From: a virus
Strand: one strand, 5' to 3'
Virus record (IMG/VR): IMGVR_UViG_3300009159_000050
Coordinates: 1 to 64,000 of that record
Length of the DNA stretch: 64,000 bases
Shown here: piece by piece, positions 1-64,000 of the stretch
Layout: every line of letters begins with the position of its first letter
Position numbering within the stretch: the stretch's first letter is position 1
The notes under the pieces: generated by a model
What the model was told of the DNA's origin: nothing
Seen by the model: only the letters and a program-made list of their open reading frames with translations
Database searches by the model: none
Program-made: the position numbers and the translations under genes

Positions 1-968
1 ATTTCTGTTGAGTTAATTGTAGTTGTTGTACCATTAACTGTTAGGTCCCCTGAAAGAACCAAAGATGTACCAGTTGCAGCACCAATGTTTGGTGTTACAA
101 GTGTTGGTGTGTTAGCAAAAACAAGTGCTCCAGTACCAGTCTCATCAGAGATGATTCCAGCAAGTTCTGAAGAAGATGTTGATGCAAGTACGTTTAGCTT
201 ATCTGTTGTTACAACAAGAGTCTTTGATGATGGAATTGTTGTTCCATTAACAGATGTAGCAGTTGCTACACCAAGTGCTGGTGTTGTAAGTGTTGGGCTT
301 GTAAGTGTCTTATTTGTAAGTGTCTGTGTGTTTGTTGTTCCAACTACTGCACCCGTTGCGCCGTGTGCTTCTGTAAGGTTGCCGTGAGTTGTAAGATTGC
401 CTGCAACTGTTGATGCTGAACCATATGCATCATATGTGTTTGCTGTTACAGAAACTGCACCTGTTGTATCGTTGTATGAAAGACCAGTTCCGACATTGTT
501 ACCAATAGCGTCCTGTGCTCTTTCATCTGTAAAGTAAAGGTTTGTGCCTTCTTCAATATCACTTGTTGTAAGTGCATTTGCTGCGCTAGTAATGTCTGAA
601 GTAAGTGCTACTGTACCAGTTGCATCTGGAAGTGTGATTGTACGGTCTGCTGTTGGGTCTGTTACTGCAAGAGTTGTTTCAAAGTTATTTGCTGTAGAGC
701 CTTCAAACTCAATGCTTGAACCAAATACTCCAACTGCTGCTGGTGCTGACCACTCTACGCCGTATGTTGCACCTGAGTTTGCTGTAAGTACTTGACCATT
801 TGTGCCAACACCTAAACGAGCTACTGCATCATCTGCACTACCTACAATCAAATCACCTTTAGCGTCAACGACACCTGCTGTGATAATATTCTTTCCATTA
901 ACAGTCGCGGTTGATCCCTCAACCACCAGTCCTGCTTTTACTCTAAAATCTTTTGTTACTGTTGCCAT
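1..968 (-). CDS. tail fiber-like protein (runs off left edge; missing from ORF track)
   Basis: ATG at 968 after AAGGAG; MATVTKDFRVKAGLVVEG...AKGDLIVGSADDAVARLGVGTNGQVLTA...EGTNLYFTDERAQDA...TQTLTNKTLTSP, motifs typical of phage tail fibers. Confidence 0.75.
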   Translation of the reverse strand, partial: MATVTKDFRVKAGLVVEGSTATVNGKNIITAGVVDAKGDLIVGSADDAVARLGVGTNGQVLTANSGATYGVEWSAPAAVGVFGSSIEFEGSTANNFETTLAVTDPTADRTITLPDATGTVALTSDITSAANALTTSDIEEGTNLYFTDERAQDAIGNNVGTGLSYNDTTGAVSVTANTYDAYGSASTVAGNLTTHGNLTEAHGATGAVVGTTNTQTLTNKTLTSPTLTTPALGVATATSVNGTTIPSSKTLVVTTDKLNVLASTSSSELAGIISDETGTGALVFANTPTLVTPNIGAATGTSLVLSGDLTVNGTTTTINSTE

Positions 969-981
969 TTTATCTCCTTAG

Positions 982-1428
982 TTAGGCCTTTAACCCAATA
1001 CGCAAATAGCGTAGGGTTATTGGTGTTTGCCCACCTACAGGAATTACAGTTAGTGAAACTGTATCCCCTGCTCTAGACACGGAGATGGTGCCAATATTCC
1101 CATCATTGTCTACTGTTCCATACTCACTGACATTTACATCTGTAGCGTCAGGGACTATGGTTAGTTCTGTGGCCCAATACTTATTTGCGCCTCCAGAAGT
1201 CTTTTTAATTGAGATCAGATACTTTACAGATCTCCACTCACTTGCTAAAAAGTTATCAAAAATTGTTGAGTTCTCAATGCCATTGATTGTAGACTCATTG
1301 TTACCATCTGAACCAAGATCTGTTGATCTTGCAGATGTGCTGTCAATCAAATCTACATAATCTGCTTGACTTGGACGGTCTCCAGTTTGAAACAGAGACT
1401 TGATGCTTGCGATTGATAATTTAGCCAT
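982..1428 (-). CDS. virion structural/tail-associated protein
   Basis: FQTGDRPSQADYVDLIDS motif; tail-gene context; leaderless TGATATAAT promoter 6 nt upstream. Confidence 0.55.
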   Translation of the reverse strand: MAKLSIASIKSLFQTGDRPSQADYVDLIDSTSARSTDLGSDGNNESTINGIENSTIFDNFLASEWRSVKYLISIKKTSGGANKYWATELTIVPDATDVNVSEYGTVDNDGNIGTISVSRAGDTVSLTVIPVGGQTPITLRYLRIGLKA

Positions 1429-1449
1429 GATTGAATTATATCATACATT

Positions 1450-1791
1450 TTAGAGTATATAGTTAGAGAAACCAATAACCTGAACGCCAATTCCTGGGGG
1501 ATTAGTTTGACTAACACCCTCAATTCCAATATTAGTTATGGTTAGTCTAAATGGAAGAATATCTGCTGGTGTAACTATTTTTGCATAGCTTACCAATCTA
1601 ATAGAATTAGATTCTGGGGCAAGATCTGATATTGTTATTATTGGAGATAGAGCTGCTGCTGAAACTACAAGCCCTAAAGCAATGTTTGAGGCTAAAGATG
1701 TTCCATTTGTTATATTTCCTGCAGTTATTCTTGGTTTAATGTCAGATATAGTTTTTTTAGTTTGTATATCTGAAATTACTGTTGTTGCCAT
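1450..1791 (-). CDS. hypothetical structural protein
   Basis: ORF co-oriented within the tail module. Confidence 0.45.
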   Translation of the reverse strand: MATTVISDIQTKKTISDIKPRITAGNITNGTSLASNIALGLVVSAAALSPIITISDLAPESNSIRLVSYAKIVTPADILPFRLTITNIGIEGVSQTNPPGIGVQVIGFSNYIL

Positions 1792-1796
1792 AGACT

Positions 1797-2240
1797 TTAT
1801 GCCTGTTCTGTTACTTCACCAAGCATAATCATTTCGCCTTGGCATACCGTCCAAACACGAGCACCATCTTTTAATTGAATATCAAAAACATCTCCAGTTA
1901 ACAATTGTTTTGATTGCGTTGCAGTTAAAGTTACTGTAAACTCTCCAGCATCATCTAGTACGGTTTGATCTGGATAAATTGTAAATAACAAGTCGTCTCC
2001 GTCATTATCTGAGTACCTTCTAAAATCTCCTGAGATAACCCAACCAGATGTATCTCCAGCGGCAGTTGTGTCGTAATCTAAAGGATTTCCTAAATCATCT
2101 TCTACATAAATTCTAAAAGATACTGTATCTCCAATTACAGCCGTCCAGTTGATAAGAGGTGGTTTATTACCAATGTTATATGTTGCTGGAGCAACTACTC
2201 CAGTAATGGGGGTTTCATTTGGGTTTCTATAGGTTGCCAT
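1797..2240 (-). CDS. tail/baseplate adaptor-like beta-sandwich protein
   Basis: WTAVIGDTVSFRIYV...FDIQL...TVCQG pattern; similar to 3823-4242 and 61800-62360. Confidence 0.5.
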   Translation of the reverse strand: MATYRNPNETPITGVVAPATYNIGNKPPLINWTAVIGDTVSFRIYVEDDLGNPLDYDTTAAGDTSGWVISGDFRRYSDNDGDDLLFTIYPDQTVLDDAGEFTVTLTATQSKQLLTGDVFDIQLKDGARVWTVCQGEMIMLGEVTEQA

Positions 2241-2301
2241 TTTTATATTATACCACTTGAAAATAGCAATTATTAACTTTTATAAAAAAATGTTATAAAG
2301 T

Positions 2302-2331
2302 TTGCTTTTCCTGCCAATCCCATGTTATACT
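2302..2331 (+). promoter_or_regulatory. SigA-type promoter for the transglycosylase gene
   Basis: TTGCTT-18-TATACT with extended TG; followed by hairpin TGCTACC-AGCA-GGTAGCA (2339-2356) and GGAGG RBS. Confidence 0.55.
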
Positions 2332-2379
2332 TAGTTAGTGCTACCAGCAGGTAGCATCTTTAGTCTCTAGGAGGTTATT

Positions 2380-2955
2380 TTGATGAGAAGAGATAAAAAG
2401 ATTTGGATTGGAATCCTTGCTTCAATTGGGCTGCTTGCACCACTAACAAATGCAGCCAATGCTTTAAGTACTGAGAATAATCTTAGTAAGCCATTAGTTT
2501 CTGAACCTTCAACCGCCAAAGCGGTTTTTTTGGTTTCTAAGCCTAAAAGTCTTACTAAGGTAAAAAAGAACTTAAATGTTCTACATAAATATCAAGATGC
2601 TGTTAGTCTTACAGATAGGCAACTTAAGGAGCTACTCTATGGGGTTGGCTTTCGTAAAGAAGGGCTAGTTAAAGCTTGGGCAGTTGCTAAAAAAGAGTCA
2701 AACGGAAGACCTTTGGCTTTTAACGGAAATGAAAAAACTGGCGACAACTCTTATGGTATTTTTCAGATAAATATGCTGGGAATGCTTAAAGAAAGTCGCA
2801 AAGATAAGTTTGGCATAAACTTTAATAGTGAGTTGCTAAACCCCGTTATTAATGCACAGGTTGCATACCATATGAGCAATGCTGGTAAAGACTGGTCTGC
2901 TTGGCACGGTATAACTCCAAAAACTAAAAACTGGATGAAGAAGTTTCCGTACTAA
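2380..2955 (+). CDS. secreted lysozyme-like/lytic transglycosylase (Rpf/SLT-like)
   Basis: N-terminal signal peptide; AWAVAKKES (catalytic E), DNSYGIFQINM, WSAW motifs. Confidence 0.75.
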   Translation: MMRRDKKIWIGILASIGLLAPLTNAANALSTENNLSKPLVSEPSTAKAVFLVSKPKSLTKVKKNLNVLHKYQDAVSLTDRQLKELLYGVGFRKEGLVKAWAVAKKESNGRPLAFNGNEKTGDNSYGIFQINMLGMLKESRKDKFGINFNSELLNPVINAQVAYHMSNAGKDWSAWHGITPKTKNWMKKFPY

Positions 2956-2963
2956 TATATAAA

Positions 2964-3002
2964 GGTACCCCCTTGGCTATCTGCCTTGGGGGTATTTTTT
3001 TT
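2964..3002 (+). terminator. intrinsic terminator between convergent genes
   Basis: TACCCCC...GGGGGTA stem followed by T-run. Confidence 0.65.
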
Positions 3003-3735
3003 ATGAAATTGCTATATACATTCCCTTAAGAAGTATGGTGCTTTCGCTATCTGCTCTTGCTTGGATTATTGCACCTTCTGATCTAATTTTTGACAAGTCT
3101 ACATATAAGGTTTGGTTAACAGACATCTCATAAGGATATTTATATTTTAACATTCCAATATATCCCGTTGGAGATTCTACTTTTGGAATATAGGTTCTTA
3201 TCCAAGCCTCAGTGCTATTTGTATCTGTAGTTAATGCTATATCATATCTGATATCTACTCTTGCCCCAACTTTTAATTGCTTAAAGTTAATTCTTTGAGT
3301 AACTGAGTTCCACAAAGATACTGATCCTTCTGGAAGAAATTTTAAAATATTATTATCTAAATCATCGTCCATGAAAATATTAACCCAACCATCATCGCCT
3401 CTATCTGGGCCAAGGAAAATTGCTTTTTTATTTTTGTTTTCATAGTACGCCCAACCAGGATATTGTCCAGATGGGCTATCGTATCCTTGTCCTCCACCTT
3501 TACCAGGATCTCCTTTTGGACCCCTTGGACCTTCTCTTCCCTCTTTGCCTTGGATTCCCCTTTCCCCTTTTTCACCCTGTGGTCCTGGAGGTCCTGCTGG
3601 TCCTACTTCACCCTTTTCGCCCTGAACTCCTGGAACAGCAACGTATTCAGTATTTGGAGAATTTGTGTTTTTGGTTGACTGAATTGCATCTGCATATTTT
3701 GCTTTTGGAGCATCCATATTTTTTGATATAGCCAT
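3001..3735 (-). CDS. collagen-like repeat tail/virion protein
   Basis: Gly-X-Y repeats GVQGEKGEVGPAGPPGPQGEKGERG. Confidence 0.7.
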   Translation of the reverse strand: MAISKNMDAPKAKYADAIQSTKNTNSPNTEYVAVPGVQGEKGEVGPAGPPGPQGEKGERGIQGKEGREGPRGPKGDPGKGGGQGYDSPSGQYPGWAYYENKNKKAIFLGPDRGDDGWVNIFMDDDLDNNILKFLPEGSVSLWNSVTQRINFKQLKVGARVDIRYDIALTTDTNSTEAWIRTYIPKVESPTGYIGMLKYKYPYEMSVNQTLYVDLSKIRSEGAIIQARADSESTILLKGMYIAIS

Positions 3736-3738
3736 CTG

Positions 3739-3822
3739 CTATCTCTTTACTTTAAAAATTGTACCGTTTACCTTTATGATTGGTGGAAGCTGTACATTTG
3801 TATCTTTAATTTTAATTATCAT
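3739..3822 (-). CDS. 27-aa hypothetical peptide
   Basis: MIIKIKDTNVQLPPIIKVNGTIFKVKR fills the gap, abutting both neighbours. Confidence 0.4.
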   Translation of the reverse strand: MIIKIKDTNVQLPPIIKVNGTIFKVKR

Positions 3823-4242
3823 TTAAGATACCCCACCTTCGCCAATACTTACTGCATTTATTGGAGACACATCTCCAAGAACACAAATTGTTCCTATTAC
3901 TGGAGTCCAAGTAAATGTTGAACCTCCGTCTGGAACTTTTGCTTGAAGGTCAAACGACAGCTCTGCAACTACAGATGTATATTTGGTACCCCAGTCTTTT
4001 GTGACTGATCCTGGGGCACTGACTGTAACCACTGAGCCATCAACTTCAACAGTTAATGCATCTAAAAGATTTACTGATGGGTCATATGCGGTGGCGGCAA
4101 ATTTCCATCCAGTAGTATCAAACTCTTCAACTTCGTCATTTTCAAGAAATGAAACGGTAAATGAAGCATAATCTCCACGAACAACAGTCCATTGAATATT
4201 AGCTGGGGTTGCCCCAAATTTTTCTATTGTAGGTGAGCACAT
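3823..4242 (-). CDS. tail/baseplate adaptor-like protein
   Basis: PANIQWTVVRGDYASFTVSF...FDLQA...GTICV; similar to 1797-2240. Confidence 0.5.
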   Translation of the reverse strand: MCSPTIEKFGATPANIQWTVVRGDYASFTVSFLENDEVEEFDTTGWKFAATAYDPSVNLLDALTVEVDGSVVTVSAPGSVTKDWGTKYTSVVAELSFDLQAKVPDGGSTFTWTPVIGTICVLGDVSPINAVSIGEGGVS

Positions 4243-4261
4243 ATCAATGATTATACCATAA

Positions 4262-4322
4262 TAAAAGAATTGGTCCCTAAGCCCTGTTGGGGTGGGGTAT
4301 GCAGAAGCCTAGGAACCAACCC
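4262..4322 (-). ncRNA. candidate small RNA with C-rich loop
   Basis: TGTTATAAT promoter (4329-4337), 13-bp stem with G-U pairs, loop CAUACCCCACCCCAA, U-tract. Confidence 0.4.
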
Positions 4323-4565
4323 ATACAAATTATAACATTCGTTTATAAATAATCCAGGAAATACTAGAATTATAACTTATCGTTATACTTTTAAATCGTT
4401 ATCAAATTGTTACAATACTAAATGTCCGTTTTGTTATGTTATGTGTAATTAGCCAGGGTATTGAGTGGTGTATACTTAAAATATATAAAGAAAAGAAGTA
4501 TGCCTAAACTAGGTTTTTACAAGATAGTTTATATATTTTATATAAAGGAAAATAGGAAAATTAGG

Positions 4566-4853
4566 TTACTTAGAGTTTTTAGCAATATATGCTATAAGAA
4601 TTTCATACATGTGATCTAGCTTGTCATTATATGCTGCTCTTGTTTTGGCAGATCTTTCTTGCTCAAGCTTAATGTACTTAATCTCATCACGCATAGAGGT
4701 GCCACCATTAGTTTTAGTCTCTGCTCTAATGTCTGCTACCGCTTCTGCAATTGGCTTTACTTGAATTTTTATATACCAGCGAATTGAGCTAATTACAATT
4801 GCTCCAATTGAAAGCAATGTAAGAATGAATTGTGCCCAATCAGTATTAGTCAT
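4566..4853 (-). CDS. membrane protein (one TM plus coiled coil)
   Basis: N-terminal hydrophobic helix; NGGTSMRDEI motif common in actinophage lysis-region membrane proteins. Confidence 0.5.
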   Translation of the reverse strand: MTNTDWAQFILTLLSIGAIVISSIRWYIKIQVKPIAEAVADIRAETKTNGGTSMRDEIKYIKLEQERSAKTRAAYNDKLDHMYEILIAYIAKNSK

Positions 4854-4885
4854 AATAAAACTATTATATCATTATTTAATTTATC

Positions 4886-4946
4886 TTTTAAGTTCGGGCG
4901 GGGCACTTAATTCGTCGCCGAAATAGAGAACATACAAACCATCCCT
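4886..4946 (+). repeat. left copy of inverted boundary motif
   Basis: TTCGtCGcCgAAATAGAG...ACAAACCATCCC matches the reverse complement of 20176-20219. Confidence 0.55.
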
Positions 4947-4998
4947 AGACAACATATGGATTGACTCATCCAAGCATGTCTGATACAATGGATTTACT

Positions 4999-5604
4999 AT
5001 GCGTGAACAAATAAAAAACATTCTACTGGACAGCTTACTGGATAAATTAAAAATACATCACTCTGTATATAGACTTCCTTGCACAAGTGAATTTCTAGAA
5101 GAGTTGGTTTCTGATGCCCTAAATGAAAACGGTATGCCAAATGACTGGAAGCCCGATAGAAGCCATAGCGTCAGCATAGACATGACTTTAGACCAGGGAG
5201 AGAGTATATCCGTCAAGTCAGGAAGATATGACCCTGTGAAGCAAACTCTAGTTATTAGCGGTTCCCGCTTGGGCAAACATGAAACACTAGAGAAGATGGT
5301 TGAGAGTGTTGCTTCTACACATGCTGATTATTATGTGTGTTTAGCAAAAGCAGAACAGGATTGGTCTTCTATACCGTCCAAAATTGAGACTAAAACCTAT
5401 TACCTATTTGTATTTGAAGCTTCAAACCTTGATTACTCAATTGAGCATTGGTCTAGAAAAGAATCTAAGCATGGAACTGGATATAAATATATAATGGAGA
5501 TACCAGGTATGTCTGCTACTATACGTCCTACTATGTCTCATCAGTTATGGACAACAGTCTCTTGTGATATCATTGATATACCGTCCAAATTGGAGATTCT
5601 ATGA
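4999..5604 (+). CDS. putative PD-(D/E)XK restriction-like endonuclease
   Basis: E...D(MTL)...SVKSG arrangement, DYYVCLA. Confidence 0.4.
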   Translation: MREQIKNILLDSLLDKLKIHHSVYRLPCTSEFLEELVSDALNENGMPNDWKPDRSHSVSIDMTLDQGESISVKSGRYDPVKQTLVISGSRLGKHETLEKMVESVASTHADYYVCLAKAEQDWSSIPSKIETKTYYLFVFEASNLDYSIEHWSRKESKHGTGYKYIMEIPGMSATIRPTMSHQLWTTVSCDIIDIPSKLEIL

Positions 5605-5798
5605 GCGATGAAGTTCGTCCTTGTGATTTGTTTAATGGATCTCCTAGAAGTCCAGAAGAGCTTGAGGAATACCGTTTGAATATTTGTAGAGGCTGTGAGT
5701 TCTTTCGTAAAGGAAATCAAACTTGCAGGAAGTGTGGGTGTTTTATGAAGCTTAAAACAAAATTAGAAAAAGCAACGTGTCCGATTGGTAAGTGGTGA
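5601..5798 (+). CDS. Cys-rich DUF6171-like protein
   Basis: RLNICRGC...CRKCGCFM...CPIGKW; paralog of 63523-63798. Confidence 0.6.
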   Translation: MSDEVRPCDLFNGSPRSPEELEEYRLNICRGCEFFRKGNQTCRKCGCFMKLKTKLEKATCPIGKW

Positions 5799-5804
5799 TA
5801 TAGT

Positions 5805-6017
5805 ATGTACAACAAAATGAAAGAGGATAAAATGAACGAACAAGAAGCAATTGCATTTATGATGAAGTCTATAAATGAGACAAATCGTTTGCTCTCTGAG
5901 CAGTCTGGAATGTCTCCAGAGCAGATTGATCAGCAAATTGAACAAAGCAGACCTGGCATGGGTTTGATAGTCGCAGCTCTATATGCCAAGATGAAAGAAG
6001 CTAAAATAATTGCCTAA
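5805..6017 (+). CDS. hypothetical protein
   Basis: ORF in operon; GAGG RBS before an internal ATG. Confidence 0.5.
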   Translation: MYNKMKEDKMNEQEAIAFMMKSINETNRLLSEQSGMSPEQIDQQIEQSRPGMGLIVAALYAKMKEAKIIA

Positions 6018-6216
6018 GTATACCTATACCGTGAATAAAGATGCGGTTGAAACTGCCTTTGTGTCAAATACTGGAATGAACATTTATGAACACTTAGGAA
6101 ATGTAGATTTTAGTAAAGCAACATTAACTGTTGATGCAAAGGATGCAGATGAGTCAGAAGCTATTCGTAAGGGTGTTACAGATATCCGCATGTGGAATCT
6201 AAAGTCAGAAGTTTAA
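6010..6216 (+). CDS. hypothetical protein
   Basis: ORF overlapping the previous stop. Confidence 0.45.
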   Translation: MPKYTYTVNKDAVETAFVSNTGMNIYEHLGNVDFSKATLTVDAKDADESEAIRKGVTDIRMWNLKSEV

Positions 6217-6616
6217 ACTTTCTTGTTCCCAGAATTTTTCTCTACCCATATTGTCTGTTTCTATCATAGGGGTTGATTCTGTTTTGCATTGGCAGTTCTC
6301 ACATACCGTTTCTGAAAAAATCTTTGTAGAGAGGTTTGCCCAAGCTGGTTCATTTACCTCAACCCAGTTTTCAAAGTTTTCTAATATACCCATGTTTCTA
6401 TTATACACGAAATCTGAAAATTTTTGTAAAAACCAAAATAGCAAAAATCTGAATATTTTCTAGATGTGTATGATACATATAATAAAAAAATAAATAAAAA
6501 AATAATAGTGAGCACACCATGGGAGTGCCTGCATTGTAACTAGTACCAGTGCCATCTTTGTAATGGTGAGGCATAGCCACCCCCTACCGTATTTGATCAG
6601 TAGGGGAGTGCCATGT

Positions 6617-6793
6617 CTAAAAGGTATCCCCCTGCATGTATCCGTCAATACATAATAGATCGCATGTAATTTTTACACGTTGGTTAGGGTGTAGCGTTGA
6701 TTGAAATACCTCAATGAAATCGTATACCTCTTGCTTAGTCATGAGGTTGATGTTCTTAGTATTGCCAGACATTGTTGTTAGTGTTACTTTCAT
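6617..6793 (-). CDS. 58-aa hypothetical protein, paralog of 9045-9239
   Basis: MKVTLTTMSGNTKNINL...VKITCDLLCIDGYMQG; AAGGA RBS. Confidence 0.6.
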   Translation of the reverse strand: MKVTLTTMSGNTKNINLMTKQEVYDFIEVFQSTLHPNQRVKITCDLLCIDGYMQGDTF

Positions 6794-6922
6794 TTAATTT
6801 CCTTTGTTAGTGCATGAGCATTGGTTAATTGTAATTGTGTTACCCTGACGGATAGCGGTGGCGAGTGTGTCACACTCTATGCAGATGAATATAGAACCTA
6901 ATTCGTCCATGATGTTACCCAT
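6794..6922 (-). CDS. 42-aa Cys-rich peptide
   Basis: MGNIMDELGSIFICIECDTLA...QCSC; GGGAG RBS. Confidence 0.45.
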   Translation of the reverse strand: MGNIMDELGSIFICIECDTLATAIRQGNTITINQCSCTNKGN

Positions 6923-6924
6923 TC

Positions 6925-7107
6925 TTAGATCTCCCTAACGGAAGTCTCTAGGACTATCCAACCATGAGAGACTTTCTCATCAAGGTAATCGTTAATAGAT
7001 TCCTCAGACTGGAATAATCCACCTAGGTTAGTAGATGAGTAATTTCCTTTAGGAAATTCTCCGCTCCATGATAGAACGTATTGTTTAGTAGTAGTTAATG
7101 TAGTCAT
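6925..7107 (-). CDS. hypothetical protein, paralog of 7670-7855
   Basis: near-identical protein and shared RBS context AAGAAAGGTGGTC. Confidence 0.7.
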   Translation of the reverse strand: MTTLTTTKQYVLSWSGEFPKGNYSSTNLGGLFQSEESINDYLDEKVSHGWIVLETSVREI

Positions 7108-7232
7108 TTGATGACCACCTTTCTTTTAATGTGATAGACCTTGTGTCTATCGCTTTTCTTGACCTAGGTTATTTGCCTATCTTATTTGATAGGGCTCACT
7201 AGGATTTGTTATTTAATTTTTTTGATACTGTA

Positions 7233-7261
7233 AGTATAGCACAAAAATGTCAAAAAGTCAA
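7233..7261 (-). promoter_or_regulatory. leftward SigA promoter
   Basis: TTGACT-17-TATACT with extended TG. Confidence 0.7.
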
Positions 7262-7292
7262 GTTTAGACACGGACAAATTGGACATTTTCTG

Positions 7293-7308
7293 TGTGATCT
7301 CCGTCACA
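7293..7308. promoter_or_regulatory. CRP/GlxR site
   Basis: TGTGA-tctccg-TCACA. Confidence 0.7.
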
Positions 7309-7325
7309 TTTTGGCCCGAGCAAAA

Positions 7326-7464
7326 ATGACCAGTCTTGGGCTTACCTGCTTATGACCAGTCTTAGGTTCCCCCGCTCATGACTGGTCTTAGGCTCCCCAG
7401 CTCATGACCAGTCTTGTGCATATGCGCCTATGACCATTCTGGGTGCATGCGCTCATGACCAGTC
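7326..7464. repeat. six-copy ATGACCAGTC array, 26-bp period
   Basis: copies at 7326, 7352, 7378 (ATGACTGGTC), 7404, 7430 (ATGACCATTC), 7455. Confidence 0.85.
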
Positions 7465-7487
7465 AAAATACCTCGGGCCCCAAAAAG

Positions 7488-7551
7488 TTATCCACATGAT
7501 GTAGATCACATCTTAAATCACGCTCAAGTTATCCACATGACCTACATCACA
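7488..7551 (+). promoter_or_regulatory. two DnaA boxes each fused to a CRP-like site
   Basis: TTATCCACA at 7488 and 7529, each running into CATGA-N6-TCACA. Confidence 0.6.
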
Positions 7552-7591
7552 TTTCAAAATGTCCGTTTTGTCATAGTTACTGGCTAGTAGA

Positions 7592-7613
7592 TGTCAGACC
7601 CCTCTGCTATAAT
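7592..7613 (+). promoter_or_regulatory. RecA-NDp/PafBC-type promoter
   Basis: TGTCAG-N10-TATAAT. Confidence 0.7.
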
Positions 7614-7669
7614 ACTTACATACCAAAAAACAAGAGGTAAAGAAATCCTCTAAAGAAAGGTGGTCTCAA

Positions 7670-7855
7670 ATGACTACACTAGTTACTACTAAACAATTCG
7701 TTCTATCATGGACGGGTCTCCATAACCTTAGCGGTTATACATCTTCTAACTTAGGTGGGTTGTTCTCAGATGAACAATCTATAAATGAATACCTTGATCA
7801 AAAGGTAAGCGAAGGATGGACAATCATCCTTGTATCCGTAAAGGAGATAAACTAA
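7670..7855 (+). CDS. hypothetical protein, paralog of 6925-7107
   Basis: MTTLVTTKQFVLSW...NLGGLF...INEYLDQKVSEGW. Confidence 0.7.
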   Translation: MTTLVTTKQFVLSWTGLHNLSGYTSSNLGGLFSDEQSINEYLDQKVSEGWTIILVSVKEIN

Positions 7856-8019
7856 TGAATGCTATTTATACACTTAAATCTATCTGCGGAAAGAATACTT
7901 TCTATGTAGATCCATATGATGTAAATTTTAATCCTAATGGTGCTACTTGTTGCGATAATTGCAAATCTATTTTAATCTGCCGTCAGGCATGGGACTTTCT
8001 CTATAAGGGGGTAAAGTAA
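7855..8019 (+). CDS. Cys-rich hypothetical protein
   Basis: TAATG overlap, AAGGAG RBS, CCDNC. Confidence 0.55.
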   Translation: MNAIYTLKSICGKNTFYVDPYDVNFNPNGATCCDNCKSILICRQAWDFLYKGVK

Positions 8020-8192
8020 TGAGCATTGAACTACAAGATACACTTTCTATCTGCCGTCAAATTCGTAACAATGATCGTGATAGTGGAACACACTATCTGC
8101 TAGGTTATCTATGGGCTAACACTTCAGATAAAGAAAAAGAAAGAATCTATAAACTTTTCAAAAAAGATTTTGACGAAATGGAGAATAAATAA
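8019..8192 (+). CDS. 57-aa hypothetical protein
   Basis: TAATG overlap; MSIELQDTLSIC...YLLGYLWA. Confidence 0.5.
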   Translation: MSIELQDTLSICRQIRNNDRDSGTHYLLGYLWANTSDKEKERIYKLFKKDFDEMENK

Positions 8193-8193
8193 A

Positions 8194-8295
8194 ATGGAAA
8201 AAGATATTTTCGGATTTGATAAAGCAATTAACCTTGATCATCTTAATGATGAGCAAATAAAAACTTTAGAAGAAATATTTAAAGACTACAAATAA
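8194..8295 (+). CDS. 33-aa peptide, paralog of 11792-11887
   Basis: MEKDIFGFDKAINLDHL vs MEKDLFGFEKAIQLNHL. Confidence 0.6.
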   Translation: MEKDIFGFDKAINLDHLNDEQIKTLEEIFKDYK

Positions 8296-8337
8296 ATAAA
8301 AACAAAATTTCGCAGAAATAAAAAGCTGCGTTTTTTT

Positions 8338-8499
8338 GGGTCGGGCCCCAAATGACCAGTCATAGGCGCATAGACCCATGATCAGTCATTTACGTACGTG
8401 TGATCTAATTCACATTTACGGAATGTCCGTTTTATCCCAGTTTATGGTGATAATCAACTTTACATAACATGAGCAAATGTCAGACCCCTATGCTATAAT
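8338..8499 (+). promoter_or_regulatory. regulatory cassette
   Basis: TCGGGCCCC, ATGACCAGTCAT (8352) and ATGATCAGTCAT (8378), CRP site 8399-8414, TGTCC box, TGTCAG-N10-TATAAT 8478-8499. Confidence 0.7.
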
Positions 8500-8532
8500 T
8501 CTAGGTATAAACAAAAAGAAAGGAAGTTAAAA

Positions 8533-8709
8533 ATGACTTCATTAAAAATAAAATGCATAGAGCATAAGCCTATGAAATCTGCTATCTCACAAATTGGAGA
8601 TGAGCAATTTACATTCTGCCAAGAATGTGAAAATAACATTGAGCGTTGGTATAACGATACTGACCCTGAGCGTCTTGCTATGTGGACTGACTGGAAAGTC
8701 AGCCCATAG
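8533..8709 (+). CDS. 58-aa hypothetical protein
   Basis: GAAAGGA RBS; FCQECENNIERWY. Confidence 0.55.
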   Translation: MTSLKIKCIEHKPMKSAISQIGDEQFTFCQECENNIERWYNDTDPERLAMWTDWKVSP

Positions 8710-8783
8710 TGACCAAGATCACATTCCAAATGTCCTAAATGTCCGTTTTTGGATTTGATTTTGTCAGTCCAATCTGCTAAAAT
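8708..8783 (+). promoter_or_regulatory. regulatory cassette
   Basis: AGTGA-N6-TCACA, TGTCC-N4-TGTCC, TTGATT-17-TAAAAT with TGTCAG-N10 at 8762. Confidence 0.65.
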
Positions 8784-8821
8784 AGTTATATAACAAAAAA
8801 AAGAAAAGAAGGTGACAACCA

Positions 8822-9043
8822 ATGTCAGCACAAATATACACACCATCAGCCCTATTAGAGGGAAAATACTATCGCTCAATTTCTCGCAAGATTGACGGAA
8901 TTATTCAGGAAGCAGAAATTGCTCCAGAAATTTGGTACGGAGAAAACGATACTGCTTATCGTGTTCGTGTTCGCCCTACCTATAACGGAACAATTCTTCA
9001 CGAAGATTTTTGGGCAGTCGTAGCAGTAAGAAAGGAAAACTAA
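8822..9043 (+). CDS. hypothetical protein
   Basis: AAGGTG RBS downstream of promoter. Confidence 0.6.
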   Translation: MSAQIYTPSALLEGKYYRSISRKIDGIIQEAEIAPEIWYGENDTAYRVRVRPTYNGTILHEDFWAVVAVRKEN

Positions 9044-9044
9044 T

Positions 9045-9239
9045 ATGTACAAACTCAAACTAGAAACTTTCAGCGGAGAAGTTAAAACAATTTCACTTCC
9101 GTCAAAAGGTGCAGTTGCACAATTCATCAACACTTACCCAACACAATTACCAGTTGGCGTATCCGTAAAAGTCGCTTGCGACACCCTTGGAATTACTGGC
9201 ACACTTCGTGGCAGTTTAACACTAGCAAAATCAAACTAA
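9045..9239 (+). CDS. hypothetical protein, paralog of 6617-6793
   Basis: KLKLETFSGEVKTISL...VKVACDTLGITG. Confidence 0.6.
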   Translation: MYKLKLETFSGEVKTISLPSKGAVAQFINTYPTQLPVGVSVKVACDTLGITGTLRGSLTLAKSN

Positions 9240-9256
9240 GAATAGGAAATAAAATA

Positions 9257-9463
9257 ATGACAAAAATATATCACTCTCTACAATTCGTAACTGAATTAGA
9301 CGAAACACATCCAATCTCTCAGCAACTTCTTGCACTACCTACAATAGATCAGGTCGCTATGCTTGAAGCCATGCTAAAAGAATTGCTTGCTCCACGCATT
9401 CAGTCAACACTTGATGAACTCAACGAGAACAATCACTTCGCAGTATTAAAGGTGGCAGAATAA
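9257..9463 (+). CDS. hypothetical protein
   Basis: ATG 9257 after AGGA. Confidence 0.55.
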   Translation: MTKIYHSLQFVTELDETHPISQQLLALPTIDQVAMLEAMLKELLAPRIQSTLDELNENNHFAVLKVAE

Positions 9464-9623
9464 TGAAAACTTGTTTAATAGTTAATTGTGAATCAACTGC
9501 ACTTGTATATTCTGGAATTGACGCATTCATGCTAGGTGGAATCCCTACTGAAACATATTGCTACGATTGCGCTAATGCATACAATCAAATTTCTGCACAT
9601 GTAGAAAAGTTGGTGCAACTATA

Positions 9624-9806
9624 ATGATGACTAGAAAAGACTATGTAGAAACTGCAAAAATTCTAAATGGATTTCTTGACTATATGGACCCTCACGTTTT
9701 TCAAGATTTAGTTTTTGAATTTAGCGAATGGTTTCTTTCTGACAATCCAAGATTTCATGAAGGTAAATTTTCTGAGGCTTGCTATAAAGTGGAGGTAAGT
9801 ACATGA
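9624..9806 (+). CDS. small phage protein (MTRKDY...DNPRF family)
   Basis: MTRKDYVETAKIL...DNPRFHEGKFSEAC. Confidence 0.6.
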   Translation: MMTRKDYVETAKILNGFLDYMDPHVFQDLVFEFSEWFLSDNPRFHEGKFSEACYKVEVST

Positions 9807-9933
9807 GTAGAATTTTAACAACGCTTGTGCAGCTAACTTTATTTCTTGGAGTGCTTGCTTGTTTTCGTTTAATGTGGCAAGATTTAAAAAATGATCTTGC
9901 TGAAATCAAAAACGATTTGCGAAAATAAATAAA

Positions 9934-9961
9934 AAATCCTGAGCACGATTTAAAACTGCTC
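9934..9961 (+). ncRNA. 3'-UTR H-type pseudoknot motif, copy A
   Basis: AAATC-CTGAGCAC-GATTT-AAAAC-TGCTC. Confidence 0.6.
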
Positions 9962-9974
9962 AACATTCAAAAAT

Positions 9975-10112
9975 GGGGCCCGACCCCCACGGCGTGTCGT
10001 CCACAGGTTATCCACAGGCTTTACGTTGTGATATTACTCACACCCAAATTTTGTCATATTTTGAGATTAAGTGCCTTTGAGAGTTGCTCATGTCAGCCCC
10101 ATAGTGTAGGAT
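9975..10112 (+). promoter_or_regulatory. regulatory cassette
   Basis: GGGGCCCGACC, DnaA boxes 9997 (imperfect) and 10008, CRP 10027-10042, TTGCTC-17-TAGGAT with TGTCAG-N10 at 10091. Confidence 0.65.
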
Positions 10113-10519
10113 ATTTATATCAAGTTAATTAAGAAAGAAGGAACCCCCTATGAACGAATGCAAAGTATGTTTTGCTCAGCGTATGAGTATCTCTGCAATA
10201 TCTATCAAGATCAACGAACTATGCGAGCCACACTATCGTGACTGGCAAGATGAAAAGAATATGGGTGAGTACTTTGGGTAATATGATGGAAGCCTTATGC
10301 GTTGCATGTAATGAAGATTTGCATGTAGATGGATTTTATTGTTGGTCATGTGGAATTGACACCTACTACTCAGACATGTTAGAATCAGACCTCACCCTAG
10401 ATTGGACAGAATAATATGACCCCCTATGACGACTACTATGAAACTGATATGCCTACTGCCGTGGGTTGCTACTGCAAAATAAACTATGTGTGCTCAGAAT
10501 GTAAAGGAAACTATAACTA

Positions 10520-10732
10520 ATGGAATATGAATATCTAATTACCTGCGCCTATGACGGAAACGCTCCGCATTGGAAGCAACGCTATGAAAACGAATTTGGT
10601 GCATGGGAAAACTTTTTCCTATTTACTGATTGGGGAATGGCTGATGAATACTCCACAGTTAATCTCTACACGCCCACAGGCAAGTGTTACACAAGAAACT
10701 TTTATCGTAGCGGAATGGTGGCAACAAAATGA
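10520..10732 (+). CDS. hypothetical protein
   Basis: AAAGGA RBS, in operon of small ORFs. Confidence 0.55.
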   Translation: MEYEYLITCAYDGNAPHWKQRYENEFGAWENFFLFTDWGMADEYSTVNLYTPTGKCYTRNFYRSGMVATK

Positions 10733-10876
10733 TAAAGATTGAAGCAGAAGTAATTACATGGAAGCCTAATGATAAAAATTCTTTCATTGACAATATGACT
10801 CAAGATGAGTTAGCAATATTTGAAGCAGACATACAAGACGCTATTGACGGCGTAATAGAAGATTGGAAATAATATA

Positions 10877-11182
10877 ATGGGATCAGTAACCGCACTAGGA
10901 ATTAAAGATACAGTACTTGATTTGGAAACTCAGATTCTTTATCATCTCAAGGGTAATCACTATCCTCCAGTACCTGCAGAAATGGTCGCACCATGCATTG
11001 AAGCCATTGACGCGTACTATGATGAAGATTGGGATAGAATGATTGACATGCCTATGGTTGGTAGTTTTCAGATTCTCTATAAGGGAAGCAAGCAAGCGCC
11101 TGCATGGGCTATCGTAGAACAACACCACCTATCATGGTTTATTGAGCCAGTAGCATACTCTGATGAGGAGGAGGAATCCTAA
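10877..11182 (+). CDS. hypothetical protein
   Basis: HLKGNHYPPVP...AIVEQHHL motif; acidic tail. Confidence 0.6.
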   Translation: MGSVTALGIKDTVLDLETQILYHLKGNHYPPVPAEMVAPCIEAIDAYYDEDWDRMIDMPMVGSFQILYKGSKQAPAWAIVEQHHLSWFIEPVAYSDEEEES

Positions 11183-11248
11183 TGGCAATACTATTGACTT
11201 CAGTCACAGTTATATTTGTAGTAAAGATGATTTCACAGGGCAGATAAA

Positions 11249-11482
11249 ATGAGTGCTACAATAAATGGCATGGAACTAATAAAAGCTGATGTGCTAACTG
11301 CAGATGCAATTGAGATTGGTGATCTAATCTCTTTTGATGATGATATCGTTGAAGTAATTGCTATTGATGTTGATTCTACTGGCGATGTATATAGCATTCA
11401 AGTTAGCAACGACTTTGGTGAAACACAAACAGTTGACTTTGATTTTGATGAAGAAGTTGACTGGTACGTTTATATAGACTAA
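11249..11482 (+). CDS. small acidic beta-barrel-like protein
   Basis: ADAIEIGDLI pattern. Confidence 0.5.
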   Translation: MSATINGMELIKADVLTADAIEIGDLISFDDDIVEVIAIDVDSTGDVYSIQVSNDFGETQTVDFDFDEEVDWYVYID

Positions 11483-11485
11483 AGT

Positions 11486-11555
11486 GGGGCCCGAGGCCCC
11501 TGTGAGCTATATCACATTTACGTAGGTTGATATTTTTTTCTATATATGATAGGAT
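11486..11555 (+). promoter_or_regulatory. regulatory cassette
   Basis: GGGGCCCGAGG, CRP 11501-11516, TTGATA-17-TAGGAT. Confidence 0.65.
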
Positions 11556-11583
11556 TAGAATAATCCAAACGAAAGGTCAACTA

Positions 11584-11790
11584 ATGAAAATTTATGAAGT
11601 TACTTGTATTCACTATGAAATTTGTGGCTCTACTGAAACTTTTAATGAATCAGAATATGAAATCTATGGTGATGATTTCACCTGTGCTGAATGTTTCAAT
11701 CAACTTGAAATGTTTTCTCATGGCTGGCGTGATATTGCTTCAGATCACATGATGACTCGCATGGCTGATGCGGAGATGGGAGATTTGTAA
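11584..11790 (+). CDS. Cys-containing hypothetical protein
   Basis: GAAAGGT RBS, ATG 11584. Confidence 0.55.
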   Translation: MKIYEVTCIHYEICGSTETFNESEYEIYGDDFTCAECFNQLEMFSHGWRDIASDHMMTRMADAEMGDL

Positions 11791-11791
11791 A

Positions 11792-11887
11792 ATGGAAAAA
11801 GATTTATTTGGTTTTGAAAAAGCAATTCAACTTAACCACTTAACAAAAGAACAAATTGATGAATTGTTAAAAATGCTTGAAATATAA
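11792..11887 (+). CDS. 31-aa peptide, paralog of 8194-8295
   Basis: sequence similarity; both are the last gene before a GGCCC box. Confidence 0.6.
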   Translation: MEKDLFGFEKAIQLNHLTKEQIDELLKMLEI

Positions 11888-11889
11888 GA

Positions 11890-11957
11890 GGCCGAGGCCC
11901 CATGTGACTTAGCTCACATTTAAGAGATTTGATATTTTTCCCCATATCTGGTAAGAT
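11890..11957 (+). promoter_or_regulatory. regulatory cassette
   Basis: GGCCGAGGCCCC, CRP 11903-11918, TTGATA-17-TAAGAT, leaderless ATG 11964. Confidence 0.65.
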
Positions 11958-11963
11958 TATTAC

Positions 11964-12110
11964 ATGAGCCAGAAAAAGACCCCTGAAGAATTACGTATCC
12001 TTATGGAATTACGTAGATCTAATGCTGCCTCAGCTATCCCCAACAAAAAGAAATATGACAGAAAGAAATGTCAGTCGTACCTGCTACAATTAAAGAAAGA
12101 AAGCGAGTAA
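11964..12110 (+). CDS. 48-aa basic peptide
   Basis: leaderless; ELRRSNAASAIPNKKKYDRK. Confidence 0.5.
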   Translation: MSQKKTPEELRILMELRRSNAASAIPNKKKYDRKKCQSYLLQLKKESE

Positions 12111-12115
12111 CCCCC

Positions 12116-12838
12116 ATGACCAAATTACTTAGATCAAAAGATCGCAAAGTCGCTAACCTAGTTACAACTAATGGAAAACAAGCAAGCATGGCTAATACTT
12201 TTGGCCTACCTGCAGGCAAGGCGTACTCATGCCCTGGCGCTACTAGTGTGTGCGAGAGTGTATGCTATGCAGGCAAACTAGAAAAGGTATTCCCTAGTGT
12301 AAAGAAAAACCTATTGCACAACTGGGCATTGCTCAAGGACGCAGACTTAGATACTATGCAAACCTTAATCTCAGAGATGATTGAAGAGTTTAAGACAGAA
12401 TGCGTTAAGCGTAATGCACCTATGCTATTTCGTATCCACTGGGACGGCGATTTCTTTAATGATCAGTATACACAGGCATGGAAGAATGTCATCCTTAACA
12501 ATACAGACATTCAATTCTGGGTATACACACGTGTTAATTCTGCCGCAGTAATGCTAAAGGATATTGCTAATCTATCTTTATACTATTCTACAGATAGTGA
12601 GAATAAGTCTATTGGCCTTACCCTGAAAAAAGATCATGGCGTACGTCTTGCTTACCTTGCTAAGAATTTTGCAATTGGTCAGGCAGACATGAAAGAGATG
12701 ATTGGTCGCCCTGGTGCTAAGTGTCCAGAGAATCTCAAGGCTATTCCCCTTATCTCTCAAAAGGGCTCCGCTTGCGTATCCTGCTCATTGTGCGTATACT
12801 CTAAGAGCGACATAGTATTCTCTGCAACAAAAAAATAA
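12116..12838 (+). CDS. GP88 family protein (Fe-S/radical-SAM-like)
   Basis: FGLPAG..SCPGATSVCESVCYA, FRIHWDGDF, C-terminal CxxCxxC. Confidence 0.7.
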   Translation: MTKLLRSKDRKVANLVTTNGKQASMANTFGLPAGKAYSCPGATSVCESVCYAGKLEKVFPSVKKNLLHNWALLKDADLDTMQTLISEMIEEFKTECVKRNAPMLFRIHWDGDFFNDQYTQAWKNVILNNTDIQFWVYTRVNSAAVMLKDIANLSLYYSTDSENKSIGLTLKKDHGVRLAYLAKNFAIGQADMKEMIGRPGAKCPENLKAIPLISQKGSACVSCSLCVYSKSDIVFSATKK

Positions 12839-13017
12839 AGGAGATAAATGGACATATATGTAGTCTTATCTTTCATAGGGCTATTATTGTTCCTCATGAC
12901 AAAAAAATAATGTGACCTAAATCACAGTCCAAATAGTGAGATTTTTAGGAAATGGATTTGATATTTCTTAGATTTTTTGCTACACTTAATATAGTACCAA
13001 CTACAAAGGAGAAACAA

Positions 13018-13185
13018 ATGACGGTATCAACAGCAACATACAAGGTGGGCGACCTCTACACTTCACAGAAGTCAAAGGTAACAGGAACAATCTTGGAAAT
13101 CTCACCAACCGCAAATGACACAGTTCGTGTTAAGTTAGATGTAAATGGCATGACACGCTGGACAACATGGAAGGCTAGTTCATAA
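13018..13185 (+). CDS. small SH3-like hypothetical protein
   Basis: AAGGAG RBS; promoter TTGATA-17-TACACT at 12958 with CRP 12911. Confidence 0.55.
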   Translation: MTVSTATYKVGDLYTSQKSKVTGTILEISPTANDTVRVKLDVNGMTRWTTWKASS

Positions 13186-13199
13186 CTAGTTAGACAGTC

Positions 13200-13226
13200 A
13201 TTCCTGAGCATGAATTAAAAAGGCTC
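13200..13226 (+). ncRNA. pseudoknot motif, copy B
   Basis: ATTC-CTGAGCAT-GAAT-TAAAAA-GGCTC. Confidence 0.55.
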
Positions 13227-13289
13227 AACTTAATGTCAGTCCCACCTACTATAATATAAATAACCCACCAAAGAAAAGAGAAAATAAAA

Positions 13290-13715
13290 ATGGCAACAAG
13301 AAGCAAAGCAATCTCAGTAAAGATCGCAACACCAAAGGTAATCAAGGCACTAGAAGCATCACTTGCTAAACTAGAAGCAGACTACGCATCACAAGAAGCA
13401 AATGAAGCAAAGTATCAGAAGGCGTATGAGAAGTGGAAGAAAGACCTTATTGACTATGCAGTAGCAAATATCAAAAAGGCAGAAAACTTCCGTACTAACT
13501 ATCGCTCATGGTCAAACAATCTCAACATTGATTTTGATTTAGCGGTATCAGAAAAGGATCTACCAAAAGAGCCTACTAAGGATTTTGAGACACTTCATCA
13601 CAGTAACTATCGTGAGCAGAAGCAAGAGATGGAAAACGCAATTCGTATTCTCAAGATGACAGATGAGGAAGTAGTTTCCGCATCAACTTATCAAGCGGTT
13701 GCTCGTTATCTCTAA
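13290..13715 (+). CDS. hypothetical coiled-coil protein
   Basis: downstream of TGTCAG-N10-TATAAT (13234). Confidence 0.65.
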   Translation: MATRSKAISVKIATPKVIKALEASLAKLEADYASQEANEAKYQKAYEKWKKDLIDYAVANIKKAENFRTNYRSWSNNLNIDFDLAVSEKDLPKEPTKDFETLHHSNYREQKQEMENAIRILKMTDEEVVSASTYQAVARYL

Positions 13716-13750
13716 CTAACTTAGGGGGCAGTTAAAGTCCTGAACCCTAA

Positions 13751-13777
13751 CGACCTGAGTAAGTCGCAAAACTGCTC
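13751..13777 (+). ncRNA. pseudoknot motif, copy C
   Basis: CGAC-CTGAGTAA-GTCG-CAAAAC-TGCTC. Confidence 0.6.
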
Positions 13778-13851
13778 CCCGCAAGGGTCTTTGACAAATG
13801 TCAGTGGCCAGTAGTATACTTAAACTAACCAACAAACAGAAAGAGGCCCCC

Positions 13852-14265
13852 ATGGACCAGACAGTAACAGTAGTAAATGCAACAGAAGACTTTCTTCGTG
13901 ATTCCCTAGCAAAAGCAACTCTTCGTGTTGCACAACTAGAGGAGCAGATTCAGAAAGTAACTCAGCGATCATATGTTGATTCTGCTAACAAAAACCATAT
14001 GATTGACGCAATGAAAGAATGGACCCTTAGCGAATTAGAAAACCTTTCGCTTGCACAAGAACATGCAGAAGCAATTGCAGAAATTATGGGATTTGAACTA
14101 ACAACAGAATTTGAGGTTGAAGTTACAGTTACATATGCAATTACAGTTAATGCAGTCAATGAAGAAGAAGCGCAGAACTTAATTCATGATATTGATTTTG
14201 ATTCAGTATCAGAGCCCCAAGGCGTAACTTATTTGTCATCCAGTGTTGACAGAATAGATATTTAG
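13852..14265 (+). CDS. hypothetical protein
   Basis: GAGG RBS; promoter TTGACA/TGTCAG-N10-TATACT 13791-13820. Confidence 0.6.
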   Translation: MDQTVTVVNATEDFLRDSLAKATLRVAQLEEQIQKVTQRSYVDSANKNHMIDAMKEWTLSELENLSLAQEHAEAIAEIMGFELTTEFEVEVTVTYAITVNAVNEEEAQNLIHDIDFDSVSEPQGVTYLSSSVDRIDI

Positions 14266-14279
14266 TAGGGGGCTACTAA

Positions 14280-14308
14280 TAGATCTAAGCATATCTATAA
14301 ACTGCTTA
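14280..14308 (+). ncRNA. pseudoknot motif, copy D
   Basis: TAGAT-CTAAGCAT-ATCTA-TAAAC-TGCTTA (compensatory changes in both stems). Confidence 0.6.
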
Positions 14309-14477
14309 TTCAGCTCCCGCAAAATTTGGGGCTCGGGCCCCATGTGACCAATATCACACGTGTCTTTACGAGACATTAAAAAAATGTCCGATTTGCCCCA
14401 TATTTAACTAGCCTGCCTTGCATTTGTCAGTCTATCCTGATATACTTAAATCTCAACAACAACAAGGAGAAAAACTC

Positions 14478-15494
14478 ATGGCACATGACCTAGAAATACA
14501 AAACGGAAAAACATCTTTTGCTTCTTTCCGTGAACCTGCATGGCATGGATTGGGTACCGTCTTCACTGAGGAAAAGACCACACTAGAAATGTTAGATCTT
14601 GCTAACCTTTCTAACTGGAACGTTCGTCTTGAAGATCTACCAACCCCTGCACACTTAACAAGCGACAAGGAATACCAATATGTCGTACGCACCAACCCCA
14701 CTGATAGCGCCCAGACTGATATTCTTGGTGTCGTTGGTGAACGCTATCACGTATTGCAGAATGAGGACCTATTCTCATTTGGTGATAACATCCTAGACGG
14801 CGGTGGCCGTTGGGAGACTGCTGGCTCAATCAAGGGTGGACGTGTTGTCTTTGGTGCCCTTGCACTAGAGCGTGAAACAATCCTAGACCCTAGTGGCGTT
14901 GCAGATAAGGTGAAGACCTATTTGCTCATCAACACATCACATGACGGCTCAATCGCAATTCAAGCAAGCATAACACCAGTTCGTGTTGTGTGCGCTAACA
15001 CTCTCAATCTTGCACTTAACACCACACGCAAGAAGAATGGTGTCAAGCAATCATTCAAGATTCGTCACACTCAGACTGCCAATGGTAAGGTGCAAATTGC
15101 ACGTGAGACTCTTGGCATGGCTAATAAGTACATGGACGAATTTGATCTCATGGCTAAGGCTATGATTGAGAAGGAAGTCAGTGCTAAGACTTTCTACGAT
15201 ATCATTCTTGCTGCATATCCTAAGCCAGAAAAAGATGCTAAGGGTGCCGTAAAGAAGTGGGAGAATAAAGTTGATATCATCAACGATATTTACACTGGCG
15301 AATTTAATGGCATGATTGCTGGTAATGCATGGGGTGCATTTAATGCACTTACTGAGCGCCTTGATTGGTACCGCACATCTCGCGGTGGTAACAATGAAAG
15401 CATGCTTGCAAGCGCAAGCGGATTTGACCCTGCAATCAACGCAGAGAAAAATCGTTTGCTAAAGGTTGTACAAAATACCTTGCAACTAGTATAA
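14478..15494 (+). CDS. DUF932/DUF945 (TIGR03299) phage/plasmid-like protein
   Basis: MAHDLE...REPAWHGLG...WETAGSIKGG...TSHDGS...TPVRVVCANTL...IRHT. Confidence 0.85.
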   Translation: MAHDLEIQNGKTSFASFREPAWHGLGTVFTEEKTTLEMLDLANLSNWNVRLEDLPTPAHLTSDKEYQYVVRTNPTDSAQTDILGVVGERYHVLQNEDLFSFGDNILDGGGRWETAGSIKGGRVVFGALALERETILDPSGVADKVKTYLLINTSHDGSIAIQASITPVRVVCANTLNLALNTTRKKNGVKQSFKIRHTQTANGKVQIARETLGMANKYMDEFDLMAKAMIEKEVSAKTFYDIILAAYPKPEKDAKGAVKKWENKVDIINDIYTGEFNGMIAGNAWGAFNALTERLDWYRTSRGGNNESMLASASGFDPAINAEKNRLLKVVQNTLQLV

Positions 15495-15501
15495 TAAAAT
15501 A

Positions 15502-15527
15502 ATCCTGAGCATGATATAAAACTGCTC
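15502..15527 (+). ncRNA. pseudoknot motif, copy E
   Basis: ATC-CTGAGCAT-GAT-ATAAAAC-TGCTC, 4 nt before tRNA-Asp. Confidence 0.55.
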
Positions 15528-15531
15528 GCAA

Positions 15532-15605
15532 GATCTCTTAGCTCAATTGGTTAGAGCGCTACCCTGTCACGGTAGAGGTTGCGAGTTCAAGTCTCGTAGG
15601 GATCG
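15532..15605 (+). tRNA. tRNA-Asp(GUC)
   Basis: cloverleaf; anticodon arm CTACC-CTGTCAC-GGTAG; GTTCAAGT T-loop; G73. Confidence 0.9.
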
Positions 15606-15732
15606 CAAGCGTAAATGGGGCCCCGAGGCAAAATGGTACAAAACGGACATTTAAGAAGCTAAGATAAATACTCACGGATTTTTTTATTACGAAGGGCTTG
15701 CTTTTTCCCCAGTTTTCCTGTAGAATAAATAC

Positions 15733-15894
15733 ATGAACACTACACATAAACCATACACAATACACGAACTCGTAGAAGAAATCTATGAGGACAACTTCTC
15801 GCACTTTGATTTCATGGAAAACATGAATGGTGGGGATTGCGATTGTAATCTTCATATGACTATGAATACTATCTTAAAGTATTGGGGAGAGTAA
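15733..15894 (+). CDS. hypothetical protein
   Basis: leaderless after TAGAAT 15721. Confidence 0.5.
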   Translation: MNTTHKPYTIHELVEEIYEDNFSHFDFMENMNGGDCDCNLHMTMNTILKYWGE

Positions 15895-16052
15895 TGCTAG
15901 GCTATACTAAAGAAGATTTAGATCAGATGACTAATGCTATTCAGTCTGCTATAACTACCGTGAATTCTGACGATGACCCTTGGCTACATTCAAGACTGTA
16001 TATGGCAAGCGAATTCTTACAAGGCCTATGGGCAGAAGGGTATTTTGACTAA
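15894..16052 (+). CDS. hypothetical protein
   Basis: TAATG overlaps at both ends; MLGYTKEDL...FLQGLWAEGYFD. Confidence 0.5.
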   Translation: MLGYTKEDLDQMTNAIQSAITTVNSDDDPWLHSRLYMASEFLQGLWAEGYFD

Positions 16053-16240
16053 TGTGGACTAAACATGAGTATCTTTGTACTAATTGTGATACCCTTTTTG
16101 AAATCACAACCAGCAATGACCTGGTGATTCAACCCAACTGTATCTGTGATCAGCCTCACATTATTAGGATAAACAGATATGATGTGACGCAACTCACAGA
16201 AGATCACCTTGACTCTATTGGCAAAGTTCACTACAATTAA
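16052..16240 (+). CDS. zinc-ribbon small protein
   Basis: HEYLCTNCD...PNCICD. Confidence 0.55.
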   Translation: MWTKHEYLCTNCDTLFEITTSNDLVIQPNCICDQPHIIRINRYDVTQLTEDHLDSIGKVHYN

Positions 16241-16243
16241 TAT

Positions 16244-16393
16244 ATGGACCTAAACACATTACGAGAGTACATAAAAATTCACATAATCTCATTGGAGCAA
16301 GACTTGGAATCAAACCCTGAATCTATACACGTAGTAGACCTCAATGGACAAATTGTGGCCTGTGAACATATACTAGGAGTAATCAATGAATAA
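16244..16393 (+). CDS. hypothetical protein
   Basis: leaderless after TTGACT-17-TACAAT. Confidence 0.5.
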   Translation: MDLNTLREYIKIHIISLEQDLESNPESIHVVDLNGQIVACEHILGVINE

Positions 16394-16658
16394 TCTATCA
16401 CTATCCCCTCGTCTACAAAAACTAGTAGACATGGGGGAATCAGGCACTGACATCCTACATGGGGAACTAAAAAACCTTATGTATGAAGCAGAAAAGAATA
16501 TGCTTGCTGCTCAGAACAATGAACCTTTGGCTGAGGATGAGTATGATGAGTCAGATGAGTATCATCATGGATACCTTGACGCTTTGGCAACGGTATACCA
16601 ACTAACTTACGAACTGGCATTTGCAATCTCAGATCGTGCTAAGTTGACAAACCAATAG
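16386..16658 (+). CDS. hypothetical protein
   Basis: GGAG RBS; GYLDAL motif. Confidence 0.6.
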   Translation: MNNLSLSPRLQKLVDMGESGTDILHGELKNLMYEAEKNMLAAQNNEPLAEDEYDESDEYHHGYLDALATVYQLTYELAFAISDRAKLTNQ

Positions 16659-16703
16659 CATTCCTGTAAAATTAATATAAACCACTACTAGAAAGAAAAC
16701 ATC

Positions 16704-17348
16704 ATGCCAAACTGGGTATATAACGGACTAACTGTAGAAGGCTCTGAGTCATCTGTCCTTAAGTTAAAAGAGCAGGTAGGTAAGCCTATCTCTGTGCCAG
16801 TCGTTGACTGGAAGACTAATGAACTAAAGATAGAGACCAACGATAGCCCTATCTTCTCATACTGGAACATCATAGCCCCTACTGACCTAGATGCCTATCC
16901 TAAACAAACTGATCATTCATTAGATAAGCCATATGAGGGTGATGACTGGTATTCTTGGAATAATCGTAACTGGGGAGTTAAATGGGATGCAAGCAATCCT
17001 TACATTGGTGGAGAGCAAGTCAATGGTGAGAACTATGTTATTCAGTATAACTTTGAATCCCCTTGGGGAATTCCAGATGAGGCTCTAATTAATCTATCAT
17101 CTCAGTACCCTGATTTACTATTTACTTTAGAGTATGAGGAAGAGACTGGCTGGGGTGGAGAGCATGAGTACCTTAGAGGTGAGCAACTTGAAGGTATGAG
17201 TTATAACTGGAAGTGCCCAGAGTGCGACTACCTCCATGCAGGCGATCCTGATGACTTATACATAGAGAAGCACGAAGAGTTGGTCTGCCCTACATGTCAG
17301 TGGCCTGTGCTAGAATTGATGAAAACACCAAAGGAAGAGGTAAAATGA
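16704..17348 (+). CDS. DUF1281/YubB ferredoxin-like (Api92-like) protein
   Basis: MPNW..N; WYSWNNRNWGVKWDA; FESPWGIP. Confidence 0.75.
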   Translation: MPNWVYNGLTVEGSESSVLKLKEQVGKPISVPVVDWKTNELKIETNDSPIFSYWNIIAPTDLDAYPKQTDHSLDKPYEGDDWYSWNNRNWGVKWDASNPYIGGEQVNGENYVIQYNFESPWGIPDEALINLSSQYPDLLFTLEYEEETGWGGEHEYLRGEQLEGMSYNWKCPECDYLHAGDPDDLYIEKHEELVCPTCQWPVLELMKTPKEEVK

Positions 17349-17647
17349 AAACGGCAGATAGAGATAAACTACACAAATGTCTAGAGATCTTACACACTAC
17401 AGAACTAGGCCTACCCATGGTATGGCTATGGACATGGAGTGCCATTGTAGATATACTAGATGACAAGACATATCATGCACAGGTCAACCTTGATACTGTA
17501 TGGAATAAACTCTGTGAGGATGTAGCCGCAGGCAAAGGCTTCTCTCTAGAGTATGGGGCAGAGCAGCACTGGGATGATGTAACAGACTGGATGCACGAGA
17601 ACGAATTCATTATAGAGCCAGACCAAGAAGAAGAGGAGCAAGACTAA
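17345..17647 (+). CDS. hypothetical protein
   Basis: GAGG RBS; internal promoter at 17295. Confidence 0.55.
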   Translation: MKTADRDKLHKCLEILHTTELGLPMVWLWTWSAIVDILDDKTYHAQVNLDTVWNKLCEDVAAGKGFSLEYGAEQHWDDVTDWMHENEFIIEPDQEEEEQD

Positions 17648-18033
17648 TGGGAGCACGTATTAATTATATATTCAAAGATGTAGAGGCTGCAGTAGGCGAG
17701 CCAACTTCCCATGTGGTTCTATATAGCCACTGGGGTGAGACAGAGTGGCAGCGGGACCTAGCACAGGCGCTGCTGCATGCTAAACCTAGGTGGAGTGACG
17801 CCAGTTACTTTACTCGTATGATTATCAGTTGGCTTATGCAAGACTCTGTATTCAGTGCGACAGGGTTTGGTATCTATGCTATTAATGATATTAACGAGGA
17901 CCTAGGAGATACGACGGTAGTGATTGATATCTCTAAAGAAACTATCATTGATAACCAGGGAAATGTACTTGACTGGCAATTGTTTATTGAAGCCTACCTA
18001 CCAGTTGCTTTGACTGAGCACGTAGGGGTATAA
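17647..18033 (+). CDS. hypothetical phage protein
   Basis: MGAR...LYSHWG...RWSDASYFTRMI. Confidence 0.6.
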   Translation: MGARINYIFKDVEAAVGEPTSHVVLYSHWGETEWQRDLAQALLHAKPRWSDASYFTRMIISWLMQDSVFSATGFGIYAINDINEDLGDTTVVIDISKETIIDNQGNVLDWQLFIEAYLPVALTEHVGV

Positions 18034-18047
18034 ATACACCCTACACT

Positions 18048-18092
18048 AGAGGTGGCGCAATTTGTGGTGGGTTGCGCCCCTCTCCTCTTTTT
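18048..18092 (+). terminator. intrinsic terminator
   Basis: GGCGCAA...TTGCGCC stem plus T-run. Confidence 0.5.
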
Positions 18093-18116
18093 GATATAAT
18101 GTAGATAAGGAGAGCC

Positions 18117-18326
18117 ATGAGAAAAAAACTAGTCACGAAGGAAGAAAAAGTAGCAATCCAATTATGCAATATCTTGGCAGACCTTCGCCTTGACCTTGAC
18201 ATGATTGGTACTTATCTAGTAAGACTATCACCTAATGTAATTTACAATCGCTTGATCATATTAACAGATTCAGCAGAGGCAGAAAAGGAAGGGCAACATC
18301 ATGACTACAACTACAGAACTCGCTAG
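18117..18326 (+). CDS. hypothetical protein
   Basis: AAGGAG RBS; TGATATAAT promoter. Confidence 0.55.
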   Translation: MRKKLVTKEEKVAIQLCNILADLRLDLDMIGTYLVRLSPNVIYNRLIILTDSAEAEKEGQHHDYNYRTR

Positions 18327-18561
18327 CAAATGTGATATCTTAAATGATATCTGGATCAACCATTCTGAGAATGAATGGTTTGAAGACTTCATTGAGATTA
18401 ACGATTTGGGTTTGCCTATGGCATATTTTATTTGCAACGGTATAGTAGAGGCAACCCCTCTTGCAATAGAAATCATAGATGTAACATTCGCTGATCTATT
18501 AGAACTTTTAGAGATTGAGGATACTGGTTTCAAACTCTTGAGTGATATTGTAAAAAGCTGA
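18301..18561 (+). CDS. hypothetical protein, paralog of 34858-35157
   Basis: FEDFIEINDLGLPMAY vs FKDFIEYNDIGLPIAF. Confidence 0.65.
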   Translation: MTTTTELASKCDILNDIWINHSENEWFEDFIEINDLGLPMAYFICNGIVEATPLAIEIIDVTFADLLELLEIEDTGFKLLSDIVKS

Positions 18562-18591
18562 GAAGTCAGCCCCTGCGGGGGCCCGACCACC

Positions 18592-19440
18592 CAAACCATT
18601 CTATCAAACCTTATTACGATATGTCCAAATTTTCCCCAGTTTTTGACATTAAGTGGGTTCTAAAAATTTTCCAGATTCATGGGCTTTTGTCAAACCTTAT
18701 TTTCAGAAAAGACATTACGACAGCTCAAATATTTTCTCCTATTCAAACCTTATATTAATCTATGTTATAATCTTTACATGGGAAGAAACTATTTTTCAAA
18801 GCATGGTGGACCTTACTTCATCAATGATGGGTTCTCCAAGCATACAGAAGAATCTCTCAAACCAGATAAAGGTCTTTTCTATTTTATAGTATCATCTTTT
18901 GCTATTGCCTTAGCTGCTATAGGTAGTTTTCTTTACTTCATTTAATTCCCGCGTTATAACGTGTTAAATAATCCTGTCATACATTACGATCACGCCTTTG
19001 GCGTCCCCGCTTTTGGCGGGGGAGATAGACAAACCCCTATATAAAATAACCCCTATATAAAACATTACGATAACAAACCTTTTCTCCTGGTTTTTGATAT
19101 ATTATCAAACCTTTCTATTATATTATTGGACATTATGGACGATTTTGTCTAGTTTTTTTATAGGGTTTTTAAGCTATAAAGGTTTGACAAATTGAAGGTT
19201 TGGGGGTATAATCCAAGGCCAGAAGGTAAGGTTTGACAAAAGGAAAGGTTTGTGATAGGAGGTTTGAAGGTTTGGACATTACGACGCCATCTGTCTAAAC
19301 GCTCAATCCTCCACTTCACTCCACTTTCCTCCACGAAAGATAAATCTAAAAAATATCAGTAAGATTTATTATCCTATCAAACACTATCAAACCACCCAAT
19401 TCGGACATATATCTCCTATAATTCCAGGGTATATAAACCT
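18592..19440. repeat. iteron-like CAAACC(T)/AGGTTTG and CATTACGA repeat region (candidate ori or pac)
   Basis: 7 forward copies then 6 inverted copies around an AT-rich core; perfect TTGACA-17-TATAAT at 19184-19212. Confidence 0.6.
18778..18945 (+). CDS. small membrane protein
   Basis: leaderless after TGTTATAAT; C-terminal TM. Confidence 0.45.
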   Translation: MGRNYFSKHGGPYFINDGFSKHTEESLKPDKGLFYFIVSSFAIALAAIGSFLYFI

Positions 19441-19606
19441 CTGGCTATCTGGGCTTCTGAGCTATCTGACATATACTGTATACTGGCTATATGGACATGT
19501 TCTATTTCTCCCTTATCCCCTTTATTCTTATTACTTGTATTACCTTGTATATCTGGCATAGTTGACCATACTTTACTTCCCCCGAAATTTCTGCTATGCT
19601 TGATAC

Positions 19607-19801
19607 ATGGACAAACCTTTATCTAAATATATCTCTGAATGCTGTATTGACTGTGGCAAATTCATCAGAACAAATGACAAAACCAAGCTTATCCTATTCA
19701 TGATGGATCATTATGGGGGAGATGGTATTAAGGTTTGTAGTAAGACTTGGTATGGTAAATTGATATATACCGTGCTAAATTGGAAGCATAGAAACTATTA
19801 A
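19607..19801 (+). CDS. hypothetical protein
   Basis: leaderless after TGCTATGCT. Confidence 0.45.
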   Translation: MDKPLSKYISECCIDCGKFIRTNDKTKLILFMMDHYGGDGIKVCSKTWYGKLIYTVLNWKHRNY

Positions 19802-20175
19802 AAGGAGATATAATGAAAAGTTCAATTTGTGCCTATAAGCGTGGTGAGCGTTACTTTACCAGTTATCACTGGTGTAATGAATGCCCACCTTCAGATGAGT
19901 ACCGTGCTCTTGAAAAACAACACAAACTTGCGTGGGCAAAAAGAAATGCAAAGAAAGATAATGTCAGAGCCTAATCTATTTGTGACATCTTTGCCTACTA
20001 CTAGGAACATGCATAGGCAAGGTCACAAAGGTAAGCGCAAGATTATGAAGTCTAAACCTGTAATTAGAGTGGGTGGCCGTAAGGTTTCTGCTGCTCTTAA
20101 GAATAATACAAGATATGCATTTCCTATAGAAGTATCGCATATTGGGGATACTAACCAATAGTGCCCGTGTAGGGC

Positions 20176-20219
20176 AGGGGATGGTTTGTTACCTCTATTT
20201 TGCCGCCGAACTTTAAAAA
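20176..20219 (-). repeat. right copy of inverted boundary motif
   Basis: reverse complement AAGTTCGGCGGCAAAATAGAGGTAACAAACCATCCC resembles 4886-4946. Confidence 0.55.
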
Positions 20220-20364
20220 CTTGACAAATTTTTTGCCGAGTGGTATGATGGATATATGACCCACGTGTGCGACTATGAACTAGACCTTGATGGTCAAGTA
20301 ACCTGTGCCGTATGTGGGGCTATGGATGATGATATGACAAACCCTAATGTGGTAGAATAGACTA

Positions 20365-20553
20365 ATGATAACAATAATTGCAATTCTAATAACTTGGTAT
20401 GCCACAAAGCTATATTACACAAGAAACCTTAAACTCTCAATCAATCCTTTAGATCCTGATATGGTGCAGGCTAAATGCCATCAGTGCGCTCAAATTATAG
20501 TAACCCATGTAGATAATATGAGATCACCGTTCTACTGTTTGCGTTGTGTGTAA
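20365..20553 (+). CDS. membrane-anchored zinc-ribbon protein
   Basis: N-terminal TM; CxxC...CxxC. Confidence 0.5.
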   Translation: MITIIAILITWYATKLYYTRNLKLSINPLDPDMVQAKCHQCAQIIVTHVDNMRSPFYCLRCV

Positions 20554-20777
20554 TGCCTATAGTATTATGTTTTGATTGTGGTTCACCCTTTGAGGCTTCT
20601 TACGATACCCCGAATATTACGAAGGCATGCCCTAAGTGCCAAGAAAAGATATGGGAAACTCAAAGCTCATTTGAGGAATAGCATGGAACTATCTACTTAT
20701 TGGATATATGGAGTTTTATCTTTATTCAGTTTATTTATTCTTCAGTTTATATATTATATTATTAAGAATAAGTAGTT

Positions 20778-21377
20778 TTAAATACCCTCAGATTTTGAAC
20801 TATTCCTAAATTCTGTAAACTCTTTAAAAATATCATCTGGTTGATTAATATTAAGATGACTGTAGTCTGATCTATCTTCTAATTTATAAAACCTTATAAA
20901 TATCATTTTAACAAATTCCCTATCCTTAAAATCTTTATGAGCTCTCCAGTGTACTTCAGTATTACCATTAAATATAATTGCTGAATTATCTTTTAGTCGG
21001 TAGGTTTCAAAGTTAAGCCCTAGATCCCATGAGGTGTTGGAATCTAGCTGAAAATTAATAATAAGATCATTTGTATCTCCATCAAGATGTGGAGGAAGGT
21101 TTGGCTTGCCATACTTATTGCTGTATTCCACAACGACAGCATGGTCAATAGCAAGTTTTATATTTGTAATTCCAGAAATGATACTATATATCCTGTCTGT
21201 TATATCTTTTGTTAGGCTTCTAAGAATGTTTCCATATTGCAGTCTGCCAAGCTCTTTACAAATACCAGGGCCACGATCACCATTTTCATAAGCTGGAACT
21301 TTAATATCATTTATAACCTTATTTAAATGTTTAATCTGCTCAGGTGTAAACAAATTATCTATCAGATGTATATTCAT
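20778..21377 (-). CDS. 2OG-Fe(II) oxygenase-like protein
   Basis: LPPHLD...HWR jelly-roll pattern; IDNLFT N-terminus. Confidence 0.65.
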   Translation of the reverse strand: MNIHLIDNLFTPEQIKHLNKVINDIKVPAYENGDRGPGICKELGRLQYGNILRSLTKDITDRIYSIISGITNIKLAIDHAVVVEYSNKYGKPNLPPHLDGDTNDLIINFQLDSNTSWDLGLNFETYRLKDNSAIIFNGNTEVHWRAHKDFKDREFVKMIFIRFYKLEDRSDYSHLNINQPDDIFKEFTEFRNSSKSEGI

Positions 21378-21545
21378 TTGATTTAATTATATCATATGGG
21401 TCTATATTGACATACTAGTCAAAATAGGATATGCTTTAACTATGAAAGAATGTAGCCATAAATGGTATATGCGTGATCCAGGAATTCAGTGTGTTAAATG
21501 TTTTATAGTGTGGGATATTAGTATGGAAAAGGAGATTGAGGATTT

Positions 21546-22448
21546 ATGAAAGATGCAATTATTATTCATTCCCCAGAGTATGCGAACTGGGTCTTTGACC
21601 CTAAGCATCCAACGCAGGGGCGTAGATTTATGCTGGGGCATGAGCAGGTAATCCTTAACGGAAAAGACCGCAACTTAAGCATTGAAGAGCTTCTTCCAGA
21701 GGTTCCACACAGTGATGACCTATTGATATGCCACGATCCAATTTATATCCACGATGTAACTGTAAAAGGTTTATCAAATGAATGGTATGGCCAACGCCAT
21801 GATCTAGGAGACCTTGCAAAGTTATTTGTAGGTGGAACTCTTACTGCCCTTAATGCGCTACTTGAGGCAAAGACTAAGTTAGCCATTCACCTTCCAGGAG
21901 CTAAGCACCATGCCATGCGAGACCACTCAAGCGGTTTCTGCGTATTCGGTGATTTCGCTATCGCTGCTACTAAAGCAACACTGCTTGGTAAAAAAGTTGC
22001 AGTCTTTGATTGCGATGCCCATCATGGTGATGGCACTGAAGCGCTAACAAAATCTAATCCAAATATTTTGACATTTTCTGTACACCAATATGGAATCTTT
22101 CCAGGTACAGGATTGAACTCAGATTTAGATAAGAAAGCTTTTAACTTTCCTCTTGCCTCTGGAACTGATGATGAAGGATTAACTGATGCGGTTGAATCAT
22201 TTCTTAATGTCTGCCTTGATTTTAAGCCAGACTTAATCTTTATTGCTTGCGGTGCTGATGCACTAGCAGATGACCCACTTTCTGGATTAAACTACACTGT
22301 GGGTGGTTATGAAATGGCTATGCGTAGTATCCGAATGGTTTACCCAGACACACCTATACTGTTTGGAGGCGCTGGAGGCTATCTGCCAGACGACCAGACT
22401 CCACACCTGTGGGGCAAAGCATCTCTGGCTTTAGTCAAACCAATGTGA
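21546..22448 (+). CDS. histone deacetylase family (HDAC/AcuC-like) Zn-dependent deacetylase
   Basis: GAKHHA, SGFCVFGD, DCDAHHGDGT, FPGTG, GADALADDPLS, GGY. Confidence 0.9.
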   Translation: MKDAIIIHSPEYANWVFDPKHPTQGRRFMLGHEQVILNGKDRNLSIEELLPEVPHSDDLLICHDPIYIHDVTVKGLSNEWYGQRHDLGDLAKLFVGGTLTALNALLEAKTKLAIHLPGAKHHAMRDHSSGFCVFGDFAIAATKATLLGKKVAVFDCDAHHGDGTEALTKSNPNILTFSVHQYGIFPGTGLNSDLDKKAFNFPLASGTDDEGLTDAVESFLNVCLDFKPDLIFIACGADALADDPLSGLNYTVGGYEMAMRSIRMVYPDTPILFGGAGGYLPDDQTPHLWGKASLALVKPM

Positions 22449-22580
22449 TATCATATAGATATGAAAGAATCTAAGTGCTTTTTTTGCGATAAGCCAGCTG
22501 CATATTTTGATGTTGTTCAGAAGGACTATGAATACATTGTTGCAGACGTATGCAATAAGCATTTAGTTATGGGATTATCT

Positions 22581-23186
22581 TCATAATTTCATAGCTTTGC
22601 TTTTTGCAGCAAGGTAAAGCTCTCTGTGTTTAGATAGATCAAGAGATTCAGTATGCTTTAATGTATCTTGATAAAGTATAGATTCTTTTGATGTTATAAG
22701 TTTAAAAGGATTTTGTGTTTCTTTATACCACTTTTCATATTCATCATAGTCGCTATTTGACCCTATTACATTACCCTCATATTTTTTACATATTGCCTCC
22801 AATATTTTTGGAGTATTTTCTCTTAGGTCTTCATATAAAAAAAACATATCTGCATTGCTTAGTATAAAATCATAGTGATTTATGTAATCATTTAATCTAT
22901 GTTCAAATTGTGTATTTTTTTCCATGGTATTTATAGAAGCCAAACATTCTTCTGGGCTTCTAACAACTGTTATTACTGGGACTAAAATGTTTTTTTTATA
23001 ATATTCTTTACCCACTCCTTGATCCATACCATGAAAAAAGTTTACCTTCAGGTCTGTATTAGTCATAATATTCCAATAAAGCCAGTGCCTGCCAGACCTA
23101 GGATAAGTTAACATTATTAAGTCTGGCATGTCGTGCTCTATAATAGGAATATATTTATTGTTTTCCATATATTTATTATACTCCAT
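22581..23186 (-). CDS. sulfotransferase-like P-loop protein
   Basis: TYPRSG (5'-PSB-like), VRSPEECLAS (3'-PB-like), YEDL. Confidence 0.6.
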   Translation of the reverse strand: MEYNKYMENNKYIPIIEHDMPDLIMLTYPRSGRHWLYWNIMTNTDLKVNFFHGMDQGVGKEYYKKNILVPVITVVRSPEECLASINTMEKNTQFEHRLNDYINHYDFILSNADMFFLYEDLRENTPKILEAICKKYEGNVIGSNSDYDEYEKWYKETQNPFKLITSKESILYQDTLKHTESLDLSKHRELYLAAKSKAMKL

Positions 23187-23361
23187 GCTGGCTTGACAAT
23201 TACTCTAAATCATAATATACTATATAAATGATCTGTAAAACCTGCGGTATGGATAAAGAACATATTGACTATTGGGATACACATCAAACTATGAGTGATT
23301 ATAAGGTGTGGTGTGCCAAAAGAACCTAGTATTATGAAAATGGATTGGAAATCATTAGGCT

Positions 23362-23622
23362 ATGAGAGAGAGTATAAAGATGGAAAAGTCAGATGGGTAC
23401 CTCAACAGCTCAAAAAAAATACAGAAGACTAAAATACTTCCACTTAGATGGATAGGAAATCTTTGTGAAAAACCTGCCACCTACCATTTAAACATGTCCC
23501 TACACTATATGGATCATGATGACTATGGTCTTGCTTGTAGGTACCACGCATACCTGTCAACACTATTGTATAAGCCTTATTATTGGTGGGGAACTTATTA
23601 CGAATTAAAGATGGAGAAATAA
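23362..23622 (+). CDS. hypothetical protein
   Basis: ORF in plus-strand cluster. Confidence 0.4.
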   Translation: MRESIKMEKSDGYLNSSKKIQKTKILPLRWIGNLCEKPATYHLNMSLHYMDHDDYGLACRYHAYLSTLLYKPYYWWGTYYELKMEK

Positions 23623-23771
23623 AATGAGCATGGATGAAATGACAACAAGAGAAGAGATTGCAAGAGCTATAGAGGCTATCCCCGTTGAGCCTGGAGTAAC
23701 TAATGCTTTAGGTATGCGTATCGCTGCTGCCAAAATTGCAAGGGGAGAAGATAATTATATGAGTAAATGGT

Positions 23772-23996
23772 TTGAGAGTCAGATTGACTTTGAATAACCA
23801 TTACGATATACCAGATCCTTTCACGGTATTTGTAGCTAAAAAGTATGCGAACTTTAAAGGATCTATGTATGACTTCTTTACTGGTGAATGGTCTTATAGA
23901 TGTGTTTGTGATGAGGTTCTTTCTGCCCCATCCCGCAAAATTATGGTAAAGGTTAGACTATATCACACAAGGAATGAGTGCTTAAATGGATACTGA
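23772..23996 (+). CDS. hypothetical protein
   Basis: CxC...H zinc-like motif. Confidence 0.45.
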   Translation: MRVRLTLNNHYDIPDPFTVFVAKKYANFKGSMYDFFTGEWSYRCVCDEVLSAPSRKIMVKVRLYHTRNECLNGY

Positions 23997-24331
23997 ACAA
24001 CAGTTTGATAATGAGTTTAATGTTGATGCTAGAACAAAAGAAATCGTTGATAAGATTAAGTCTGATGTAAAGCTAAAGTATGGAAATAAAAAACGGCATA
24101 GACAATAATTTAATTAAATATAAACATCTTCAAGACATCTATTACAGAACCACTCTGCTTCACCCGCAGGCTTTCTGATTCCACCATAAATAATTTCACC
24201 ATTGTTTATCTTATCAATTATATCTCCGTGCATATAGCCATAAACTATTGCCTTTAGGTCATGATCGCATTCGTTCATACACTAATGATACCATAATTGC
24301 AAAAATTCTTAGTTTCTGGTATGATAGATCT

Positions 24332-24568
24332 ATGCAAACAAATGGGTGGACTAAAGATCTTGATGATGAACAAAAAGCATACGTAATGGACTTAATCATC
24401 ACAACAGTAAAAGAGATTAGAGAGCAGATAGCCCTTGATATTGAAGCTACCGTTCCAGTGTGGCAGAGGCTAGGGTTTGTTAAGAGCCGTAGGACAAGAG
24501 CAGCCTTTAAAGTATGTGCTGCAATTGCAAGAGGACAAAACGAAAGGGTGCATAATGGCAATGAATAA
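24332..24568 (+). CDS. hypothetical protein
   Basis: leaderless after TGGTATGAT; REQIALDIEA...AAIARG. Confidence 0.5.
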   Translation: MQTNGWTKDLDDEQKAYVMDLIITTVKEIREQIALDIEATVPVWQRLGFVKSRRTRAAFKVCAAIARGQNERVHNGNE

Positions 24569-24686
24569 GCGTAAGTATGTGTGTGAAGATAAAGAGTGTG
24601 GGACAATTATTACTATTCAAGCAAAAGGTGATTTGGCAGAATCAATTATTTGTCCATGCGAAAAAGTTATGCCAGCTTCTAAGTAA

Positions 24687-24917
24687 ATGTGGTCATGGAT
24701 TCTTGCAGCAATTGGCGTAACTGGGATATTCTTAGTAGGTCGTAAGACTATTTGGGGATGGCTAATTCTTTGTGTTAATGAATGTCTTTGGATTGCCTAT
24801 GCTCTTGCTACAGATCAGTATGGGTTTATTGCAATGGCTATTGCATATGCCGCCATATATATAAAATCTTATATTCATTGGAGAAAAGATGAAAGGAAAG
24901 GAGTAACAAATGGTTGA
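24687..24917 (+). CDS. PnuC-like small membrane protein
   Basis: LVGRKTIWGW...WIAY...SYIHWRK. Confidence 0.6.
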   Translation: MWSWILAAIGVTGIFLVGRKTIWGWLILCVNECLWIAYALATDQYGFIAMAIAYAAIYIKSYIHWRKDERKGVTNG

Positions 24918-25016
24918 GTTAATTCTTTTAACAATCGGTTCATTTTTTGCTGGGTATTTAGTTTCATATTTAGTAATGACCGTTGGAGTAAAGCAAGATA
25001 AGCAATAAGGGTACTA

Positions 25017-25090
25017 GCGACAGTAGCTTAGTTGGTTAAAGCCCCAAACTCATAATTTGGTAATCGTAGGTTCAAGTCCTACCTGTCGCA
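25017..25090 (+). tRNA. tRNA with CAU anticodon (Met or Ile2)
   Basis: GCGACAG/CTGTCGC acceptor; CCAAA-CTCATAA-TTTGG. Confidence 0.85.
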
Positions 25091-25094
25091 CTCT

Positions 25095-25171
25095 GCACCA
25101 GTAGCCAAGTTGGTGAAGGCGTCAGTCTTATATACTGAAGATCGTAGGTTCAAGTCCTGCCTGGTGTACCA
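25095..25171 (+). tRNA. tRNA-Ile(UAU)
   Basis: TCAGT-CTTATAT-ACTGA anticodon arm; encoded CCA. Confidence 0.8.
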
Positions 25172-25172
25172 A

Positions 25173-25244
25173 GTCTCTGTAACTCAGCGGAAGAGTAGTA
25201 CCCTTCTAAGGTAAAGGTCGTAGGTTCAAATCCTACCAGGGACG
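25173..25244 (+). tRNA. tRNA-Arg(UCU)
   Basis: TACC-CTTCTAA-GGTA; GTTCAAAT T-loop. Confidence 0.8.
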
Positions 25245-25287
25245 CAGAGAGATGCTATAATGTAATGAAAGTAAAAGGGGTGTTGCG

Positions 25288-26244
25288 TTGGCTAAAATTG
25301 TTTTTCTTGGAAACTTTGAAGTTTCATATAGCAGTGAGAATCATCACGCTAAAAGTTTAGAATCTCTTGGACATACCGTTGTAAAGTTGCAAGAAAAAAA
25401 GGCAAAGACCCATGTAATTCTTGATCAGGCACTTGACTCTGATCTATTTATTTGGGTTCATACTCATGGCTGGGAAACAGTTGGCAAGATCACAATGGAC
25501 GATGTTCTGCTCAGACTAAAGAGTGCTGGAATACCAACAATGACATACCACCTTGACCTATGGTTTGGTCTTGAAAGACAAAAGGATCTTGAACAAGATA
25601 ACTTTTATAAAACCATTGGTCACTTCTTTACAGTAGATAAGCTAATGGCTGATTGGTTTAATGAAAATACAGAGGTCAAAGGACATTTCGTTCCTGCAGG
25701 GGTATACGATAAGGAATGCTACATTCACCCAGATTATGACACACAAAACTTTAAGTATGATGTTATTTTTGTTGGCAGCAAAGGATATCATCATGAGCAT
25801 AAGTATCGTCCAGAATTAATTGATTTCTTAAGAAAGACATACGGAAAAAGATTTCTACATGTTGGTGGAGATGGTGATACTGGAACTGTTCGTGGTGATG
25901 AATTAAATAAGATCTATGCACAAAGCAAAGTAGCTGTAGGAGATAGCCTTAACATTAACTTTAACTATCCTTACTATACTAGTGATAGGTTGTTTGAAAG
26001 TACTGGTCGTGGTGGTTTTACCATATACCCAGAAATTAAAGGACTAGATGAATACTTTATGCCTGATGAAGTAGTATTTTACAATCATGGAAATTTAGAT
26101 GACCTAAAAAACAAAATAGATCATTACCTTGAGAATTCTTTAGTAAGAGAAAGAATTAGATTAAATGGACACAATCGCACAAAGAAAGAGCACACCTATG
26201 TGCATCGTTGGGAAACTATTATGAATGAGTTAGGAATAAAATGA
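25288..26244 (+). CDS. CgeB-like glycosyltransferase (GT-B)
   Basis: DVIFVGS...YYTSDRLFESTGRGGF...HTYVHRW. Confidence 0.8.
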   Translation: MAKIVFLGNFEVSYSSENHHAKSLESLGHTVVKLQEKKAKTHVILDQALDSDLFIWVHTHGWETVGKITMDDVLLRLKSAGIPTMTYHLDLWFGLERQKDLEQDNFYKTIGHFFTVDKLMADWFNENTEVKGHFVPAGVYDKECYIHPDYDTQNFKYDVIFVGSKGYHHEHKYRPELIDFLRKTYGKRFLHVGGDGDTGTVRGDELNKIYAQSKVAVGDSLNINFNYPYYTSDRLFESTGRGGFTIYPEIKGLDEYFMPDEVVFYNHGNLDDLKNKIDHYLENSLVRERIRLNGHNRTKKEHTYVHRWETIMNELGIK

Positions 26245-27170
26245 AAAGTATAGCAATAACAGGTGCAACTGGACTATTAGGTTCACACTTATCAAACCAC
26301 TACCTATCACTAGGCTATAATGTTTTTGTTCTATTAAAAGACGAGCATAGTCGCACAGAACTTTCTCCAAATGTAAACAAGGTTTATGGAAGTATTAATA
26401 ATAAAACAGACATTGATTTTTTTATAGAAAAGTCAAGACCAGATTACTTTATCCATCTTGCAGCACAGACTCAGGCATATGACTCAATCAAGTATCCATA
26501 CAATACTTTTTATACCAATCTTGTTGGTACATTGAATGTACTTGAATCATTAAGAGAATACAAAAATTGCAAGTCAATCATTGTTGCTTCTAGCGATAAA
26601 GCCTACGGGGAGTTAGTAAATGATGAATACTTTGAAGATCATATTCTTAATGGCATATATCCATATGATGCATCCAAAACTATTACAGACATAATGTGTA
26701 ATTCATATAGGAATACATATGATATGCCTGTTGTAACTACCCGTGCCTGCAACATTTATGGAACTGGTGACAATAATATTCAAAGATTGGTGCCTGGAGT
26801 TGTGAAGGCTTATAAGGATGGCGCATTGTTTACTATCAGAAATGGTGGTAGAGATATTAGAGAATACATTAATGTTAAGGATGTTGTTTCAGCATACGCT
26901 AACATACTTACATATGCAGAAACAGTTAATAATATTCCATCCTTTAACATATCCTCTGGTGAAAGATATTCTACACTTGAAGTATTTAACCTTATCCAAG
27001 ACTCAATTGGTAAAGAAGTTAAGCATGAGATCATTGAGAGTGATGGATTTGAAATTAAAAAACAGTTTATGAACTCATCTTTGCTACAAGAAAAAACTGG
27101 ATGGAAGTCGGAGCATACTATGAAAGACAGTATGAAAGAAATAGTTGATTTTTATATGGAGTCTAAATGA
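26241..27170 (+). CDS. NAD-dependent sugar epimerase/dehydratase (NDP-glucose 4,6-dehydratase-like)
   Basis: ITGATGLLG, HLAAQ, SSDKAYG, YDASK, NIYG.GD. Confidence 0.9.
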   Translation: MKSIAITGATGLLGSHLSNHYLSLGYNVFVLLKDEHSRTELSPNVNKVYGSINNKTDIDFFIEKSRPDYFIHLAAQTQAYDSIKYPYNTFYTNLVGTLNVLESLREYKNCKSIIVASSDKAYGELVNDEYFEDHILNGIYPYDASKTITDIMCNSYRNTYDMPVVTTRACNIYGTGDNNIQRLVPGVVKAYKDGALFTIRNGGRDIREYINVKDVVSAYANILTYAETVNNIPSFNISSGERYSTLEVFNLIQDSIGKEVKHEIIESDGFEIKKQFMNSSLLQEKTGWKSEHTMKDSMKEIVDFYMESK

Positions 27171-27676
27171 ATATAAATTTTGGTTGCGGTAGCATTCAGC
27201 CTTCTGACTGGACTAATATAGATCTTGATCCAGAGTTTAATACCGAGCATAGAGACTTAGAACTGATACCCGATAGCTCTTGTGACATTCTTGTTTGTCA
27301 TGCAATAGTTTGCTGTGTTAAATATCACGACATTGAAAAGGTATTGTTAGAATTTTATAGAGTACTAAAACCAGGAGGAGTTGTAAGGATTAGCCTTCCA
27401 GATATTGTTTCTGGGTTTGATGCATATAAAAATAATAATATTAATTTCTTTCCTAATTCTGAAGATGATTTGGATAAGCGTTTCTCTGCATGGCTAACTT
27501 GGTATTCACAATCAGCATCTCTGCTAACAGATAAAGCGCTACAATATAAACTACAGGATTGTGGGTTTAACTTTGTATCAAAAACAGAGTTTAAACAAAC
27601 AGTATATTCAAATGAAAAAATTTATGAACTTGATACAAGGGAACATGAATTCTATTTTGTGGAGGCAAAAAAATGA
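27167..27676 (+). CDS. SAM-dependent methyltransferase (type 11)
   Basis: NFGCG...WTNID...RVLKPGG. Confidence 0.8.
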   Translation: MNINFGCGSIQPSDWTNIDLDPEFNTEHRDLELIPDSSCDILVCHAIVCCVKYHDIEKVLLEFYRVLKPGGVVRISLPDIVSGFDAYKNNNINFFPNSEDDLDKRFSAWLTWYSQSASLLTDKALQYKLQDCGFNFVSKTEFKQTVYSNEKIYELDTREHEFYFVEAKK

Positions 27677-28380
27677 CAGAGATGGTTAAGACAATACTAA
27701 ATGGAGAATTTGAAATAATTCTTCCAAAGCATCGTGCAGAGAGACCAGAGTGGCACACAGAAGCAGGTTGGGAAAAGTTAAGGCTTAAATCAATGCACAA
27801 TAACATTGGTAAGGGCGATGTTGTTTATTATGTTGGTGCAGAAGAAGGTGAGTTTCCAGCGCTTTGTCAAATGTGGGGAGCAGAAGTTGTATTGTTTGAA
27901 CCTAATCCTAAAGTATGGTCACACCTTCCACAAACTTGGAAATCAAATAACTTAGAACTTCCAATGGCATGCATTCCTGGATTTGCTTCTGATAAAGTAA
28001 ATGAGCTTGCAAGAATTTATTATAATGAATGGCCTCCAGAGGCTGATGACGTTATTGAAGCAGCACATGGATTTAAAGAATTATACCTTGAAGGTGATTC
28101 ATATGGTCAAATTACTATAGATTCTTGTGTATATGATCACGGTATTAAGCCACCTACCGCCATTTCATTAGACGTAGAGGGTAGCGAATGGAGGGTCCTA
28201 GGAGGGGCTGAGAGTGTCCTTAAACAGTATAAGCCTAAGATTTGGCTATCTGGACACCCTGAATTTATGTTACAGCAATGGGATGAATCCTTATATAATC
28301 TTAGACAATGGATAAAAAATTTAGGATATAAAGAAAAATTGCTTGATTACCAACACGAAGTTCATTTGTTCTATGAGTAG
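27673..28380 (+). CDS. FkbM family methyltransferase
   Basis: VGAEEG, FEPNP, DVEGSEWRVLGGA. Confidence 0.85.
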   Translation: MTEMVKTILNGEFEIILPKHRAERPEWHTEAGWEKLRLKSMHNNIGKGDVVYYVGAEEGEFPALCQMWGAEVVLFEPNPKVWSHLPQTWKSNNLELPMACIPGFASDKVNELARIYYNEWPPEADDVIEAAHGFKELYLEGDSYGQITIDSCVYDHGIKPPTAISLDVEGSEWRVLGGAESVLKQYKPKIWLSGHPEFMLQQWDESLYNLRQWIKNLGYKEKLLDYQHEVHLFYE

Positions 28381-29536
28381 TCTTATATTTTGTTCACATA
28401 CAGATGATGGAATTTTTTCTTTAGGAGATTACATCCTTGATAGTAGTGATGATTTTACAATTGCATCTGCATTTGCTGGCATACCAACAGATGATGCTGG
28501 ATATAAAAAACACACTACATTAAGAAAAGAACATGACGAAGCCTGTTCTATGGTAAATGCTAAAGTTATTAATGGAGATCTATTAGATGATGTTTATGGA
28601 AAACAAAATGAAGATGATTTAATAAATTGGATAAAAAGTATAATTGTAGATTTTGATAATATATATATTCCACTAGGAATTCATCATCCAGACCACGTAT
28701 TTTTATCAGATACTTTATTTAATTTAATGAAGCATTTTGATAAAAAATATTTTGTATATGCTGAGTTGCCATATAAATTGTCATATCAGGATTTATATGA
28801 AACAAGATTAAAAATTTTTACATCACTTTGTGGTTTAAAAAAAACTAACACCAATTTTACAAAAAACAAAATTGATGCAATAAAAAAATATGATTCACAA
28901 ATAAAATACGCAAGCGATCCATCTTGCATAGATGAAGAATTATTTGCACAACTTATTGTAGAAGAAGAAGTATGGGAAGTTTCAATATTAGATCATGCTA
29001 AGGTTTTTTGGGACAATGCTGCAAAAGATGTAGATGTAAAGTATAAATATATTGCAGATGAATGGGCACCTAGTGAAAAATTTTTAACTCTTATAGAGGA
29101 CAGCAATAGTAATTGGAATAATGTTTTAGAAATTGGATGTGGATTAGGAAGGCTGCTCGTTCCTCTTGCAGAGAAATATAATGAATGCAACTTTTACGGA
29201 ATAGACATATCTGATGAAATGATTAAGCTTGCACCTAAGAAAGATAATATAAAGTATCAAGAACTTGCAGACAATCTTGATCTTGTGTACTCAATTCTAG
29301 TCTTTCAGCATATTGACCACCAAGAAAAAATTAAATATATAAAACTTGCTTATGAAAAATTAAAAGTTGGTGGTATTTTATTCTTTCAGTTTGTTGTTGG
29401 AGAAGAGAATTCTGCATACTCTTATCAAACATCAAGGTTTGAAATTAACAGAATATTAAGTGATGTAGGATTTAAAAACTTAATCTTTACAGATCATATG
29501 CATCCTAAATGGATGTTTGTTAGGGCTACAAAATGA
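28373..29536 (+). CDS. PIG-L-like deacetylase fused to class I methyltransferase
   Basis: HTDD, HPDH, YAELPY, YDSQI; C-terminal LEIGCGLGR. Confidence 0.75.
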   Translation: MSSLIFCSHTDDGIFSLGDYILDSSDDFTIASAFAGIPTDDAGYKKHTTLRKEHDEACSMVNAKVINGDLLDDVYGKQNEDDLINWIKSIIVDFDNIYIPLGIHHPDHVFLSDTLFNLMKHFDKKYFVYAELPYKLSYQDLYETRLKIFTSLCGLKKTNTNFTKNKIDAIKKYDSQIKYASDPSCIDEELFAQLIVEEEVWEVSILDHAKVFWDNAAKDVDVKYKYIADEWAPSEKFLTLIEDSNSNWNNVLEIGCGLGRLLVPLAEKYNECNFYGIDISDEMIKLAPKKDNIKYQELADNLDLVYSILVFQHIDHQEKIKYIKLAYEKLKVGGILFFQFVVGEENSAYSYQTSRFEINRILSDVGFKNLIFTDHMHPKWMFVRATK

Positions 29537-30381
29537 TAAAAGCATATCTTCTTTCTTTTAATAAAAATGATTGTGCTGCCGATAAGTGGGACTATGGCCT
29601 ATTAAAAGAAATTTTTACTAAGTATGATATAGAAGAAATTAAAGTTACATCTTTGCCAAAAGAAGAACGTGCTTTTGTTATTGTTCCTGGACCACAAAAT
29701 CTTGGACATGAAAAATATATTAATAAAGAAATACAAAATATATCAAGGCTTGTTTTATTTATTAATGGAGATGAGCAAGGTAGTTTTGATATAACAAAGA
29801 TTAATCATCCTAATGCTGAGATATGGGTTCAATACCCCTATGAACAACACAAACATTTAAATAAACTACCAATAGGTGTTCCACAACATCTAAAGAAGTT
29901 GGTACCAGATTATCCGTCAAAAGACTATGAAGTATATTTTAGTGGTCAAATAACACATCCAAGAAGACAACAGATAGCAAAGGTTATGCCAGACATGCCA
30001 AATGCCCTTTTTACCCTTACAGCAGGCTTTGCACAGGGCGGAGAACCTAAAGACTACTATAAGTCCTTGTCCAGTGCTAAGATCGCTCCTGCGCCTGCTG
30101 GGGCCGCAACGATTGACACCTTTAGATTCTTTGAGGCTATAGAGATGCTATGCCTGCCAATTTCAGATAGTGTAGACTCTAAGGGAAATAGTAGAAATTT
30201 CTATCAAGATGTATTTGGCTATGATATACCTGTTAGAAGTGTTACTGATTGGTCTGAGCTACATGAGCTAGTTCCAGAGTTGTTAAATAATTACCCTGAA
30301 AATATGCATACTGTAGTATCCTGGTGGATTAAATATAAGAGAGACTTAGGCATTAAGATTATGAGGCAAGTGAATGAATAA
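29533..30381 (+). CDS. exostosin-like glycosyltransferase
   Basis: FSGQ...PAPAG...TFRFFEAIEM. Confidence 0.6.
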   Translation: MIKAYLLSFNKNDCAADKWDYGLLKEIFTKYDIEEIKVTSLPKEERAFVIVPGPQNLGHEKYINKEIQNISRLVLFINGDEQGSFDITKINHPNAEIWVQYPYEQHKHLNKLPIGVPQHLKKLVPDYPSKDYEVYFSGQITHPRRQQIAKVMPDMPNALFTLTAGFAQGGEPKDYYKSLSSAKIAPAPAGAATIDTFRFFEAIEMLCLPISDSVDSKGNSRNFYQDVFGYDIPVRSVTDWSELHELVPELLNNYPENMHTVVSWWIKYKRDLGIKIMRQVNE

Positions 30382-31135
30382 AAAAGATATAACAATTATA
30401 CTTGCAACATCTATAATACCAGCCCATCCAAATACTGAAATGATAGATGAAACCATTAAGTCTATTAGGGTACACTTTCCAGAAAATGAAATCATTATGC
30501 AAATTGATGGTTTAAGAAAAGAACAAACACACAGGAAACCAGATTATGATGAGTACAAGAATAGAATTCTTTGGAAATGTTTACATGAGTATAAAAATGT
30601 ATTGCCAATAATCTTTGACAAACATAGTCATCAAACCACAATGATGCGTAATACTATTGATGAAATCCAAACACCACTTATGATTTATGTTGAGGGTGAT
30701 GCTCCATTAACACCAGATGTGCCGATTGATTGGGAAAGGTGTATTGATCTTATTGAACAAAAACGGGCTAACACAATTCGTTTTCATCATGAAGCAACAA
30801 TACCAGAACCACATAATCATTTAATGCTTGGACTTGAAGATGGCTTCATGAAAACATCTCAATGGAGTCAAAGACCTCACTTAAGTACTGTAAAATATTA
30901 TAAAGATGTTGTCTTACCTTTCTGTAAACCAATAAGTTTTATTGAAGATAGATTTCACGGTAAGGTTCAAGATGATATTTTTCCTTACGATAGTTTTAGT
31001 CAGGAAGGTTGGGACACACATAAACTTTGGATCTATCATCCTGAAGGAAATATAAAACGATCTTATCATTTAGATGGTCGTGATGGTACAAGAAAGTTTA
31101 CACAGGATGATGATACTTGGGGATATACAGAGTGA
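30374..31135 (+). CDS. putative GT-A glycosyltransferase
   Basis: ITIILAT..HP..MIDETIKSI; YVEGD; HLDGR. Confidence 0.55.
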   Translation: MNKKDITIILATSIIPAHPNTEMIDETIKSIRVHFPENEIIMQIDGLRKEQTHRKPDYDEYKNRILWKCLHEYKNVLPIIFDKHSHQTTMMRNTIDEIQTPLMIYVEGDAPLTPDVPIDWERCIDLIEQKRANTIRFHHEATIPEPHNHLMLGLEDGFMKTSQWSQRPHLSTVKYYKDVVLPFCKPISFIEDRFHGKVQDDIFPYDSFSQEGWDTHKLWIYHPEGNIKRSYHLDGRDGTRKFTQDDDTWGYTE

Positions 31136-32163
31136 CATTTGGAATAATTGCAAGATGTGATAATAGTGGATTGGGCAATCAGACAAGAGATCTGGTTAAA
31201 ATGCTAAATCCAGATAAGATTCTTTTAATTAATTCCTCAAGCTTCAACAATAATAAACAATATCCTGAGTGGTATGATGGCTATAACGTAATAATGACAG
31301 ATGGTTTTCCAACTAAACAAGAGGTTTCTAGATTTATGGATGGACTAAATTCTGTACTTACATGCGAAACCTTTTACCATCCACATTTTATTCACCTTTC
31401 ACAGAGACGTAACGTTAAAACGTTGATGCAGTATAACTATGAGTTTCTTGATCATTTAAATAGACCAGATATGCCTTTGCCAACCTATATGATTGCCCCT
31501 AGTTATTGGAAGATAGATGAGGTTATTAGTAAGTTTAGTAATGATACCAATGTTATTCATTTACCGCCGCCGATTGACTCATCTGAGTTTGCTTCTGTAA
31601 GAGATAATAATCTTGGAAAAGATCATAAAAGAATTCTTCATATTGGTGGCAAGGCAGCTTCTCAGGATAGGAATGGCACTCAAACTGTTATTGATATGCT
31701 TGAGCATTCAACAGCTGACTATGAGTTAGTTGTTAGAAGTCAAACGGAACTTAAAGTTAATTGCAAAGATCCCAGACTTACTATTGACATAAGCGATAAT
31801 GATAGCAGGTCTTCAATGTATGAGGGCTTTGACGCTATGGTTCTTCCAAGAAGATATGCTGGCTTATGCTTGCCAATGAATGAGGCGCTTATGAGTGGTC
31901 TACCAGTCTTTATGACTGACATATCACCAAATAATGAAATTCTTCCAAACGATTGGCTAATTCCTTCAAGAAAAATAAACACACTTATGACAAGAGTTAA
32001 ATTAGATGTATATGAGGCTGATCCCAAACAGCTTGCTAAAAGAATTGATAACTATGTTAACAGTGATAAAAAAGCAGAAAAAGAAAAAGCTGCAACTATT
32101 GGGTTTGAAAACTTTGATCCATCTATTCTAAAGAATCAATACCTTCGGATTCTGGAAGGATAA
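31117..32163 (+). CDS. GT4-like glycosyltransferase
   Basis: GLCLPMNEALMSGLPVFMTD. Confidence 0.8.
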   Translation: MGIYRVTFGIIARCDNSGLGNQTRDLVKMLNPDKILLINSSSFNNNKQYPEWYDGYNVIMTDGFPTKQEVSRFMDGLNSVLTCETFYHPHFIHLSQRRNVKTLMQYNYEFLDHLNRPDMPLPTYMIAPSYWKIDEVISKFSNDTNVIHLPPPIDSSEFASVRDNNLGKDHKRILHIGGKAASQDRNGTQTVIDMLEHSTADYELVVRSQTELKVNCKDPRLTIDISDNDSRSSMYEGFDAMVLPRRYAGLCLPMNEALMSGLPVFMTDISPNNEILPNDWLIPSRKINTLMTRVKLDVYEADPKQLAKRIDNYVNSDKKAEKEKAATIGFENFDPSILKNQYLRILEG

Positions 32164-32809
32164 ACTCTTCTGAGAATTTTTGTTTTAAATTTCCAAGAGT
32201 CATGAAGGTTGCTTTTTGATCATTTCTAAATTTAATGTATGTTCTAAGCTCTTTAATTTTATAGTCTGTAAACTTTAATATATAATAAGATAACCAGAGA
32301 TCGTCAATAATCCAGTACTCTTCAGGGCAATCAAAGAAGTCCTCATTTAAAAACAGCTTAGACTCACAAATAAGTCCACCAGTTCCAGCATAGTTGCCTA
32401 GTTCATCGCCGACAATCTTAATCTTTCTTTTATATCTTGCATTAATTCGGTGTGCCCAAAAAGATTTTACTACATTAGGCTCATATTGTTTATGACATTC
32501 TTCTATAAAAGTGTTTGGAATAATTTCATCATCATCAATAAATATTATTTTTTCATACCCTTGTTCAGCAAGATCTCTTGCTAACAAAAATCTAGCAAAC
32601 TGTTTAAAATCATTTTTGTATTCATTAATTGATATATTTAAACCACCACCATACTTATCTAAATAGCGCAAAAGTCTTTCATTTTGATTTGAATTATCAA
32701 CAATATAAAAATCAAAGTCTTTATCTGTTTGATTGTTTATGCAGCCCAAAGTAAGCTTAAGGTTTTCCAACCTTATATAGGTACACATTATTAAAGCTGT
32801 ATTTGACAT
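32123..32809 (-). CDS. GT2-like glycosyltransferase
   Basis: MCTY.R, YIVDN, FIDDD, IDDLWLS. Confidence 0.75.
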   Translation of the reverse strand: MSNTALIMCTYIRLENLKLTLGCINNQTDKDFDFYIVDNSNQNERLLRYLDKYGGGLNISINEYKNDFKQFARFLLARDLAEQGYEKIIFIDDDEIIPNTFIEECHKQYEPNVVKSFWAHRINARYKRKIKIVGDELGNYAGTGGLICESKLFLNEDFFDCPEEYWIIDDLWLSYYILKFTDYKIKELRTYIKFRNDQKATFMTLGNLKQKFSEEFILPESEGIDSLE

Positions 32810-32827
32810 ATTAATCTATAATAGCAT

Positions 32828-32859
32828 AAAAAGAAGACCAGCCTATTGCTAGGCTGGCC
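32828..32859 (-). terminator. intrinsic terminator
   Basis: CCAGCCTA/TAGGCTGG stem, U-run on minus strand. Confidence 0.65.
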
Positions 32860-32872
32860 CTCCATAATATAA

Positions 32873-33154
32873 CTACTTTACAGCAGTCTTCTTTGCAGCA
32901 GCCTTCTTAGCAGCCTTCTTAGCAGGTGCCTTAGCAGCCTTCAGAGCCTGATCTACGGCCTTAGCATCTGGCAATACACCAAACGCCTTGTCGTTAGGAT
33001 TGATTGCTCTAATAGCCACTGGAGCGATTGCAGCAACTAGTGCTGTCCATAGATCCTTTGGATCTGTAACTCCTGCCATGTATAGGGCAAGTCCTGATGC
33101 AAGCACTGATCTTCCGTATGATGCTAGTAGTGCCTTTAGTTGTTCTGTATTCAT
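32873..33154 (-). CDS. holin-like membrane protein with AKK tail
   Basis: SYGRS..., two hydrophobic helices, NPND.AFG. Confidence 0.55.
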   Translation of the reverse strand: MNTEQLKALLASYGRSVLASGLALYMAGVTDPKDLWTALVAAIAPVAIRAINPNDKAFGVLPDAKAVDQALKAAKAPAKKAAKKAAAKKTAVK

Positions 33155-33164
33155 TTTATTCCTC

Positions 33165-33323
33165 CTAGGATATAACTCGTGTTAGTATTGTGAAACCAAT
33201 CCATAGACCAATAATTCCTGCGACTCCCGCAAAAACTGGTGGTGCTGGTACTGGCAATTTGAATGCTGCGAACACGACACCGCATCCAAAACCTGTTAGT
33301 GTTGATAGAATAATATCTTTCAT
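33165..33323 (-). CDS. XapX domain (DUF1427) membrane protein
   Basis: MKDIILSTLTGFGCGVVFAAFKLPVPAPPVFAGVAGIIGLWIG; frame not in ORF track. Confidence 0.75.
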   Translation of the reverse strand: MKDIILSTLTGFGCGVVFAAFKLPVPAPPVFAGVAGIIGLWIGFTILTRVIS

Positions 33324-34198
33324 TGTTTCTCCTCAATAGATAATAGTTGTTTTAATTTTTTTTGTTTTGTATATTCTTTTATAGCTTCTATAACCACATC
33401 TCTTTCTTCAGGTGGCCAAGCATTCATTAGTATTTGTTTTATTCCATCTTTTTCAAGCTTATCTACAAAATTATCAAATTGCTCATAGGTAAAATATTCA
33501 ACATCAGTTACTGAATGCTCTAACTCTCCTTTACGCCATGCTGGTTTTATAACATATCCATCTAAAAGGCTTAGCTCTGCTTCTGTTTTTCTAAATACTG
33601 GGGTCATTGCTATCATAGCATCTGTATCTTTTAGATTTATTTTATTTGATAATAATTGATCAGGGTTATTATTGTCTACAGACCAGTGTTGATTTATATA
33701 GGATCTGTAAGGTAAAATTATTTTATTTTTATATATCTGTGCTGCTTCTAATACATACTGATTTGTTGTTGATACATAAAAATCTAATTTATTAATGTAA
33801 TCCTGATTTCCTGGCATTGTATTTAAGGTGTTTACATAATCAACAAGATATTTTGATCTATCAACCTTGCTTGATAAGTCATTAACATTTCCTAATATTC
33901 CACCAAAATCTATTTCATTTTCTTTTGGATATCCAGAAATTAAATTTATTTGTAGTCTTTGTTTCATTATTGAGTTAATAGATTTGTTAATTATACAAAG
34001 GTATTGTGGTGAAATTGTGTATGGCCTTATTGCAACCAAGTATTTAATTTTTTCTGTAGATTTTATATCCCTTGCAACTTTTGCAAACATATCACCCTGT
34101 GATAAATCATGTGTAAACATTACACCACTAAATCCACTATCTTCTAGTCTAGATATAAATCCTTCTTCAAAGTAACCACCAAAATAATAAAATTCCAT
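33320..34198 (-). CDS. luciferase-like (LLM) flavin monooxygenase-like protein
   Basis: GFSGVM, KYLVAIRPYTISP, RLQINLISG (SsuD-like). Confidence 0.65.
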   Translation of the reverse strand: MEFYYFGGYFEEGFISRLEDSGFSGVMFTHDLSQGDMFAKVARDIKSTEKIKYLVAIRPYTISPQYLCIINKSINSIMKQRLQINLISGYPKENEIDFGGILGNVNDLSSKVDRSKYLVDYVNTLNTMPGNQDYINKLDFYVSTTNQYVLEAAQIYKNKIILPYRSYINQHWSVDNNNPDQLLSNKINLKDTDAMIAMTPVFRKTEAELSLLDGYVIKPAWRKGELEHSVTDVEYFTYEQFDNFVDKLEKDGIKQILMNAWPPEERDVVIEAIKEYTKQKKLKQLLSIEEKQ

Positions 34199-34217
34199 AT
34201 TAAATTATCTCACACTT

Positions 34218-34616
34218 TCATTCAGATTCTTCTGGTAATAGTTTTTTTAGTTTCTTAAATTCAACAGACATTTTTTTCATTCCATCATAATTGGGGATCA
34301 TGCCCATTATGTCACCGTACTCATCAAAATAGTTAATGAGTGGATCAACTTCTGATACAAAATCACCTATGCCAGACTGAACTTCTTGAATATAGTCAAA
34401 CGCTGAGTCACGAGAATCAGATAGAAACTTAATAAAGCTTTCTTGATGAGCATCATTATCTAACTTAGTCTTAGATGACATTAAAATTTCAATTTTTGAA
34501 TATGCTGCAGCAAGTTTTTTAATATGATTTTTTAATGCTTTAAGCTTGGCATTTAGTATTAACAGGGCAAACAATGAAATAAAAAGCAAAGATCCAAGAA
34601 TTATAATAGTTTCCAT
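34218..34616 (-). CDS. membrane-anchored hypothetical protein
   Basis: N-terminal TM; FIKFLSDSRDSAFDYI. Confidence 0.55.
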   Translation of the reverse strand: METIIILGSLLFISLFALLILNAKLKALKNHIKKLAAAYSKIEILMSSKTKLDNDAHQESFIKFLSDSRDSAFDYIQEVQSGIGDFVSEVDPLINYFDEYGDIMGMIPNYDGMKKMSVEFKKLKKLLPEESE

Positions 34617-34624
34617 AATATATT

Positions 34625-34855
34625 TTATACCAATGCCTCTCTTGTTACTAGCACAATTGCGCCTTCCATTTCTAATGCATTCTTTAGTTGAACAACATAT
34701 TGTAGTGCTGCTATTTTTTCATCATGCGTTAAACGAATAAATTGTTTTTCATCTAATTTTACAGTAAGAAAGTGTTCATTGTCAATAAGCTGTACAGAAA
34801 AACCTTTAGGTGCTTGTACAGCATGAAAAGCTCTACGCATTGAGTCTGTATACAT
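34625..34855 (-). CDS. hypothetical protein
   Basis: operon ORF. Confidence 0.55.
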   Translation of the reverse strand: MYTDSMRRAFHAVQAPKGFSVQLIDNEHFLTVKLDEKQFIRLTHDEKIAALQYVVQLKNALEMEGAIVLVTREALV

Positions 34856-34857
34856 TA

Positions 34858-35157
34858 TTAATTATCTTTCTTATCTACATAATGAAATAAAGCTTCTAAT
34901 GATTCCCAGCCAATATCTTCTTTTACTTCTAAGGCTGCAAGAAAAATGTCCCATGTTTCATAAACATATTGTTTTGCTAAGACTGTTGGCTCAACTAATT
35001 CATTGTCAACTAAAAATGCAATTGGCAACCCAATGTCATTGTACTCAATAAAATCTTTAAAATATTTATCAAGCTTATAGTCCATCCATAGTTCCCCAAG
35101 GATGGCACACATTGATTCAAAGCTAGTTACGTCTTCTCCGTTGTTAGAGATTTCCAC
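34858..35157 (-). CDS. hypothetical protein, paralog of 18301-18561
   Basis: sequence similarity. Confidence 0.6.
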   Translation of the reverse strand: MEISNNGEDVTSFESMCAILGELWMDYKLDKYFKDFIEYNDIGLPIAFLVDNELVEPTVLAKQYVYETWDIFLAALEVKEDIGWESLEALFHYVDKKDN

Positions 35158-35414
35158 ATCTCACCCCATTTTTCTTTTGTCCTGTGCTTACCAAACTCCC
35201 GTGATATTTCACCATTCTCTAAGTATATACCACCCCAGACACCCCACTCTTTGCTAGATACACCGTTAGCAAAACATATTTTTTGAACTGGACATGATTG
35301 GCATAGGCTGTCTATCATTGGTCTAATAAGCTCATCGTCCTCATACCTGTCAAAAAATAAGTTTGTATCTGAGCCAAAACAAGCACTTTTATCTTTCCAT
35401 AAGTGTTGCTCCAT
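35127..35414 (-). CDS. whiB: WhiB family Fe-S transcription factor
   Basis: W...AC...FF...C.SCPV...C...GVWGG. Confidence 0.9.
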   Translation of the reverse strand: MEQHLWKDKSACFGSDTNLFFDRYEDDELIRPMIDSLCQSCPVQKICFANGVSSKEWGVWGGIYLENGEISREFGKHRTKEKWGEMWKSLTTEKT

Positions 35415-35416
35415 AT

Positions 35417-35626
35417 TTATTCCTTATATCTATTTGGAATATCCCAGCCATTACGATCAGGTACAAATGTTTTTGCCAAAAACCATTTACCATTACGACG
35501 AATTCCATTAACAGCAGTCTTGGCAACATCAGACTGCTTGGTTTCTACAACTGTCCAACCATCCCAATGTAAGTTATAGTTCTTGGCTACAATCTTTTCC
35601 ATTGTTTTTAAATCTTTTACAATCAT
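35417..35626 (-). CDS. hypothetical protein
   Basis: LHWDGWTVV motif; operon ORF. Confidence 0.55.
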   Translation of the reverse strand: MIVKDLKTMEKIVAKNYNLHWDGWTVVETKQSDVAKTAVNGIRRNGKWFLAKTFVPDRNGWDIPNRYKE

Positions 35627-35636
35627 TTTTTACCCC

Positions 35637-35999
35637 TTAGTATCTAAAAATTCCGACTTCAACATTATTTTTTTCTGCAGTTGTAACAAGTCTTGATATA
35701 GCCTGCTTTGGCTTACCCAAAAATGCAAGGTAGTTTACACTAGATATGTTTTCTTCAACCCAGGAAGCAGGTACCTTATAGAACCTGATCTTTCTTCCAC
35801 GAGACTTCATGCCTCTTTCTGATAGATTGCAAAACTCAGAAACAAAAGAATTTACTGAAGCTGGACCAGCAGAATAAACGGTAAATTCTTTATCTCCATC
35901 CTGCATTCCAGAAAGAGCGACGCTCATAGCACGAAGAAAGACTTGATAACTATTAAAGTCAGCCGTTCCATGTACTGCTACTATCATCAGAATTTCCAT
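35637..35999 (-). CDS. YspA/SLOG-like protein
   Basis: IVAVHGT.DF..Y..F N-terminal pattern. Confidence 0.5.
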   Translation of the reverse strand: MEILMIVAVHGTADFNSYQVFLRAMSVALSGMQDGDKEFTVYSAGPASVNSFVSEFCNLSERGMKSRGRKIRFYKVPASWVEENISSVNYLAFLGKPKQAISRLVTTAEKNNVEVGIFRY

Positions 36000-36378
36000 T
36001 CTTTAAGCTATCCAGTATGAATAGCATCTTATCAATATCCCGCTTTGACATATTGTTTGTGTCAACTGGCCTAACAGTGTCTGAGTCTACTTCCCCATCT
36101 ACTGCGTCTGCTACATAAAACATATTTTTATGTACCCAGTATGCGCTATCTTCTATTATCAGTACCTTAACACTATTGTCACGAACATGTTTTCTTGATT
36201 GAGAAAGCATTTTAGGTACTTCAAAAAGATCTTTTGGCAAAAAGTTTTTTACTATTTGATGAATACTACTTTGAGTATAAACAAGTTTAGAAAAATACTT
36301 TTTACGCTTTTTTACTACTATTATAAGTATAGACGATACGGCTATGAATGTCAAGCCAATAGTTAAGGCTAGTATCAT
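35959..36378 (-). CDS. membrane-anchored hypothetical protein
   Basis: N-terminal TM. Confidence 0.5.
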   Translation of the reverse strand: MILALTIGLTFIAVSSILIIVVKKRKKYFSKLVYTQSSIHQIVKNFLPKDLFEVPKMLSQSRKHVRDNSVKVLIIEDSAYWVHKNMFYVADAVDGEVDSDTVRPVDTNNMSKRDIDKMLFILDSLKNGNSDDSSSTWNG

Positions 36379-36381
36379 CTT

Positions 36382-36738
36382 TTACCCTTTAAAATTAAAT
36401 GGGCTGCTTTGCCAAAACTTCTTTTCTCTTTCAACAATGGCACGGCTCCATGAAAATCCTGCATCTCCACCCCAGGCATCCCACATTATTCTTCCGTTAG
36501 AAGGAAATTCTGGACCATCGTAAAAGCCTTTTCCTTTTTTATCAACTTCATGACGAGAGAAAAATGAATACATTCTCTTAACAGTATCAAGAGACATTGA
36601 AGATCCATTAACTATGTCTGTTGCACGACCCCAACCTACAGGTGTTCCAGCTCCAGTAGCCTTTCCATCTTCTTTCCACTTCAAAGCACGACGTGCTGCA
36701 GATTTCATGCCATCATTTGGTTTGTATGTATCAGCCAT
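36382..36738 (-). CDS. conserved phage protein (head-morphogenesis-associated domain)
   Basis: GTPVGWGRA...RMYSFFSRH...GRIMWDAWGGD. Confidence 0.55.
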   Translation of the reverse strand: MADTYKPNDGMKSAARRALKWKEDGKATGAGTPVGWGRATDIVNGSSMSLDTVKRMYSFFSRHEVDKKGKGFYDGPEFPSNGRIMWDAWGGDAGFSWSRAIVEREKKFWQSSPFNFKG

Positions 36739-37487
36739 TATTTATTAAACTTTCTTGGATCAAACTTCCCACTCCAAAGATCTAAACTAATTGATTTTTC
36801 AGAACTATAGGTTCCACCACGACGCTTGTATTCTTGCACAACCCAAGCATTTGCAACGGCAGAAGGATAAACATCAAACTTATCTTTTGCTGCTTGAACT
36901 ACTGCTGCATACAACTTTGGATTTGAAGGTTTTGATCCACCAGATCTTGGTTTAATTATTTCTGCATAGTTTGGTTTTTCTGCTTTACCAACTGCATTAT
37001 CGTATGCATCCATAGATGGCACTGTATCTGGTTCTGCAACTAGTTGTCCATCAACAATCATTGCTTCTGCATCTAATGGCAATGGTGCAATTTTTGTTGC
37101 TTCTTCTGCAGCAACTGAAACCAAATACATTGTTTCTTCCCAGTACTGTCCGTCTGACTCAAATTCTAAAGTTCTTACAACCAGTGCTGGCTTATCTGGT
37201 GATGTTTCAAGATAATATTCAGATCCAGGAATTCCTGAAGCGCCAGTAGTCATTACATATTCAACACGACCAACATGTATTTCATCTTCACAAGAAACAA
37301 TAACGAAATCGCCCTCTTTAAAAGAAGTCATAGCTTTACCTATATTTCCTTCAGAACGGTTAATAGCATAAATCTGTCCTGCAGCTTCTTTTGCTGTCTT
37401 ATGGCATCCCATTACTTCTCCACCCTCTTTTACAGCAGGGTATCCTGAACATCCATAAGAGCCTTTGGCTCCAACCTTATATGGCAT
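36738..37487 (-). CDS. multidomain phage protein
   Basis: GCHKT..A..QI.A N-terminal domain; YPSAVANAWVVQEYKRRGG C-terminal domain. Confidence 0.5.
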   Translation of the reverse strand: MPYKVGAKGSYGCSGYPAVKEGGEVMGCHKTAKEAAGQIYAINRSEGNIGKAMTSFKEGDFVIVSCEDEIHVGRVEYVMTTGASGIPGSEYYLETSPDKPALVVRTLEFESDGQYWEETMYLVSVAAEEATKIAPLPLDAEAMIVDGQLVAEPDTVPSMDAYDNAVGKAEKPNYAEIIKPRSGGSKPSNPKLYAAVVQAAKDKFDVYPSAVANAWVVQEYKRRGGTYSSEKSISLDLWSGKFDPRKFNK

Positions 37488-37517
37488 AATTAACCTCCCA
37501 GTTATACTCTGATTATA

Positions 37518-37862
37518 TCAGAGTTCTTGTGAATCTATAACCCTCTTAAGCTCCCTCAAAGACCATATTTCTTCTTTGGACAGCTTTACTACCTCATCTT
37601 CATCGTAATATTTATCATTTATATTTATTAGTGGGTCGTCACTGAAGAAGTCTATATCTACAAAACCCTTTTGCCAAAGAGACATTAGCTCATCATTAAC
37701 AAAGCTAAGGTGTTCATCATATAGGTCTGGCATAAGGTCTTTAATCTTTGATGTAATAGAATATAGCATTTCTCCAGTTTCTGGATCAATACCAGCAAAT
37801 TCTATACCGCCCTCAAGTATAAGATTATCTACTACCTTGCTTATCTCTTCATCGTCAAACAT
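37518..37862 (-). CDS. hypothetical protein
   Basis: acidic ORF. Confidence 0.55.
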   Translation of the reverse strand: MFDDEEISKVVDNLILEGGIEFAGIDPETGEMLYSITSKIKDLMPDLYDEHLSFVNDELMSLWQKGFVDIDFFSDDPLININDKYYDEDEVVKLSKEEIWSLRELKRVIDSQEL

Positions 37863-38106
37863 TTACAAAGTCCAAGAAATCTTCACGATTTTTTGCACCA
37901 TTCATTCTTTTAACTTCTATTCCATCTTCAATTAAAATATATGTAGGTACAGACTTAATTCCAAACTGTTCTAGAAGCTCTAACTCCGTGTCTGCATCAA
38001 TATATATAAAATCAATTAATCCATCACGCTTTAATTCGTCCGCTACGGGCCTTGTTCTTTCACAAGATTGGCACCAGTCAGCAGTAAAATACAAGACATG
38101 TCTCAC
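37855..38106 (-). CDS. thioredoxin
   Basis: FTADWCQSC, SVPT. Confidence 0.85.
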   Translation of the reverse strand: MRHVLYFTADWCQSCERTRPVADELKRDGLIDFIYIDADTELELLEQFGIKSVPTYILIEDGIEVKRMNGAKNREDFLDFVNV

Positions 38107-38510
38107 TTGCCAGACTTCTTTCTAGCCTTTGCAAGCACTCCAAAGTCTTTAACCTTAGTATCTCCAAGGTATCCCCATGCATAACCATCGTTGATCATCA
38201 TGTCATTAAGGGACACTGTGTCTCCATTTATATATACCCAGCCCAGAATGCGACCATACTTTTCAGATGAATCCATCTTCTCAGTCTTAATTACAACAGA
38301 CTTAGCATCCTTCAGAGACTTCTTTAGGTACTCCTTGGCTTCAAGACCAAGAGCTTTCTCAGCAAGATCTTTTGTGCGAGATTCTGGGGTATCAATACCA
38401 GCCAGTCTTACACGGGATGCAAATAGAATGTCAAACCCTAAATCAATAAGAACATCAATGGTATCTCCATCTACAACATTCTCTACTTTTCTAACGTAAT
38501 ATTCATACAT
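38103..38510 (-). CDS. thermonuclease (SNase-like)
   Basis: VVDGDT, RLAGIDTPE, KYGRILG. Confidence 0.9.
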   Translation of the reverse strand: MYEYYVRKVENVVDGDTIDVLIDLGFDILFASRVRLAGIDTPESRTKDLAEKALGLEAKEYLKKSLKDAKSVVIKTEKMDSSEKYGRILGWVYINGDTVSLNDMMINDGYAWGYLGDTKVKDFGVLAKARKKSGK

Positions 38511-38650
38511 TTACTTTGATCCCTTTGCTCTTTGTCCTCTATAGCCAGTCTTCTTAATATTCATTGATCCAGGCTTCTTCTGACCATTGGCATATGTTCC
38601 TGCTTGTCTTTGAGCTAATGCTCTTTGCATTTTGTCTAGATGTTTTCCCA

Positions 38651-38905
38651 TTAGTAATCTTTCCCCTTTGCTTTATTTTCAATTAACTTATCACGTTCAT
38701 CAACTATGCTAATCATAAAAGACATCATTTTCTTGTATCCTTCTGGGTTATCCATAATCTTATTGTAATGGTGCCCACAGAAGAGTAGGTCTCCATTTAT
38801 CCCAGAAACCTTGACTAGAGCTTCTGCTGCACATGAGTCACATCTATCTGTTGCTTTAAGAACCCACTCTTTAGTTTCTACAGGGGTATCAATCATAGTA
38901 CTCAT
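38651..38905 (-). CDS. actinobacterial small zinc-binding protein
   Basis: DRCDSC.A.A...LLFCGHH. Confidence 0.65.
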   Translation of the reverse strand: MSTMIDTPVETKEWVLKATDRCDSCAAEALVKVSGINGDLLFCGHHYNKIMDNPEGYKKMMSFMISIVDERDKLIENKAKGKDY

Positions 38906-38912
38906 ATTATAC

Positions 38913-39098
38913 CTACTTCTTTCTATTATCTGTGGAATAAAATCCACTGCCGTTAAAAACTGCACCTACATTAGAGTATACACGAACCAGTCTATGGTTG
39001 CAAGTTTCACAAACATACCCTGGGTCAGAATCATTAATTGATCTTTCTTTAACAAATCTAACACCACAGGGCATACAGTCGTATTCATATAGAGCCAT
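38913..39098 (-). CDS. FmdB family zinc-ribbon regulatory protein
   Basis: YEYDC..CG...C..C...FNGSGFYSTD. Confidence 0.85.
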   Translation of the reverse strand: MALYEYDCMPCGVRFVKERSINDSDPGYVCETCNHRLVRVYSNVGAVFNGSGFYSTDNRKK

Positions 39099-39102
39099 TA
39101 TT

Positions 39103-39723
39103 TTACCTATCCTGGAGAAATGTAACTATGGCATATTTGGTTCCAGATTCTACTGGATGAGCAATATGTCCATATGCATAGTTTGATGGGAAAAGCATTA
39201 GTGTTCCAGCTTTAGGTTTAATTTTTATCTTAAAGTTAGGGAACTCAATTTCACCACCAGTATAGTCATCATTTAAATATATTAAAACAGAAATACTTCT
39301 CTTGCTTTCAGTATCTCCGTCATAGTGATACTTATACTCTTCTCCGCTAGAATATTTTAAAAGACTGTAAGGCTCAACGTCTTTAATGTCTGCCTCTATT
39401 TTGAACATACCTTTATAGTTATGCACTGCTGAAGATATTAACTCATAGGATCTATTGTTTATTTGTCTAAATACTTCATTAGATCTTGCAGCCTTTGTTA
39501 TATATAACCCAGAACTTGTCCTAATTGACTGAACAGTACCGCTTCCAGACTGCATATCTCCATTTGTCTGTGATGGAATAAATCTAACATTTGAATCAAT
39601 GTCAGAAGTAAGCTCTAAAACTTCACTAATTGTTTTTTCGTGATCCGTCCAGACACCCTCATAAACAGCTATAGCCCCTCCAACAACGTATGTCGGATTT
39701 ATTGGAAATGAGTTTATATACAT
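39103..39723 (-). CDS. 2OG-Fe(II) oxygenase (prolyl-4-hydroxylase-like)
   Basis: HYD, YLNDDYTGGE, FPS...H...V..GTKY. Confidence 0.9.
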   Translation of the reverse strand: MYINSFPINPTYVVGGAIAVYEGVWTDHEKTISEVLELTSDIDSNVRFIPSQTNGDMQSGSGTVQSIRTSSGLYITKAARSNEVFRQINNRSYELISSAVHNYKGMFKIEADIKDVEPYSLLKYSSGEEYKYHYDGDTESKRSISVLIYLNDDYTGGEIEFPNFKIKIKPKAGTLMLFPSNYAYGHIAHPVESGTKYAIVTFLQDR

Positions 39724-39923
39724 TACTTTATTTTTTTCCCAAATTTAGCCCATACTCTTTCATGCAAGAAATAGCCAAGCGCTTCCCATCCAATGTAAAT
39801 AAGAGCGCCAAGGCTTGCATACTCCCATTCACCAGTAAACAGATAGATTACACCAGCAACACCAACCAAGTGAAATGTTTCCCAGCTTAATGTTTTAAGT
39901 AGGGTCCTTTTGGTTGAGTCCAT
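39723..39923 (-). CDS. DUF2061 family membrane protein
   Basis: RTLLKTLSW...YFLHERVW. Confidence 0.75.
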   Translation of the reverse strand: MDSTKRTLLKTLSWETFHLVGVAGVIYLFTGEWEYASLGALIYIGWEALGYFLHERVWAKFGKKIK

Positions 39924-40582
39924 TATAGTGCCACCTTAGATCCCTTGCCACCACCAGATGATTTCTTTGCTGCTGCATTCTTTGCTACTGCATTCTTTGC
40001 TGCTGGCTTAACAGCAGGTGCGTTTGCAACTGGTGATGCCAACTTATTTAGTAGTGGAACGCTTTCCTCGCCAGTATAAACTGGACGGCCCCAACCAACT
40101 ACTCCATTAATTAACTTCTTCTTGTTGTTCTTTACGTATGCACGAGTCTTCTCTACACACATGCCACCATTGCGCTGGTCTCCCTTTGCAGTTCCTGAAG
40201 TGTTTCCTTCAATAACTTGAATTGTTCCATCGCCGTTGTTCTTAATGCAAATGCCAACATGTGAAATACGATTTACACCATCCTCTGGGAAATCAAAATA
40301 AATCCAGTCTCCCGCAGTGGGCTCATCATTACGAGCATCTGCCCAGCGATCATTCTTCTTAAACCAGTCCGATGCTGCTATAGTTGAAGCAGACTTTGGA
40401 TACTTGTTTGGGTTCATGCCTGATGTAAATGCACACCAAGAAACAAATGACTGGCACCATGGTTGAAAATTCATTCCCGTCCACTTTCCATATTTTGTTT
40501 CGTTATCTTTAGGACCTTCAATGGTTCCAACTTCTGCTTTTGCAATATTAACAATTGCCTCTAAGCTACCCTTTACTGACAT
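39923..40582 (-). CDS. CHAP-domain endolysin
   Basis: PWCQSFVSW, SHVGI, IEGNT. Confidence 0.85.
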   Translation of the reverse strand: MSVKGSLEAIVNIAKAEVGTIEGPKDNETKYGKWTGMNFQPWCQSFVSWCAFTSGMNPNKYPKSASTIAASDWFKKNDRWADARNDEPTAGDWIYFDFPEDGVNRISHVGICIKNNGDGTIQVIEGNTSGTAKGDQRNGGMCVEKTRAYVKNNKKKLINGVVGWGRPVYTGEESVPLLNKLASPVANAPAVKPAAKNAVAKNAAAKKSSGGGKGSKVAL

Positions 40583-40619
40583 TTTTTCCTCCTGTTAGTT
40601 ATTACATTCTATTATATCA

Positions 40620-40895
40620 CTATGAAGCCTTATCCGTCAAACGATTGTGAGTTCTTATTCTATGACAATTAGCACAGACTACTTCACATTTTGATATTTC
40701 TTTTTTGATGGCTGCCCAAGAAAATCCATTGTGAATCATTCTAGATATATTATATTTTTTATCTTTTAGATGATCAAAATCTAAAACTATATGATTACAT
40801 TCTCCACAGTCAACACACCCACTAGCCTCTTTAATTTCTTTCAGACGCTGTTTGAATTGCTGTTTATTATAAACTGCCAATTCTTTTTCTGACAT
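40620..40895 (-). CDS. HNH endonuclease
   Basis: CVDCG, LDFDH, KCEVVCANCHRIRTH. Confidence 0.85.
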   Translation of the reverse strand: MSEKELAVYNKQQFKQRLKEIKEASGCVDCGECNHIVLDFDHLKDKKYNISRMIHNGFSWAAIKKEISKCEVVCANCHRIRTHNRLTDKAS

Positions 40896-40917
40896 GGTTT
40901 TATAATTATACACCTAA

Positions 40918-41007
40918 ATGTTGTGCCCCACACAGGTATTCCAGGCACAATAGCCACGGTCATATAAATGGGTAACTAAACCATCTCTAAGGTCCTGTGT
41001 GGGGACA
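40918..41007 (-). ncRNA. candidate structured small RNA
   Basis: 11-bp closing stem CCCCACACAGG/CCTGTGTGGGG, two internal hairpins, TACAAT just upstream. Confidence 0.45.
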
Positions 41008-41018
41008 TTTATATTGTA

Positions 41019-41432
41019 CTACTTGATTTTAATTGACTTAGGCTTTTTTTCTTCAGGGACAATGCGATCAATATTTATATTTAACATACCGTCCTTAAGT
41101 TCAGCTCCAGTCACTTCCATGTATTCACCAAGAGCAAACGATCTTACAAATTTACGGCTTGCAATGCCCTTGTGAACTACCTCAGCATCAGTTACATCTG
41201 TAATCTCACCCTTAATAATAAGTGTTCCATTATCTACTGAGACATCAATATCTTCTTTTGAAAACCCTGCAATTGCAAGGGTAATTCTATATGTATCTTC
41301 ATCTAGTTTAAGAAGATCATATGGAGGATATGATTGCGAGTTTGTTTTGTGTGCGCTATTTAAGCGACCTAGATCCCTATTGAATCCAATAAAAAAAGGA
41401 TCATTGAATAGATCCATCATTGTTGTTACCAT
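41019..41432 (-). CDS. Hsp20 small heat shock protein
   Basis: YPPYD, AIAGF, HKGIASRKF, A.LKDGML. Confidence 0.9.
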   Translation of the reverse strand: MVTTMMDLFNDPFFIGFNRDLGRLNSAHKTNSQSYPPYDLLKLDEDTYRITLAIAGFSKEDIDVSVDNGTLIIKGEITDVTDAEVVHKGIASRKFVRSFALGEYMEVTGAELKDGMLNINIDRIVPEEKKPKSIKIK

Positions 41433-41501
41433 TTTATTCCCCTTTCAAGCGAATAAGTTAATGTACCCCCGTAGGCAGTACAATACTATTATACCAAACT
41501 T

Positions 41502-41575
41502 TGGAGCGAATAGCGGGAATCAAACCCGCACATTAACCTTGGCAAGGTTACGCACTATCACTATGCAATATCCGC
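41502..41575 (-). tRNA. tRNA-Gly(GCC), non-canonical D and T loops
   Basis: TAACC-TTGCCAA-GGTTA; CCA end; TTTGA T-loop. Confidence 0.7.
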
Positions 41576-41579
41576 ACTG

Positions 41580-41652
41580 CTGGTCTGGCAAGATTTGAAC
41601 TTGCGACATGGGCATTAACAGTGCCCCGCTCTGCCAGCTGAGCTACAGACCA
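41580..41652 (-). tRNA. tRNA-Asn(GUU)
   Basis: GGGCA-CTGTTAA-TGCCC; GTTCAAAT. Confidence 0.9.
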
Positions 41653-41662
41653 AAACCTCTTA

Positions 41663-41884
41663 CTATGATTCTTTTATTTTAAACACTACTTGGCAGGGAT
41701 CTCCGCCTTCTTCCCATTCTTTCATTTCTTCTTCAGTCATGTAGGAATCTCCATCATGGGTATTGCAGAATGGTTCTGTTATCCATCCCCTATCAATTCC
41801 ATTTTCAATCCAGATATCAAACTCATTAAAGTCTGATTCTTTGTTTTGAATGTCCTTTAAAATTTCATCAAATTCATCGCTCAT
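41663..41884 (-). CDS. acidic hypothetical protein
   Basis: leaderless; GW...FC.THDG...GGDPC. Confidence 0.55.
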   Translation of the reverse strand: MSDEFDEILKDIQNKESDFNEFDIWIENGIDRGWITEPFCNTHDGDSYMTEEEMKEWEEGGDPCQVVFKIKES

Positions 41885-41896
41885 ATATAAAGTATA

Positions 41897-42487
41897 CTAA
41901 ACAATTAATTCTTTGTCAACTGGTATAGAAAGTATCCATGTAGGTAAACAATAACGAACCTTATCTCCACTTACAGTTTTTACTTCATGAAGATATTTTT
42001 CTCCAGTTTTAAATATCATTAGTGAGCCAGAAGATGGTTTAATTTTTATATTAAGGTTTACAAATGACAGTTCTCCACCTTCATAATCATCATTTAAATA
42101 AATAACAGTTGCGTAATCTTTATTTAAATTATTAAAAGCATCATATGTTTCATCTATATGAGCATTCATATTATCTTCAGGGCGCTGTCTAAGAATTCTA
42201 CCTAGGCCATGAATTATAGAACCTGGTATAAGAAATAAAAGTTTATTAAATTTATCTCTAGCCATAGCTGCTATGTGTTCATTGTTGTAGTCATAAAACT
42301 TGTTATTCCAGTCTAAAGATTGAAAGTTGTTTAACTTTGTCCAGTCTTCTTCTGAAGTCTTATCTATAATGTTAGTAAATATCTCTAACTCATCCTTAGA
42401 TAAAAAATTTGGAATATAAAATATGTTATCCTCAAGTTTTTCAACATCTATAAATCCACATTGATCAAGAAGCTCTAAACTTATCAT
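41897..42487 (-). CDS. 2OG-Fe(II) oxygenase
   Basis: HID, YLNDDYEGGEL, HEV...G...RY. Confidence 0.85.
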   Translation of the reverse strand: MISLELLDQCGFIDVEKLEDNIFYIPNFLSKDELEIFTNIIDKTSEEDWTKLNNFQSLDWNNKFYDYNNEHIAAMARDKFNKLLFLIPGSIIHGLGRILRQRPEDNMNAHIDETYDAFNNLNKDYATVIYLNDDYEGGELSFVNLNIKIKPSSGSLMIFKTGEKYLHEVKTVSGDKVRYCLPTWILSIPVDKELIV

Positions 42488-43011
42488 TATAAACTAACCA
42501 CATCTACTGGACCCATGCAGGATGGGCTAAATCTAATTGCTGCAGATACCGCAGATACTACACGGTTTCTTGCATTCTTTTGCTTATCTGTTGCATACAA
42601 AACTCCATAAGCATACTCAGCTCCAGAACCCATAGACAAATATGGCAGGGTATACTTAGATAAAGACATATCAGCAGAACTATGCTCATATATCTCACCA
42701 CGAATAGCAATAATTAAACCAAGGTCTCCATCTTTAGATGTATCAACCCAGAACTCATTATAAAATTCACGAAGCTCTTTGATAAACCTAGTCTGCATAA
42801 ACTTATCAGTATCTTTAATGTTTGGGGGTGTTGGTTTAAAGTTATAACGGATTCTTTCTCCGTCCATTGATCCAGCATACCCAATGAGATAAGGGCCTAT
42901 CTTCCAAACCTTTGGAGCATCAAGTGCTAATATAGTTCCATCATCTGAGGCACCACGATCTCCAGCCATGTAGATTTTATCTTCATGCTTTAACACAACA
43001 ATACAGGTCAT
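42487..43011 (-). CDS. HslV/proteasome-beta-like Ntn hydrolase
   Basis: N-terminal T nucleophile (MTCI), GD, K, GSGAEYAYG. Confidence 0.75.
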   Translation of the reverse strand: MTCIVVLKHEDKIYMAGDRGASDDGTILALDAPKVWKIGPYLIGYAGSMDGERIRYNFKPTPPNIKDTDKFMQTRFIKELREFYNEFWVDTSKDGDLGLIIAIRGEIYEHSSADMSLSKYTLPYLSMGSGAEYAYGVLYATDKQKNARNRVVSAVSAAIRFSPSCMGPVDVVSL

Positions 43012-43088
43012 GCAGAAACCCCTTCCAAACCGATATACTTAAGTATACCATTGGCTAGGAAGGGGTGTCAAGTAAGGCTAGATAATGA

Positions 43089-43373
43089 CTAATTAGCCTT
43101 TTTGTCTACCGTTTTAAACGCATCATTGATTTCTGCCAATGTGAGTTTTCCATCGTCCAAAAAAGCTCTTGCCAACCTTTCAATAACAGTGGCTACGCCA
43201 AGTAGCCCTGCAAGCATCACTGCCTGAATAGTGTCAATTCCTACTACTGCTCCAGCACCAAGTACTGATAAGCCAGAAGCGGCGAAGACTGCTATAATTC
43301 TCATTAAAATATTGGTTATTGCTTTTTGTGGGTGCTCTTTTTTAGGAGCCTCTACTACTTTTTTAACTGCCAT
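43089..43373 (-). CDS. two-TM membrane protein
   Basis: hydrophobic helices; DDGKLTLAEINDAF. Confidence 0.55.
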   Translation of the reverse strand: MAVKKVVEAPKKEHPQKAITNILMRIIAVFAASGLSVLGAGAVVGIDTIQAVMLAGLLGVATVIERLARAFLDDGKLTLAEINDAFKTVDKKAN

Positions 43374-43561
43374 TATTCATCTCCATATTCTTTATTTCTA
43401 ATAGGACTAGTTAGTATCCAAAGTGTGGTAGTGGCTATAATTCCATAACCAACAATAGTCTTTGCGCTACCGTCCAGAACAACCCAGGCAATAAACATTC
43501 CAAGAAGAGTCCATGCCTGATCTACTAGGTCTTTCATTATATTTTTTACTATTCTTACCAT
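43373..43561 (-). CDS. two-TM membrane protein
   Basis: WTLLGMFIAWVVL. Confidence 0.55.
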   Translation of the reverse strand: MVRIVKNIMKDLVDQAWTLLGMFIAWVVLDGSAKTIVGYGIIATTTLWILTSPIRNKEYGDE

Positions 43562-45645
43562 TTTCTTCCTCCTCTTGAACCTGGTGAATTGCTGCCTGAA
43601 CTTCCACCAGAATTTCCTCCACCACCAGAGCCTCCTGCTGCTCCTCCTGCTGATGCAACTGCTGCTGCATTAATCGCTGCTCCTGTTGCCACAACTGTTG
43701 CTACAACCATATCTGTTGCCTCTTCTCTTTCTCCTTCAGTCATGTCTGCACCAATACTCCCAAAGGCTGCAAGTGCTGCGCCTGGATCAGTAAATACCGC
43801 GTTTAATAACGCTCCTGGATCTTGAACCAATTCTACATTTGCTGCAACCTCTGCTGTAATTATTAACACCTCGCCAGACTCAGATGTTCTAAGTTCAATG
43901 GGGGTTTCTGGTGGAAGGTCTGCATATGAAACTCCAGATGCTTGGACCTCTGCTGCAGAAATAGATTCTCCTGGCTTAAGGTCTTCTATTAATGCTGCTA
44001 CTACAATTTCTTTTTGTTCTTTAGTTAATTCTTTACCATCTTTAGCATCTTCAATTATTTCTTTTAATTCTTTTTCTTCTGCTTTTGCTTCTTCTTCCGC
44101 AGCCTTTTCTTCTTCTAATTCTTTTGCTTTGGCTTCTTCAGCAATTCTTTTTTCTTCTGCAAGGGCTTCAGCCTCTGCTTCTGCCTTTGCTTTTGCAATG
44201 GCCTCTTCTTCTGCTGCTATACGCTCAGCCTCTGCTTCTGCTTCGGCAATCGCTCTTTCTTCTTCCGCTATACGCTCTGCTTCTATACGATCAGCCTCTG
44301 CCTTAGCCTCTGCTTCTGCTTTTTCTTCTGCTGCTTTAATTTCTGCTGCAATGCGATCTTCTTCTGCCTTGGCCTCTATCTCTGCTTGTATTCTCGCTGC
44401 TTCAATCTCTGCTTCTATACGATCAGCCTCTGCCTTAGCCTCTGCTTCTGCCTTAATTCTTTCTGCTTCTTGTGCTGCTTGAAGTGCTGCAATTCTTTCT
44501 GCTTCTGCTTGAGCGGCTGCTGCTTGCTGTGCAATTAATGCTGCTGTCTCAGCCTGTATTCTTGCTGCTTCTGCTTGCTGTGCTGCTAATTGGGCTGCAA
44601 CAGATGCTGCAATTTCTGCTTCAGTTGGTCCAGTTGGTATTGTCACTGTTGATGTTTCACTGGGCGTAGGTGTTGTTACTGTTGTAGTTTCGCTAGGTGT
44701 TGTAACTGTTGTTGTTTCAGGTGCTGGTGTTGTTACGGTTGCTGTTTCAGAGGGAGTAGGAGTCGGAGTAGGTGAAGGCTCTGGAGCAGGGGCTACATAT
44801 GTAGAACCAGTAACAACATTTGAATTTGCAGAGTAAAGGGCAAAGGTATCGTTATCTGATCTAATGTGAAATGACCAGACTGTTCCTGCTGGCATAAGTC
44901 CATTTAGCAAGGAATGATCAATTGTAATTGTTGTATTTAAAGAGTTTGGTCCGCCAACATTTCCAGTAGCAATTCCCCAACCATTACATCCAGAACAATT
45001 AAAACTTATTGCATATCTTTCTGGTTGTGTGTTACCAGTGTCGGGTGCTTCCCAATTTAATATTGTTGAGGTTTCTCCGCTAATTATTGTTAAATTTCTT
45101 GGAGGTCCTATTGTTTTTACTACTGGTGCTGCTTGTGAGGTAAAGGCTTCTGCTGGAATAACTTGCATTGACCCAGACTGATTCCATAATAGTTGAACCC
45201 AAGCACCGCCACCATTCTCGTAGTACATTAACTCTATAGTTTTTGGTATTCCTGCTGTAAATGCTACTGGAGAAGAAGTTGTTCCTCCACCACCTTTATC
45301 TCGCCAGTCACTTGTTATTAAAACTCCATCAAGATAAAGCTTAGTTCCATCATCTGCTGTTGCTAAAAATGATATATCTTGAGTTGTGTTACTACGAATA
45401 GACCCAGTAAATCTTACAATCACATCTTCTGAAGGGCCCCCAAGGACACTACCACTACCCCACTGAAAGTTAATGTTGGATACATTTGTAGTTACTACTG
45501 GGGAGGCTCCCTGCGGTATGTAAGGAGCGCCATTTTGTCCCAGCACGTTATATACTTGAGCAGTCAAACCTTCTGCTGCGTGGGCTTTATCAATTATTAA
45601 AAGCAGGGGAAATAGAGCAAGGGATAAAACCAATGCTACTCTCAA
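43555..45645 (-). CDS. secreted/membrane PA14 + FN3 + coiled-coil surface protein
   Basis: signal peptide; PA14 (ADDGTKLYLDG, YYENGGGA); PPRNL FN3; PT linker; AE-rich coil; C-terminal hydrophobic segment. Confidence 0.75.
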   Translation of the reverse strand: MRVALVLSLALFPLLLIIDKAHAAEGLTAQVYNVLGQNGAPYIPQGASPVVTTNVSNINFQWGSGSVLGGPSEDVIVRFTGSIRSNTTQDISFLATADDGTKLYLDGVLITSDWRDKGGGGTTSSPVAFTAGIPKTIELMYYENGGGAWVQLLWNQSGSMQVIPAEAFTSQAAPVVKTIGPPRNLTIISGETSTILNWEAPDTGNTQPERYAISFNCSGCNGWGIATGNVGGPNSLNTTITIDHSLLNGLMPAGTVWSFHIRSDNDTFALYSANSNVVTGSTYVAPAPEPSPTPTPTPSETATVTTPAPETTTVTTPSETTTVTTPTPSETSTVTIPTGPTEAEIAASVAAQLAAQQAEAARIQAETAALIAQQAAAAQAEAERIAALQAAQEAERIKAEAEAKAEADRIEAEIEAARIQAEIEAKAEEDRIAAEIKAAEEKAEAEAKAEADRIEAERIAEEERAIAEAEAEAERIAAEEEAIAKAKAEAEAEALAEEKRIAEEAKAKELEEEKAAEEEAKAEEKELKEIIEDAKDGKELTKEQKEIVVAALIEDLKPGESISAAEVQASGVSYADLPPETPIELRTSESGEVLIITAEVAANVELVQDPGALLNAVFTDPGAALAAFGSIGADMTEGEREEATDMVVATVVATGAAINAAAVASAGGAAGGSGGGGNSGGSSGSNSPGSRGGRKW

Positions 45646-45722
45646 TAACTTTTTAATCTTTAACTCCTTATAGTCGTAGTGGTGATATGACTATTAAGGC
45701 TATTATATCATTTTATTCCAGC

Positions 45723-45755
45723 AAAAAAGAGGGCCAGCACTAAGACTGACCCTCT
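45723..45755 (-). terminator. intrinsic terminator
   Basis: AAGAGGG/CCCTCTT stem, U-run. Confidence 0.6.
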
Positions 45756-45768
45756 TATTGTTAAGCTA

Positions 45769-47475
45769 TTAAGCTTTTACCTTCTTGGCAATCTTTGCAA
45801 CTACTGCTGCAAGTGATTTAATTTGTGCCTGAAGTCCAGCAATTAACTTAGTTACAGACTCTGAAAGTGCTGCAACTGCGTCTGATGCTGCTTGTGCTGC
45901 TGTTGTTGCAGCATCTGCTGCTTCTGCTGCTGCGAGAGCTGCATCTGTTGCTGCATTGGCTGCATCAACCGCTTCTTTTGCTGCGTCTGATGCTGCTTTC
46001 TGAGCAGAATCTTCAACAAGTACCTCTGCAGAAACTACAACTTGACCTGCTACTGGAAGAGATGATCCACCAGTTGCTGTGACCTTAATTGTATTTTGTA
46101 CAAGTGGCATAAAGACCTTGTAGGTCTTAACTGTTGCTGTATCTGTTGTTACAGAAGTCGCTGTTAGTACATCAGATGCTGATCCAAATGCATAGTTAGA
46201 AACAATTCCACCTGTAGCAAATAGATTAGAGTGTGTCTTACCAGACAATGGAAGACCTGCTGCATCTAGAACTTGAACTGTAATAATTGCTGCTTCTCCT
46301 GGAAGGTACTGAGCCTTATCAAAAGACAACTTAACAGTTGCTGCTGCACCCTCTACACGAGTTGCAACTGGTGCAGATGATACTGCCCCTGACTTAACAG
46401 TTACAGCAACTCCGCCTGTCTTAACTCCTGTAAGAGTAAACATTGCTTCACCATTTACGATTGTTGCTGCAGTTCCTGAATCGGATACCACTGAAACATC
46501 GCTTGAGAAAGCATTAAGTGTTCCTGCTCCAACTGTTACTCCAGCAGCATCATATGCTATTGCCTTAATTGTTGAAACATTTGATCCCACTGGGATAACA
46601 GGCTTAACTGTTGTTGCTACGATAGATGCGATATCTCCGTAGAATGTTACCTTCTCAGTTGCAAGAACTACACCTGTAAGTGTTGTAAGAGTAATTGTTG
46701 ATACTCCTGCTGTACCGTCAGCAAATACACCAATATGGTTTCCTGAAGCAATTACCAATGAGCGACCTTGTGCTGAAATTGATGTTGCGTTTGATCCGCC
46801 ACCAATCATTCCTGAACCTGAAACTGTTGCAAGAATTGACTCAGTTGCTGATCCCCCTGCTGCATTCTTAGGTGTAACAACAATTACTGCTGCTGCATCT
46901 GCTGAAGTAGCCTTTGGAGCATAAACTGTAGCATCTGCGGTTGCAGTTGTTACTTCACCAGCATTAAGGATAGATGTCGTAGTTGAAGCAGATGGAGTTA
47001 GATCCGCTGCCTTAACTGTTACTGTCCACGAAACTGATGGCCCATTGATTGGGCTTGTTGTTAGAATCTTTGCATCATATGTGCCTGCAACCGTTGGTGC
47101 ATTCAAAGTTACCAAGAACTTTGCTGTTACATATGTTGGTGTGTTAACTGTTGAGTTAACGTTTGCTGAAACATTATTTCCTGCAATAACTACTGAGGAT
47201 GTTGATGTTTCTAGAAGTGATAAGGTTGCAGACTTTGCTGCCCCTGTTGGCTGAGAAAACATAGCAGAGATAATTGTTGCTGTATCTGCTGATGTTTCTG
47301 AAATAAACGACAATGTTACTACTGCTGTGGCAGACTCACCAGTTGTCACAGCATCTGTTGCTGAGTCAATCGTTAGAGTTGGTGCGTTTACAGCAGCACT
47401 TGTCGGAAGTGCTGATAGTACGCCAAAAGACATTGCTGCAGCTAGTCCTAAAGCGATTTTCTTAAATGAATTCAC
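45769..47475 (-). CDS. host-like Ig-domain surface/S-layer-like protein
   Basis: signal MNSFKKIALGLAAA; A/T/V-rich beta repeats; Ala-rich amphipathic C-terminus ending KIAKKVKA. Confidence 0.6.
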   Translation of the reverse strand: MNSFKKIALGLAAAMSFGVLSALPTSAAVNAPTLTIDSATDAVTTGESATAVVTLSFISETSADTATIISAMFSQPTGAAKSATLSLLETSTSSVVIAGNNVSANVNSTVNTPTYVTAKFLVTLNAPTVAGTYDAKILTTSPINGPSVSWTVTVKAADLTPSASTTTSILNAGEVTTATADATVYAPKATSADAAAVIVVTPKNAAGGSATESILATVSGSGMIGGGSNATSISAQGRSLVIASGNHIGVFADGTAGVSTITLTTLTGVVLATEKVTFYGDIASIVATTVKPVIPVGSNVSTIKAIAYDAAGVTVGAGTLNAFSSDVSVVSDSGTAATIVNGEAMFTLTGVKTGGVAVTVKSGAVSSAPVATRVEGAAATVKLSFDKAQYLPGEAAIITVQVLDAAGLPLSGKTHSNLFATGGIVSNYAFGSASDVLTATSVTTDTATVKTYKVFMPLVQNTIKVTATGGSSLPVAGQVVVSAEVLVEDSAQKAASDAAKEAVDAANAATDAALAAAEAADAATTAAQAASDAVAALSESVTKLIAGLQAQIKSLAAVVAKIAKKVKA

Positions 47476-47488
47476 TTACTTCTCCTTA

Positions 47489-49270
47489 TTATATTAGTTT
47501 TAAATTGTCAAGAAAATCCTTGACATCTTCAGGCATTTGCCTGTCTTCCAATTCTACCATAGCTCTTTGTTGTCTTGCAAGTTTATCACTTGTTCCCCAG
47601 GTATGGATCTCTATTTCAATATCTATATCCTTTGGGGTGTGAGAGATGGCACCAAAAACAGCACCACAAACAGCATCTGCCAAGTCTTTGGATTTCTTTC
47701 TAGGGTGATCAACACGATTGCCCTTCATAATCTTCAACTCTGACATTTCTTCCAAGAGTAATGGAATCATTGGCATAGCAACACGCTCTTCATAGATCAT
47801 CATTGCTAAATCTTCGTAGTGTTTTTTTGCAACAGAAACAGTATCAGTTCTTATTCCTACTGCTTTAAGCTCTTGCTGAATATCAAATGATTGCCAACGG
47901 TCAAAAGAAACCATTCCTATATTAAACCCTTGTCTTCTAAGGTTTTGAATCCACTGCTTAACCTGAGATAGATCAACTGGTCCTTCTGATCTTGGTTCCC
48001 ACCATGCTACTGCATCTACTATTACGATAGGTGCTACCTGTTCATAGTCTTTAATTACCTGGATATTTACCCACTTATCTACGTGAGCAATTGCTACCGC
48101 ACACTTATCGTGCTTTTGTGCAAGGTCAGCATGAACATAATAAATTTTATCTGGGTCTGGTTTAAAGTTTTCTGCAAACCTTCTAAAGCTATCAACTGGA
48201 TTTGTTAATGTCATACAGCTAATCAGTTTATCTTTTTGTTTAAAAAAGGCATCGGAGGAATATGTTGGTGTGCAAAGAAAACGCATCATTGCATCTCCTA
48301 GGTCTGTTAAGAATGCAATCTTGAAGTCATCAATTTTACGTGTAGGATTTACATCCCAGGTTGGACGCTTTAGTGCAAATATCTTAGGAATTTTATATGA
48401 AAGGATATTATCTTCATCCCATGATATTTCAAAATTGTTGTCTGGATTATCATGTGGTAGATCTTCATTAATAATAAATTTGTGTGTTTTTTCTATTACC
48501 TCTTTGTCGGCGATTACTGAATCATACCGTTGAGAAATAAAGTCACCTGGATAACGAGGGAATGAAAGAAGAACAACCTTCCCAAGATCAGGGAAACGAG
48601 AATCTACAGTACCACGAAAAGCTTTATAGATATTATCAGCAGTCTTACCCTGTTCATTTCCTGTTGCTACCTCTGATGCAAAACCAGAAATTTCATCAAG
48701 AACAGCCATGAACAGGTTCAAACCTTCATGTGACTCACGCTCAGAGTGACCAGAATAAACAGTGATTGATTTATCAAACTCAATTGAGTCTGCTTTTGGA
48801 TTATACTTTCCTGCAAACCACGGTGATCTTTCAATCTTTGATTTAAAACCTTTAAAGAAAACATTTTTTGCCTGTTGAGCATTGACTGCAACGTTAATAA
48901 TATCAATGGCATCTCCTGCAGGCTTTCCATAATAGATTGCAGGATCTTTAAGACATAACATTTTATATACTACATATGCACACGATACTGTTGATACGAA
49001 GTCTTTTCCAGATCCCTTGCCAAGTTGCAGGATAAGCTCATTCTTTGTATATTTTTTATAGTACTCTTCCCCTGCGTCACCCATTATATCAATAACATCT
49101 TCTTTACGATAAATCTGGCTCATGGCTTCTACAATTGTATATTGAATATCAGATAAAGGTGGTTGCCCAAGATAGTCTGGAGACTCAACAAATGTCTTTG
49201 CATCAACAGGCTTCTCAACAAAATGATTTTCTTTTAAAACTTCCAAGAAATCATTGAACGTCGTGGACAA
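47489..49270 (-). CDS. terminase large subunit
   Basis: Walker A GKGSGKD, Walker B AVLDE, RNase H-like HADLA...D and DLADAVCG. Confidence 0.85.
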   Translation of the reverse strand: MSTTFNDFLEVLKENHFVEKPVDAKTFVESPDYLGQPPLSDIQYTIVEAMSQIYRKEDVIDIMGDAGEEYYKKYTKNELILQLGKGSGKDFVSTVSCAYVVYKMLCLKDPAIYYGKPAGDAIDIINVAVNAQQAKNVFFKGFKSKIERSPWFAGKYNPKADSIEFDKSITVYSGHSERESHEGLNLFMAVLDEISGFASEVATGNEQGKTADNIYKAFRGTVDSRFPDLGKVVLLSFPRYPGDFISQRYDSVIADKEVIEKTHKFIINEDLPHDNPDNNFEISWDEDNILSYKIPKIFALKRPTWDVNPTRKIDDFKIAFLTDLGDAMMRFLCTPTYSSDAFFKQKDKLISCMTLTNPVDSFRRFAENFKPDPDKIYYVHADLAQKHDKCAVAIAHVDKWVNIQVIKDYEQVAPIVIVDAVAWWEPRSEGPVDLSQVKQWIQNLRRQGFNIGMVSFDRWQSFDIQQELKAVGIRTDTVSVAKKHYEDLAMMIYEERVAMPMIPLLLEEMSELKIMKGNRVDHPRKKSKDLADAVCGAVFGAISHTPKDIDIEIEIHTWGTSDKLARQQRAMVELEDRQMPEDVKDFLDNLKLI

Positions 49271-49787
49271 CTGTAATCACTTCTCCTTCTCTTGCAATAG
49301 AAGATAGTCTTTGCATAATAAGATCTCTGATATCTGGGTGCTCTGATGCAATATCCCTAAGTATTCCAACAAGAACTTCTTGTCTACGCTCAATCTCAAC
49401 CATCTCTTCTGCAAGCTCTTTGTTTTCAAGAAGGCCAGCCTTTTGTAGCATGTCAATGCGCTTAGACTCTATATCCATAACAAGTTTAATAGCAGCAGTC
49501 TTTGCGCTAAGGTTATTAACCATTGAAGCTTCGTCAATAACTTCATAAGCTTTTGATATAAGCTTGCTATAATGTGTGTCAGCCCCAACGAGTGCTTCTT
49601 TTGCACGAGAACGAATGGCAGCATTATCAGATGCCATTGTTTTCCACTCATTAATAAGTGAAACAACACGTGTGCGTGGAATATCTAATTCTTTTGAAAT
49701 TACTGTTGGGTCATTACCCTTTAGGTATTCACCAACAACATTGTTTATTTGATCAAGATGCTTTATTAAATCTTCTTCAGTTGACAT
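49251..49787 (-). CDS. HTH helical protein, candidate terminase small subunit
   Basis: N-terminal HTH (ISKELDIPRTRV), directly upstream of the large subunit. Confidence 0.5.
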   Translation of the reverse strand: MSTEEDLIKHLDQINNVVGEYLKGNDPTVISKELDIPRTRVVSLINEWKTMASDNAAIRSRAKEALVGADTHYSKLISKAYEVIDEASMVNNLSAKTAAIKLVMDIESKRIDMLQKAGLLENKELAEEMVEIERRQEVLVGILRDIASEHPDIRDLIMQRLSSIAREGEVITVVHDVQ

Positions 49788-50022
49788 TGTACTTGCCCTC
49801 TAGTCTATTTATTTCATCTTTAATATAAAATATTGCCTTTTCAAGATCCTGAATAGTTTTGGATTCATCTTTGATTCCAGCTCTCCATAAATATTTAAAT
49901 GCATTTCCAATGTTAAAATTTCTATGCCTAGTTATCTGAATGCATTCAACTCCAGAAGGATCAGAGATGTAGTGATGAGGATGATTAACCTGGTCAACGG
50001 TTATATTAAGTTTGTTACTCAT
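49777..50022 (-). CDS. DUF3310 protein
   Basis: VNHPHHY, GNAFKYLWRAG.K, DLEKA.FY. Confidence 0.85.
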   Translation of the reverse strand: MSNKLNITVDQVNHPHHYISDPSGVECIQITRHRNFNIGNAFKYLWRAGIKDESKTIQDLEKAIFYIKDEINRLEGKYNVN

Positions 50023-50287
50023 TTATTGTTGCCACAGACAATCTTTTTAAACATCTTACACAATCTGTGTATGCTTTACGTGTGTATGGACATGAAGCAG
50101 TATATGTATTTATATGTTTGCAAAAAAATTGTTTAATAATTGAGTATGTGATATATACAAAACTATTAAAAATCTTCATCATCATCCCAATCAAATACTT
50201 CTGGCATTCCTCTTAAAGCTGAAACGACATATGTAATGCCCACGGCTCCAGCAATGCCTATTCCTAGCATTATCTTTTGTAACTTGC

Positions 50288-50443
50288 TCATCTTTTTGAC
50301 TTCCTTAATCCGAATTTTGCAAGGTAAACATAGATTGTCTCTACGCTTGCCCCACATTCTTTTGCAATTTCTTCTGGGGACTTCTTATCCATAAGATACC
50401 TCTTACGCATAAAAACCTCTGATGTATACAGTTTAGCAGACAT
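50288..50443 (-). CDS. small HTH DNA-binding protein
   Basis: SPEEIAKECGASVETIY. Confidence 0.7.
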   Translation of the reverse strand: MSAKLYTSEVFMRKRYLMDKKSPEEIAKECGASVETIYVYLAKFGLRKSKR

Positions 50444-50447
50444 AGGA

Positions 50448-51092
50448 CTATTTGTCAATCCCTGACTCAAAAATATCATAGTTGTAAGCATTTGAGTCTT
50501 CTAGTATCCACTTGTCATAACTTTCAACATCCCATTTATTTGTATTAATTAGCCTATTTATTACTAGATCTTTTTTAGTAACAAATGATGGCTCTTTAAT
50601 TCTTACCCTGTTGTTTGGCTGTACCGCAAAATTTCCATCATCTCTTTGTATTACATGTCCACATTTATGTTGTCCTGGATTTTCAGAATACCCATCATCC
50701 AAAATATTAGTTTCTGGGCTATGCCAATCTAAAGTAAATAGATAAGTTCCAGGAACATTAGTTTTATTTCTATCAATATAAGACATTCTCATATTGCTTA
50801 ATGCCTGAAACTTTGTAACAGAAACGTGTGAACTAAAAGAATTCCATAAAACAAGATTATGTATTGGCTCTTCTGGAACTCCTGGCTTAGTGCAGAATGC
50901 ATTAATTGGCATTCTCCACCAAATTCCACCATCTTCCATCATAAAATGAAACAGTGGGCTTCTTGCCTTAATACTTGAAACTCCAAAAATTACACATGGA
51001 AAATACTGATCATGACTGTCTATCTGATCTCTTAAAAAGTTACCACGCACATAGCACTCAATTGGTGGGATATTTGCATTTAACTCTGGCAT
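50448..51092 (-). CDS. conserved hypothetical phage protein
   Basis: LNANIPP, YLFTLDW, HKCGH, QPNNR. Confidence 0.6.
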   Translation of the reverse strand: MPELNANIPPIECYVRGNFLRDQIDSHDQYFPCVIFGVSSIKARSPLFHFMMEDGGIWWRMPINAFCTKPGVPEEPIHNLVLWNSFSSHVSVTKFQALSNMRMSYIDRNKTNVPGTYLFTLDWHSPETNILDDGYSENPGQHKCGHVIQRDDGNFAVQPNNRVRIKEPSFVTKKDLVINRLINTNKWDVESYDKWILEDSNAYNYDIFESGIDK

Positions 51093-51316
51093 TATATGTT
51101 CTCCTTATGTTCTTTAATTATTGGTTCAAGTCTATCCCAGTGACCCTTTGGACTACCTTGGTAAATTTGACCAGTTTCTCTATCTAAAAGCATCCATTTT
51201 GTGGGAGCAAGAGTCCTGACGGTTAAGATAACGTCCTGCTCTTCTTCCTTAAATATAAAAGGATCTCTCTCCATCATGCCGTACCTATAGCCTTTCCCCA
51301 ATTCTTTAATGCCCAA
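51092..51316 (-). CDS. hypothetical protein
   Basis: PTKWMLLDRETGQIY. Confidence 0.5.
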   Translation of the reverse strand: MGIKELGKGYRYGMMERDPFIFKEEEQDVILTVRTLAPTKWMLLDRETGQIYQGSPKGHWDRLEPIIKEHKENI

Positions 51317-51873
51317 TGCCCAATACCAATTGCATCTGCAACGTCATTGTCTGTTATATTTTTATCATATTGCAAGTTAATGAATCTAATAGTCTTTTGC
51401 TTTCTAATTTCTCTTTCATTTGCTTTGTGCCAAGCTTCTGATTTCCCTGCATTTTTTGATCTTATAAAAAACTTTTCATCTTTAGTTAACTTTCCATTGC
51501 CTATAAATATTTGCCAAGTAATTGGGGCCACTGTGCCTATAACTTTTGTACCAGTTAAACCAGCAGCACCTAGCAGTGCCCCCTGAACAAGTGCTAGATC
51601 GGCAGCCACTTTTGGGGAATTCATAAATACTGTGTGCTCAATAACAATAGCCTCAAACCCACCATAGTGATCAAAGAAGGCCTTTGTTTTTTTACAGGCA
51701 TCCATTACCTTTTCATATGTATTTTTTCCTTCAAAGTTTATTTTTCCTGCTGCACTCAGTGTTTTTTCTTGAGTGTCAAATAAAGCAAAGGCAAAACTAT
51801 TTGTACTAGCATCAATAGCGCATATAGTTTTTGGCATTGATTCAATACCCCACTTATTCTTGCTCATACTCAA
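51274..51873 (-). CDS. RuvC-like Holliday junction resolvase
   Basis: CAIDAS, IVIE, DVADAIGIG. Confidence 0.75.
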   Translation of the reverse strand: MSMSKNKWGIESMPKTICAIDASTNSFAFALFDTQEKTLSAAGKINFEGKNTYEKVMDACKKTKAFFDHYGGFEAIVIEHTVFMNSPKVAADLALVQGALLGAAGLTGTKVIGTVAPITWQIFIGNGKLTKDEKFFIRSKNAGKSEAWHKANEREIRKQKTIRFINLQYDKNITDNDVADAIGIGHWALKNWGKAIGTA

Positions 51874-52144
51874 TAAAACCTTTCAATTCTTTTAACATTT
51901 TGTTTACTGCTTTTTCACTTACGTTACAATTTGCACAAAATCCAGAGTCGTTATATATAGAAAGAGAAGTTCCGCATCCACCTAAGCATCTACGGTCCTT
52001 CCCCTTTCTTTTTTGTCTACGAGTTATTTGATATCTTTCCTGAATCTTATCTCTTGTAGCAAGGTCTCTGCACTCATGGCTACAGTAAATCTGATAACTG
52101 ACCTTTGGGCTAAACCTAATGTCACATCTGCTACAAAGCTTCAC
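51854..52144 (-). CDS. zinc-finger protein
   Basis: CxxC, YCSHEC, CxxC motifs. Confidence 0.6.
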   Translation of the reverse strand: MKLCSRCDIRFSPKVSYQIYCSHECRDLATRDKIQERYQITRRQKRKGKDRRCLGGCGTSLSIYNDSGFCANCNVSEKAVNKMLKELKGFIEYEQE

Positions 52145-52916
52145 TCAGTTCCTCCAGAGATGCTATCTTAACAACACCTGCTCCTGCTTCGTCACATGCT
52201 TTTCTGATTGGACAGTTTTTACAAATCTTAGAGTTTGATCTATAGTTCTTTGTTGGAAGCTCTTTAACTTCCCAAGACTTACGAACAACTCTCATCCATT
52301 CAAAAGCTTCATCAATCCATTTGCGATAATGATCATTTACTTCTACTGGAATAACAAGAAGTTCATGGTTGTTTTTATTCTCATAAATAAGAACACCCTT
52401 AGCCTTCTTAAGAATCTTCATATAGATAAGTATCTGTACAACATGTCCCATCTTAGGCTTGCCTGTACGCTTGCGATATTCAAAAACTTCGTTGTTGGTT
52501 GTCTTTACTTCTACAACAACTTCTTCACCCTTCCAATTAATAAAGTTATCTACATAACCAAAAATAGGAGGATCATCATTAAAAATCTTAAACTCTGAGT
52601 CAATAGAAATTCCAGAGTTCTTAAATGCTTCCTCAATTCTTCCATGAGCCAGCGTTCCATTGCTCATGTTTGCAACAGCATATGGGTCAGCATTATCCTC
52701 AAATACTGCTCCTTCAAATGCAAGGTACCAATATCTTGGACATTCTCCATGACCATAGGCAATAGTAGAAGGACCAAAGGTTTTCTTCTGTGTATGCTTA
52801 GGCTCACGACCTACAAGATATCCTGCCTCAATTGCCTTTACAAGCTCTTTAGCATCAATTGCTGCTGGTGACTCAACTTCTTTTATCATGATTTGCTTTA
52901 GTAAATTTTTTGTCAT
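52131..52916 (-). CDS. Cas4-like PD-(D/E)XK exonuclease
   Basis: CPR, GT..H, D...EVKT, Q...Y, C..CP...C. Confidence 0.8.
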   Translation of the reverse strand: MTKNLLKQIMIKEVESPAAIDAKELVKAIEAGYLVGREPKHTQKKTFGPSTIAYGHGECPRYWYLAFEGAVFEDNADPYAVANMSNGTLAHGRIEEAFKNSGISIDSEFKIFNDDPPIFGYVDNFINWKGEEVVVEVKTTNNEVFEYRKRTGKPKMGHVVQILIYMKILKKAKGVLIYENKNNHELLVIPVEVNDHYRKWIDEAFEWMRVVRKSWEVKELPTKNYRSNSKICKNCPIRKACDEAGAGVVKIASLEELSEAL

Positions 52917-52948
52917 GTTATCTCTTTTCTTTATATAAGTATAGCATG

Positions 52949-53251
52949 TTAGCGCATGATATATTTGAGTGCTGAGACTAAATTGTTTATTGATTCTGCT
53001 GCCGTGTAATATATATTCTTCTTTGCCCTGTCATTTTTATCAACATTTGCCATCCAGGTAGCCTTGAACGCCATCTTTGCAGCAATTGCTTGCAGCCTTA
53101 CAATCTCAATACTAGCTACTTGTGCTGGAATGTCTGGCTTAATAATTACCTTGGCTATAAAAGTCAAAGCCTGGGTTAGCTCTTCATCTTGCATATAGTC
53201 TGCTATTTCAGATAAACCATTTACCATATCTAGTGTTGTTTGTTCACTCAT
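52949..53251 (-). CDS. hypothetical protein
   Basis: operon ORF. Confidence 0.55.
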   Translation of the reverse strand: MSEQTTLDMVNGLSEIADYMQDEELTQALTFIAKVIIKPDIPAQVASIEIVRLQAIAAKMAFKATWMANVDKNDRAKKNIYYTAAESINNLVSALKYIMR

Positions 53252-53534
53252 CTTCTTCTCCTATTAGTTGTTCCATTATTTCAAATTCAGTTATCATTAA
53301 TCGTACCTTTGAATTTCCGTCACCAAGGACTAGAAGTATGGCAGGATCATTTCCGTTTCTAATAGCATCTGTTACTGCTTTTGCCCAAACATCTTTATTT
53401 AAAGTAAAAGACTTTGAGCACTCCTTAAAATCTACTGTAAAGTTTTCCCAAGTAGCATCACCCTTATGAGTATTGCGTCCAGAATTTTTATGCTGCTTGG
53501 CACCAATTCTTTTGCTTTCAGATCTTTCGCTCAT
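53244..53534 (-). CDS. small PD-(D/E)XK resolvase-like nuclease
   Basis: NSGR...KGD...VDFKE. Confidence 0.6.
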   Translation of the reverse strand: MSERSESKRIGAKQHKNSGRNTHKGDATWENFTVDFKECSKSFTLNKDVWAKAVTDAIRNGNDPAILLVLGDGNSKVRLMITEFEIMEQLIGEEDE

Positions 53535-53686
53535 AGTCTTTCCTTGTTATTATAAGTGGCACCCTTGATATATGTTTTTGATTACACATCCATGTTACAT
53601 CTGCACTCTCTAGCCATAGCCTTAGAGAGCTGACCTCTTCATTACATTTTTGACAAGCAAACTTTCCTGGAAAAATCTTAAACTTT

Positions 53687-54700
53687 TCAGACATTTAGTA
53701 TTTTAGTCTTAATAGAGTCTTGTAGATCTAAATCTTCTCTAACTCTATTAACAAAACCTTCCCTGCCTTGAACCTTTGTGCCATCAGGTAGTACATACCA
53801 TGCACCTGTGCGTTCAACAATACCCATCATTTCAGCCGTATCAACAAGGTCGCCAATGCTATCAATACCCACATTATCTCCCCTGAAATAAAAGTCGTAC
53901 TCGCCAGACTGAAAGCCAGGAGAAGTCTTAGAGAATTGGAGTTCCCAACGAATTTTGCGACCAATTTTTTCTTCAATAAGTTTATCTCCAACATGAATCT
54001 TGCCTTTAATTGCTTGATTATCTGACTCTGACGAAAATAGTTTAATAACTGTTGAGGAATAAAACTTAGTAGCTTGACCACCAGTAGGCTGCTGGCTAGT
54101 ATACATAGCACTAATATTATTGCGAGACTGGCTAATAAGCACAAGCATAGTAGGCTTAACTTTATTATTAGCGTAGTTAAGCATCTTCCATGCATTGCTA
54201 AAGTCTCTAGATTCCGCTCCAATTTGCTTGGTATTCTCAAGTTGCTTAAGTTCATCTGAATCCTTTTCAAAATATATTGCTGGTAACAATGAAGTGATAG
54301 AGTCAATAACTATTATATCAACTCCAGCCTGCATTAGGTTAGTACCAACATCAACCATTTCATTTATTGTACGGCATTGTGAAACAATAAGCTTAGATGA
54401 ATCAACACCAAGGCTTTCTGCCCATTTCTTATCATATGACATTTCAGCATCAATCCATGCACAGACCTTTCCTTCCTTCTGTGCTAGACCTATCATTTGA
54501 AGGCATAGAGAGGACTTTGCAGATGACTTTGAGCCCCAGACCAGTACTTGTCTTCCATATGGCAACCCACCGTTAAGAGCACGGTTTAAACCGAAGCTAG
54601 GGGTTGCTGCATATTGTGTATCTGGAATAGTGTCTCCAGCCATGACGGTCTTTCTTAGCTTTGGGCTAAGTTGAGCTAATACTTCTTCTACTGTTATCAT
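53687..54700 (-). CDS. recA: RecA-like recombinase
   Basis: GGLPYGR, GSKSSAKS, WIDAE, VIDS, TGG.A.KFYSS, GAWY. Confidence 0.9.
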   Translation of the reverse strand: MITVEEVLAQLSPKLRKTVMAGDTIPDTQYAATPSFGLNRALNGGLPYGRQVLVWGSKSSAKSSLCLQMIGLAQKEGKVCAWIDAEMSYDKKWAESLGVDSSKLIVSQCRTINEMVDVGTNLMQAGVDIIVIDSITSLLPAIYFEKDSDELKQLENTKQIGAESRDFSNAWKMLNYANNKVKPTMLVLISQSRNNISAMYTSQQPTGGQATKFYSSTVIKLFSSESDNQAIKGKIHVGDKLIEEKIGRKIRWELQFSKTSPGFQSGEYDFYFRGDNVGIDSIGDLVDTAEMMGIVERTGAWYVLPDGTKVQGREGFVNRVREDLDLQDSIKTKILNV

Positions 54701-55017
54701 TAAAATCGTACCCCGTGTTTTTCTGGTCTAGTTTTATTAAAGTTAGTCTTTTCTTCCATTGCATAATCTAGTGATATCTTAGTATACCCTGCTTCAACCA
54801 TTCCTGCATAGAGATCTAGTGTACGAATTAAAATATCTGCTACTTCTTTAGCAATTTCTTCTTCGCCCTTATCCTTACGCACAGCTTCCATAACCTCAGT
54901 TACTTCAGACACAATCATCATGCACTGCTTAGCAATAAAAATATCATCAATATCTTCAGGCCAAAAACCTTTTTTTACTGCTGCTTCATGTAAAGCAATT
55001 GCTAAATCATCAAACAC
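54700..55017 (-). CDS. MazG-like NTP pyrophosphohydrolase
   Basis: SEVTEVMEA, EVADILIR, N..RP.KHG. Confidence 0.8.
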   Translation of the reverse strand: MFDDLAIALHEAAVKKGFWPEDIDDIFIAKQCMMIVSEVTEVMEAVRKDKGEEEIAKEVADILIRTLDLYAGMVEAGYTKISLDYAMEEKTNFNKTRPEKHGVRF

Positions 55018-58000
55018 TTTCTACCTCATTCATTGTAACAGTTCCATCCTTAGTCTTTCCAAAATCAAATTTATACACACTGCCTTCTTCAATCTTCATG
55101 TAAGCTTTTGCAAACTGCATTGGAAAAACAACAACTGAATGCATCTCTCTTGCTGAATCTGCAAGAACCAGGGAAGCCATCTTTTTGCCAGCCTTAGTCA
55201 CTCTTGGTTTAAAGGAGACAACAAAGTGTTCCCCTTCTTTGTATGGCAACATCTTATAATTTAAAAACTTAACCAAAGAACTTTTAGATTCCTTTAGTTC
55301 ATCAGCAGGTATTGCAGACACAATCCTATTATCACTTGCAAGAATGAGATAAGTGCGACCAGTCTCAATAGACGGAGACTCCTCATCAAATATACCAACA
55401 CTGCCAGTCTTGTCCAAAACTTCAACTCGTGACCATCCTGTTCCTCGTTTAATTGACTTTACCATACCAAGCAATACAAAAGATCCAGTCTCTTCATACT
55501 CCTCAATATCATTAATGTATGCATAGTAATGTTGTGGAATAGATGTATTAAACTCAGGAAGGTTTAAGTACTCGTAAAGATTTTCTTTAACTTCCTGCGG
55601 ATTTGCTGCATTGTCTGGAAAAGTAAGTGCGCCTACACATCTCATTGCCTGTAGAGCACGACTATTAACTCCATTGCCCTTTGTAAAAGTAAACTCTTCT
55701 ACTTGCTTATATGATGTGAACGGACGGCCTGCAATATATCTTTCTGCAATCTTATCAGAGATATATTTAATACCCGTAAGCCCAAACCTAATCCCTTTGC
55801 CCTCAATCTTAAAATCAATTTCCGAATCATTAAGATGCGGAAGCTTAACAGGTATACCCATACGTTTTGCTTCAATTAAATACTCTGTTCTTCCGTCTTT
55901 ATCTTTTTCATTCTTCAGCAATGCAAACATAAACTCTAGTGGATAGTGATACTTTAGCCACGCTGTCCAGTATGAAAGTGTTGAGTATGCTACAGCGTGA
56001 GACTTATTAAATGAGTACCCTGCGTGAGCCTCAAAGTCATGCCATAGGTCTAGCGCATCATTTGGCGAAAGGTATTGCGAAGCACCTTTAACAAATTTAT
56101 CCTTGAACTCGTCAAAGTCTTTAGCATCTTTCTTCTTTCCAATGATCTTTCTAACTTTGTCCGCTTCCGACATGGACATACCGCCAAGCTGTACGCATGC
56201 TTGCATAACTTGTTCTTGGTAAAGAATACAACCATAAGTTTCCTCCGTAAATGATTTCATAACTTGGTGCTTATAGTCAATGTTTTCACGACCATGCTTA
56301 CGAGCAATATAAGATTTACCAATAGTGTTCATAGCACCAGGACGAACTAATGCATTTGAAGCTGCTAGTTCAGCAAGATTTTTTACACGCATCTTGACTA
56401 GAAGGTTTGTATATGGTGCTGCTTCACATTGAAACACGCCCTTTGTGTAACCATCTGACAACATAGTGTACACGTTTGCATCATCCATATCAATCTTAAG
56501 AAGGTCAATCTTTGTTCCTTCTCTGTCTTTAATAATATCAATACAATCTTTAAGAACACTAAGAGTCTTAAGACCAAGAGCATCAATCTTAATAAGACCA
56601 ATATTTTCAGCCTCACCCATATCAACTGCTACCACTGGAATTCTTTCATCTTGTCCAGTAACTGATCTTGTTTCTAATGGTGCGTATCTGAAGATTGGAT
56701 CTTTACTTGTTACAACTCCTGCTGCATGGATTCCAGTGCCACGAATTCTTCCACGAAGCTGATCTCCATAAACCTCTACCTCTGGATACTTCTCTCTAAA
56801 CCAATATGTATTTTTTGAAGTACAATAATCGTCCCATGTATCAACCACCTTAAGTACTTTATTTACATCTGGAAGAGGTATGTTTAAGCATCGTGCAACA
56901 TCTCGCACAACACCCTTATCTTTAAACTGCAAGAATGTGGCAATAGAAGCAACATGGCGATACTGACGAACCAAATAATCTTTTACTTCATCACGACGAG
57001 TGTCTTGGATGTCTGAGTCAATATCAGGAAAATCATTACGGTCTGGGTTAATAAAACGAAAGAACAACAGTCCATGCTTAATTGGATCAATATCTGTAAT
57101 GCCAAGTGCATAACAAAGCAAAGATCCTGCTGCAGATCCACGACCAGGACCAACCATAATACCTTCACTCTTAGCCCAGTTTAACATGTTGCGTACTACT
57201 AGGAAGTATGGTCCAAAATTCTTTTGTCCAATAATCTCTAACTCTTCATCAAGTCGTGAAAGATACTCTTCATTGTTTTCTAGTTTTCTTTCAGCCAAAC
57301 CTTCAAGAGCAAGCTTCTTAAGTTCATTCATTGGCTTCTTATATTGAACTGGAAGTAAATCTAGGTGTTCTTTAATGTCATAGCCTTCTACTTTATCTGC
57401 AATTTCATTTGTAGATGTGAACATATCTTCACGATCAATACCTTGCTTTAGCATTGCATCCCTCATCTCTTCATAAGAAAGAAGATGAATGTCAAACTTA
57501 TTAAAACTCATCATACGGTCTGCGCCATAAAGATAATCAAGACGATCCATAAATGATTCGTGCTTCTTTGACTTATCGTATGTTACATCTTTCTGTAACT
57601 TGGCATGAGTATTAAGAAGAAGCATTAGCTCCTGAACTTCTTTTTGACTTGTGTCAGAGTGATGGCAGTCTGGTGTTACAACGATCTTAACCTTTGCTGC
57701 ATCGGCAAGTTCAATAATTCCTTTATTAACTTCTGGTGGGTTGTGTGGCATTACTTCAATATAGTAATCATCGCCAAATTCTTTTTTAAACCACTGTATA
57801 TGTTTCTTTGCTGTTGCAAGTTCCCCTAGCTCAACAGCCTTTGCTATCCAGCCACTAAGACATGCGGATGTAACAATAATTCCTTCTTTGTACTTAGTAA
57901 GTGTTTCAAAATCAAACCTTGGCTTGCTAAAGAAACCATCTGTCCATGCAATCTCATTAATCTTATTAAGGTTTTCTAAACCCTGTTGGTTCTTAGCGAG

Positions 58001-58285
58001 AAGAACTATATGATGATAGTTTTGGTCAAGAGGGTCTGGGCGGTCTGCCTTTGCTCTCTTATCTTCCATACTTGTCGTCATATAGCCTTCTACACCAAGT
58101 ATTGGCTTAATTCCATTTGCTTTTGCAATACGGTGCAGTTCCCTATGCCCAGATAAAGTACCGTGGTCAGTAATGGCAATCGCTGTCATTCCTAACTCAA
58201 CTGCACGGTTCACGTATTCTTCTGGAGTAGCAACACCATCCATTAAGGAGTAGTGTGTATGGACATGTAAGCCAACGTAGTTCAT
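55010..58285 (-). CDS. dnaE: DNA polymerase III alpha subunit
   Basis: PHP HVHTHYS..DG, GRGSAAGSL, PDIDSD, HAAGVV, YSFNKSHA. Confidence 0.95.
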   Translation of the reverse strand: MNYVGLHVHTHYSLMDGVATPEEYVNRAVELGMTAIAITDHGTLSGHRELHRIAKANGIKPILGVEGYMTTSMEDKRAKADRPDPLDQNYHHIVLLAKNQQGLENLNKINEIAWTDGFFSKPRFDFETLTKYKEGIIVTSACLSGWIAKAVELGELATAKKHIQWFKKEFGDDYYIEVMPHNPPEVNKGIIELADAAKVKIVVTPDCHHSDTSQKEVQELMLLLNTHAKLQKDVTYDKSKKHESFMDRLDYLYGADRMMSFNKFDIHLLSYEEMRDAMLKQGIDREDMFTSTNEIADKVEGYDIKEHLDLLPVQYKKPMNELKKLALEGLAERKLENNEEYLSRLDEELEIIGQKNFGPYFLVVRNMLNWAKSEGIMVGPGRGSAAGSLLCYALGITDIDPIKHGLLFFRFINPDRNDFPDIDSDIQDTRRDEVKDYLVRQYRHVASIATFLQFKDKGVVRDVARCLNIPLPDVNKVLKVVDTWDDYCTSKNTYWFREKYPEVEVYGDQLRGRIRGTGIHAAGVVTSKDPIFRYAPLETRSVTGQDERIPVVAVDMGEAENIGLIKIDALGLKTLSVLKDCIDIIKDREGTKIDLLKIDMDDANVYTMLSDGYTKGVFQCEAAPYTNLLVKMRVKNLAELAASNALVRPGAMNTIGKSYIARKHGRENIDYKHQVMKSFTEETYGCILYQEQVMQACVQLGGMSMSEADKVRKIIGKKKDAKDFDEFKDKFVKGASQYLSPNDALDLWHDFEAHAGYSFNKSHAVAYSTLSYWTAWLKYHYPLEFMFALLKNEKDKDGRTEYLIEAKRMGIPVKLPHLNDSEIDFKIEGKGIRFGLTGIKYISDKIAERYIAGRPFTSYKQVEEFTFTKGNGVNSRALQAMRCVGALTFPDNAANPQEVKENLYEYLNLPEFNTSIPQHYYAYINDIEEYEETGSFVLLGMVKSIKRGTGWSRVEVLDKTGSVGIFDEESPSIETGRTYLILASDNRIVSAIPADELKESKSSLVKFLNYKMLPYKEGEHFVVSFKPRVTKAGKKMASLVLADSAREMHSVVVFPMQFAKAYMKIEEGSVYKFDFGKTKDGTVTMNEVESV

Positions 58286-58289
58286 CTAG

Positions 58290-58946
58290 TTACCAGTCAA
58301 TATTGGCTGATGAAGAAGATGAAGGAGTATCAAAGCCTAGATAAAAGGCTTCCTGTTCCGCATAAGGAACTTTGTTAAGAGCCTTCTCCAATGGATATGG
58401 CTCAACTCCTGCCCAATCAAATGGAGCAGAATCTGGAGTACTTGGAATAAGTGTATAGCTTGTTTCAGTTCCCTGACCATTACGCTTTACCTTCCAAGTA
58501 AGATTTGAAATGCTACCTGTCTCAAGTGCATATTCACGAATAGTATTAAATGCTGATTGCTTGCTAACACCCATGTTCCAAATTGCAACATACGGTGCTT
58601 CAATGCCATCATCTACAAGAACATTGCAATAGAAGCGAAGACGTGCTCTCCAGCCAGCCTTCATATCCTTGCGGTGCATCTCTTCTGCCCAGTCACGACC
58701 TTCTGATTCCATTGTGTCTACAGCCTTGCGCTTGTAGTCCTTTGGATTTGTGTGTTCTGAAACAACTAGCGCAAGGCCTCGTGCCTCGCTGTAATTTGCT
58801 GAATCTTCATCTAGTTCTTCAATGAAACGAATCTTTACTGCTTGTCCATCAGCGATCTTGAACCAACGAACCTTTGAACCTGTGCCTTCAAACTTTGGCT
58901 TATCTACTAGTGCGTTGATGTTTTTTAGTCCTTTTACAATTGCCAT
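58290..58946 (-). CDS. ssDNA-binding protein (gp32-like)
   Basis: KRNGQGTETSY; acidic/aromatic C-terminus NIDW; position in replication module. Confidence 0.65.
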   Translation of the reverse strand: MAIVKGLKNINALVDKPKFEGTGSKVRWFKIADGQAVKIRFIEELDEDSANYSEARGLALVVSEHTNPKDYKRKAVDTMESEGRDWAEEMHRKDMKAGWRARLRFYCNVLVDDGIEAPYVAIWNMGVSKQSAFNTIREYALETGSISNLTWKVKRNGQGTETSYTLIPSTPDSAPFDWAGVEPYPLEKALNKVPYAEQEAFYLGFDTPSSSSSANIDW

Positions 58947-58975
58947 TTTGTCCTGCTCCTTTTTTATTATTGTTT

Positions 58976-59902
58976 TTATTTTAGCATAGATATGATTGAA
59001 TTGTCAAACTGGAACTCCAGTTTTTTAATCTCATCATCATCCATGTCTCCTATGTCTTTATATTTTTTGTCTAAGCTAATAACACTTACAAGATGACCTA
59101 GCTTTTCAACTAGCTTATCTTTCATGATGCTACCAGCTTCGTCGTTGTCTGCAATTAGTACAACATTGTTGAAGTACTTTTCTAACAGTCTGATCTGAGA
59201 TACAGACACATTAGCACCCAGCGTTGCAACTGCTGGAAAACCTATCTGGTCTAAGCGGATTGCATCAAAAGATGATTCCACCACATATACTACACTAGAA
59301 CTCTTTACTCTATGTAGGTTAAATAAAACCTTGCTCTTAGGAAGTCCTGGAGTATTCTTAAAATCTTTACCTTCAATTGTCCTGGCAACAAACCCTATAC
59401 ACATACCATCTGGTGAATGTACTGGAATGGTTACAGACCCCTGCTTTTCAGAGTAACCTAAGTCAAACTTAATAACAGAGTCTTTTGTTAGTCTGCGACC
59501 ATTAAAATAATTCATTGCTACTGGAGCATCAAGTGCTTGCTTATTTAATCTTTTGATAAGCAGTTCATCATACTGAACAAAATCAGGTGGTGCATACAGT
59601 GCTTTATCTACTATTGTTTGTATATCAGACTTCTGCTCTTTGCCTTTAATGTACCTTACCGTTTCAAAATACGATCTGTTAGAAGTAAACATAATAAGCT
59701 CAACAAGATTTTTAGTTATCTGACATCCAAAACAAAAGAACAAGCCACTATCCTTTGCTACTTCTCCAGCAGGTGTTCTCGTATTATTGTGGTATGGGCA
59801 ATAGATAATAAAATCATTACCAAACTCAGCCTCAATATCAAGTCCTGCACCATTGAGAACACGACGAATCTGCTCTTCTGTATATATCTCTTTACTTACC
59901 AT
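58976..59902 (-). CDS. DNA primase
   Basis: CPYH...CFGC zinc finger; TOPRIM VESSFD, DND. Confidence 0.9.
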   Translation of the reverse strand: MVSKEIYTEEQIRRVLNGAGLDIEAEFGNDFIIYCPYHNNTRTPAGEVAKDSGLFFCFGCQITKNLVELIMFTSNRSYFETVRYIKGKEQKSDIQTIVDKALYAPPDFVQYDELLIKRLNKQALDAPVAMNYFNGRRLTKDSVIKFDLGYSEKQGSVTIPVHSPDGMCIGFVARTIEGKDFKNTPGLPKSKVLFNLHRVKSSSVVYVVESSFDAIRLDQIGFPAVATLGANVSVSQIRLLEKYFNNVVLIADNDEAGSIMKDKLVEKLGHLVSVISLDKKYKDIGDMDDDEIKKLEFQFDNSIISMLK

Positions 59903-61115
59903 CTTCAAAATCCTTATAACGATAATAGCCTTTATCAAAGTCGCATTGAACTAAGAAGTCTCCCATAAAACCATTACGGTTCTTTCTAAACGCACACTCA
60001 ATAATATCGCTGTTACTGGCACGACCTAAAGCCATTACCCAGTCAGCATCGTAGGCAATCTGTCTTGACCATGCAGTCTGTGCAAGAGTAGGAACAGTTG
60101 ACATATCCTTTACATCATCAGGTGTAGCGGATGAGATAGCAATGATAGGAACTTCTTCGCTAATAGCCATGAGCTTTAGTTCACGAGAAAGGTTTTTCAT
60201 CTTTACCGTTTCATTATCAGCCTTTTGGTTAGGGCTCATAAGTTGAAGATAGTCAACCACAACAAAGTCTGGCTTATACTGATCTATCTTTCCACGAATA
60301 ACAGAAGGTGTTACTTCACCGCCAGAGTCATTTGATATGATGTGGAATGGTGGACGGCCCTCAAGTTTATTTGCATGCCACTTCTTTAGCATATCAAGTT
60401 CTATCTCACCGTTAGATAGTTTTCTATGTGACCACAGGCCTTCACCCATAATTGTAAATACTCTGTTACGAACTTCTGTCTCACTCATTTCAAGGGAAAT
60501 TATAAGTGGTGTCTTGCCTTGCTTCCAAGCCTGTACAGCAAAGTACAAAGCCATCCATGACTTACCAATTCCAGGGTATGCAAGAAATACTCCAAGCTGT
60601 CCAGGCATAATTCCAGAAGGAAGGTAGTTATCAAACCCTGGCAAACCAGTTTTAATGCCACGCACTCCAAGTGCTTGCTGCTCTTTAACATTTTCAAAAT
60701 ATGCAATTGCAGAATCAATATCTGTTGCATCAATGTCACGAATAGAAGAAGTGTTTTTCTTTAGAGCAGAGGTCTTGGTAATCAAATCTTCAAGTGCTCG
60801 TCCGCCTTGACCACTCTGAACTTCAGTCGCAGCAGATCTTAGTATATCCTTCATGCTGTCGTTTACATACTCAACCTTTAACTCTTCAAGGTGATGCTTA
60901 GTAGCACCAACATCCTTGACAACTTCAAAATCTCTAAACTTTTCTACTACCAAAGATGAAGGGGGAACTGTTCCATTGTTTTCAGCATAGAGACGGATAA
61001 AGTTCCAGACATCGTTGTGCGTTCTTAATAGTGTCTCTACGTTTGCCTGTAGTAGTACGTGGAGTTGCTTGTCTTGTAATACCGCTGAAATTACTTTAGC
61101 TTCAGTATTATTCAC
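59892..61115 (-). CDS. dnaB: DnaB-like replicative helicase
   Basis: AYPGIGKS, SLEM, VDYLQLM, KNRNG. Confidence 0.9.
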   Translation of the reverse strand: MNNTEAKVISAVLQDKQLHVLLQANVETLLRTHNDVWNFIRLYAENNGTVPPSSLVVEKFRDFEVVKDVGATKHHLEELKVEYVNDSMKDILRSAATEVQSGQGGRALEDLITKTSALKKNTSSIRDIDATDIDSAIAYFENVKEQQALGVRGIKTGLPGFDNYLPSGIMPGQLGVFLAYPGIGKSWMALYFAVQAWKQGKTPLIISLEMSETEVRNRVFTIMGEGLWSHRKLSNGEIELDMLKKWHANKLEGRPPFHIISNDSGGEVTPSVIRGKIDQYKPDFVVVDYLQLMSPNQKADNETVKMKNLSRELKLMAISEEVPIIAISSATPDDVKDMSTVPTLAQTAWSRQIAYDADWVMALGRASNSDIIECAFRKNRNGFMGDFLVQCDFDKGYYRYKDFEDGK

Positions 61116-61416
61116 TTAGCCACTCCTTTGCTTTAGCCCTGCGTTGTTGTCTCTCTTTTAAGTCTTGTTCTACATCTAGTTTACCATTAAGAATTTTTTC
61201 TGCATTATAAGCAAAATAGTTCCAGCTTGTTTCTTGTGCAACAGAAAAGTAATACTCAAGCAGATCATAACACTGAGATATACCATAGGACTCAATGAGT
61301 CCATCTGATGCCCATTGTTCAACGTTTAAATTTAAAGATGGCTTTTGCTCATACTTTGCTGTATGCAATTTTGAGTATCTGCTAAGCAAAGCCATTCGGT
61401 CTTTGCGTTCAGCCAT
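61108..61416 (-). CDS. hypothetical protein (possible helicase loader)
   Basis: overlaps the helicase start; function from position only. Confidence 0.45.
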   Translation of the reverse strand: MAERKDRMALLSRYSKLHTAKYEQKPSLNLNVEQWASDGLIESYGISQCYDLLEYYFSVAQETSWNYFAYNAEKILNGKLDVEQDLKERQQRRAKAKEWLSE

Positions 61417-61622
61417 TACTCTGAGATTTCAGACTTTGCTTCTTGAATCTTTTCAGTTAGCTTATCTTCTACAAACTTATACACACGCTCAAAAGCTTCA
61501 GGAGTTGTTTCACCATCGCGCTTGCTATCTACAACACCAAGATCAAGTCTTAGTGATTGAAAGTTACCAAGGTTAAGAGTGTATCCTAGTGTTACATTAA
61601 TCTTTGTTGAATCGTTTTCCAT
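61416..61622 (-). CDS. conserved small phage protein
   Basis: TLNLGNFQSLRLD. Confidence 0.6.
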   Translation of the reverse strand: MENDSTKINVTLGYTLNLGNFQSLRLDLGVVDSKRDGETTPEAFERVYKFVEDKLTEKIQEAKSEISE

Positions 61623-61799
61623 TACCCACCCATTTCATTATTTTTCCGTATACTAATCATAGCATAAAGGTTTTATACTTGCAAGTTGCAAAATGTTTAT
61701 TTTTGTACAATAATATTTACAGTACTTGGCTTTTCTATTTCAACAGACAATGTTTTTTTTGTTACAGTAACAATTGCTGACTCTTTATCTATTACGATA

Positions 61800-62360
61800 T
61801 TAGTCACGTGTTACCTGACTATTGATTGAAAGAGTTCCTTGAATAAGCCTTGTAACTTCTCCAGCTGGAGATGTTATTTTTAAATCATATACATACTGTG
61901 GTGATGTAAGCAAAGCTGTTTGTGCAGCGGTTGCAGAAATTGTTACTTTTCCAGTAGTAGGATTAATGGTAAGGCCAGAGCCTACCATCGCATAGCCTCC
62001 AGATACGTAGGTACCACTTGCTGCACTATCTACAGTAAAGTTACTAGAAGTTGCAGCTTTTACCTTCACATTTGAAAGGTTGTAATCAACTGGAGTAACT
62101 CCATAGATATATGCAGTTTGATTTGCTGTAAAAGAATTAGTTGCGGTGTATGTAACTACTCCTGATGAGTTAGCAACAGCTGTAATAGCAGCTGCTTTTG
62201 CTTCTAGTGTGAATACTGGTGAAGCAGAAGTAAGAAACTCTCTTACCTGTAGCTTTCCTGTATAACCAAGTAAAGATACGGCAGAAAAATTCTCTAAATA
62301 CTCAACTGTTAATATCCAGTTTGATCCTTGATCAATTGTAGGGCTATAATCCTTTGCCAT
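61800..62360 (-). CDS. virion adaptor-like protein
   Basis: IDQGS...QVRE...YVYDL...RLIQG...VTR. Confidence 0.55.
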   Translation of the reverse strand: MAKDYSPTIDQGSNWILTVEYLENFSAVSLLGYTGKLQVREFLTSASPVFTLEAKAAAITAVANSSGVVTYTATNSFTANQTAYIYGVTPVDYNLSNVKVKAATSSNFTVDSAASGTYVSGGYAMVGSGLTINPTTGKVTISATAAQTALLTSPQYVYDLKITSPAGEVTRLIQGTLSINSQVTRD

Positions 62361-62406
62361 GCCATCTCCTAAAAATAGTTTAACCTTTAAATTATATCAC
62401 AAGTAT

Positions 62407-62949
62407 TTAGAGGGTTTCAGTCCAAACAGGTATAAACCTGCCATCTTCTGTCTTCGTATATGTAAGTATACCGTCTCCCATGCGCCTGGTCAACTCTTGA
62501 GTAGTAGGCGTCATATTATTTGTTATTAATTTGTCTTTTCTTGGCTGTCCAATATGTATGCTTGCAAGTATAGCACGAATCTCTCTTACATGTGATTCAG
62601 AGTAGTAGGATCTAATTGTAAAACCTCTTTCACCATTAACCTTAGCCCCTATTGGTGGAGGAATAACTCCTCGTTTAATTAGACTTGGCATATACTTTCT
62701 ATGCCTATTTACAAGCTTTGCAGTTTCTGCTACGCTATATGCTCTCTCTTTACCCTTTTTAAAATCAGACAGTAGGCATGTCTCTAAACGATCTTTAGTT
62801 ATATTATAAAATGTAACCATGCCAGTGGAGCGGGAGTTATGATATACCCTTACTAAGTCCCCATTCAAGAACCATACTTTAACCTTGCCTTTAATTACAG
62901 GCTCGTTATTGTATGCTTCGCTCTGAATTTTTCCTTTTGAAGTATCCAT
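62407..62949 (-). CDS. HTH (MerR-like) DNA-binding protein
   Basis: YSVAETAKLVNRH...GVIP...YYSE. Confidence 0.55.
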   Translation of the reverse strand: MDTSKGKIQSEAYNNEPVIKGKVKVWFLNGDLVRVYHNSRSTGMVTFYNITKDRLETCLLSDFKKGKERAYSVAETAKLVNRHRKYMPSLIKRGVIPPPIGAKVNGERGFTIRSYYSESHVREIRAILASIHIGQPRKDKLITNNMTPTTQELTRRMGDGILTYTKTEDGRFIPVWTETL

Positions 62950-63086
62950 TGTCCCTCTTTGGTTTCTAAAACTGGATGATAGAACTTTCTATTACCACAT
63001 ATAAGACAAGCTGTTTCTATATGATCAATGCCAGTGTACTGTCTATCTACGAACACACGACCATTACACTTTTTGCATTTTAACAT
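62895..63086 (-). CDS. zinc-ribbon protein
   Basis: CKKCNGRVF...CLICG. Confidence 0.55.
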   Translation of the reverse strand: MLKCKKCNGRVFVDRQYTGIDHIETACLICGNRKFYHPVLETKEGQWILQKEKFRAKHTITSL

Positions 63087-63090
63087 TTAT

Positions 63091-63282
63091 TTATTCAGCT
63101 TCTTTGGTAAGAATGTTTTCAACAGATAAAGAATAGTCATTGATTGCTTTTTCTTTATTTTGTTTTTCTTGTATTAGTTCCGTAATCTCTGCTCTTAAAA
63201 TTGCAATCTGGGTTTCATAATTAGAGACCAGTTCTCCAATTCTCTGTTGTAGAACGGTAATTACTAGTTCCGCTTTATCCAT
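63091..63282 (-). CDS. coiled-coil hypothetical protein
   Basis: heptad pattern. Confidence 0.5.
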   Translation of the reverse strand: MDKAELVITVLQQRIGELVSNYETQIAILRAEITELIQEKQNKEKAINDYSLSVENILTKEAE

Positions 63283-63291
63283 TATGATAGC

Positions 63292-63504
63292 CTATCCTTG
63301 TATTGATTCAAGTTCAGACAGTAGTGCATTGTGCTTTAACAGCTCTTTTGCTATCTGACTGCTTAAAGAATCTACAGTAGATTGATTTATTGGATCAACT
63401 GCTTGTTCTGCAATTAAGCTTACTTGCAAATTATATACGTTTGTCAAGACAGCCCTAATGTGCTGGTTTACAATGTTTTGTTTTTCTTCATTAGTTAGTT
63501 CCAT
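63292..63504 (-). CDS. hypothetical protein
   Basis: GGAGG RBS. Confidence 0.5.
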   Translation of the reverse strand: MELTNEEKQNIVNQHIRAVLTNVYNLQVSLIAEQAVDPINQSTVDSLSSQIAKELLKHNALLSELESIQG

Positions 63505-63522
63505 GTTGATCCTCCATAAAAA

Positions 63523-63798
63523 TTATACCACATCTTCAGTGTTTTGAATAGCTCCCCACTTACCAAGTGGACAGGTTGCATGAGGCAGCTTTGCTTTTTC
63601 TTTCATAAAGCAACCACACTTTTTGCATTGTTTGGTAGCTTGTATGAGAGAAGGACACTTAAGACAATTGTCTTCATAGCGATATTTAAATACGTCATCA
63701 TCAACACGATCAATATTTGGATTAAGTAGATCCCAAGGCCTTACGGGGTCTCCTGCATTTTTCTCTTTCCACAATTGCCAGGGTGATTTTTCTGACAA
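63523..63798 (-). CDS. DUF6171-like Cys-rich protein
   Basis: CLKCP...CKKCGCFM...CPLGKW. Confidence 0.6.
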   Translation of the reverse strand: MSEKSPWQLWKEKNAGDPVRPWDLLNPNIDRVDDDVFKYRYEDNCLKCPSLIQATKQCKKCGCFMKEKAKLPHATCPLGKWGAIQNTEDVV

Positions 63799-63799
63799 G

Positions 63800-64000
63800 T
63801 TACTCTCCAGATCTTATGCTAAATGTTTGAGTTTCTGGATCATATACTGATCCTACTCCAGCTGTTCCACCATCTTCAATCATATTGCCTGTTACGTCAA
63901 GGATAGTAGGGTTGCTTGTAAATATTGCAGCCAGTCTTTCGTCTGTATGCAAAATATCAACCAATTCATTATCTATAACAAAAGCTATTTTAATTGGAGG
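63800..64000 (-). CDS. hypothetical protein (5' end outside window)
   Basis: open frame PPIKIAFVIDNELVDILHTDERLAAIF...GSVYDPETQTF. Confidence 0.5.
   Translation of the reverse strand, partial: PPIKIAFVIDNELVDILHTDERLAAIFTSNPTILDVTGNMIEDGGTAGVGSVYDPETQTFSIRSGE

What the first reader, a model, noticed from the sequence alone, without database searches (positions are those of the whole stretch)
7293..16198. Dense, helically phased CRP/GlxR sites in front of early promoters
Seen: perfect TGTGA-N6-TCACA at 7293, 8399, 10027, 11501, 11903, 12911, 14343, 16145 and 16183, plus near-perfect sites at 7495, 7536 and 8708. All fall within 9 kb and I noticed none elsewhere. A rough chance expectation, assuming ~35% GC, is below 0.1 perfect site per 64 kb. 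Gaps to the -35 hexamer are quantised: 10 nt (11516, 11918, 16198), 31 nt (7293 leftward, 8723, 12926) and 41 nt (10042); sites 8399 and 14343 lie further away. Established: this is the consensus of cAMP receptor proteins (Rv3676, GlxR). Inference: early transcription is tuned to host cAMP/energy status, or the sites titrate CRP.
Basis: partly seen in the sequence, partly recalled or inferred. Interest (0 to 1): 0.85.

Follow-up and report, generated by a model that had tools for sequence, protein, structure and literature searches.

The report
Phased CRP boxes at phage promoters
An uncultured lake phage of actinobacteria puts perfect copies of the DNA site read by CRP-type host regulators at one-helical-turn steps upstream of its presumed early promoters, so it probably borrows a host global regulator to start infection, though no binding has been tested.

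Summary
The window has 9 perfect TGTGA-N6-TCACA palindromes, all at 7.3-16.2 kb (0.15 expected), and none elsewhere in the 90-kb virus record. One correction: 7495 and 7536 carry two mismatches, a level that occurs at chance.

The record is a WhiB-encoding, integrase-free freshwater actinophage of about 105 kb. All 80 related contigs examined carry the motif: 394 perfect sites in 1.34 Mb, against 0-3 for eight control arrangements. The distance from site to -10 box is quantised at 33/44/54/64-65 nt. This holds for promoter cassettes with unrelated intervening sequence and for two core-promoter types, sigma-70-like and PafBC-like. Mismatches spare the GTG/CAC core, as reported for CRP proteins. 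No phage copy examined encodes a Crp-type domain. Of 45 unrelated viral records with dense sites, 21 encode WhiB.

Best reading (0.55): a host CRP/GlxR-type dimer acts as an upstream, class-I-like activator. Binding, cAMP dependence, transcript start sites and the host's crp gene are all untested, because the look-up tool that could have reached host genomes was closed. Earlier notes from this scan report the same feature on at least 8 other genomes. Six literature searches found no published report.

The parts
7293..7308 (.). Perfect CRP-type palindrome. It serves the leftward promoter and flanks the 26-bp iteron array.
   Evidence: There are 31 nt to the leftward -35 box.
7233..7261 (-). Leftward promoter TTGACT-17-TGnTATACT.
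   Evidence: Independent scan (10 of 12 matches, TG present); sequence.
8399..8414 (.). Perfect site, 79 nt before the -10 box of the PafBC-like promoter at 8478-8499. It is off the main phase series.
8708..8723 (.). One-mismatch site (AGTGA left half), 31 nt before the -35 box TTGATT at 8755.
10027..10042 (.). Perfect site, 41 nt before the -35-position hexamer (10084). The core promoter has TGTCAG at -28..-23.
11501..11516 (.). Perfect site that abuts a GC hairpin (11486-11500) and lies 10 nt before the -35 box TTGATA.
11527..11555 (+). Promoter TTGATA-17-TGnTAGGAT.
11903..11918 (.). Perfect site after a GC hairpin (11888-11901), 10 nt before the -35 box TTGATA (promoter 11929-11957).
12911..12926 (.). 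Perfect site, 31 nt before the -35 box TTGATA (promoter 12958-12986).
14343..14358 (.). Perfect site after a GC hairpin (14328-14341), 82 nt before the -10 box of the PafBC-like promoter 14418-14446.
16145..16160 (.). Perfect site inside ORF 16052-16240, 38 bp (centre to centre) upstream of the next site.
16183..16198 (.). Perfect site inside the same ORF, 10 nt before the -35 box TTGACT (promoter 16209-16237).
7488..7551 (+). Two 41-bp units. Each joins a perfect TTATCCACA (DnaA-box-like) to a two-mismatch CRP-like half-palindrome, upstream of the PafBC-like promoter at 7592-7613.

Best explanation
The 16-bp palindromes are binding sites for a dimeric CRP/FNR-family regulator of the actinobacterial host (the Rv3676/GlxR type). 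The phage places them on one face of the DNA helix upstream of the core promoters of its small-gene, presumed early, transcription units. The site centres fall at about -53.5, -64.5, -74.5 and -85 if transcription starts 7 nt after the -10 box. From there the bound dimer would help the host RNA polymerase start transcription, as at class I CRP-dependent promoters. The core promoters are of two kinds. One is an ordinary -35 box with an extended -10 box. The other has TGTCAG at -28..-23 with an extended -10 box, which is the layout of PafBC-dependent promoters. What is shown: the motif, its enrichment, its restriction to one region, its conservation and phasing across the family, and the absence of a phage Crp-type gene. 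What is inferred: which protein binds, that binding activates, that the genes are early, and any dependence on cAMP.
For: (1) The match to the consensus is exact and far above chance. There are 9 sites against 0.15 expected. The 80 related loci hold 394 sites in 1.34 Mb, while eight control arrangements (other spacers, swapped halves, reversed words) give 0-3. All 80 of 80 loci have at least one site.

(2) In 5 complete relatives (105-114 kb) all 3-9 sites lie within a single region of at most 14 kb.

(3) The tolerance pattern fits a CRP protein. Of 376 one-mismatch sites, 324 change positions 1, 5, 12 or 16, and the GTG/CAC core is almost never changed. The CAP residues R180, E181 and R185 read G2 and G4 (passage of PMC10187061). 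Positions 2, 3, 14 and 15 are the core and positions 4 and 13 are essential for CRP of M. tuberculosis (passages of PMC5758884). Within the N6 spacer, A is rare after TGTGA (8 of 330) and T is rare before TCACA (9 of 330).

(4) The sites are phased. The gap from site to -10 box peaks at 33, 44, 54 and 64-65 for both core types. The cassette classes have different intervening sequences. Among unique promoters, 216 of 334 strict PafBC-like and 148 of 283 strict sigma-70-like promoters have a site with at most one mismatch upstream, at those gaps. A Rayleigh test on 82 cluster-by-gap pairs peaks at a 10-bp period with R = 0.29 (about 9e-4). It gives 0.27 (about 2e-3) at 10.5 bp and 0.24-0.26 (about 4e-3 to 8e-3) at 9.5 and 11 bp. 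Periods of 8, 9, 12 and 13 bp give R = 0.09-0.13.

(5) Neither HTH_Crp_2 nor cNMP_binding is found in the record, and HTH_Crp_2 is absent from 5 complete relatives. None of 20 early ORFs has a Pfam DNA-binding domain. No integrase is found in 5 complete relatives.

(6) The host phylum is Actinobacteria. WhiB scores 42 bits, and all 153 of 153 phage records that match it are actinophages.

(7) Other phage lineages do the same. Of 45 viral records picked for dense sites and no similarity to this phage, 21 carry WhiB (9 of 14 complete ones). Eleven of those 21 have 3-5 perfect sites; in nine of them all lie within 3.5 kb, and G037 and G050 each have one outlier 4.8 and 14.5 kb away. G036, G050 and G009 share no protein with this phage at E <= 1e-5.

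(8) In M. tuberculosis, upstream CRP binding goes with activation and binding near the start site goes with repression (abstract and passages of PMC4117774).
Against: No binding data exist for any of these sites. The host is unknown below phylum level, and I could not check that it has a crp gene. Transcript start sites are not mapped, so the absolute positions are model-dependent, and they sit about 3 bp off the E. coli class I positions as I recall them. Sites 8399, 14343 and 16145, and the family-wide minor classes at gaps of 49-50 and 79-82, are off phase. Five cultured WhiB-encoding actinophages show no enrichment (0, 1, 4, 0 and 1 sites), so this is not a general actinophage trait. The related loci share ancestry, so the counts are not independent events. 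Some arrays in other phages look like iterons or operators of a phage protein: identical triple repeats in G050 and TGTGAC-N4-GTCACA arrays beside DnaA-like boxes in G009. In addition, 24 of the 45 unrelated records lack WhiB.
Confidence: 0.55

Rival explanations
1. A phage-encoded or virion-delivered dimeric DNA-binding protein with CRP-like specificity binds the palindromes. It would act as a delayed-early activator or a shut-off factor, in the manner of the operator arrays of phiC31 (conserved inverted repeats) or L5 (stoperators).
For: The composite site-plus-promoter pattern in IMG/VR is almost confined to this family: 78 of the 80 loci analysed share proteins with this phage. Most early ORFs have no known family, so an unrecognised regulator could be among them. 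A few promoters in the region lack a site (13234, 13799) and could express such a factor first. Identical repeat arrays in other phages look operator-like.
Against: No Crp-type domain is found in the record or in 5 complete relatives. No integrase is found, so an immunity repressor is unlikely. The sites lie upstream of the -35 box and do not overlap the core promoter. The same 5-6-5 palindrome recurs in WhiB phages that share no protein with this one, which a lineage-specific regulator does not explain. WhiB itself is not linked to the sites in 5 cultured phages.
Confidence: 0.2
2. Host CRP binds but does not activate. It would bend DNA, insulate neighbouring cassettes (several sites abut the GC hairpin of the upstream unit), block read-through, or delay or repress promoters.
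For: Three sites (11501, 11903, 14343) start 0-1 nt after a GC-rich hairpin that has no T run. The off-phase sites at gaps of 79-82 nt and the site at about -91.5 fit activation less well. GlxR and CRP of M. tuberculosis both activate and repress (passages).
Against: The distance is quantised to the promoter, not to the hairpin, and cassette classes without an abutting hairpin keep the same phase. Repressing CRP sites in M. tuberculosis lie close to the transcript start site.
Confidence: 0.1
3. The sites are decoys that titrate host CRP away from its regulon as the phage genome replicates.
For: There are many perfect sites, which are rarer in cellular regulons (passage of PMC10187061), and they would be multiplied by replication.
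Against: Decoys need no fixed helical phase to promoters and no restriction to intergenic promoter-proximal positions. There are only 3-9 sites per genome.
Confidence: 0.05

Closest known systems
Class I CRP-dependent promoters (E. coli CAP upstream of the -35 box; upstream activating CRP sites of M. tuberculosis, e.g. ChIP sites at -62.5 and -69.5 in Table 1 of PMC4117774)
   Same: The same 16-bp palindrome. It is placed upstream of the core promoter, in steps of one helical turn, with the GTG/CAC core kept.
   Different: The sites are on a virulent phage and are nearly all perfect consensus. The inferred centres (-53.5, -64.5, -74.5, -85) are offset by about 3 bp from the E. coli positions as I recall them. 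Many core promoters are PafBC-like rather than -35-dependent. No binding or activation has been shown.
PafBC-dependent promoters of mycobacteria (-26 element, consensus tGTCgg(N10)tA(N3)T; PMC8635444)
   Same: Seven core promoters in the region read TGTCAG-N10-TAnnnT (7592, 8478, 8762, 10091, 13234, 13799, 14425), which is the same layout (passage).
   Different: This concerns the core promoter, not the CRP-type box. A CRP-type site phased upstream of a PafBC-type core did not appear in the passages I read.
Operator arrays of temperate actinophages (phiC31 conserved inverted repeats, L5 stoperators; recalled, not checked in a call)
   Same: Many copies of one short conserved site are spread through the intergenic gaps of an early region.
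   Different: Those sites are bound by a phage repressor and overlap or follow promoters. Here no repressor, integrase or Crp-type gene was found, and the sites lie upstream at phased distances.

Membership tests
CRP/FNR-family binding site (CRP box) | 16-bp palindrome TGTGA-N6-TCACA | tested here: met
   9 perfect sites. The consensus is as given in passages of PMC5758884 and PMC10187061.
CRP/FNR-family binding site (CRP box) | Core G2/T3/G4 and their mirror positions are essential, while outer and inner flanking positions are tolerant | tested here: met
   324 of 376 one-mismatch sites change positions 1, 5, 12 or 16; 52 change the core.
CRP/FNR-family binding site (CRP box) | Bound by a CRP-family protein of the host | not testable with these tools
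   This needs EMSA or ChIP. The host genome could not be reached.
CRP/FNR-family binding site (CRP box) | The host encodes a CRP orthologue | not tested
   Only the phylum is inferred (WhiB). No paper holds Nanopelagicales together with Crp.
Class I CRP-dependent promoter | The site lies upstream of the -35 box on one helix face, so allowed positions differ by about 10-11 bp | tested here: met
   Gaps of 33/44/54/64-65 nt for two core types and several unrelated cassettes. The Rayleigh test peaks at a 10-bp period (R = 0.29) and stays above 0.24 from 9.5 to 11 bp.
Class I CRP-dependent promoter | Centres near -61.5, -71.5, -82.5 and -92.5 relative to a mapped start site (positions recalled) | tested here: inconclusive
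   The inferred centres are -53.5, -64.5, -74.5 and -85. No start site is mapped, and the RNA contigs cannot show starts.
Class I CRP-dependent promoter | Activation depends on the regulator contacting RNA polymerase | not testable with these tools
   Bench test only.
Phage repressor operator array | A phage-encoded cognate DNA-binding protein and a temperate lifestyle | tested here: not met
   No Crp-type HTH. No tyrosine or serine integrase in 5 complete relatives. No DNA-binding Pfam domain in 20 early ORFs. An unrecognised fold cannot be excluded.
PafBC-dependent promoter (core of some cassettes) | tGTCgg-N10-tAN3T with the -26 element in place of a -35 box | tested here: met
   TGTCAG lies at -28..-23 in the 8399, 8708, 10027 and 14343 cassettes. 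The consensus is from a passage of PMC8635444. This is a sequence match only.

The most novel reading that the evidence does not exclude
Several unrelated lineages of actinobacterial phages have independently wired the start of infection to host global regulators. CRP-type boxes in class-I-like helical phase would sit upstream of PafBC-type (DNA-damage alarm) or sigma-70-type core promoters. The phage would then read the host's cAMP or energy state and its DNA-damage state before committing its early programme. This would be a host-state sensor in virulent phages of the most abundant freshwater bacteria.
Probability: 0.3. Interest if true: 0.8.

Novelty: new variant of a known kind. Interest (0 to 1): 0.62.

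Why it matters
Virulent phages are usually thought to start from strong constitutive promoters read by unmodified host polymerase. Early promoters that need a host global regulator would make phage gene expression depend on host physiology. That bears on how phages behave in slow-growing, starved lake bacteria, which are the dominant freshwater actinobacteria. It would also give a sequence signature for host prediction in uncultured actinophages, and a natural set of phased CRP-site and promoter modules for testing how actinobacterial CRP activates transcription.

Tried and rejected
Searches for relatives in cultured phages. Megablast of 7000-16500 and tblastn of a 568-aa protein against the phage collection gave no match.

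Attempts to reach the host.
- The single genome-contig scan, run with the phage WhiB, returned one 4-kb contig of a 700-kb 'Saccharibacteria' MAG. That MAG's only WhiB is on this contig, so I read it as a mis-binned phage contig.
- The search for homologous proteins with WhiB listed only phage orthologues.
- The representative search and cluster look-up gave unnamed metagenomic WhiBs.

RNA evidence. Four lake metatranscriptome runs, held as contigs, lay on parts of the stretch. Contigs cannot show starts, strand or level, and DNA carry-over is possible, so I draw nothing from them about transcript start sites. Parts without cover mean nothing.

The crude intergenic test was weak. 206 of 403 sites lie in a stop-free frame of at least 60 codons, against 665 of 810 random points. 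Genes here are tiny, so I relied on reading the window instead: 8 of the 10 sites are intergenic.

RNA-hairpin or terminator reading of the palindrome: rejected. The stem is only 5 bp, the arms are invariant rather than covarying, and one-mismatch sites are not compensated.

Restriction-site reading: rejected, because phages avoid such sites rather than enrich them, and these sites are promoter-phased.

WhiB as the binding protein: disfavoured by the 5 cultured WhiB phages without site arrays.

Literature. Six searches found no report of CRP-type site arrays in actinophages or other phages. PMC3147711 is not held, so the GlxR consensus and the E. coli class I positions are recalled, not checked. 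Supplementary files were not opened. Supplementary Table S3 of PMC4117774, which gives all CRP site-to-start distances, might bear on the position comparison.

What I saw of each paper: PMC10202952, part 1 of the full text; PMC10914622, PMC6802176, PMC8635444, PMC4117774, PMC5758884, PMC3917453 and PMC10187061, passages only, plus the abstract starts shown in search listings.

Partial samples.
- analysed the 80 listed loci (L084-L163) of the 120 stretches found.
- analysed 92 loci (L209-L300); the rest of the 114 stretches were not analysed.
- The 45 records were picked from those 92 by having at least 3 sites and at most 1 protein hit to this phage.
- One search covered 11 of the 21 WhiB-positive records, namely those of at least 32 kb.

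Full report
1. THE OBSERVATION

The mean of 100 dinucleotide-preserving shuffles is 0.15, and no shuffle gave more than 2.

The window is the first 64 kb of an 89,966-b IMG/VR virus record, classed as linear and 84% complete by CheckV. The remaining 26 kb hold no further site, and the control pattern read backwards gives 0.

Allowing one mismatch adds only 8708. At two mismatches the window is at chance, with 39 found against 40.06 expected. They are, however, two copies of a 41-bp unit in which a perfect TTATCCACA overlaps the left half.

All quoted distances to a -35 hexamer were reproduced:
- 10 nt for 11501, 11903 and 16183.
- 31 nt for 8708, 12911 and, leftward, 7293.
- 41 nt for 10027.
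- 8399 and 14343 lie further away, 79 and 82 nt from the -10 box.

An independent consensus scan calls the same promoters at 7261(-), 8755, 11527, 11929, 12958 and 16209; all but 16209 also carry a TG extension before the -10 box. Eight of the ten sites are intergenic. Sites 16145 and 16183 lie in the 3' part of a 62-aa ORF, upstream of an internal promoter.

2. WHAT THE DNA IS

GC content is about 37%. The record encodes several informative proteins:
- a WhiB protein (35127-35414, minus strand, 42 bits, above Pfam's cut-off);
- a GP88-family protein;
- a DUF932 protein;
- a histone-deacetylase-like protein;
- a Pol III alpha subunit.

It also carries six tRNAs. All 153 of 153 phage records that match its WhiB are phages of Streptomyces, Rhodococcus, Mycobacterium, Gordonia or Microbacterium.

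The runs that hold the stretch are freshwater and lake metagenomes. The GP88 protein has at least 596 relatives in IMG/VR. Complete relatives are 105-114 kb, and two of them have direct terminal repeats. Five complete relatives have no tyrosine or serine integrase.

So this is a probably virulent, abundant, uncultured freshwater actinophage. The literature treats whiB as the marker of actinophages in lakes (passages of PMC6802176 and PMC10914622, and the text of PMC10202952). The host below phylum level is unknown.

3. THE SITES ARE A CONSERVED CIS-ELEMENT OF THE WHOLE PHAGE FAMILY

All 80 of 80 related loci carry at least one perfect site. Together they hold 394 sites in 1,339,794 bases. Eight control arrangements (N4, N5, N7 and N8 spacers, swapped halves, direct repeat, and two reversed words) give 0-3. 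In five complete relatives the 3-9 sites all lie in one region of 6.3-13.9 kb.

The logo from 330 unique contexts shows no conserved flanks. Inside the spacer it shows a symmetric preference: A follows TGTGA in only 8 of 330, T precedes TCACA in only 9 of 330, and the centre is A/T-rich.

One-mismatch sites are also enriched, with 376 against 48 in block shuffles. Of these, 324 alter positions 1, 5, 12 or 16, and the GTG/CAC core is almost untouched. This is the pattern expected for a CRP-type protein. CAP reads G2 and G4 through R180, E181 and R185 (passage of PMC10187061). For CRP of M. tuberculosis, positions 2, 3, 14 and 15 are the core, changes at 4 or 13 abolish binding, and its motif is degenerate at 1, 5, 12 and 16 (passages of PMC5758884).

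4. ANATOMY OF THE CASSETTES

Each small gene or gene pair is its own unit. In order, a unit has:
- a GC-rich hairpin without a T run (for example 11486-11500, 11888-11901, 14328-14341);
- the palindrome;
- sometimes ATGTCC(G) boxes;
- a core promoter with an extended -10 box (TGnTAnnnT);
- a short leader and a Shine-Dalgarno sequence.

Two core types occur. The first has a -35 box (TTGAYW) with a 17-nt spacer. The second has TGTCAG at -28..-23 followed by N10 and TAnnnT. The second type is the layout of PafBC-dependent promoters, tGTCgg(N10)tA(N3)T (passage of PMC8635444).

5. PHASING

Across the family, the gap from the end of the site to the start of the -10 hexamer peaks at 33, 44, 54 and 64-65 nt. 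Minor classes fall at 49-50 and 79-82 nt. The pattern is the same for both core types and for promoters on either side of the palindrome.

Class consensus sequences show that cassettes with the same gap can have quite different intervening DNA. The quantisation is therefore not one copied module.

Counted from the promoter side, 216 of 334 unique strict PafBC-like promoters and 148 of 283 unique strict sigma-70-like promoters have a site with at most one mismatch 20-110 nt upstream, at these gaps. The control window downstream gave 0 and 65 sites respectively; I did not look into the 65 downstream of the sigma-70-like promoters.

I clustered 406 site-promoter pairs by their transcribed sequence into 35 clusters. 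A Rayleigh test on the resulting 82 cluster-by-gap pairs peaks at a 10-bp period with R = 0.29 (about 9e-4). It gives R = 0.27 (about 2e-3) at 10.5 bp and 0.24-0.26 at 9.5 and 11 bp. At 8, 9, 12 and 13 bp it gives R = 0.09-0.13. The promoter expressions used were permissive and the clusters are related, so this is support, not proof.

If transcription starts 7 nt after the -10 box, the centres are about -53.5, -64.5, -74.5 and -84.5/-85.5. In the window, three sites are off this series: 8399 (-99.5), 14343 (-102.5) and 16145 (-91.5).

6. WHO BINDS

No phage copy examined encodes a Crp-type helix-turn-helix: neither the record nor the 5 complete relatives. No cNMP-binding domain is found in the record either. 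Twenty early ORFs have no Pfam DNA-binding domain.

If the sites help the first promoters to fire, the factor must already be in the cell. The position upstream of the -35 box, on one helix face, is that of an activator. In M. tuberculosis, upstream CRP binding goes with activation and binding near the start site goes with repression (abstract and passages of PMC4117774).

To separate a host factor from a lineage-specific phage factor, I scanned IMG/VR for two perfect sites 10-40 nt apart. Many hits are unrelated to this family, with GC from 26% to 71%. Of 45 such records with at least 3 sites and at most one protein hit to this phage, 21 carry WhiB above the Pfam cut-off, including 9 of 14 complete ones. 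For comparison, a passage of PMC10914622 counts 4,288 whiB genomes in IMG/VR, a small fraction of a collection of millions of contigs.

Eleven of these WhiB records (32-50 kb, and 43-59% GC in the four fetched) have 3-5 perfect sites each. In nine of them all sites lie within 3.5 kb; G037 and G050 each have one outlier, 4.8 and 14.5 kb away. G036, G050 and the tail of G009 share no protein with this phage at E <= 1e-5, and G051 shares about seven. The recurrence of the same palindrome in unrelated actinophages points to a common host protein.

Several results count against over-reading this:
- 24 of the 45 records lack WhiB.
- Some arrays (identical triple repeats in G050, TGTGAC-N4-GTCACA beside DnaA-like boxes in G009) could be operators of phage proteins.
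- Five cultured WhiB actinophages of 125-142 kb have only 0, 1, 4, 0 and 1 sites.
- The site-plus-PafBC-type composite is nearly confined to this family, in 78 of the 80 loci analysed.

7. WHAT COULD NOT BE DONE

The host's crp gene and regulon could not be examined. Start sites could not be read from RNA contigs. cAMP dependence is open. GlxR binding is reduced but not abolished in a cAMP-deficient strain, and actinobacterial CRPs change little on cAMP binding (passage of PMC10187061). CRP might therefore act here as a nearly constitutive helper rather than a sensor.

8. COMPARISON AND NOVELTY

The feature works like a class I CRP-dependent promoter and carries a textbook CRP box. Membership in 'CRP-regulated promoters' cannot be claimed without a binding test.

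It differs from the known cases in four ways. It sits on a virulent phage. Its copies are nearly all perfect consensus. It is repeated before about ten transcription units. It is often combined with a PafBC-type core.

Six literature searches found no description of such arrays in phages. Earlier notes of this scan describe the same feature on at least 8 other genomes, including relatives of this phage. I tested their claim about unrelated actinophages myself.

9. VERDICT

It is a new variant of a known kind. Interest is 0.62.

Noticed in passing
window 7326-7464 and 8352-8389: Six ATGACCAGTC-type near-palindromes (ATGAC..GTCAT) lie at an exact 26/26/26/26/25-bp spacing between the divergent promoters, and two more lie at 8352 and 8378. 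They are a candidate operator or iteron array for a phage protein and are distinct from the CRP-type boxes.
   Followed up: partly
window 7488-7496, 7529-7537, 10008-10016: Three perfect TTATCCACA words (DnaA-box-like; 0.94 expected, and 8 of 100 shuffles reach 3). All lie next to CRP-type or CRP-like sites in the control region.
   Followed up: partly
window 7559, 8423, 8739, 14384 (+); 15650 (-); also 7270-7290 (-): ATGTCCG(TTTT) boxes lie between the CRP-type site and the core promoter in the longer cassettes. Family-wide they peak at 0, 6, 15 and 25 nt after the site. The binder is unknown.
   Followed up: partly
window 7592, 8478, 8762, 10091, 13234, 13799, 14425: These core promoters read TGTCAG-N10-TAnnnT, the layout of PafBC-dependent (-26 element) promoters. 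13234 and 13799 have no CRP-type site upstream.
   Followed up: partly
window 15532-15606; 25017-25245; 41502-41652: Six tRNA genes (Asp, Met, Ile-tat, Arg-tct, Gly, Asn). tRNA-Asp sits inside the small-gene region.
   Followed up: no
L083 (contig of a 700-kb MAG labelled Candidatus Saccharibacteria): A 4-kb contig encodes an 80%-identical WhiB, which is the only WhiB in that MAG. It is most likely a phage contig binned into the MAG by mistake.
   Followed up: partly
L231 (26% GC, 94.7-kb record), L263 (38% GC, 71.5 kb), L260 (32% GC, 103 kb), L219: These viral contigs are unrelated, have no WhiB, and carry very dense perfect TGTGA-N6-TCACA sites (17, 10, 8 and 8 sites in 7-10 kb). Arrays of CRP-type boxes may be used by phages of other phyla too.
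   Followed up: no
L328 (tail of G009), about 13600-13900 of the locus: An array of TGTGAC-N4-GTCACA palindromes is interleaved with TTCGAAC words, right after two DnaA-box-like words, in a 54% GC WhiB phage. It looks like an origin or operator region.
   Followed up: no
window 21546-22448: The phage encodes a histone-deacetylase-family protein (Pfam E = 3.6e-52) just downstream of the small-gene region.
   Followed up: no
window 7000-16500: Contigs of four lake metatranscriptome runs lie on parts of the region at 90-99% identity, which hints that relatives are active in situ. DNA carry-over is not excluded, and no starts can be read.
   Followed up: partly

Follow-up and report, generated by a model that had tools for sequence, protein, structure and literature searches.

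Organization of the gene block

The window, i.e. the whole stretch of 64,000 nt that was analysed, contains at 7592..18033 on the plus strand a block of about 35 mostly small genes, which stand under nine promoters of one design together with some canonical sigma-70-like promoters. Each of the nine consists of TGTCAG, a spacer of exactly 10 nt and the −10 element TANNNT. The sites lie on the plus strand between 7592 and 17316, exactly where the initial annotation had placed them, and its statement that each precedes a ribosome binding site and a gene holds for 9/9: a Shine-Dalgarno-like purine run and an ATG follow every −10 element, with 25-56 nt between the end of the −10 element and the ATG.

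P1 (7592..7613) combines TATAAT with a TGc extended −10, has no −35 (2/6) and lies 56 nt before the ATG of 7670-7855, which it serves along with the next two small genes. P2 (8478..8499) is of the same build (TATAAT, TGc, no −35, 3/6) and drives 8533-8709 from a distance of 33 nt. At P3 (8762..8783; TAAAAT) the sequence TTGATT is found at 17 nt (4/6), and 38 nt downstream begins 8822-9043, followed by a run of small genes. P4 (10091..10112; TAGGAT, TTGCTC at 17 nt, 3/6) drives 10150-10281, whose ATG is 37 nt away. P5 (12069..12090; TACAAT, TGc, no −35) is located 25 nt before a GP88-family gene (12116-12838), and P6 (13234..13255; TATAAT, neither TGn nor −35, 1/6) 34 nt before 13290-13715, which encodes 141 aa of no family. 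At P7 (13799..13820; TATACT) the −35 is perfect (TTGACA, 18 nt), and 13852-14265 is driven from 31 nt. The same distance separates P8 (14425..14446; TATACT, TGa, TTGCAT one base 5' of the box) from a DUF932 gene (14478-15494). P9 (17295..17316; TAGAAT, TGc, no −35) is situated within the 3' end of the ORF 16704-17348; it stands 28 nt before the ATG, and its targets are 17345-17647 and 17647-18033.

An extended −10 (TGn) is present at six of the nine sites. With regard to the −35 element, one site has the perfect hexamer, three keep TTG and five are without it (1-3/6). The initial annotation had credited four sites with a normal −35, which is correct for 13799 but overstated for 8762, 10091 and 14425; the sites that it had described as lacking one (7592, 8478, 12069 and 13234) are indeed among the five. 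A generic sigma-70 scan detects just 2/9 sites.

The pattern occurs 0.86 times on average in dinucleotide-preserving shuffles (n=100; sd 0.90, maximum 4), and none of the 100 shuffles reaches nine. If the whole 89,966-bp record is regarded, the count remains nine forward and none in reverse, compared to 0/0 for the reversed pattern used as control. Relaxing TGTCAG to TGTCRG adds no match in the window. Spacings from N6 to N15 were tested, and enrichment occurs at N10 only (nine matches; N8, N9 and N11 have none each); 9 out of the 19 plus-strand copies of TGTCAG stand in the N10-TANNNT context. The nine sites are, as we read them, real promoters of a special class. The predicted promoters in the rest of the genome are plain extended −10 or −35/−10 promoters, including 27 box-less TGnTATAAT sites on the strand of most genes, and the box class is confined to the block of approximately 10 kb.

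An origin-like hub was observed just upstream of P1: a 26-bp repeat is present six times at 7326-7464, and an exact TTATCCACA box stands at each of 7488 and 7529. A strong leftward sigma-70-like promoter is located at 7233-7261.

Identity of the phage and its host

The phage has a GC content of 37% and originates from lake metagenomes; on these grounds a mycobacteriophage identity was rejected. It encodes a WhiB-family protein (35127..35414, minus strand, 42 bits), and the phage records matching this WhiB are actinophages in 153 out of 153 cases. Its DnaE is 55% identical to a Streptomyces phage DnaE. The WhiB gene and the Streptomyces-phage-like DnaE are therefore an argument for an actinobacterial host, very likely a low-GC actinobacterium of freshwater. 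Neither an integrase nor a serine recombinase was found in the 90-kb record, and the phage is apparently lytic.

Conservation in related phages

For comparison we used 80 related IMG/VR loci, a set of 15 longer records, and a set of 469 unique sites of approximately 37-38% GC. The scan of the whole record and of relatives, which the initial annotation had proposed as a check, adds no site to the record and reveals that the N10 box is conserved. On the forward strand of the 80 loci the spacing is N10 in 584 cases, N9 in 8 and N11 in 3. TGTCAG is by far the most frequent hexamer 10 nt before a good −10 element (354, the runner-up having 52), and TGTCAG outnumbers TGTCGG by 584 to 19. All 15 longer relatives possess the motif, clustered, mostly on one strand and with most sites in one block (138 sites compared to 20 for the reversed control).

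The motif is kept at orthologous genes while the distance between −10 and ATG ranges from 20 to 64 nt. It was found upstream of 30/42 orthologues for P2, 44/50 for P3, 5/5 for P4, 42/67 for P5, 34/74 for P6, 54/60 for P7, 71/80 for P8 and 3/14 for P9. Among the 469 unique sites 61% have an extended −10; 303 score at most 3/6 for a −35 and 166 at least 4/6 (72 in the displaced control), with 16% reaching at least 5/6. Near-complete genomes of the lineage appear to bear 5-16 such promoters each, and the promoter class apparently belongs to a large lineage of apparently lytic freshwater actinophages of roughly 105-112 kb. The lake phage lineage bearing the box is very abundant.

Nine cultured large relatives (Streptomyces and Rhodococcus phages), selected by a WhiB or DnaE match or having one in common, were also inspected; the motif was found in 0/9 (10 hits compared to 25 in the control). 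As none of the nine shows the motif, use of the box is not a general habit of actinophages. RecA-NDp promoters have been described in Streptomyces and are expected in Rhodococcus, i.e. in the hosts of these cultured relatives.

Comparison with actinobacterial recA promoters

When metagenomes were scanned for recA genes preceded by the box, 59 out of 80 loci had an actinobacterial-type RecA; since the box was required by the query, this count does not give the share of actinobacterial recA genes that carry it. The criterion was at least 77% identity to one RecA, and the solved proteins closest to the latter are the 4po1/1g18/1ubc set. Three of the 59 loci have 44-47% GC. The flanks, which were left unspecified by the scan, agree between phage and recA sites (A enriched 5' of the box, W at +6 and S at both +7 and +8), although on either side the sites are related by descent and do not represent independent samples. 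In the 469 unique phage sites A occurs at −3 in 80%, W at +6 in 80%, and S at +7 and +8 in 86% and 85%. The 50 unique host recA promoters (mean GC 64%) have A at −3 in 40% and at −2 in 62%, W at +6 in 78%, and S at +7 and +8 in 96% and 94%. A difference exists in the preference at +7, which is C in the phage sites and G in the host promoters. We further report that all hits of the box (13/13) in 13 actinobacterial loci of low or mid GC (83,744 bp) are located before recA, the control giving 0.

Potential reader of the box

PMC8635444 gives the PafBC consensus as tGTCgg(N10)tA(N3)T, with a −26 element at −23 to −28 whose GTC triplet is read by PafB; the phage pattern TGTCAG-N10-TANNNT matches it, as the initial annotation had claimed. 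According to PMC11804915, ssDNA of at least 6 nt, gaps included, activates PafBC. The phage promoters are built like PafBC-controlled promoters of the recA type, and the phage therefore probably borrows that switch.

In this promoter design the −10 is of the housekeeping type (TANNNT, in many cases extended by TGn), and a −26 element, A-W-W-TGTCAG-W-S-S, stands exactly 10 nt upstream of it in place of the −35. The most likely reader of this element is the host PafBC orthologue, a WYL-domain heterodimer. Bound to ssDNA, it would insert itself between the DNA and domain 4 of sigma-A, a mechanism termed “sigma adaptation”, and so allow the host RNA polymerase to start at the box promoters. The gene block would thereby be tied to a host ssDNA alarm, tripped by infection, phage replication or host DNA damage. 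The one-base rigidity of the spacing is in keeping with docking of the factor onto RNA polymerase. We lean, by a little, towards “sigma adaptation” of the host PafBC type as the best reading of the nine sites. PafBC as the reader, ssDNA as the trigger and the early class, to which the block 7592..18033 probably belongs, are all three what we infer from the sequence.

Among the families searched, no phage-borne stand-in for PafBC was recognised. WYL was found in 0/16 records (this phage and 15 relatives, 8 of these at least 90% complete), and the earlier remark that the window has no WYL gene also holds for the whole record. HTH_PafC, MotCF and Sigma70_r2 were each found in 0/8 records (this phage and seven near-complete relatives), and AsiA in 0/8 above the cut-off, the sole weak match having 14.9 bits inside a 2,904-aa frame. 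HTH_11 and Sigma70_r4 are missing from the record of this phage (0/1). The proposal in the initial annotation that the phage wires its early genes to host PafBC is partly supported: the geometry, the actinobacterial host, the box and flanks of the recA promoters and the missing phage-borne factor are in agreement with it, whereas 9/9 cultured relatives without the motif are not.

For genes required as soon as infection begins, control by a DNA-damage switch would be surprising unless ssDNA arises on entry. The source of such ssDNA might be local, either the entering phage genome or the origin-like hub before P1, so that PafBC is activated beside the nine promoters. In that case the host ssDNA sensor could set the timing of the block and couple it to replication or entry without a phage-encoded transcription factor, which is a tentative extension that we would not expect to hold.

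Alternative explanations

A lineage-specific phage factor would explain the restriction of the motif equally well, which counts against PafBC. This could be an activator of a new family, or a sigma-remodelling pair similar to MotA/AsiA of T4, that reads TGTCAG at −26, making the block a middle class that depends on an immediate-early product. In the position of the box and the lack of a −35 the sites are similar to T4 middle promoters, and the motif is limited to this lineage, with 0/9 cultured relatives having it. An early activator could be produced beforehand from the canonical sigma-70-like promoters of the block or from the strong leftward promoter at 7233-7261, and dozens of small ORFs without family are available to encode it. 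We nevertheless regard this as unlikely: no gene for MotCF, AsiA above cut-off, sigma, HTH_11 or a PafC-HTH was found in the records searched, four ORFs next to the control region (6460-7107) were tested and are each present in at most 46/80 relatives at incomplete locus coverage, and a separate factor must copy core, spacing and flanks of the recA promoter by chance. It is quite improbable, in our view, that the box acts without a factor, as a spacer- or discriminator-like element that is preferred by the sigma-A holoenzyme (or RbpA/CarD) and gives strong constitutive promoters. The extended −10 at 61% of the sites and the presence of some −35 elements would suit this, as would the frequent absence of a −35 from actinobacterial promoters reported in PMC8635444, but the other promoters of the phage are without the box. 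In the 13 actinobacterial loci it occurs only before recA (13/13), and its confinement to one gene block and recA disfavours a general sigma-A preference.

Slightly more doubtful still is the possibility that TGTCAG represents the operator of a phage repressor which closes the block later in infection, in the manner of L5 stoperators. The site is asymmetric, has the same orientation as transcription and is located in the spacer of the promoter, and because many sites could fire unaided (61% with extended −10, 16% with a −35 of at least 5/6) the box may be a brake and not a switch. A repressor, however, has no need of a −10 spacing exact to one base (584 compared to 8 and 3), six bases are short for a repressor site, and the likeness to recA promoters would be coincidence. 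A minor candidate, to which we assign very little weight, is that the WhiB of the phage sits on sigma-A domain 4 and steers the polymerase to the box. WhiB-family proteins bind this domain, and WhiB is present in 8/8 records tested (phage and relatives); yet the nine cultured relatives, tied to the phage by their WhiB or DnaE match, are without the motif, the gene is distant and on the opposite strand, and we know of no WhiB protein that reads a −26 hexamer.

Implications and comparison with known systems

To our knowledge PafBC promoters have so far been described solely as a DNA-damage regulon of chromosomes, and no published report of such PafBC-type promoters in a phage was found in the literature. 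If the host PafBC reading is true, part of a viral programme is controlled by the host ssDNA alarm, and the streamlined low-GC actinobacteria that dominate lakes make use of “sigma adaptation”. If the timing by ssDNA is true as well, a lytic phage would time its development by a defence and repair alarm of its host, which would make it the first virus to use “sigma adaptation”. The box could also help, as a signature in the sequence, to link uncultured phages to actinobacterial hosts, a use that rests on sequence inference.

The PafBC promoters (RecA-NDp, recA P1-type) of Mycobacterium, Streptomyces and other actinobacteria, as described in PMC8635444, PMC11804915 and PMC5087735, share with the phage sites the TGTC(R)G core with GTC, N10 and TANNNT; a −35, which they usually lack, is missing from five of the nine sites here. 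The present promoters differ in being phage-borne and in clustering, nine together, before small uncharacterised genes and not DNA-repair genes. At core position 5 they almost always have A and not G, and at +7 C is favoured over G. Many (61%) carry an extended −10 TGn as well and some a −35, and PafBC is here a candidate activator.

T4 middle promoters carry a MotA box at −30 and are used with AsiA, both proteins being phage-encoded (“sigma appropriation”). Their layout is the same, a −10 and an activator box in place of the −35 at a fixed short distance, and the comparison of PafBC with T4 middle promoters is drawn in PMC8635444. Unlike in T4, homologues of MotCF and AsiA (the latter above the cut-off) were found in none of the 8 records, and the box is identical to an element of host promoters. 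SOS/LexA-wired prophage induction and damage-inducible phage genes couple phage genes to a host DNA-damage signal, as is proposed here; in contrast, the 90-kb record has no integrase or serine recombinase, and the coupling would be activation by PafBC and not loss of a repressor. The stoperators of mycobacteriophage L5 are short asymmetric repressor sites in many copies, co-oriented with transcription. The phage boxes are likewise short, asymmetric, numerous and co-oriented, but stoperators act as repressor sites and are not locked to a −10 element at one-base precision.

Nine sites of one promoter pattern

The initial annotation had described nine phage promoters of the form TGTCAG-N10-TANNNT, and scanning the window reproduced all nine matches, at 7592, 8478, 8762, 10091, 12069, 13234, 13799, 14425 and 17295, every one of them on the plus strand. 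In 100 dinucleotide-preserving shuffles the pattern occurs 0.86 ± 0.90 times with a maximum of four, and none of the shuffles reaches nine. If R is allowed at position 5 (TGTCRG), no extra matches appear in the window. A scan of the complete 89,966-bp record (CheckV completeness 84%), whose first 64 kb make up the window, yielded no match apart from the nine plus-strand sites, neither on the other strand nor with the reversed pattern used as a control. When spacings from N6 to N15 were compared, N10 alone stood out, and N8, N9 and N11 did not occur.

Each of the nine sites is followed by a purine-rich Shine-Dalgarno sequence and an ATG 25-56 nt past the -10, so that the proposed position upstream of a ribosome-binding site and a gene holds throughout. 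An extended -10 (TGn) is present at six of the nine. The four -35 elements previously called normal were a generous count: the hexamer is perfect at 13799 only, reaches 4/6 at 8762, and keeps just the TTG at 10091 and 14425. The claim that other sites lack this element stands, as nothing recognisable is found at the remaining five. A generic sigma-70 scan detects two of the nine sites. As predicted from sequence, the sites are very probably real promoters of a distinct class. Gene size and layout are the only grounds on which we infer that the block they serve (7592-18033, plus strand) is early.

Conservation and anatomy of the element

The phage has very many close relatives. Relatives of the DUF932 protein encoded at 14478-15494, downstream of the site at 14425, are found on 383 IMG/VR stretches, of which 80 loci (85-97% identical; 1.31 Mb) were kept. 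These loci contain 603 matches to the pattern in the direction of the genes and 54 in the opposite direction, compared to five and four occurrences of the reversed control. The gene-strand matches divide into 584 with TGTCAG and 19 with TGTCGG, and the spacing is rigid (N10 584, N9 8, N11 3). An unbiased count of the hexamers located 10 nt before a good -10 places TGTCAG at the top with 354 occurrences, the runner-up having 52.

In a further approach the motif was not presupposed, and the 130 nt upstream of the orthologues of the nine downstream genes were examined. The motif precedes 71 of 80 orthologues of the DUF932 gene and 42 of 67 of the GP88-family gene (12116-12838, downstream of the site at 12069); for the other genes the fractions are 54/60, 44/50, 34/74, 30/42, 5/5, 3/14 and 1/3. 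The distance between motif and start codon varies from 20 to 64 nt among the orthologues. All 15 longer records, eight of which are at least 90% complete, carry the motif (138 sites vs 20 for the control), and most of their sites are grouped in a single block, where they largely share the same strand. Complete members of the lineage measure 105-112 kb. Judged by these counts, the motif is a conserved functional element. Elsewhere in this genome promoters of the TGnTATAAT or -35/-10 type occur without the box; together with the conserved clustering this argues that the box marks one regulon and not promoters in general.

Over 469 unique sites the consensus reads A(-3, 80%) W W TGTCAG W(+6, 80%) S(+7, 86%) S(+8, 85%) ... 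T G n TAnAAT. TGn is found in 61% of these sites, and the -35 hexamer matches at five or more of six positions in 16% and at three or fewer in 65%. The conservation of a G/C pair in a genome of 37% GC, and the phasing to the -10 that is exact to one base, point to a predicted reader protein in contact with the polymerase as well as with the box. Two other readings of the element were rejected. A sigma-54-type -24/-12 promoter, compared by eye, is off by one in register and would have GT in place of GG; sigma-54 is not known in actinobacteria. A CRP-like half-site would require TGTGA, from which TGTCAG differs.

Surroundings of the block

Upstream of the first site, the control hub at 7290-7590 looks origin-like. 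It contains approximately six 26-bp tandem repeats with a ATGACCAGTC core (7326-7464), flanked by TTTTGGCCCGAG and CTCGGGCCCCAAAA. Exact TTATCCACA boxes lie at 7488 and 7529, 41 bp apart, and the sequence recurs without change at 10008; when one mismatch is tolerated this box occurs 21 times against 22 expected, which is no enrichment. A second motif, AATGTCCG(T/A)TTT, occurs at 7558, 8422, 8738, 14383 and 4421 on the plus strand and at 15651 on the minus strand. It differs from ATGTCAG by a single letter and often has (T)CACATT in front of it. Four of the nine TGTCAG boxes have this motif 34-56 nt upstream. The first gene of the leftward arm (6925-7107, minus strand) has a canonical promoter, TTGACT-17-TATACT, and that of the rightward arm (7670-7855, plus strand) has the site at 7592. 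Their products of 60 and 61 aa are paralogues that match at the N terminus and beyond. Inside the block a tRNA-Asp gene (15532-15606) directly follows the DUF932 gene.

Contigs from four lake metatranscriptome runs span most of 7000-18500; such contigs cannot reveal where transcription starts, on which strand or how strongly, and carried-over DNA may be among their sources. They are deepest at 12.8-15.8 kb, a depth that is no measure of expression. In two RNA-library runs (X20, X22) contigs fuse 9961 to 15539, with 5,577 bases skipped and 11 other letters inserted, and probably the related phages of those lakes lack this part of the block or have it replaced.

Further genes of the window may be mentioned. 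A histone-deacetylase-family protein is encoded at 21546-22448 on the plus strand (Hist_deacetyl, 178 bits). Three tRNA genes (25017-25245) precede an island of lower GC content (31-36%; 25288-32809) with glycosyltransferases, three methyltransferase-type genes, an NAD-dependent epimerase/dehydratase and a weak match to a PIG-L-type deacetylase. The first 48 residues of a 174-aa ORF at 42487-43011 (minus strand) weakly match the Proteasome-subunit profile (25 bits, cut-off 22.4), which is curious here, as the host phylum ties PafBC to the Pup-proteasome locus.

Lineage and host

The genome GC content of 37% rules out a mycobacteriophage origin, and a megablast search against 50,697 phage records gave zero matches. 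The DnaE-type polymerase shares 55% identity with those of the Streptomyces phages BillNye, Circinus and Paradiddles (Stanwilliamsviridae), and its neighbourhood has the set of primase, DnaE and UvsX-like recombinase genes in common with them. A WhiB gene is located at 35127-35414 on the minus strand (profile score 42 bits). Among 14 control genomes Corynebacterium alone matches the WhiB profile at E ≤ 0.01 or above the cut-off, and all 153 phage records that match this WhiB belong to phages of Streptomyces, Rhodococcus, Mycobacterium, Gordonia or Microbacterium. Eighteen DNA runs labelled freshwater or lake metagenome contain a fraction of 0.33-0.92 of the stretch's words. Neither a tyrosine integrase nor a serine recombinase was found in the 90-kb, 84% complete record, which leaves a wiring to prophage induction unsupported. 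The DnaE kinship, the WhiB gene, the lake runs and the missing integrase together indicate that this is apparently a lytic phage of a freshwater actinobacterium.

A scan of genome contigs with this WhiB found a single one (L091, 4 kb, WhiB 80% identical), which lies within a 700-kb MAG labelled Candidatus Saccharibacteria. This MAG is probably not the host: its sole WhiB is on that contig, and the motif is not enriched (8 matches vs 6 in the control). The contig is probably a mis-binned phage piece. The best 120 WhiB homologues listed all look phage-borne.

Candidate readers of the box

The best-supported reader, to which we give somewhat better than even chances, is a host orthologue of PafBC, the ssDNA-activated WYL-domain heterodimer, which would recognise the box and let RNA polymerase start by sigma adaptation. 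The phage sites would thus work like PafBC promoters; membership in the PafBC regulon is not claimed. The initial annotation had noticed no WYL gene, and the profile search agrees for this record as well as for 15 relatives. HTH_PafC, MotCF and Sigma70_r2 are found in none of eight records, AsiA gives nothing beyond a 14.9-bit match within a 2,904-aa frame, and HTH_11 and Sigma70_r4 were not found in this record. By these profiles no phage-borne reader appears recognisable. The motif is absent from all nine cultured large relatives (BillNye, Paradiddles, Gilson, Blueeyedbeauty, Ankus, Mandalore, Grayson, Weasels2, NiceHouse; 10 pattern matches vs 25 for the control), suggesting that box use is peculiar to the lake lineage.

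This restriction would be explained equally well by a phage factor specific to the lineage. A novel phage-encoded activator is ranked second, and we consider it unlikely; the small ORFs beside the divergent control region are not widely conserved (locus coverage being incomplete). Counting against the PafBC reading, or limiting it, are the missing motif in the cultured relatives and the fact that many of the sites could fire unaided via TGn or a -35. Promoters that need no factor at all are ranked third and seem improbable to us. That the box is a shut-off operator, ranked fourth, is quite doubtful, and the phage WhiB, which is present in eight of eight records and by co-occurrence compatible with the role, comes fifth as a very improbable reader. 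In the literature searched, no paper connected PafBC or RecA-NDp boxes either to phage promoters or to Nanopelagicales; a study by Rafique et al. from 2025, cited in PMC12848934, reportedly deals with pafBC and mycobacteriophage resistance.

Comparison with PafBC promoters and actinobacterial recA

PMC8635444 gives tGTCgg(N10)tA(N3)T, without a -35, as the ChIP-seq consensus of PafBC in M. smegmatis; at -23 to -28 the HTH of PafB reads the GTC triplet, and sigma-A domain 4 is held by that of PafC. According to PMC11804915 the activator of PafBC is ssDNA of at least 6 nt, gaps included, and PMC5087735 places a PafBC-type promoter before recA and other damage genes in Actinomycetales. The geometry of the phage sites, which had been likened to such promoters, is identical to the PafBC consensus.

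Metagenomes were scanned for the box followed by an ATG and by codons that encode a conserved motif from the N terminus of RecA. At least 120 stretches matched and 80 loci were kept; as the query requires the box, these numbers give no frequency among low-GC hosts. Two of the loci are not recA, five are too short to score, 14 encode a RecA with 67-73% identity to the reference, and 59 encode one whose identity to the RecA of locus L131 is 77% or more over 150 residues. Compared with solved structures, the L131 protein scores best with the group 4po1/1g18/1ubc (approximately 600 bits), which are mycobacterial RecA entries, and reaches 483 bits with 2rec, that of E. coli. Among the 59, L131 and L145 have a GC content of 44% and L135 of 47%, with about ten more at 52-55%; in 13 such low- and mid-GC loci (83.7 kb) the box stands before recA only, and the control gives zero. 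We further report a separate group of five loci with 42-45% GC (L118, L155, L158, L164, L172), whose RecA is 71-73% identical to the actinobacterial reference and whose recA is preceded by TGTCAG-N10-TATATT; in four of the five the box is part of an inverted repeat, CTGACA-N6-TGTCAG.

The flanks of the box were left free by the query. In 50 unique host recA promoters (mean GC 64%), which are related by descent, A occurs in 40% at -3 and 62% at -2, W in 78% at +6, and S in 96% at +7 and 94% at +8. These flanks agree with those of the phage sites, with a difference at +7, where the hosts favour G whereas the phage favours C.

What the first reader, a model, noticed from the sequence alone, without database searches (positions are those of the whole stretch)
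9934..15527. Five-copy covarying H-type pseudoknot RNA placed just after stop codons
Seen: the pattern P1-[CT(G/A)AG(C/T)AN]-P1'-A-rich linker-P2' occurs at 9934, 13200, 13751, 14280 and 15502. P1 differs between copies yet always pairs (AAATC/GATTT, ATTC/GAAT, CGAC/GTCG, TAGAT/ATCTA, ATC/GAT). The loop GAGCA pairs with TGCTC, with a compensatory AAGCA/TGCTT in copy D and a G-U pair in copy C. Each copy lies 5-35 nt after a stop codon; copy E sits 4 nt before tRNA-Asp. Inference: a ~28-nt structured element acting as an exonuclease block, processing or termination signal, or a decoy (type III ToxI antitoxins are pseudoknots of similar size). I cannot assign it to a known family.
Basis: partly seen in the sequence, partly recalled or inferred. 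Interest (0 to 1): 0.8.

Follow-up and report, generated by a model that had tools for sequence, protein, structure and literature searches.

The report
Phage gene-end RNA pseudoknot family
Five copies of a tiny knotted RNA fold sit just behind genes of this uncultured lake phage; the same fold is widespread in phages, is in no RNA catalogue I could search, and probably seals or marks the ends of messages, though that is untested.

Summary
Five + strand copies (9934-9962, 13200-13227, 13751-13778, 14279-14308, 15502-15528) share one H-type pseudoknot. It has a variable, covarying P1, a loop CU(G/A)AG(C/U)AN, an A-rich linker ending AAAC, and a 3' strand (U/G)GCU(C/U) that pairs with the loop.

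A covariance model finds only these five in the window (32-43 bits; next best 8.6). Rfam 15 has no match.

The family is large. 80 related viral contigs hold 406 matches, almost all on the gene strand. Unrelated viral contigs with GC 32-69% carry it too. So do cultured phages of Mycobacterium, Arthrobacter, Bacillus and Synechococcus.

P1 covaries strongly. P2 is compensated at three positions, at several independent sites.

The elements begin 3-20 nt after a same-strand stop codon, most often 4-7 nt. In 100 cases they end 3-9 nt before a tRNA; none follows a tRNA.

My best reading, inferred and not shown, is a compact roadblock that caps the 3' end of the upstream message. At copy E that end would be made by RNase P.

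The ToxI-like decoy and read-through readings are not supported.

This scan has already found the same family on other DNA (earlier AI notes); my tests here agree with those notes.

The parts
9934..9962 (+). Pseudoknot copy A. P1 9934-9938 with 9947-9951; loop 9939-9946; linker AAAAC 9952-9956; P2 3' strand 9957-9961 plus A 9962. It lies 5 nt after the TAA (9926-9928) of a 41-aa ORF.
   Evidence: (42.6 bits)
13200..13227 (+). Pseudoknot copy B. P1 ATTC/GAAT; loop CTGAGCAT 13204-13211; linker TAAAAA; 3' strand GGCTC 13222-13226 (4 of the 5 core P2 pairs are standard). It lies 14 nt after the TAA of the 77-aa ORF 12952-13185.
   Evidence: (32.2 bits)
13751..13778 (+). Pseudoknot copy C. P1 CGAC/GTCG; loop CTGAGTAA 13755-13762 (one G.U in P2); 3' strand TGCTC 13773-13777. 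It lies 35 nt after the TAA of the 141-aa ORF 13290-13715. A small hairpin CCCGCAAGGG and the promoter-like site 13791-13820 follow.
   Evidence: (34.9 bits)
14279..14308 (+). Pseudoknot copy D. P1 ATAGAT/ATCTAT; loop CTAAGCAT 14285-14292; 3' strand TGCTT 14303-14307 (G-C compensated to A-U). It lies 13 nt after the TAG (14263-14265) of the ORF ending at 14265. Its P1 closing pair is U-A, not the usual C-G.
   Evidence: (34.7 bits)
15502..15528 (+). Pseudoknot copy E. P1 ATC/GAT; loop CTGAGCAT 15505-15512; linker ATAAAAC; 3' strand TGCTC 15523-15527. It lies 7 nt after the tandem TAA TAA of the DUF932 gene (14478-15494) and 4 nt before tRNA-Asp.
   Evidence: (38.1 bits)
15532..15606 (+). tRNA-Asp (GTC). 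It lies only 37 nt after the DUF932 stop, and the pseudoknot fills most of that gap, so I infer that it is co-transcribed with that gene. Its 5' maturation by RNase P would leave the pseudoknot plus 4 nt as the 3' end of the upstream message (inferred).

Best explanation
The five repeats are members of a large, uncatalogued family of cis-acting phage RNA pseudoknots. They are transcribed as part of the message of the gene in front of them.

Anatomy: P1 has 3-7 pairs of free sequence, closed by C-G. One base (C) crosses P2. P2 is UGAGCA paired with UGCUCA. One base (Y) sits at the junction. An A-rich strand of 5-9 nt ending AAAC lies along P1.

Proposed action: the folded knot is a compact mechanical roadblock at the gene end. 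After the transcript is cut or ends a few bases downstream, 3'-to-5' exonucleases find too short a tail and a tight knot. At copy E the cut would be made by RNase P at the 5' end of tRNA-Asp; elsewhere an endonuclease or a terminator would make it. The upstream coding region with its stop codon therefore survives.

Shown: the fold by covariation, the strand, the position after stops, the adjacency to tRNAs, and the breadth of the family.

Inferred: every step that involves nucleases, RNA ends or stability.
For: Fold, P1. In A1 (67 sequences), pairs 6-21, 7-20 and 8-19 change on both sides in 32, 20 and 31 sequences. The covariation score is 0.313, against 0.07-0.09 for slid partners, and 0 of 500 shuffles reach it. 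In 92 distinct relatives, pairs 6-19 and 7-18 change on both sides 47 and 30 times with 0 unpaired.

Fold, P2. This was scored on 334 distinct hits of a sequence-only HMM, which cannot favour compensation. Of 15 AAGCA loops, 14 have U opposite (12 TGCTT, 2 GGCTT) and 1 has C. There are also 2 GAGTA/TACTC and 1 GAACA/TGTTC. These occur with different P1 stems and at different places in the loci.

RNA, not DNA. G.U pairs are common: 57 of the 334 are GAGTA/TGCTC. Strand bias is 349 + to 1 - in the relatives. All 300 listed covariance-model hits are on the gene strand.

Gene-end position. Of 383 distinct elements with an upstream ORF of 50 aa or more, none starts less than 3 nt after the stop, 103 start at 4-7 nt and 236 at 3-20 nt. 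The median distance to the next same-strand start is 114-163 nt. In Synechococcus phage S-EIVl, using GenBank's own annotation, 5 of 7 hits begin within 8 nt of a same-strand stop.

tRNA adjacency. 100 elements end 3-9 nt (2 of them 23 nt) before a same-strand tRNA; 53 are at 4 nt and 27 at 7 nt. The tRNAs are Asp, Asn, Glu and Thr. No element follows a tRNA within 60 nt. In the cultured Arthrobacter phage Molivia the order is SSB gene, pseudoknot, 3 nt, tRNA-Gly.

Breadth. It occurs in viral contigs of GC 0.32-0.69 in 17 locus clusters and in cultured phages of four host genera. A job done with universal host machinery fits this better than a job needing one phage protein.
Against: No RNA end, half-life or nuclease resistance was observed.

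In S-EIVl the knots lie inside ~55-nt intercistronic gaps, 18-26 nt before the next start, with no room for a promoter. A cut there would have to spare the next ribosome-binding site. A 5'-to-3' block or a translational role fits that setting as well.

A plain G+C-rich hairpin would also stop exonucleases. The near-invariant P2, the C, the AAAC and the C-G closing pair (281 of 282) hint at a specific partner or ligand, which this model does not need.

The sharp preference for 4-7 nt after the stop is not required by an exonuclease block.

Some metatranscriptome contigs run across copies B, C and D.
Confidence: 0.42

Rival explanations
1. Translation insulator. The knot sits at the entrance of the ribosome's mRNA channel when the stop codon is in the A site. 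It refolds behind the terminating ribosome and blocks post-termination sliding or scanning. Each cistron is then translated on its own, or release is made more efficient.
For: There is a sharp lower bound of 3 nt and a mode of 4-7 nt between stop and P1 (103 of 383). This is the spacing range recalled for recoding pseudoknots.

In S-EIVl the order is stop, knot, 18-26 nt, next start.

Coremin-type knots block scanning eukaryotic ribosomes in vitro (PMC10520033, abstract read).
Against: Spacers range up to 35 nt in this window (copy C) and 66 of 383 exceed 60 nt.

Copy E and about 100 relatives are followed by a tRNA, not by a cistron.

In this window promoters, not coupled starts, follow copies B, C and D.
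Confidence: 0.2
2. A signal for RNA polymerase. The nascent knot would pause, terminate or modify the elongating polymerase at gene ends.
For: It lies at gene ends and on the gene strand, and in this window it is often followed by a new promoter. 65 of 422 elements have 5 or more T in the 8 nt after P2.
Against: Only 3 of 422 are followed within 40 nt by a canonical hairpin plus T-run.

tRNAs with no promoter of their own lie 3-9 nt downstream and must be transcribed through the knot.

In S-EIVl the downstream cistrons have no room for promoters.
Confidence: 0.1
3. A specific binding site. It could be an aptamer for a small molecule (riboswitch-like), an operator or decoy for a phage or host protein, or a site that guides an endonuclease or cleaves itself.
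For: Unpaired and P2 bases are almost invariant across phages of very different G+C content. The topology resembles ligand-binding H-type knots such as preQ1-I (recalled).
Against: There are five copies behind unrelated genes in 6 kb, and no constant downstream gene.

No protein family is shared by all motif-bearing loci. The largest is in 36 of 120, all of one lineage.

No Rfam riboswitch or ribozyme matched at E up to 10.
Confidence: 0.15
4. A DNA-level element: a cassette junction for recombination, or a protein-binding or hairpin site in DNA.
For: The knots bracket small, variable early genes, together with promoters and G+C-rich hairpins. This resembles the mobile promoter/stem-loop cassettes of T4-type phages (recalled).
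Against: G.U pairs would be A-C mismatches on the other strand. Strand bias is 349:1. Stem sequences vary freely while pairing is kept. The loop-to-downstream pairing is compensated.
Confidence: 0.03
5. ToxI-like type III antitoxin or decoy.
For: Only the size and the pseudoknot topology.
Against: The copies are dispersed, not tandem. They lie inside messages after unrelated genes. No ToxN match was found in the record, but the search controls were silent, so this is weak.
Confidence: 0.01

Closest known systems
Coremin motif (xrRNA-C) and its Watson-Crick variant (xrRNA-WCC) of plant and other eukaryotic RNA viruses. Read: PMC6546385 (outline, section 10), PMC10321173 (passages), PMC10520033 (abstract).
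   Same: A very small hairpin whose loop interacts with a conserved spacer a few bases downstream. It lies after coding regions and works as a mechanical block to an exonuclease and to ribosomes.
   Different: Coremin has a 3-5-pair hairpin with a 4- or 6-nt loop (YGAD or YGNNAD), a 10-nt spacer, at most 3 Watson-Crick loop-spacer pairs and an obligatory second hairpin. It stops the eukaryotic 5'-to-3' enzyme Xrn1.

Here the loop is 8 nt, P2 has 5-6 pairs and there is no constant second hairpin. The hosts are bacteria, and position argues for protection of the upstream RNA. There is no sequence homology.
Classical H-type recoding pseudoknots (luteovirus frameshift knots, MuLV read-through knot). 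Recalled, not read here.
   Same: The same topology, with a 1-nt loop 1, a near-zero junction and an A-rich loop 3. The distance of a few bases from the codon in the A site is also similar.
   Different: Copies D and E have tandem stops, C has an in-frame stop before the knot, and B has one 10 codons on. 203 of 268 nearby stops are UAA.
MALAT1-type triple helix followed by the tRNA-like mascRNA, and tRNA punctuation of organelle transcripts. Recalled, not read here.
   Same: A compact A-rich tertiary structure sits immediately 5' of a tRNA-shaped RNase P substrate, so that tRNA processing makes a structured, protected 3' end.
   Different: Those are eukaryotic or organellar with different folds. 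Here only some copies precede a tRNA (1 of 5 in the window), and no cleavage has been shown.
Intercistronic stabilising hairpins and terminator or REP stem-loops of bacteria and T4. Recalled, not read here.
   Same: Structures at gene ends that stop 3' exonucleases and set the stability of individual segments.
   Different: Those are plain, usually G+C-rich hairpins without conserved loops. This is a pseudoknot with near-invariant tertiary-strand bases.
ToxI antitoxin RNA (type III toxin-antitoxin systems). Recalled, not read here.
   Same: A pseudoknot of about 30-36 nt in phage-related contexts.
   Different: ToxI is a tandem array next to toxN and is cut by ToxN. Here there are single dispersed copies and no toxN was found (weak).

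Membership tests
Any Rfam 15 family | Match to a curated covariance model | tested here: not met
   cmscan at gathering scores over the whole window found only 6 tRNAs. With E up to 10 over 9500-16000, nothing overlaps a copy except a chance snoR27 row at E 9.7.
The phage gene-end pseudoknot family defined here (model R1) | P1 closed by C-G around an 8-nt loop CU(G/A)AG(C/U)AN; an A-rich linker ending AAAC; a 3' strand that pairs with the loop | tested here: met
   All five copies score 32-43 bits. Copy D departs in the closing pair (U-A). Copy B departs in one P2 pair and in the end of the linker (AAAAA).
The phage gene-end pseudoknot family defined here (model R1) | On the gene strand, a few bases after a stop codon | tested here: met
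   Spacers are 5, 14, 35, 13 and 7 nt. In the family, 236 of 383 lie at 3-20 nt.
Coremin / xrRNA-C | First hairpin of 3-5 pairs with a YGAD or YGNNAD loop | tested here: not met
   The loop is 8 nt in 237 of 250 distinct elements and reads CUGAGCA in 191 of them.
Coremin / xrRNA-C | Obligatory second hairpin directly downstream | tested here: not met
   The 36 nt downstream fold at a mean of -4.18 kcal/mol, against -3.47 for shuffles. Copy B has no hairpin.
Coremin / xrRNA-C | Stalls a processive exonuclease | not testable with these tools
   Needs enzyme assays.
ToxI (type III antitoxin) | Tandem array of repeats | tested here: not met
   The copies start at 9934, 13200, 13751, 14279 and 15502.
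ToxI (type III antitoxin) | Adjacent ToxN-family endoribonuclease gene | tested here: inconclusive
   PF13958 has no match in the 89,966-b record, but the control genomes were silent too.
Recoding (read-through or frameshift) pseudoknot | An open extension frame beyond the stop or shift site | tested here: not met
   The next in-frame stop comes after 0 codons (D, E), 2 (C) and 10 (B). Only A is open, for 67 codons.
preQ1-I riboswitch | Match to RF00522 and a position in the leader of queuosine-related genes | tested here: not met
   No match at E up to 10. The copies follow unrelated genes, among them DUF932 and ORFs with no family match.
Intrinsic terminator | G+C-rich hairpin followed by a T-run | tested here: not met
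   The scan of 9500-16500 lists none at the copies. Only 3 of 422 family members have one within 40 nt.

The most novel reading that the evidence does not exclude
Tailed phages of many bacterial phyla share a universal 'message-end cap'. It is a ~28-nt pseudoknot that stops bacterial 3'-to-5' exonucleases. Where it abuts a tRNA, it uses RNase P to make its own end. That would be a bacterial-virus counterpart of the MALAT1 triple-helix/mascRNA device and of tRNA punctuation, and the first exonuclease-resistant RNA class described for prokaryotic viruses.
Probability: 0.35. Interest if true: 0.85.

Novelty: new variant of a known kind. Interest (0 to 1): 0.68.

Why it matters
If the reading holds, phages carry a portable 28-base module that sets where a message ends and how long it lasts, independently of terminators. 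That would explain how densely packed early genes and embedded tRNAs are expressed separately.

It would add a prokaryotic-virus class to the exonuclease-resistant RNAs known from eukaryotic viruses. It would also give a very small stabilising tag for engineered bacterial messages.

Even with the function open, the family is one of the most widespread phage RNA motifs absent from Rfam. It is present in cultured phages (Arthrobacter phage Molivia, Mycobacterium phage Labelle, Bacillus phage vB_BceM_WH1, Synechococcus phage S-EIVl), so it can be tested directly.

Tried and rejected
1. A fixed-spacing pattern with 3 mismatches was useless: 16 matches against 14.3 expected, and none of the copies was found.

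2. tRNA-acceptor mimic ending in ACCA. ACCA follows P2 in 27 of 408 distinct elements, against 1.9 expected, mostly in one tRNA-adjacent lineage. The conserved A after P2 is better explained as a sixth P2 pair with the loop U: U-A in 178 and U.G in 22 of 282. I dropped this as a defining feature.

3. A second hairpin or terminator after the knot is not enriched.

4. Loop-3 length against P1 length: the negative correlation (rho -0.58) comes from my parse, because P1 plus linker is about 10-11 nt. It is not used as evidence.

5. A co-occurring protein. An all-against-all comparison of 2596 ORFs from 120 motif loci found no universal neighbour. The top family is in 36 loci of the window's own lineage; an Hsp20-like family is in 18 loci of another lineage.

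6. Streptomyces phage Jay2Jay has the closest cultured DUF932 relative (54% identity) but no knot; its best match is 11.1 bits.

7. The ToxN search was silent, but so were its controls.

8. RNA data. Four lake-water metatranscriptome runs, held only as contigs, carry near-identical pieces of this region, for example 231-431-nt pieces with 0-2 differences. RNA libraries can contain DNA. Contig ends fall at 13198 and 13212 (copy B), at 13745 (copy C), and at 15508 and 15509 in two studies (copy E). Other contigs bridge copies B, C and D. Contigs cannot show RNA ends, and repeats break assemblies, so this is at most a weak hint and is not counted as evidence.

9. Cellular genomes. In viral contigs 100 of 120 pass with the stricter 8-nt test. 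The plausible ones lie in contigs of Saccharibacteria, Parcubacteria, Lactobacillus gigeriorum, Polaromonas and Bacteroidia. I did not check whether those are prophages.

10. Literature. Searches found no description of this motif. 10.64898/2026.09.22.753630 (passages) and PMC4324244 (passages; proteomics only, no RNA-seq) add nothing.

11. A look-up of earlier notes by sequence gave nothing.

Full report
**What is there.** The window is the first 64 kb of an 89,966-b IMG/VR virus record with 37% G+C. At the five stated places the + strand reads P1, then C-U-(G/A)-A-G-(C/U)-A-N, then P1', then an A-rich linker, then (U/G)GCU(C/U). P1 differs in every copy and always pairs: AAATC/GATTT, ATTC/GAAT, CGAC/GTCG, ATAGAT/ATCTAT, ATC/GAT. 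Of 36 CTRAGYAN sites on both strands of the window, only these five are flanked by 3 or more pairs; the other 31 have 0-2. Each copy follows a same-strand ORF stop by 5, 14, 35, 13 and 7 nt. Copy E ends 4 nt before tRNA-Asp at 15532-15606. Rfam 15 has no match, either at gathering scores over the window or at E up to 10 over 9500-16000.

In 100 of the 120 an 8-nt loop is directly flanked by 3-7 pairs of many different sequences. Most of the other 20 have 9-10-nt loops. The same pattern in 596 Gb of cellular genomes also filled 120 rows, roughly the number expected by chance for 18 fixed bases. There only 19 of 120 have a P1 of 3 or more pairs, even with loops of 8-10 nt allowed. The pairing is therefore a property of the viral copies, not of the pattern.

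I aligned the five window copies with 62 distinct pattern hits (A1) and built covariance model R1 with P1 only. Run without filters over the window, R1 returns the five copies at 32.2-42.6 bits and nothing else above 8.6 bits. A sequence-only HMM over the whole record agrees. In 80 contigs related through the DUF932 protein (922,379 b), R1 finds 406 matches at E up to 1, and the 300 listed are all on the gene strand. The HMM gives 349 + to 1 - at E up to 0.1.

**Is the fold real?** P1 covaries heavily. In A1, three pairs change on both sides in 32, 20 and 31 of 67 sequences. The covariation score is 0.313, against 0.07-0.09 when partners are slid, and 0 of 500 shuffles reach it. In 92 distinct relatives, two pairs change on both sides 47 and 30 times with no unpaired cell.

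P2 could not be judged on pattern-selected or top-scoring rows. I therefore used all 334 distinct full-length hits of the sequence-only HMM, which treats columns independently:
- 222 GAGCA/TGCTC
- 57 GAGTA/TGCTC (G.U)
- 30 GAGCA/GGCTC (end pair lost)
- 11 AAGCA/TGCTT and 2 AAGCA/GGCTT (compensated), against 1 AAGCA/TGCTC
- 5 GAGCA/TGCTT (G.U)
- 2 GAGTA/TACTC and 1 GAACA/TGTTC (compensated)
- 1 each of GAGTA/TGCTT, GGGCA/TGCTC and GAGTA/GGCTC

The compensated cases carry different P1 stems and lie at different places in their loci. The window's nearest relative, L006, shows the uncompensated intermediate of copy D. The rows are related, so these are counts and not probabilities.

G.U pairs and the strand bias argue for RNA of the gene strand, not for a DNA hairpin. 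Nested folding of each copy chooses P2 and extends it by pairing the loop U with the base after the 3' strand. That base is A in 178 and G in 22 of 282 distinct elements. The P1 closing pair is C-G in 281 of 282; copy D is the exception. The linker ends in AAC in 233 of 250 and is 64% A.

**Context.** Among 383 distinct elements with an upstream same-strand ORF of 50 aa or more, none begins less than 3 nt after the stop, 103 begin at 4-7 nt, 236 at 3-20 nt, and 66 beyond 60 nt. Some of the last group may follow smaller ORFs. The nearby stops are TAA 203, TAG 52 and TGA 13. The next same-strand start is far and variable, with a median of 163 nt in relatives and 114 nt in other loci.

Read-through is excluded in this window. 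In-frame stops follow after 0 codons (D, E), 2 (C) and 10 (B); only A is open. A canonical terminator follows within 40 nt in 3 of 422 elements, and the downstream 36 nt are barely more structured than shuffles.

In this window the copies are followed by promoter-like sites, for example TTGACA-18-TATACT at 13791-13820. The five upstream genes are unrelated: a 41-aa ORF, a 77-aa ORF, a 141-aa ORF, a 137-aa ORF and a DUF932 protein.

**The tRNA link.** Running ARAGORN over all loci gave 182 tRNAs in 122 records. 100 elements end shortly before a same-strand tRNA. The gaps are 4 nt (53), 7 nt (27), 3 nt (7), 5 nt (5), 8 nt (4), 6 and 9 nt (1 each) and 23 nt (2). No element follows a tRNA within 60 nt. 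Most cases are the conserved DUF932-knot-tRNA-Asp arrangement of the window's lineage, but spacers and tRNA sequences differ, and Asn, Glu and Thr tRNAs occur as well.

The gap between the DUF932 stop and the tRNA is only 37 nt, and the knot fills most of it. I therefore infer that the tRNA is read from the gene's own transcript. RNase P must then cut 4 nt after the knot. This step follows from established tRNA biology and is not shown here.

**Breadth and cultured hosts.** Motif loci fall into 17 protein-sharing clusters with G+C of 0.32-0.69. DUF932 relatives are mostly in actinobacteriophages: Mycobacterium 215, Streptomyces 116, Microbacterium 55 and Arthrobacter 50 of 561 records. This suggests an actinobacterial host for this lake phage.

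A 45-nt query found candidates in GenBank phages, and R1 confirmed them:
- Mycobacterium phage Labelle, 46.5 bits, 6 nt after gene 85
- Arthrobacter phage Molivia, 44.2 bits, in the order SSB gene, 6 nt, knot, 3 nt, tRNA-Gly
- Bacillus phage vB_BceM_WH1, 34.2 bits
- Synechococcus phage S-EIVl, 8 matches, all on the gene strand

In S-EIVl, using GenBank's own gene calls, 5 of the 7 matches at E up to 0.04 begin within 8 nt of a stop and end 18-24 nt before the next start. One of those next genes is the SSB gene. Streptomyces phage Jay2Jay has none.

**What it most likely does.** The shown facts are a conserved RNA fold, its position on the gene strand directly after stops, its place immediately 5' of co-transcribed tRNAs and never 3' of them, and its presence in phages of unrelated hosts with no shared neighbouring protein.

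The simplest mechanism that uses only universal host machinery is a mechanical roadblock that keeps the upstream coding region intact once the transcript is cut or ends just downstream. From recalled enzymology, PNPase, RNase II and RNase R need a single-stranded 3' tail of several bases to engage. The 3-9-nt tails left by RNase P would be too short for that. I put this at about 0.4.

The tight 4-7-nt spacing and the S-EIVl intercistronic setting keep a translational-insulator role alive (0.2). The near-invariant tertiary bases keep a specific-partner role alive (0.15). A polymerase signal (0.1), a pure DNA role (0.03) and a ToxI-like role (0.01) fit worse.

**Comparison with what is known.** Earlier AI notes of this scan, on other genomes, describe the same family and point to the coremin xrRNA. 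I read the coremin papers. The resemblance is functional and topological only. Coremin has a 4- or 6-nt loop, at most 3 Watson-Crick loop-spacer pairs and an obligatory second hairpin, and it acts on Xrn1. None of the defining features that I could test is met here.

I found the tRNA adjacency, before reading the notes that propose RNase P-made ends, so we agree independently on the observation. The mechanism remains untested in all of them.

**Weak RNA data.** Lake-water metatranscriptome contigs carry this region. Some contig ends fall at copies B, C and E, but others bridge copies B, C and D. Contigs cannot show RNA ends, so I do not count this.

**Verdict.** This is a real, widespread, uncatalogued phage RNA pseudoknot at gene ends. 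Its function is inferred. It is directly testable in cultured phages.

Noticed in passing
window 9973-9990, 11486-11500, 11888-11901, 14327-14342, 15617-15630: G+C-rich hairpins of the GGGGCCC...GGGCCCC type recur in this 37% G+C region. On the + strand (the gene strand) an A-run precedes them. On the - strand they read as hairpin plus T-run, that is, terminator-like for antisense transcription (one search lists 9990-9973, 11500-11486 and 11901-11888 on the - strand). Copies A and D of the knot are each followed by one. Another first-reader note on this genome calls them cassette boundaries.
   Followed up: partly
window 13234-13239, 13799-13804, 14425-14430: The hexamer TGTCAG sits at the same place in the spacer of three promoter-like sites downstream of copies B, C and D. 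The -10 boxes are TATAAT 13250-13255, TATACT 13815-13820 and TATACT 14441-14446. The same TGTCAG follows the knot in unrelated loci (L092, L161, L186). It may be an operator or an extended promoter element.
   Followed up: no
window 13718-13733 and 14263-14278: A small hairpin with a G-rich loop lies between the stop codon and the knot in copies C and D: AACT-tagggggc-AGTT, and TAGTAG-gggg-CTACTA. The second contains the tandem TAG stops.
   Followed up: no
L328 (Arthrobacter phage Molivia, NC_042001.1 38312-38348, - strand) and L345 (Synechococcus phage S-EIVl 30485-30518): In two cultured phages the knot is next to the single-strand-DNA-binding protein gene. It lies just after it in Molivia (then tRNA-Gly) and just before it in S-EIVl.
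   Followed up: partly
loci L097, L110, L115, L131, L135 and others; ORF family 8: A second lineage (18 loci) carries a near-identical knot with a 7-pair P1 (TATAGTC/GACTGTA) in loci that also encode an Hsp20-like small heat-shock protein. An extended -10-like TGNTATAAT often starts 10-11 nt after P2.
   Followed up: no
window 14469: In two metatranscriptome studies (X2, X3) a contig begins at 14469, 9 nt before the DUF932 ATG. In X3 adapter letters lie directly before it. It may be a fragment end or an RNA 5' end, and contigs cannot decide.
   Followed up: no
window 12068-12838: The 256-aa ORF matches Pfam GP88 (PF17338, E 5e-52). The DUF932 protein's relatives are mostly in actinobacteriophages. 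Both suggest an actinobacterial host for this lake phage.
   Followed up: partly
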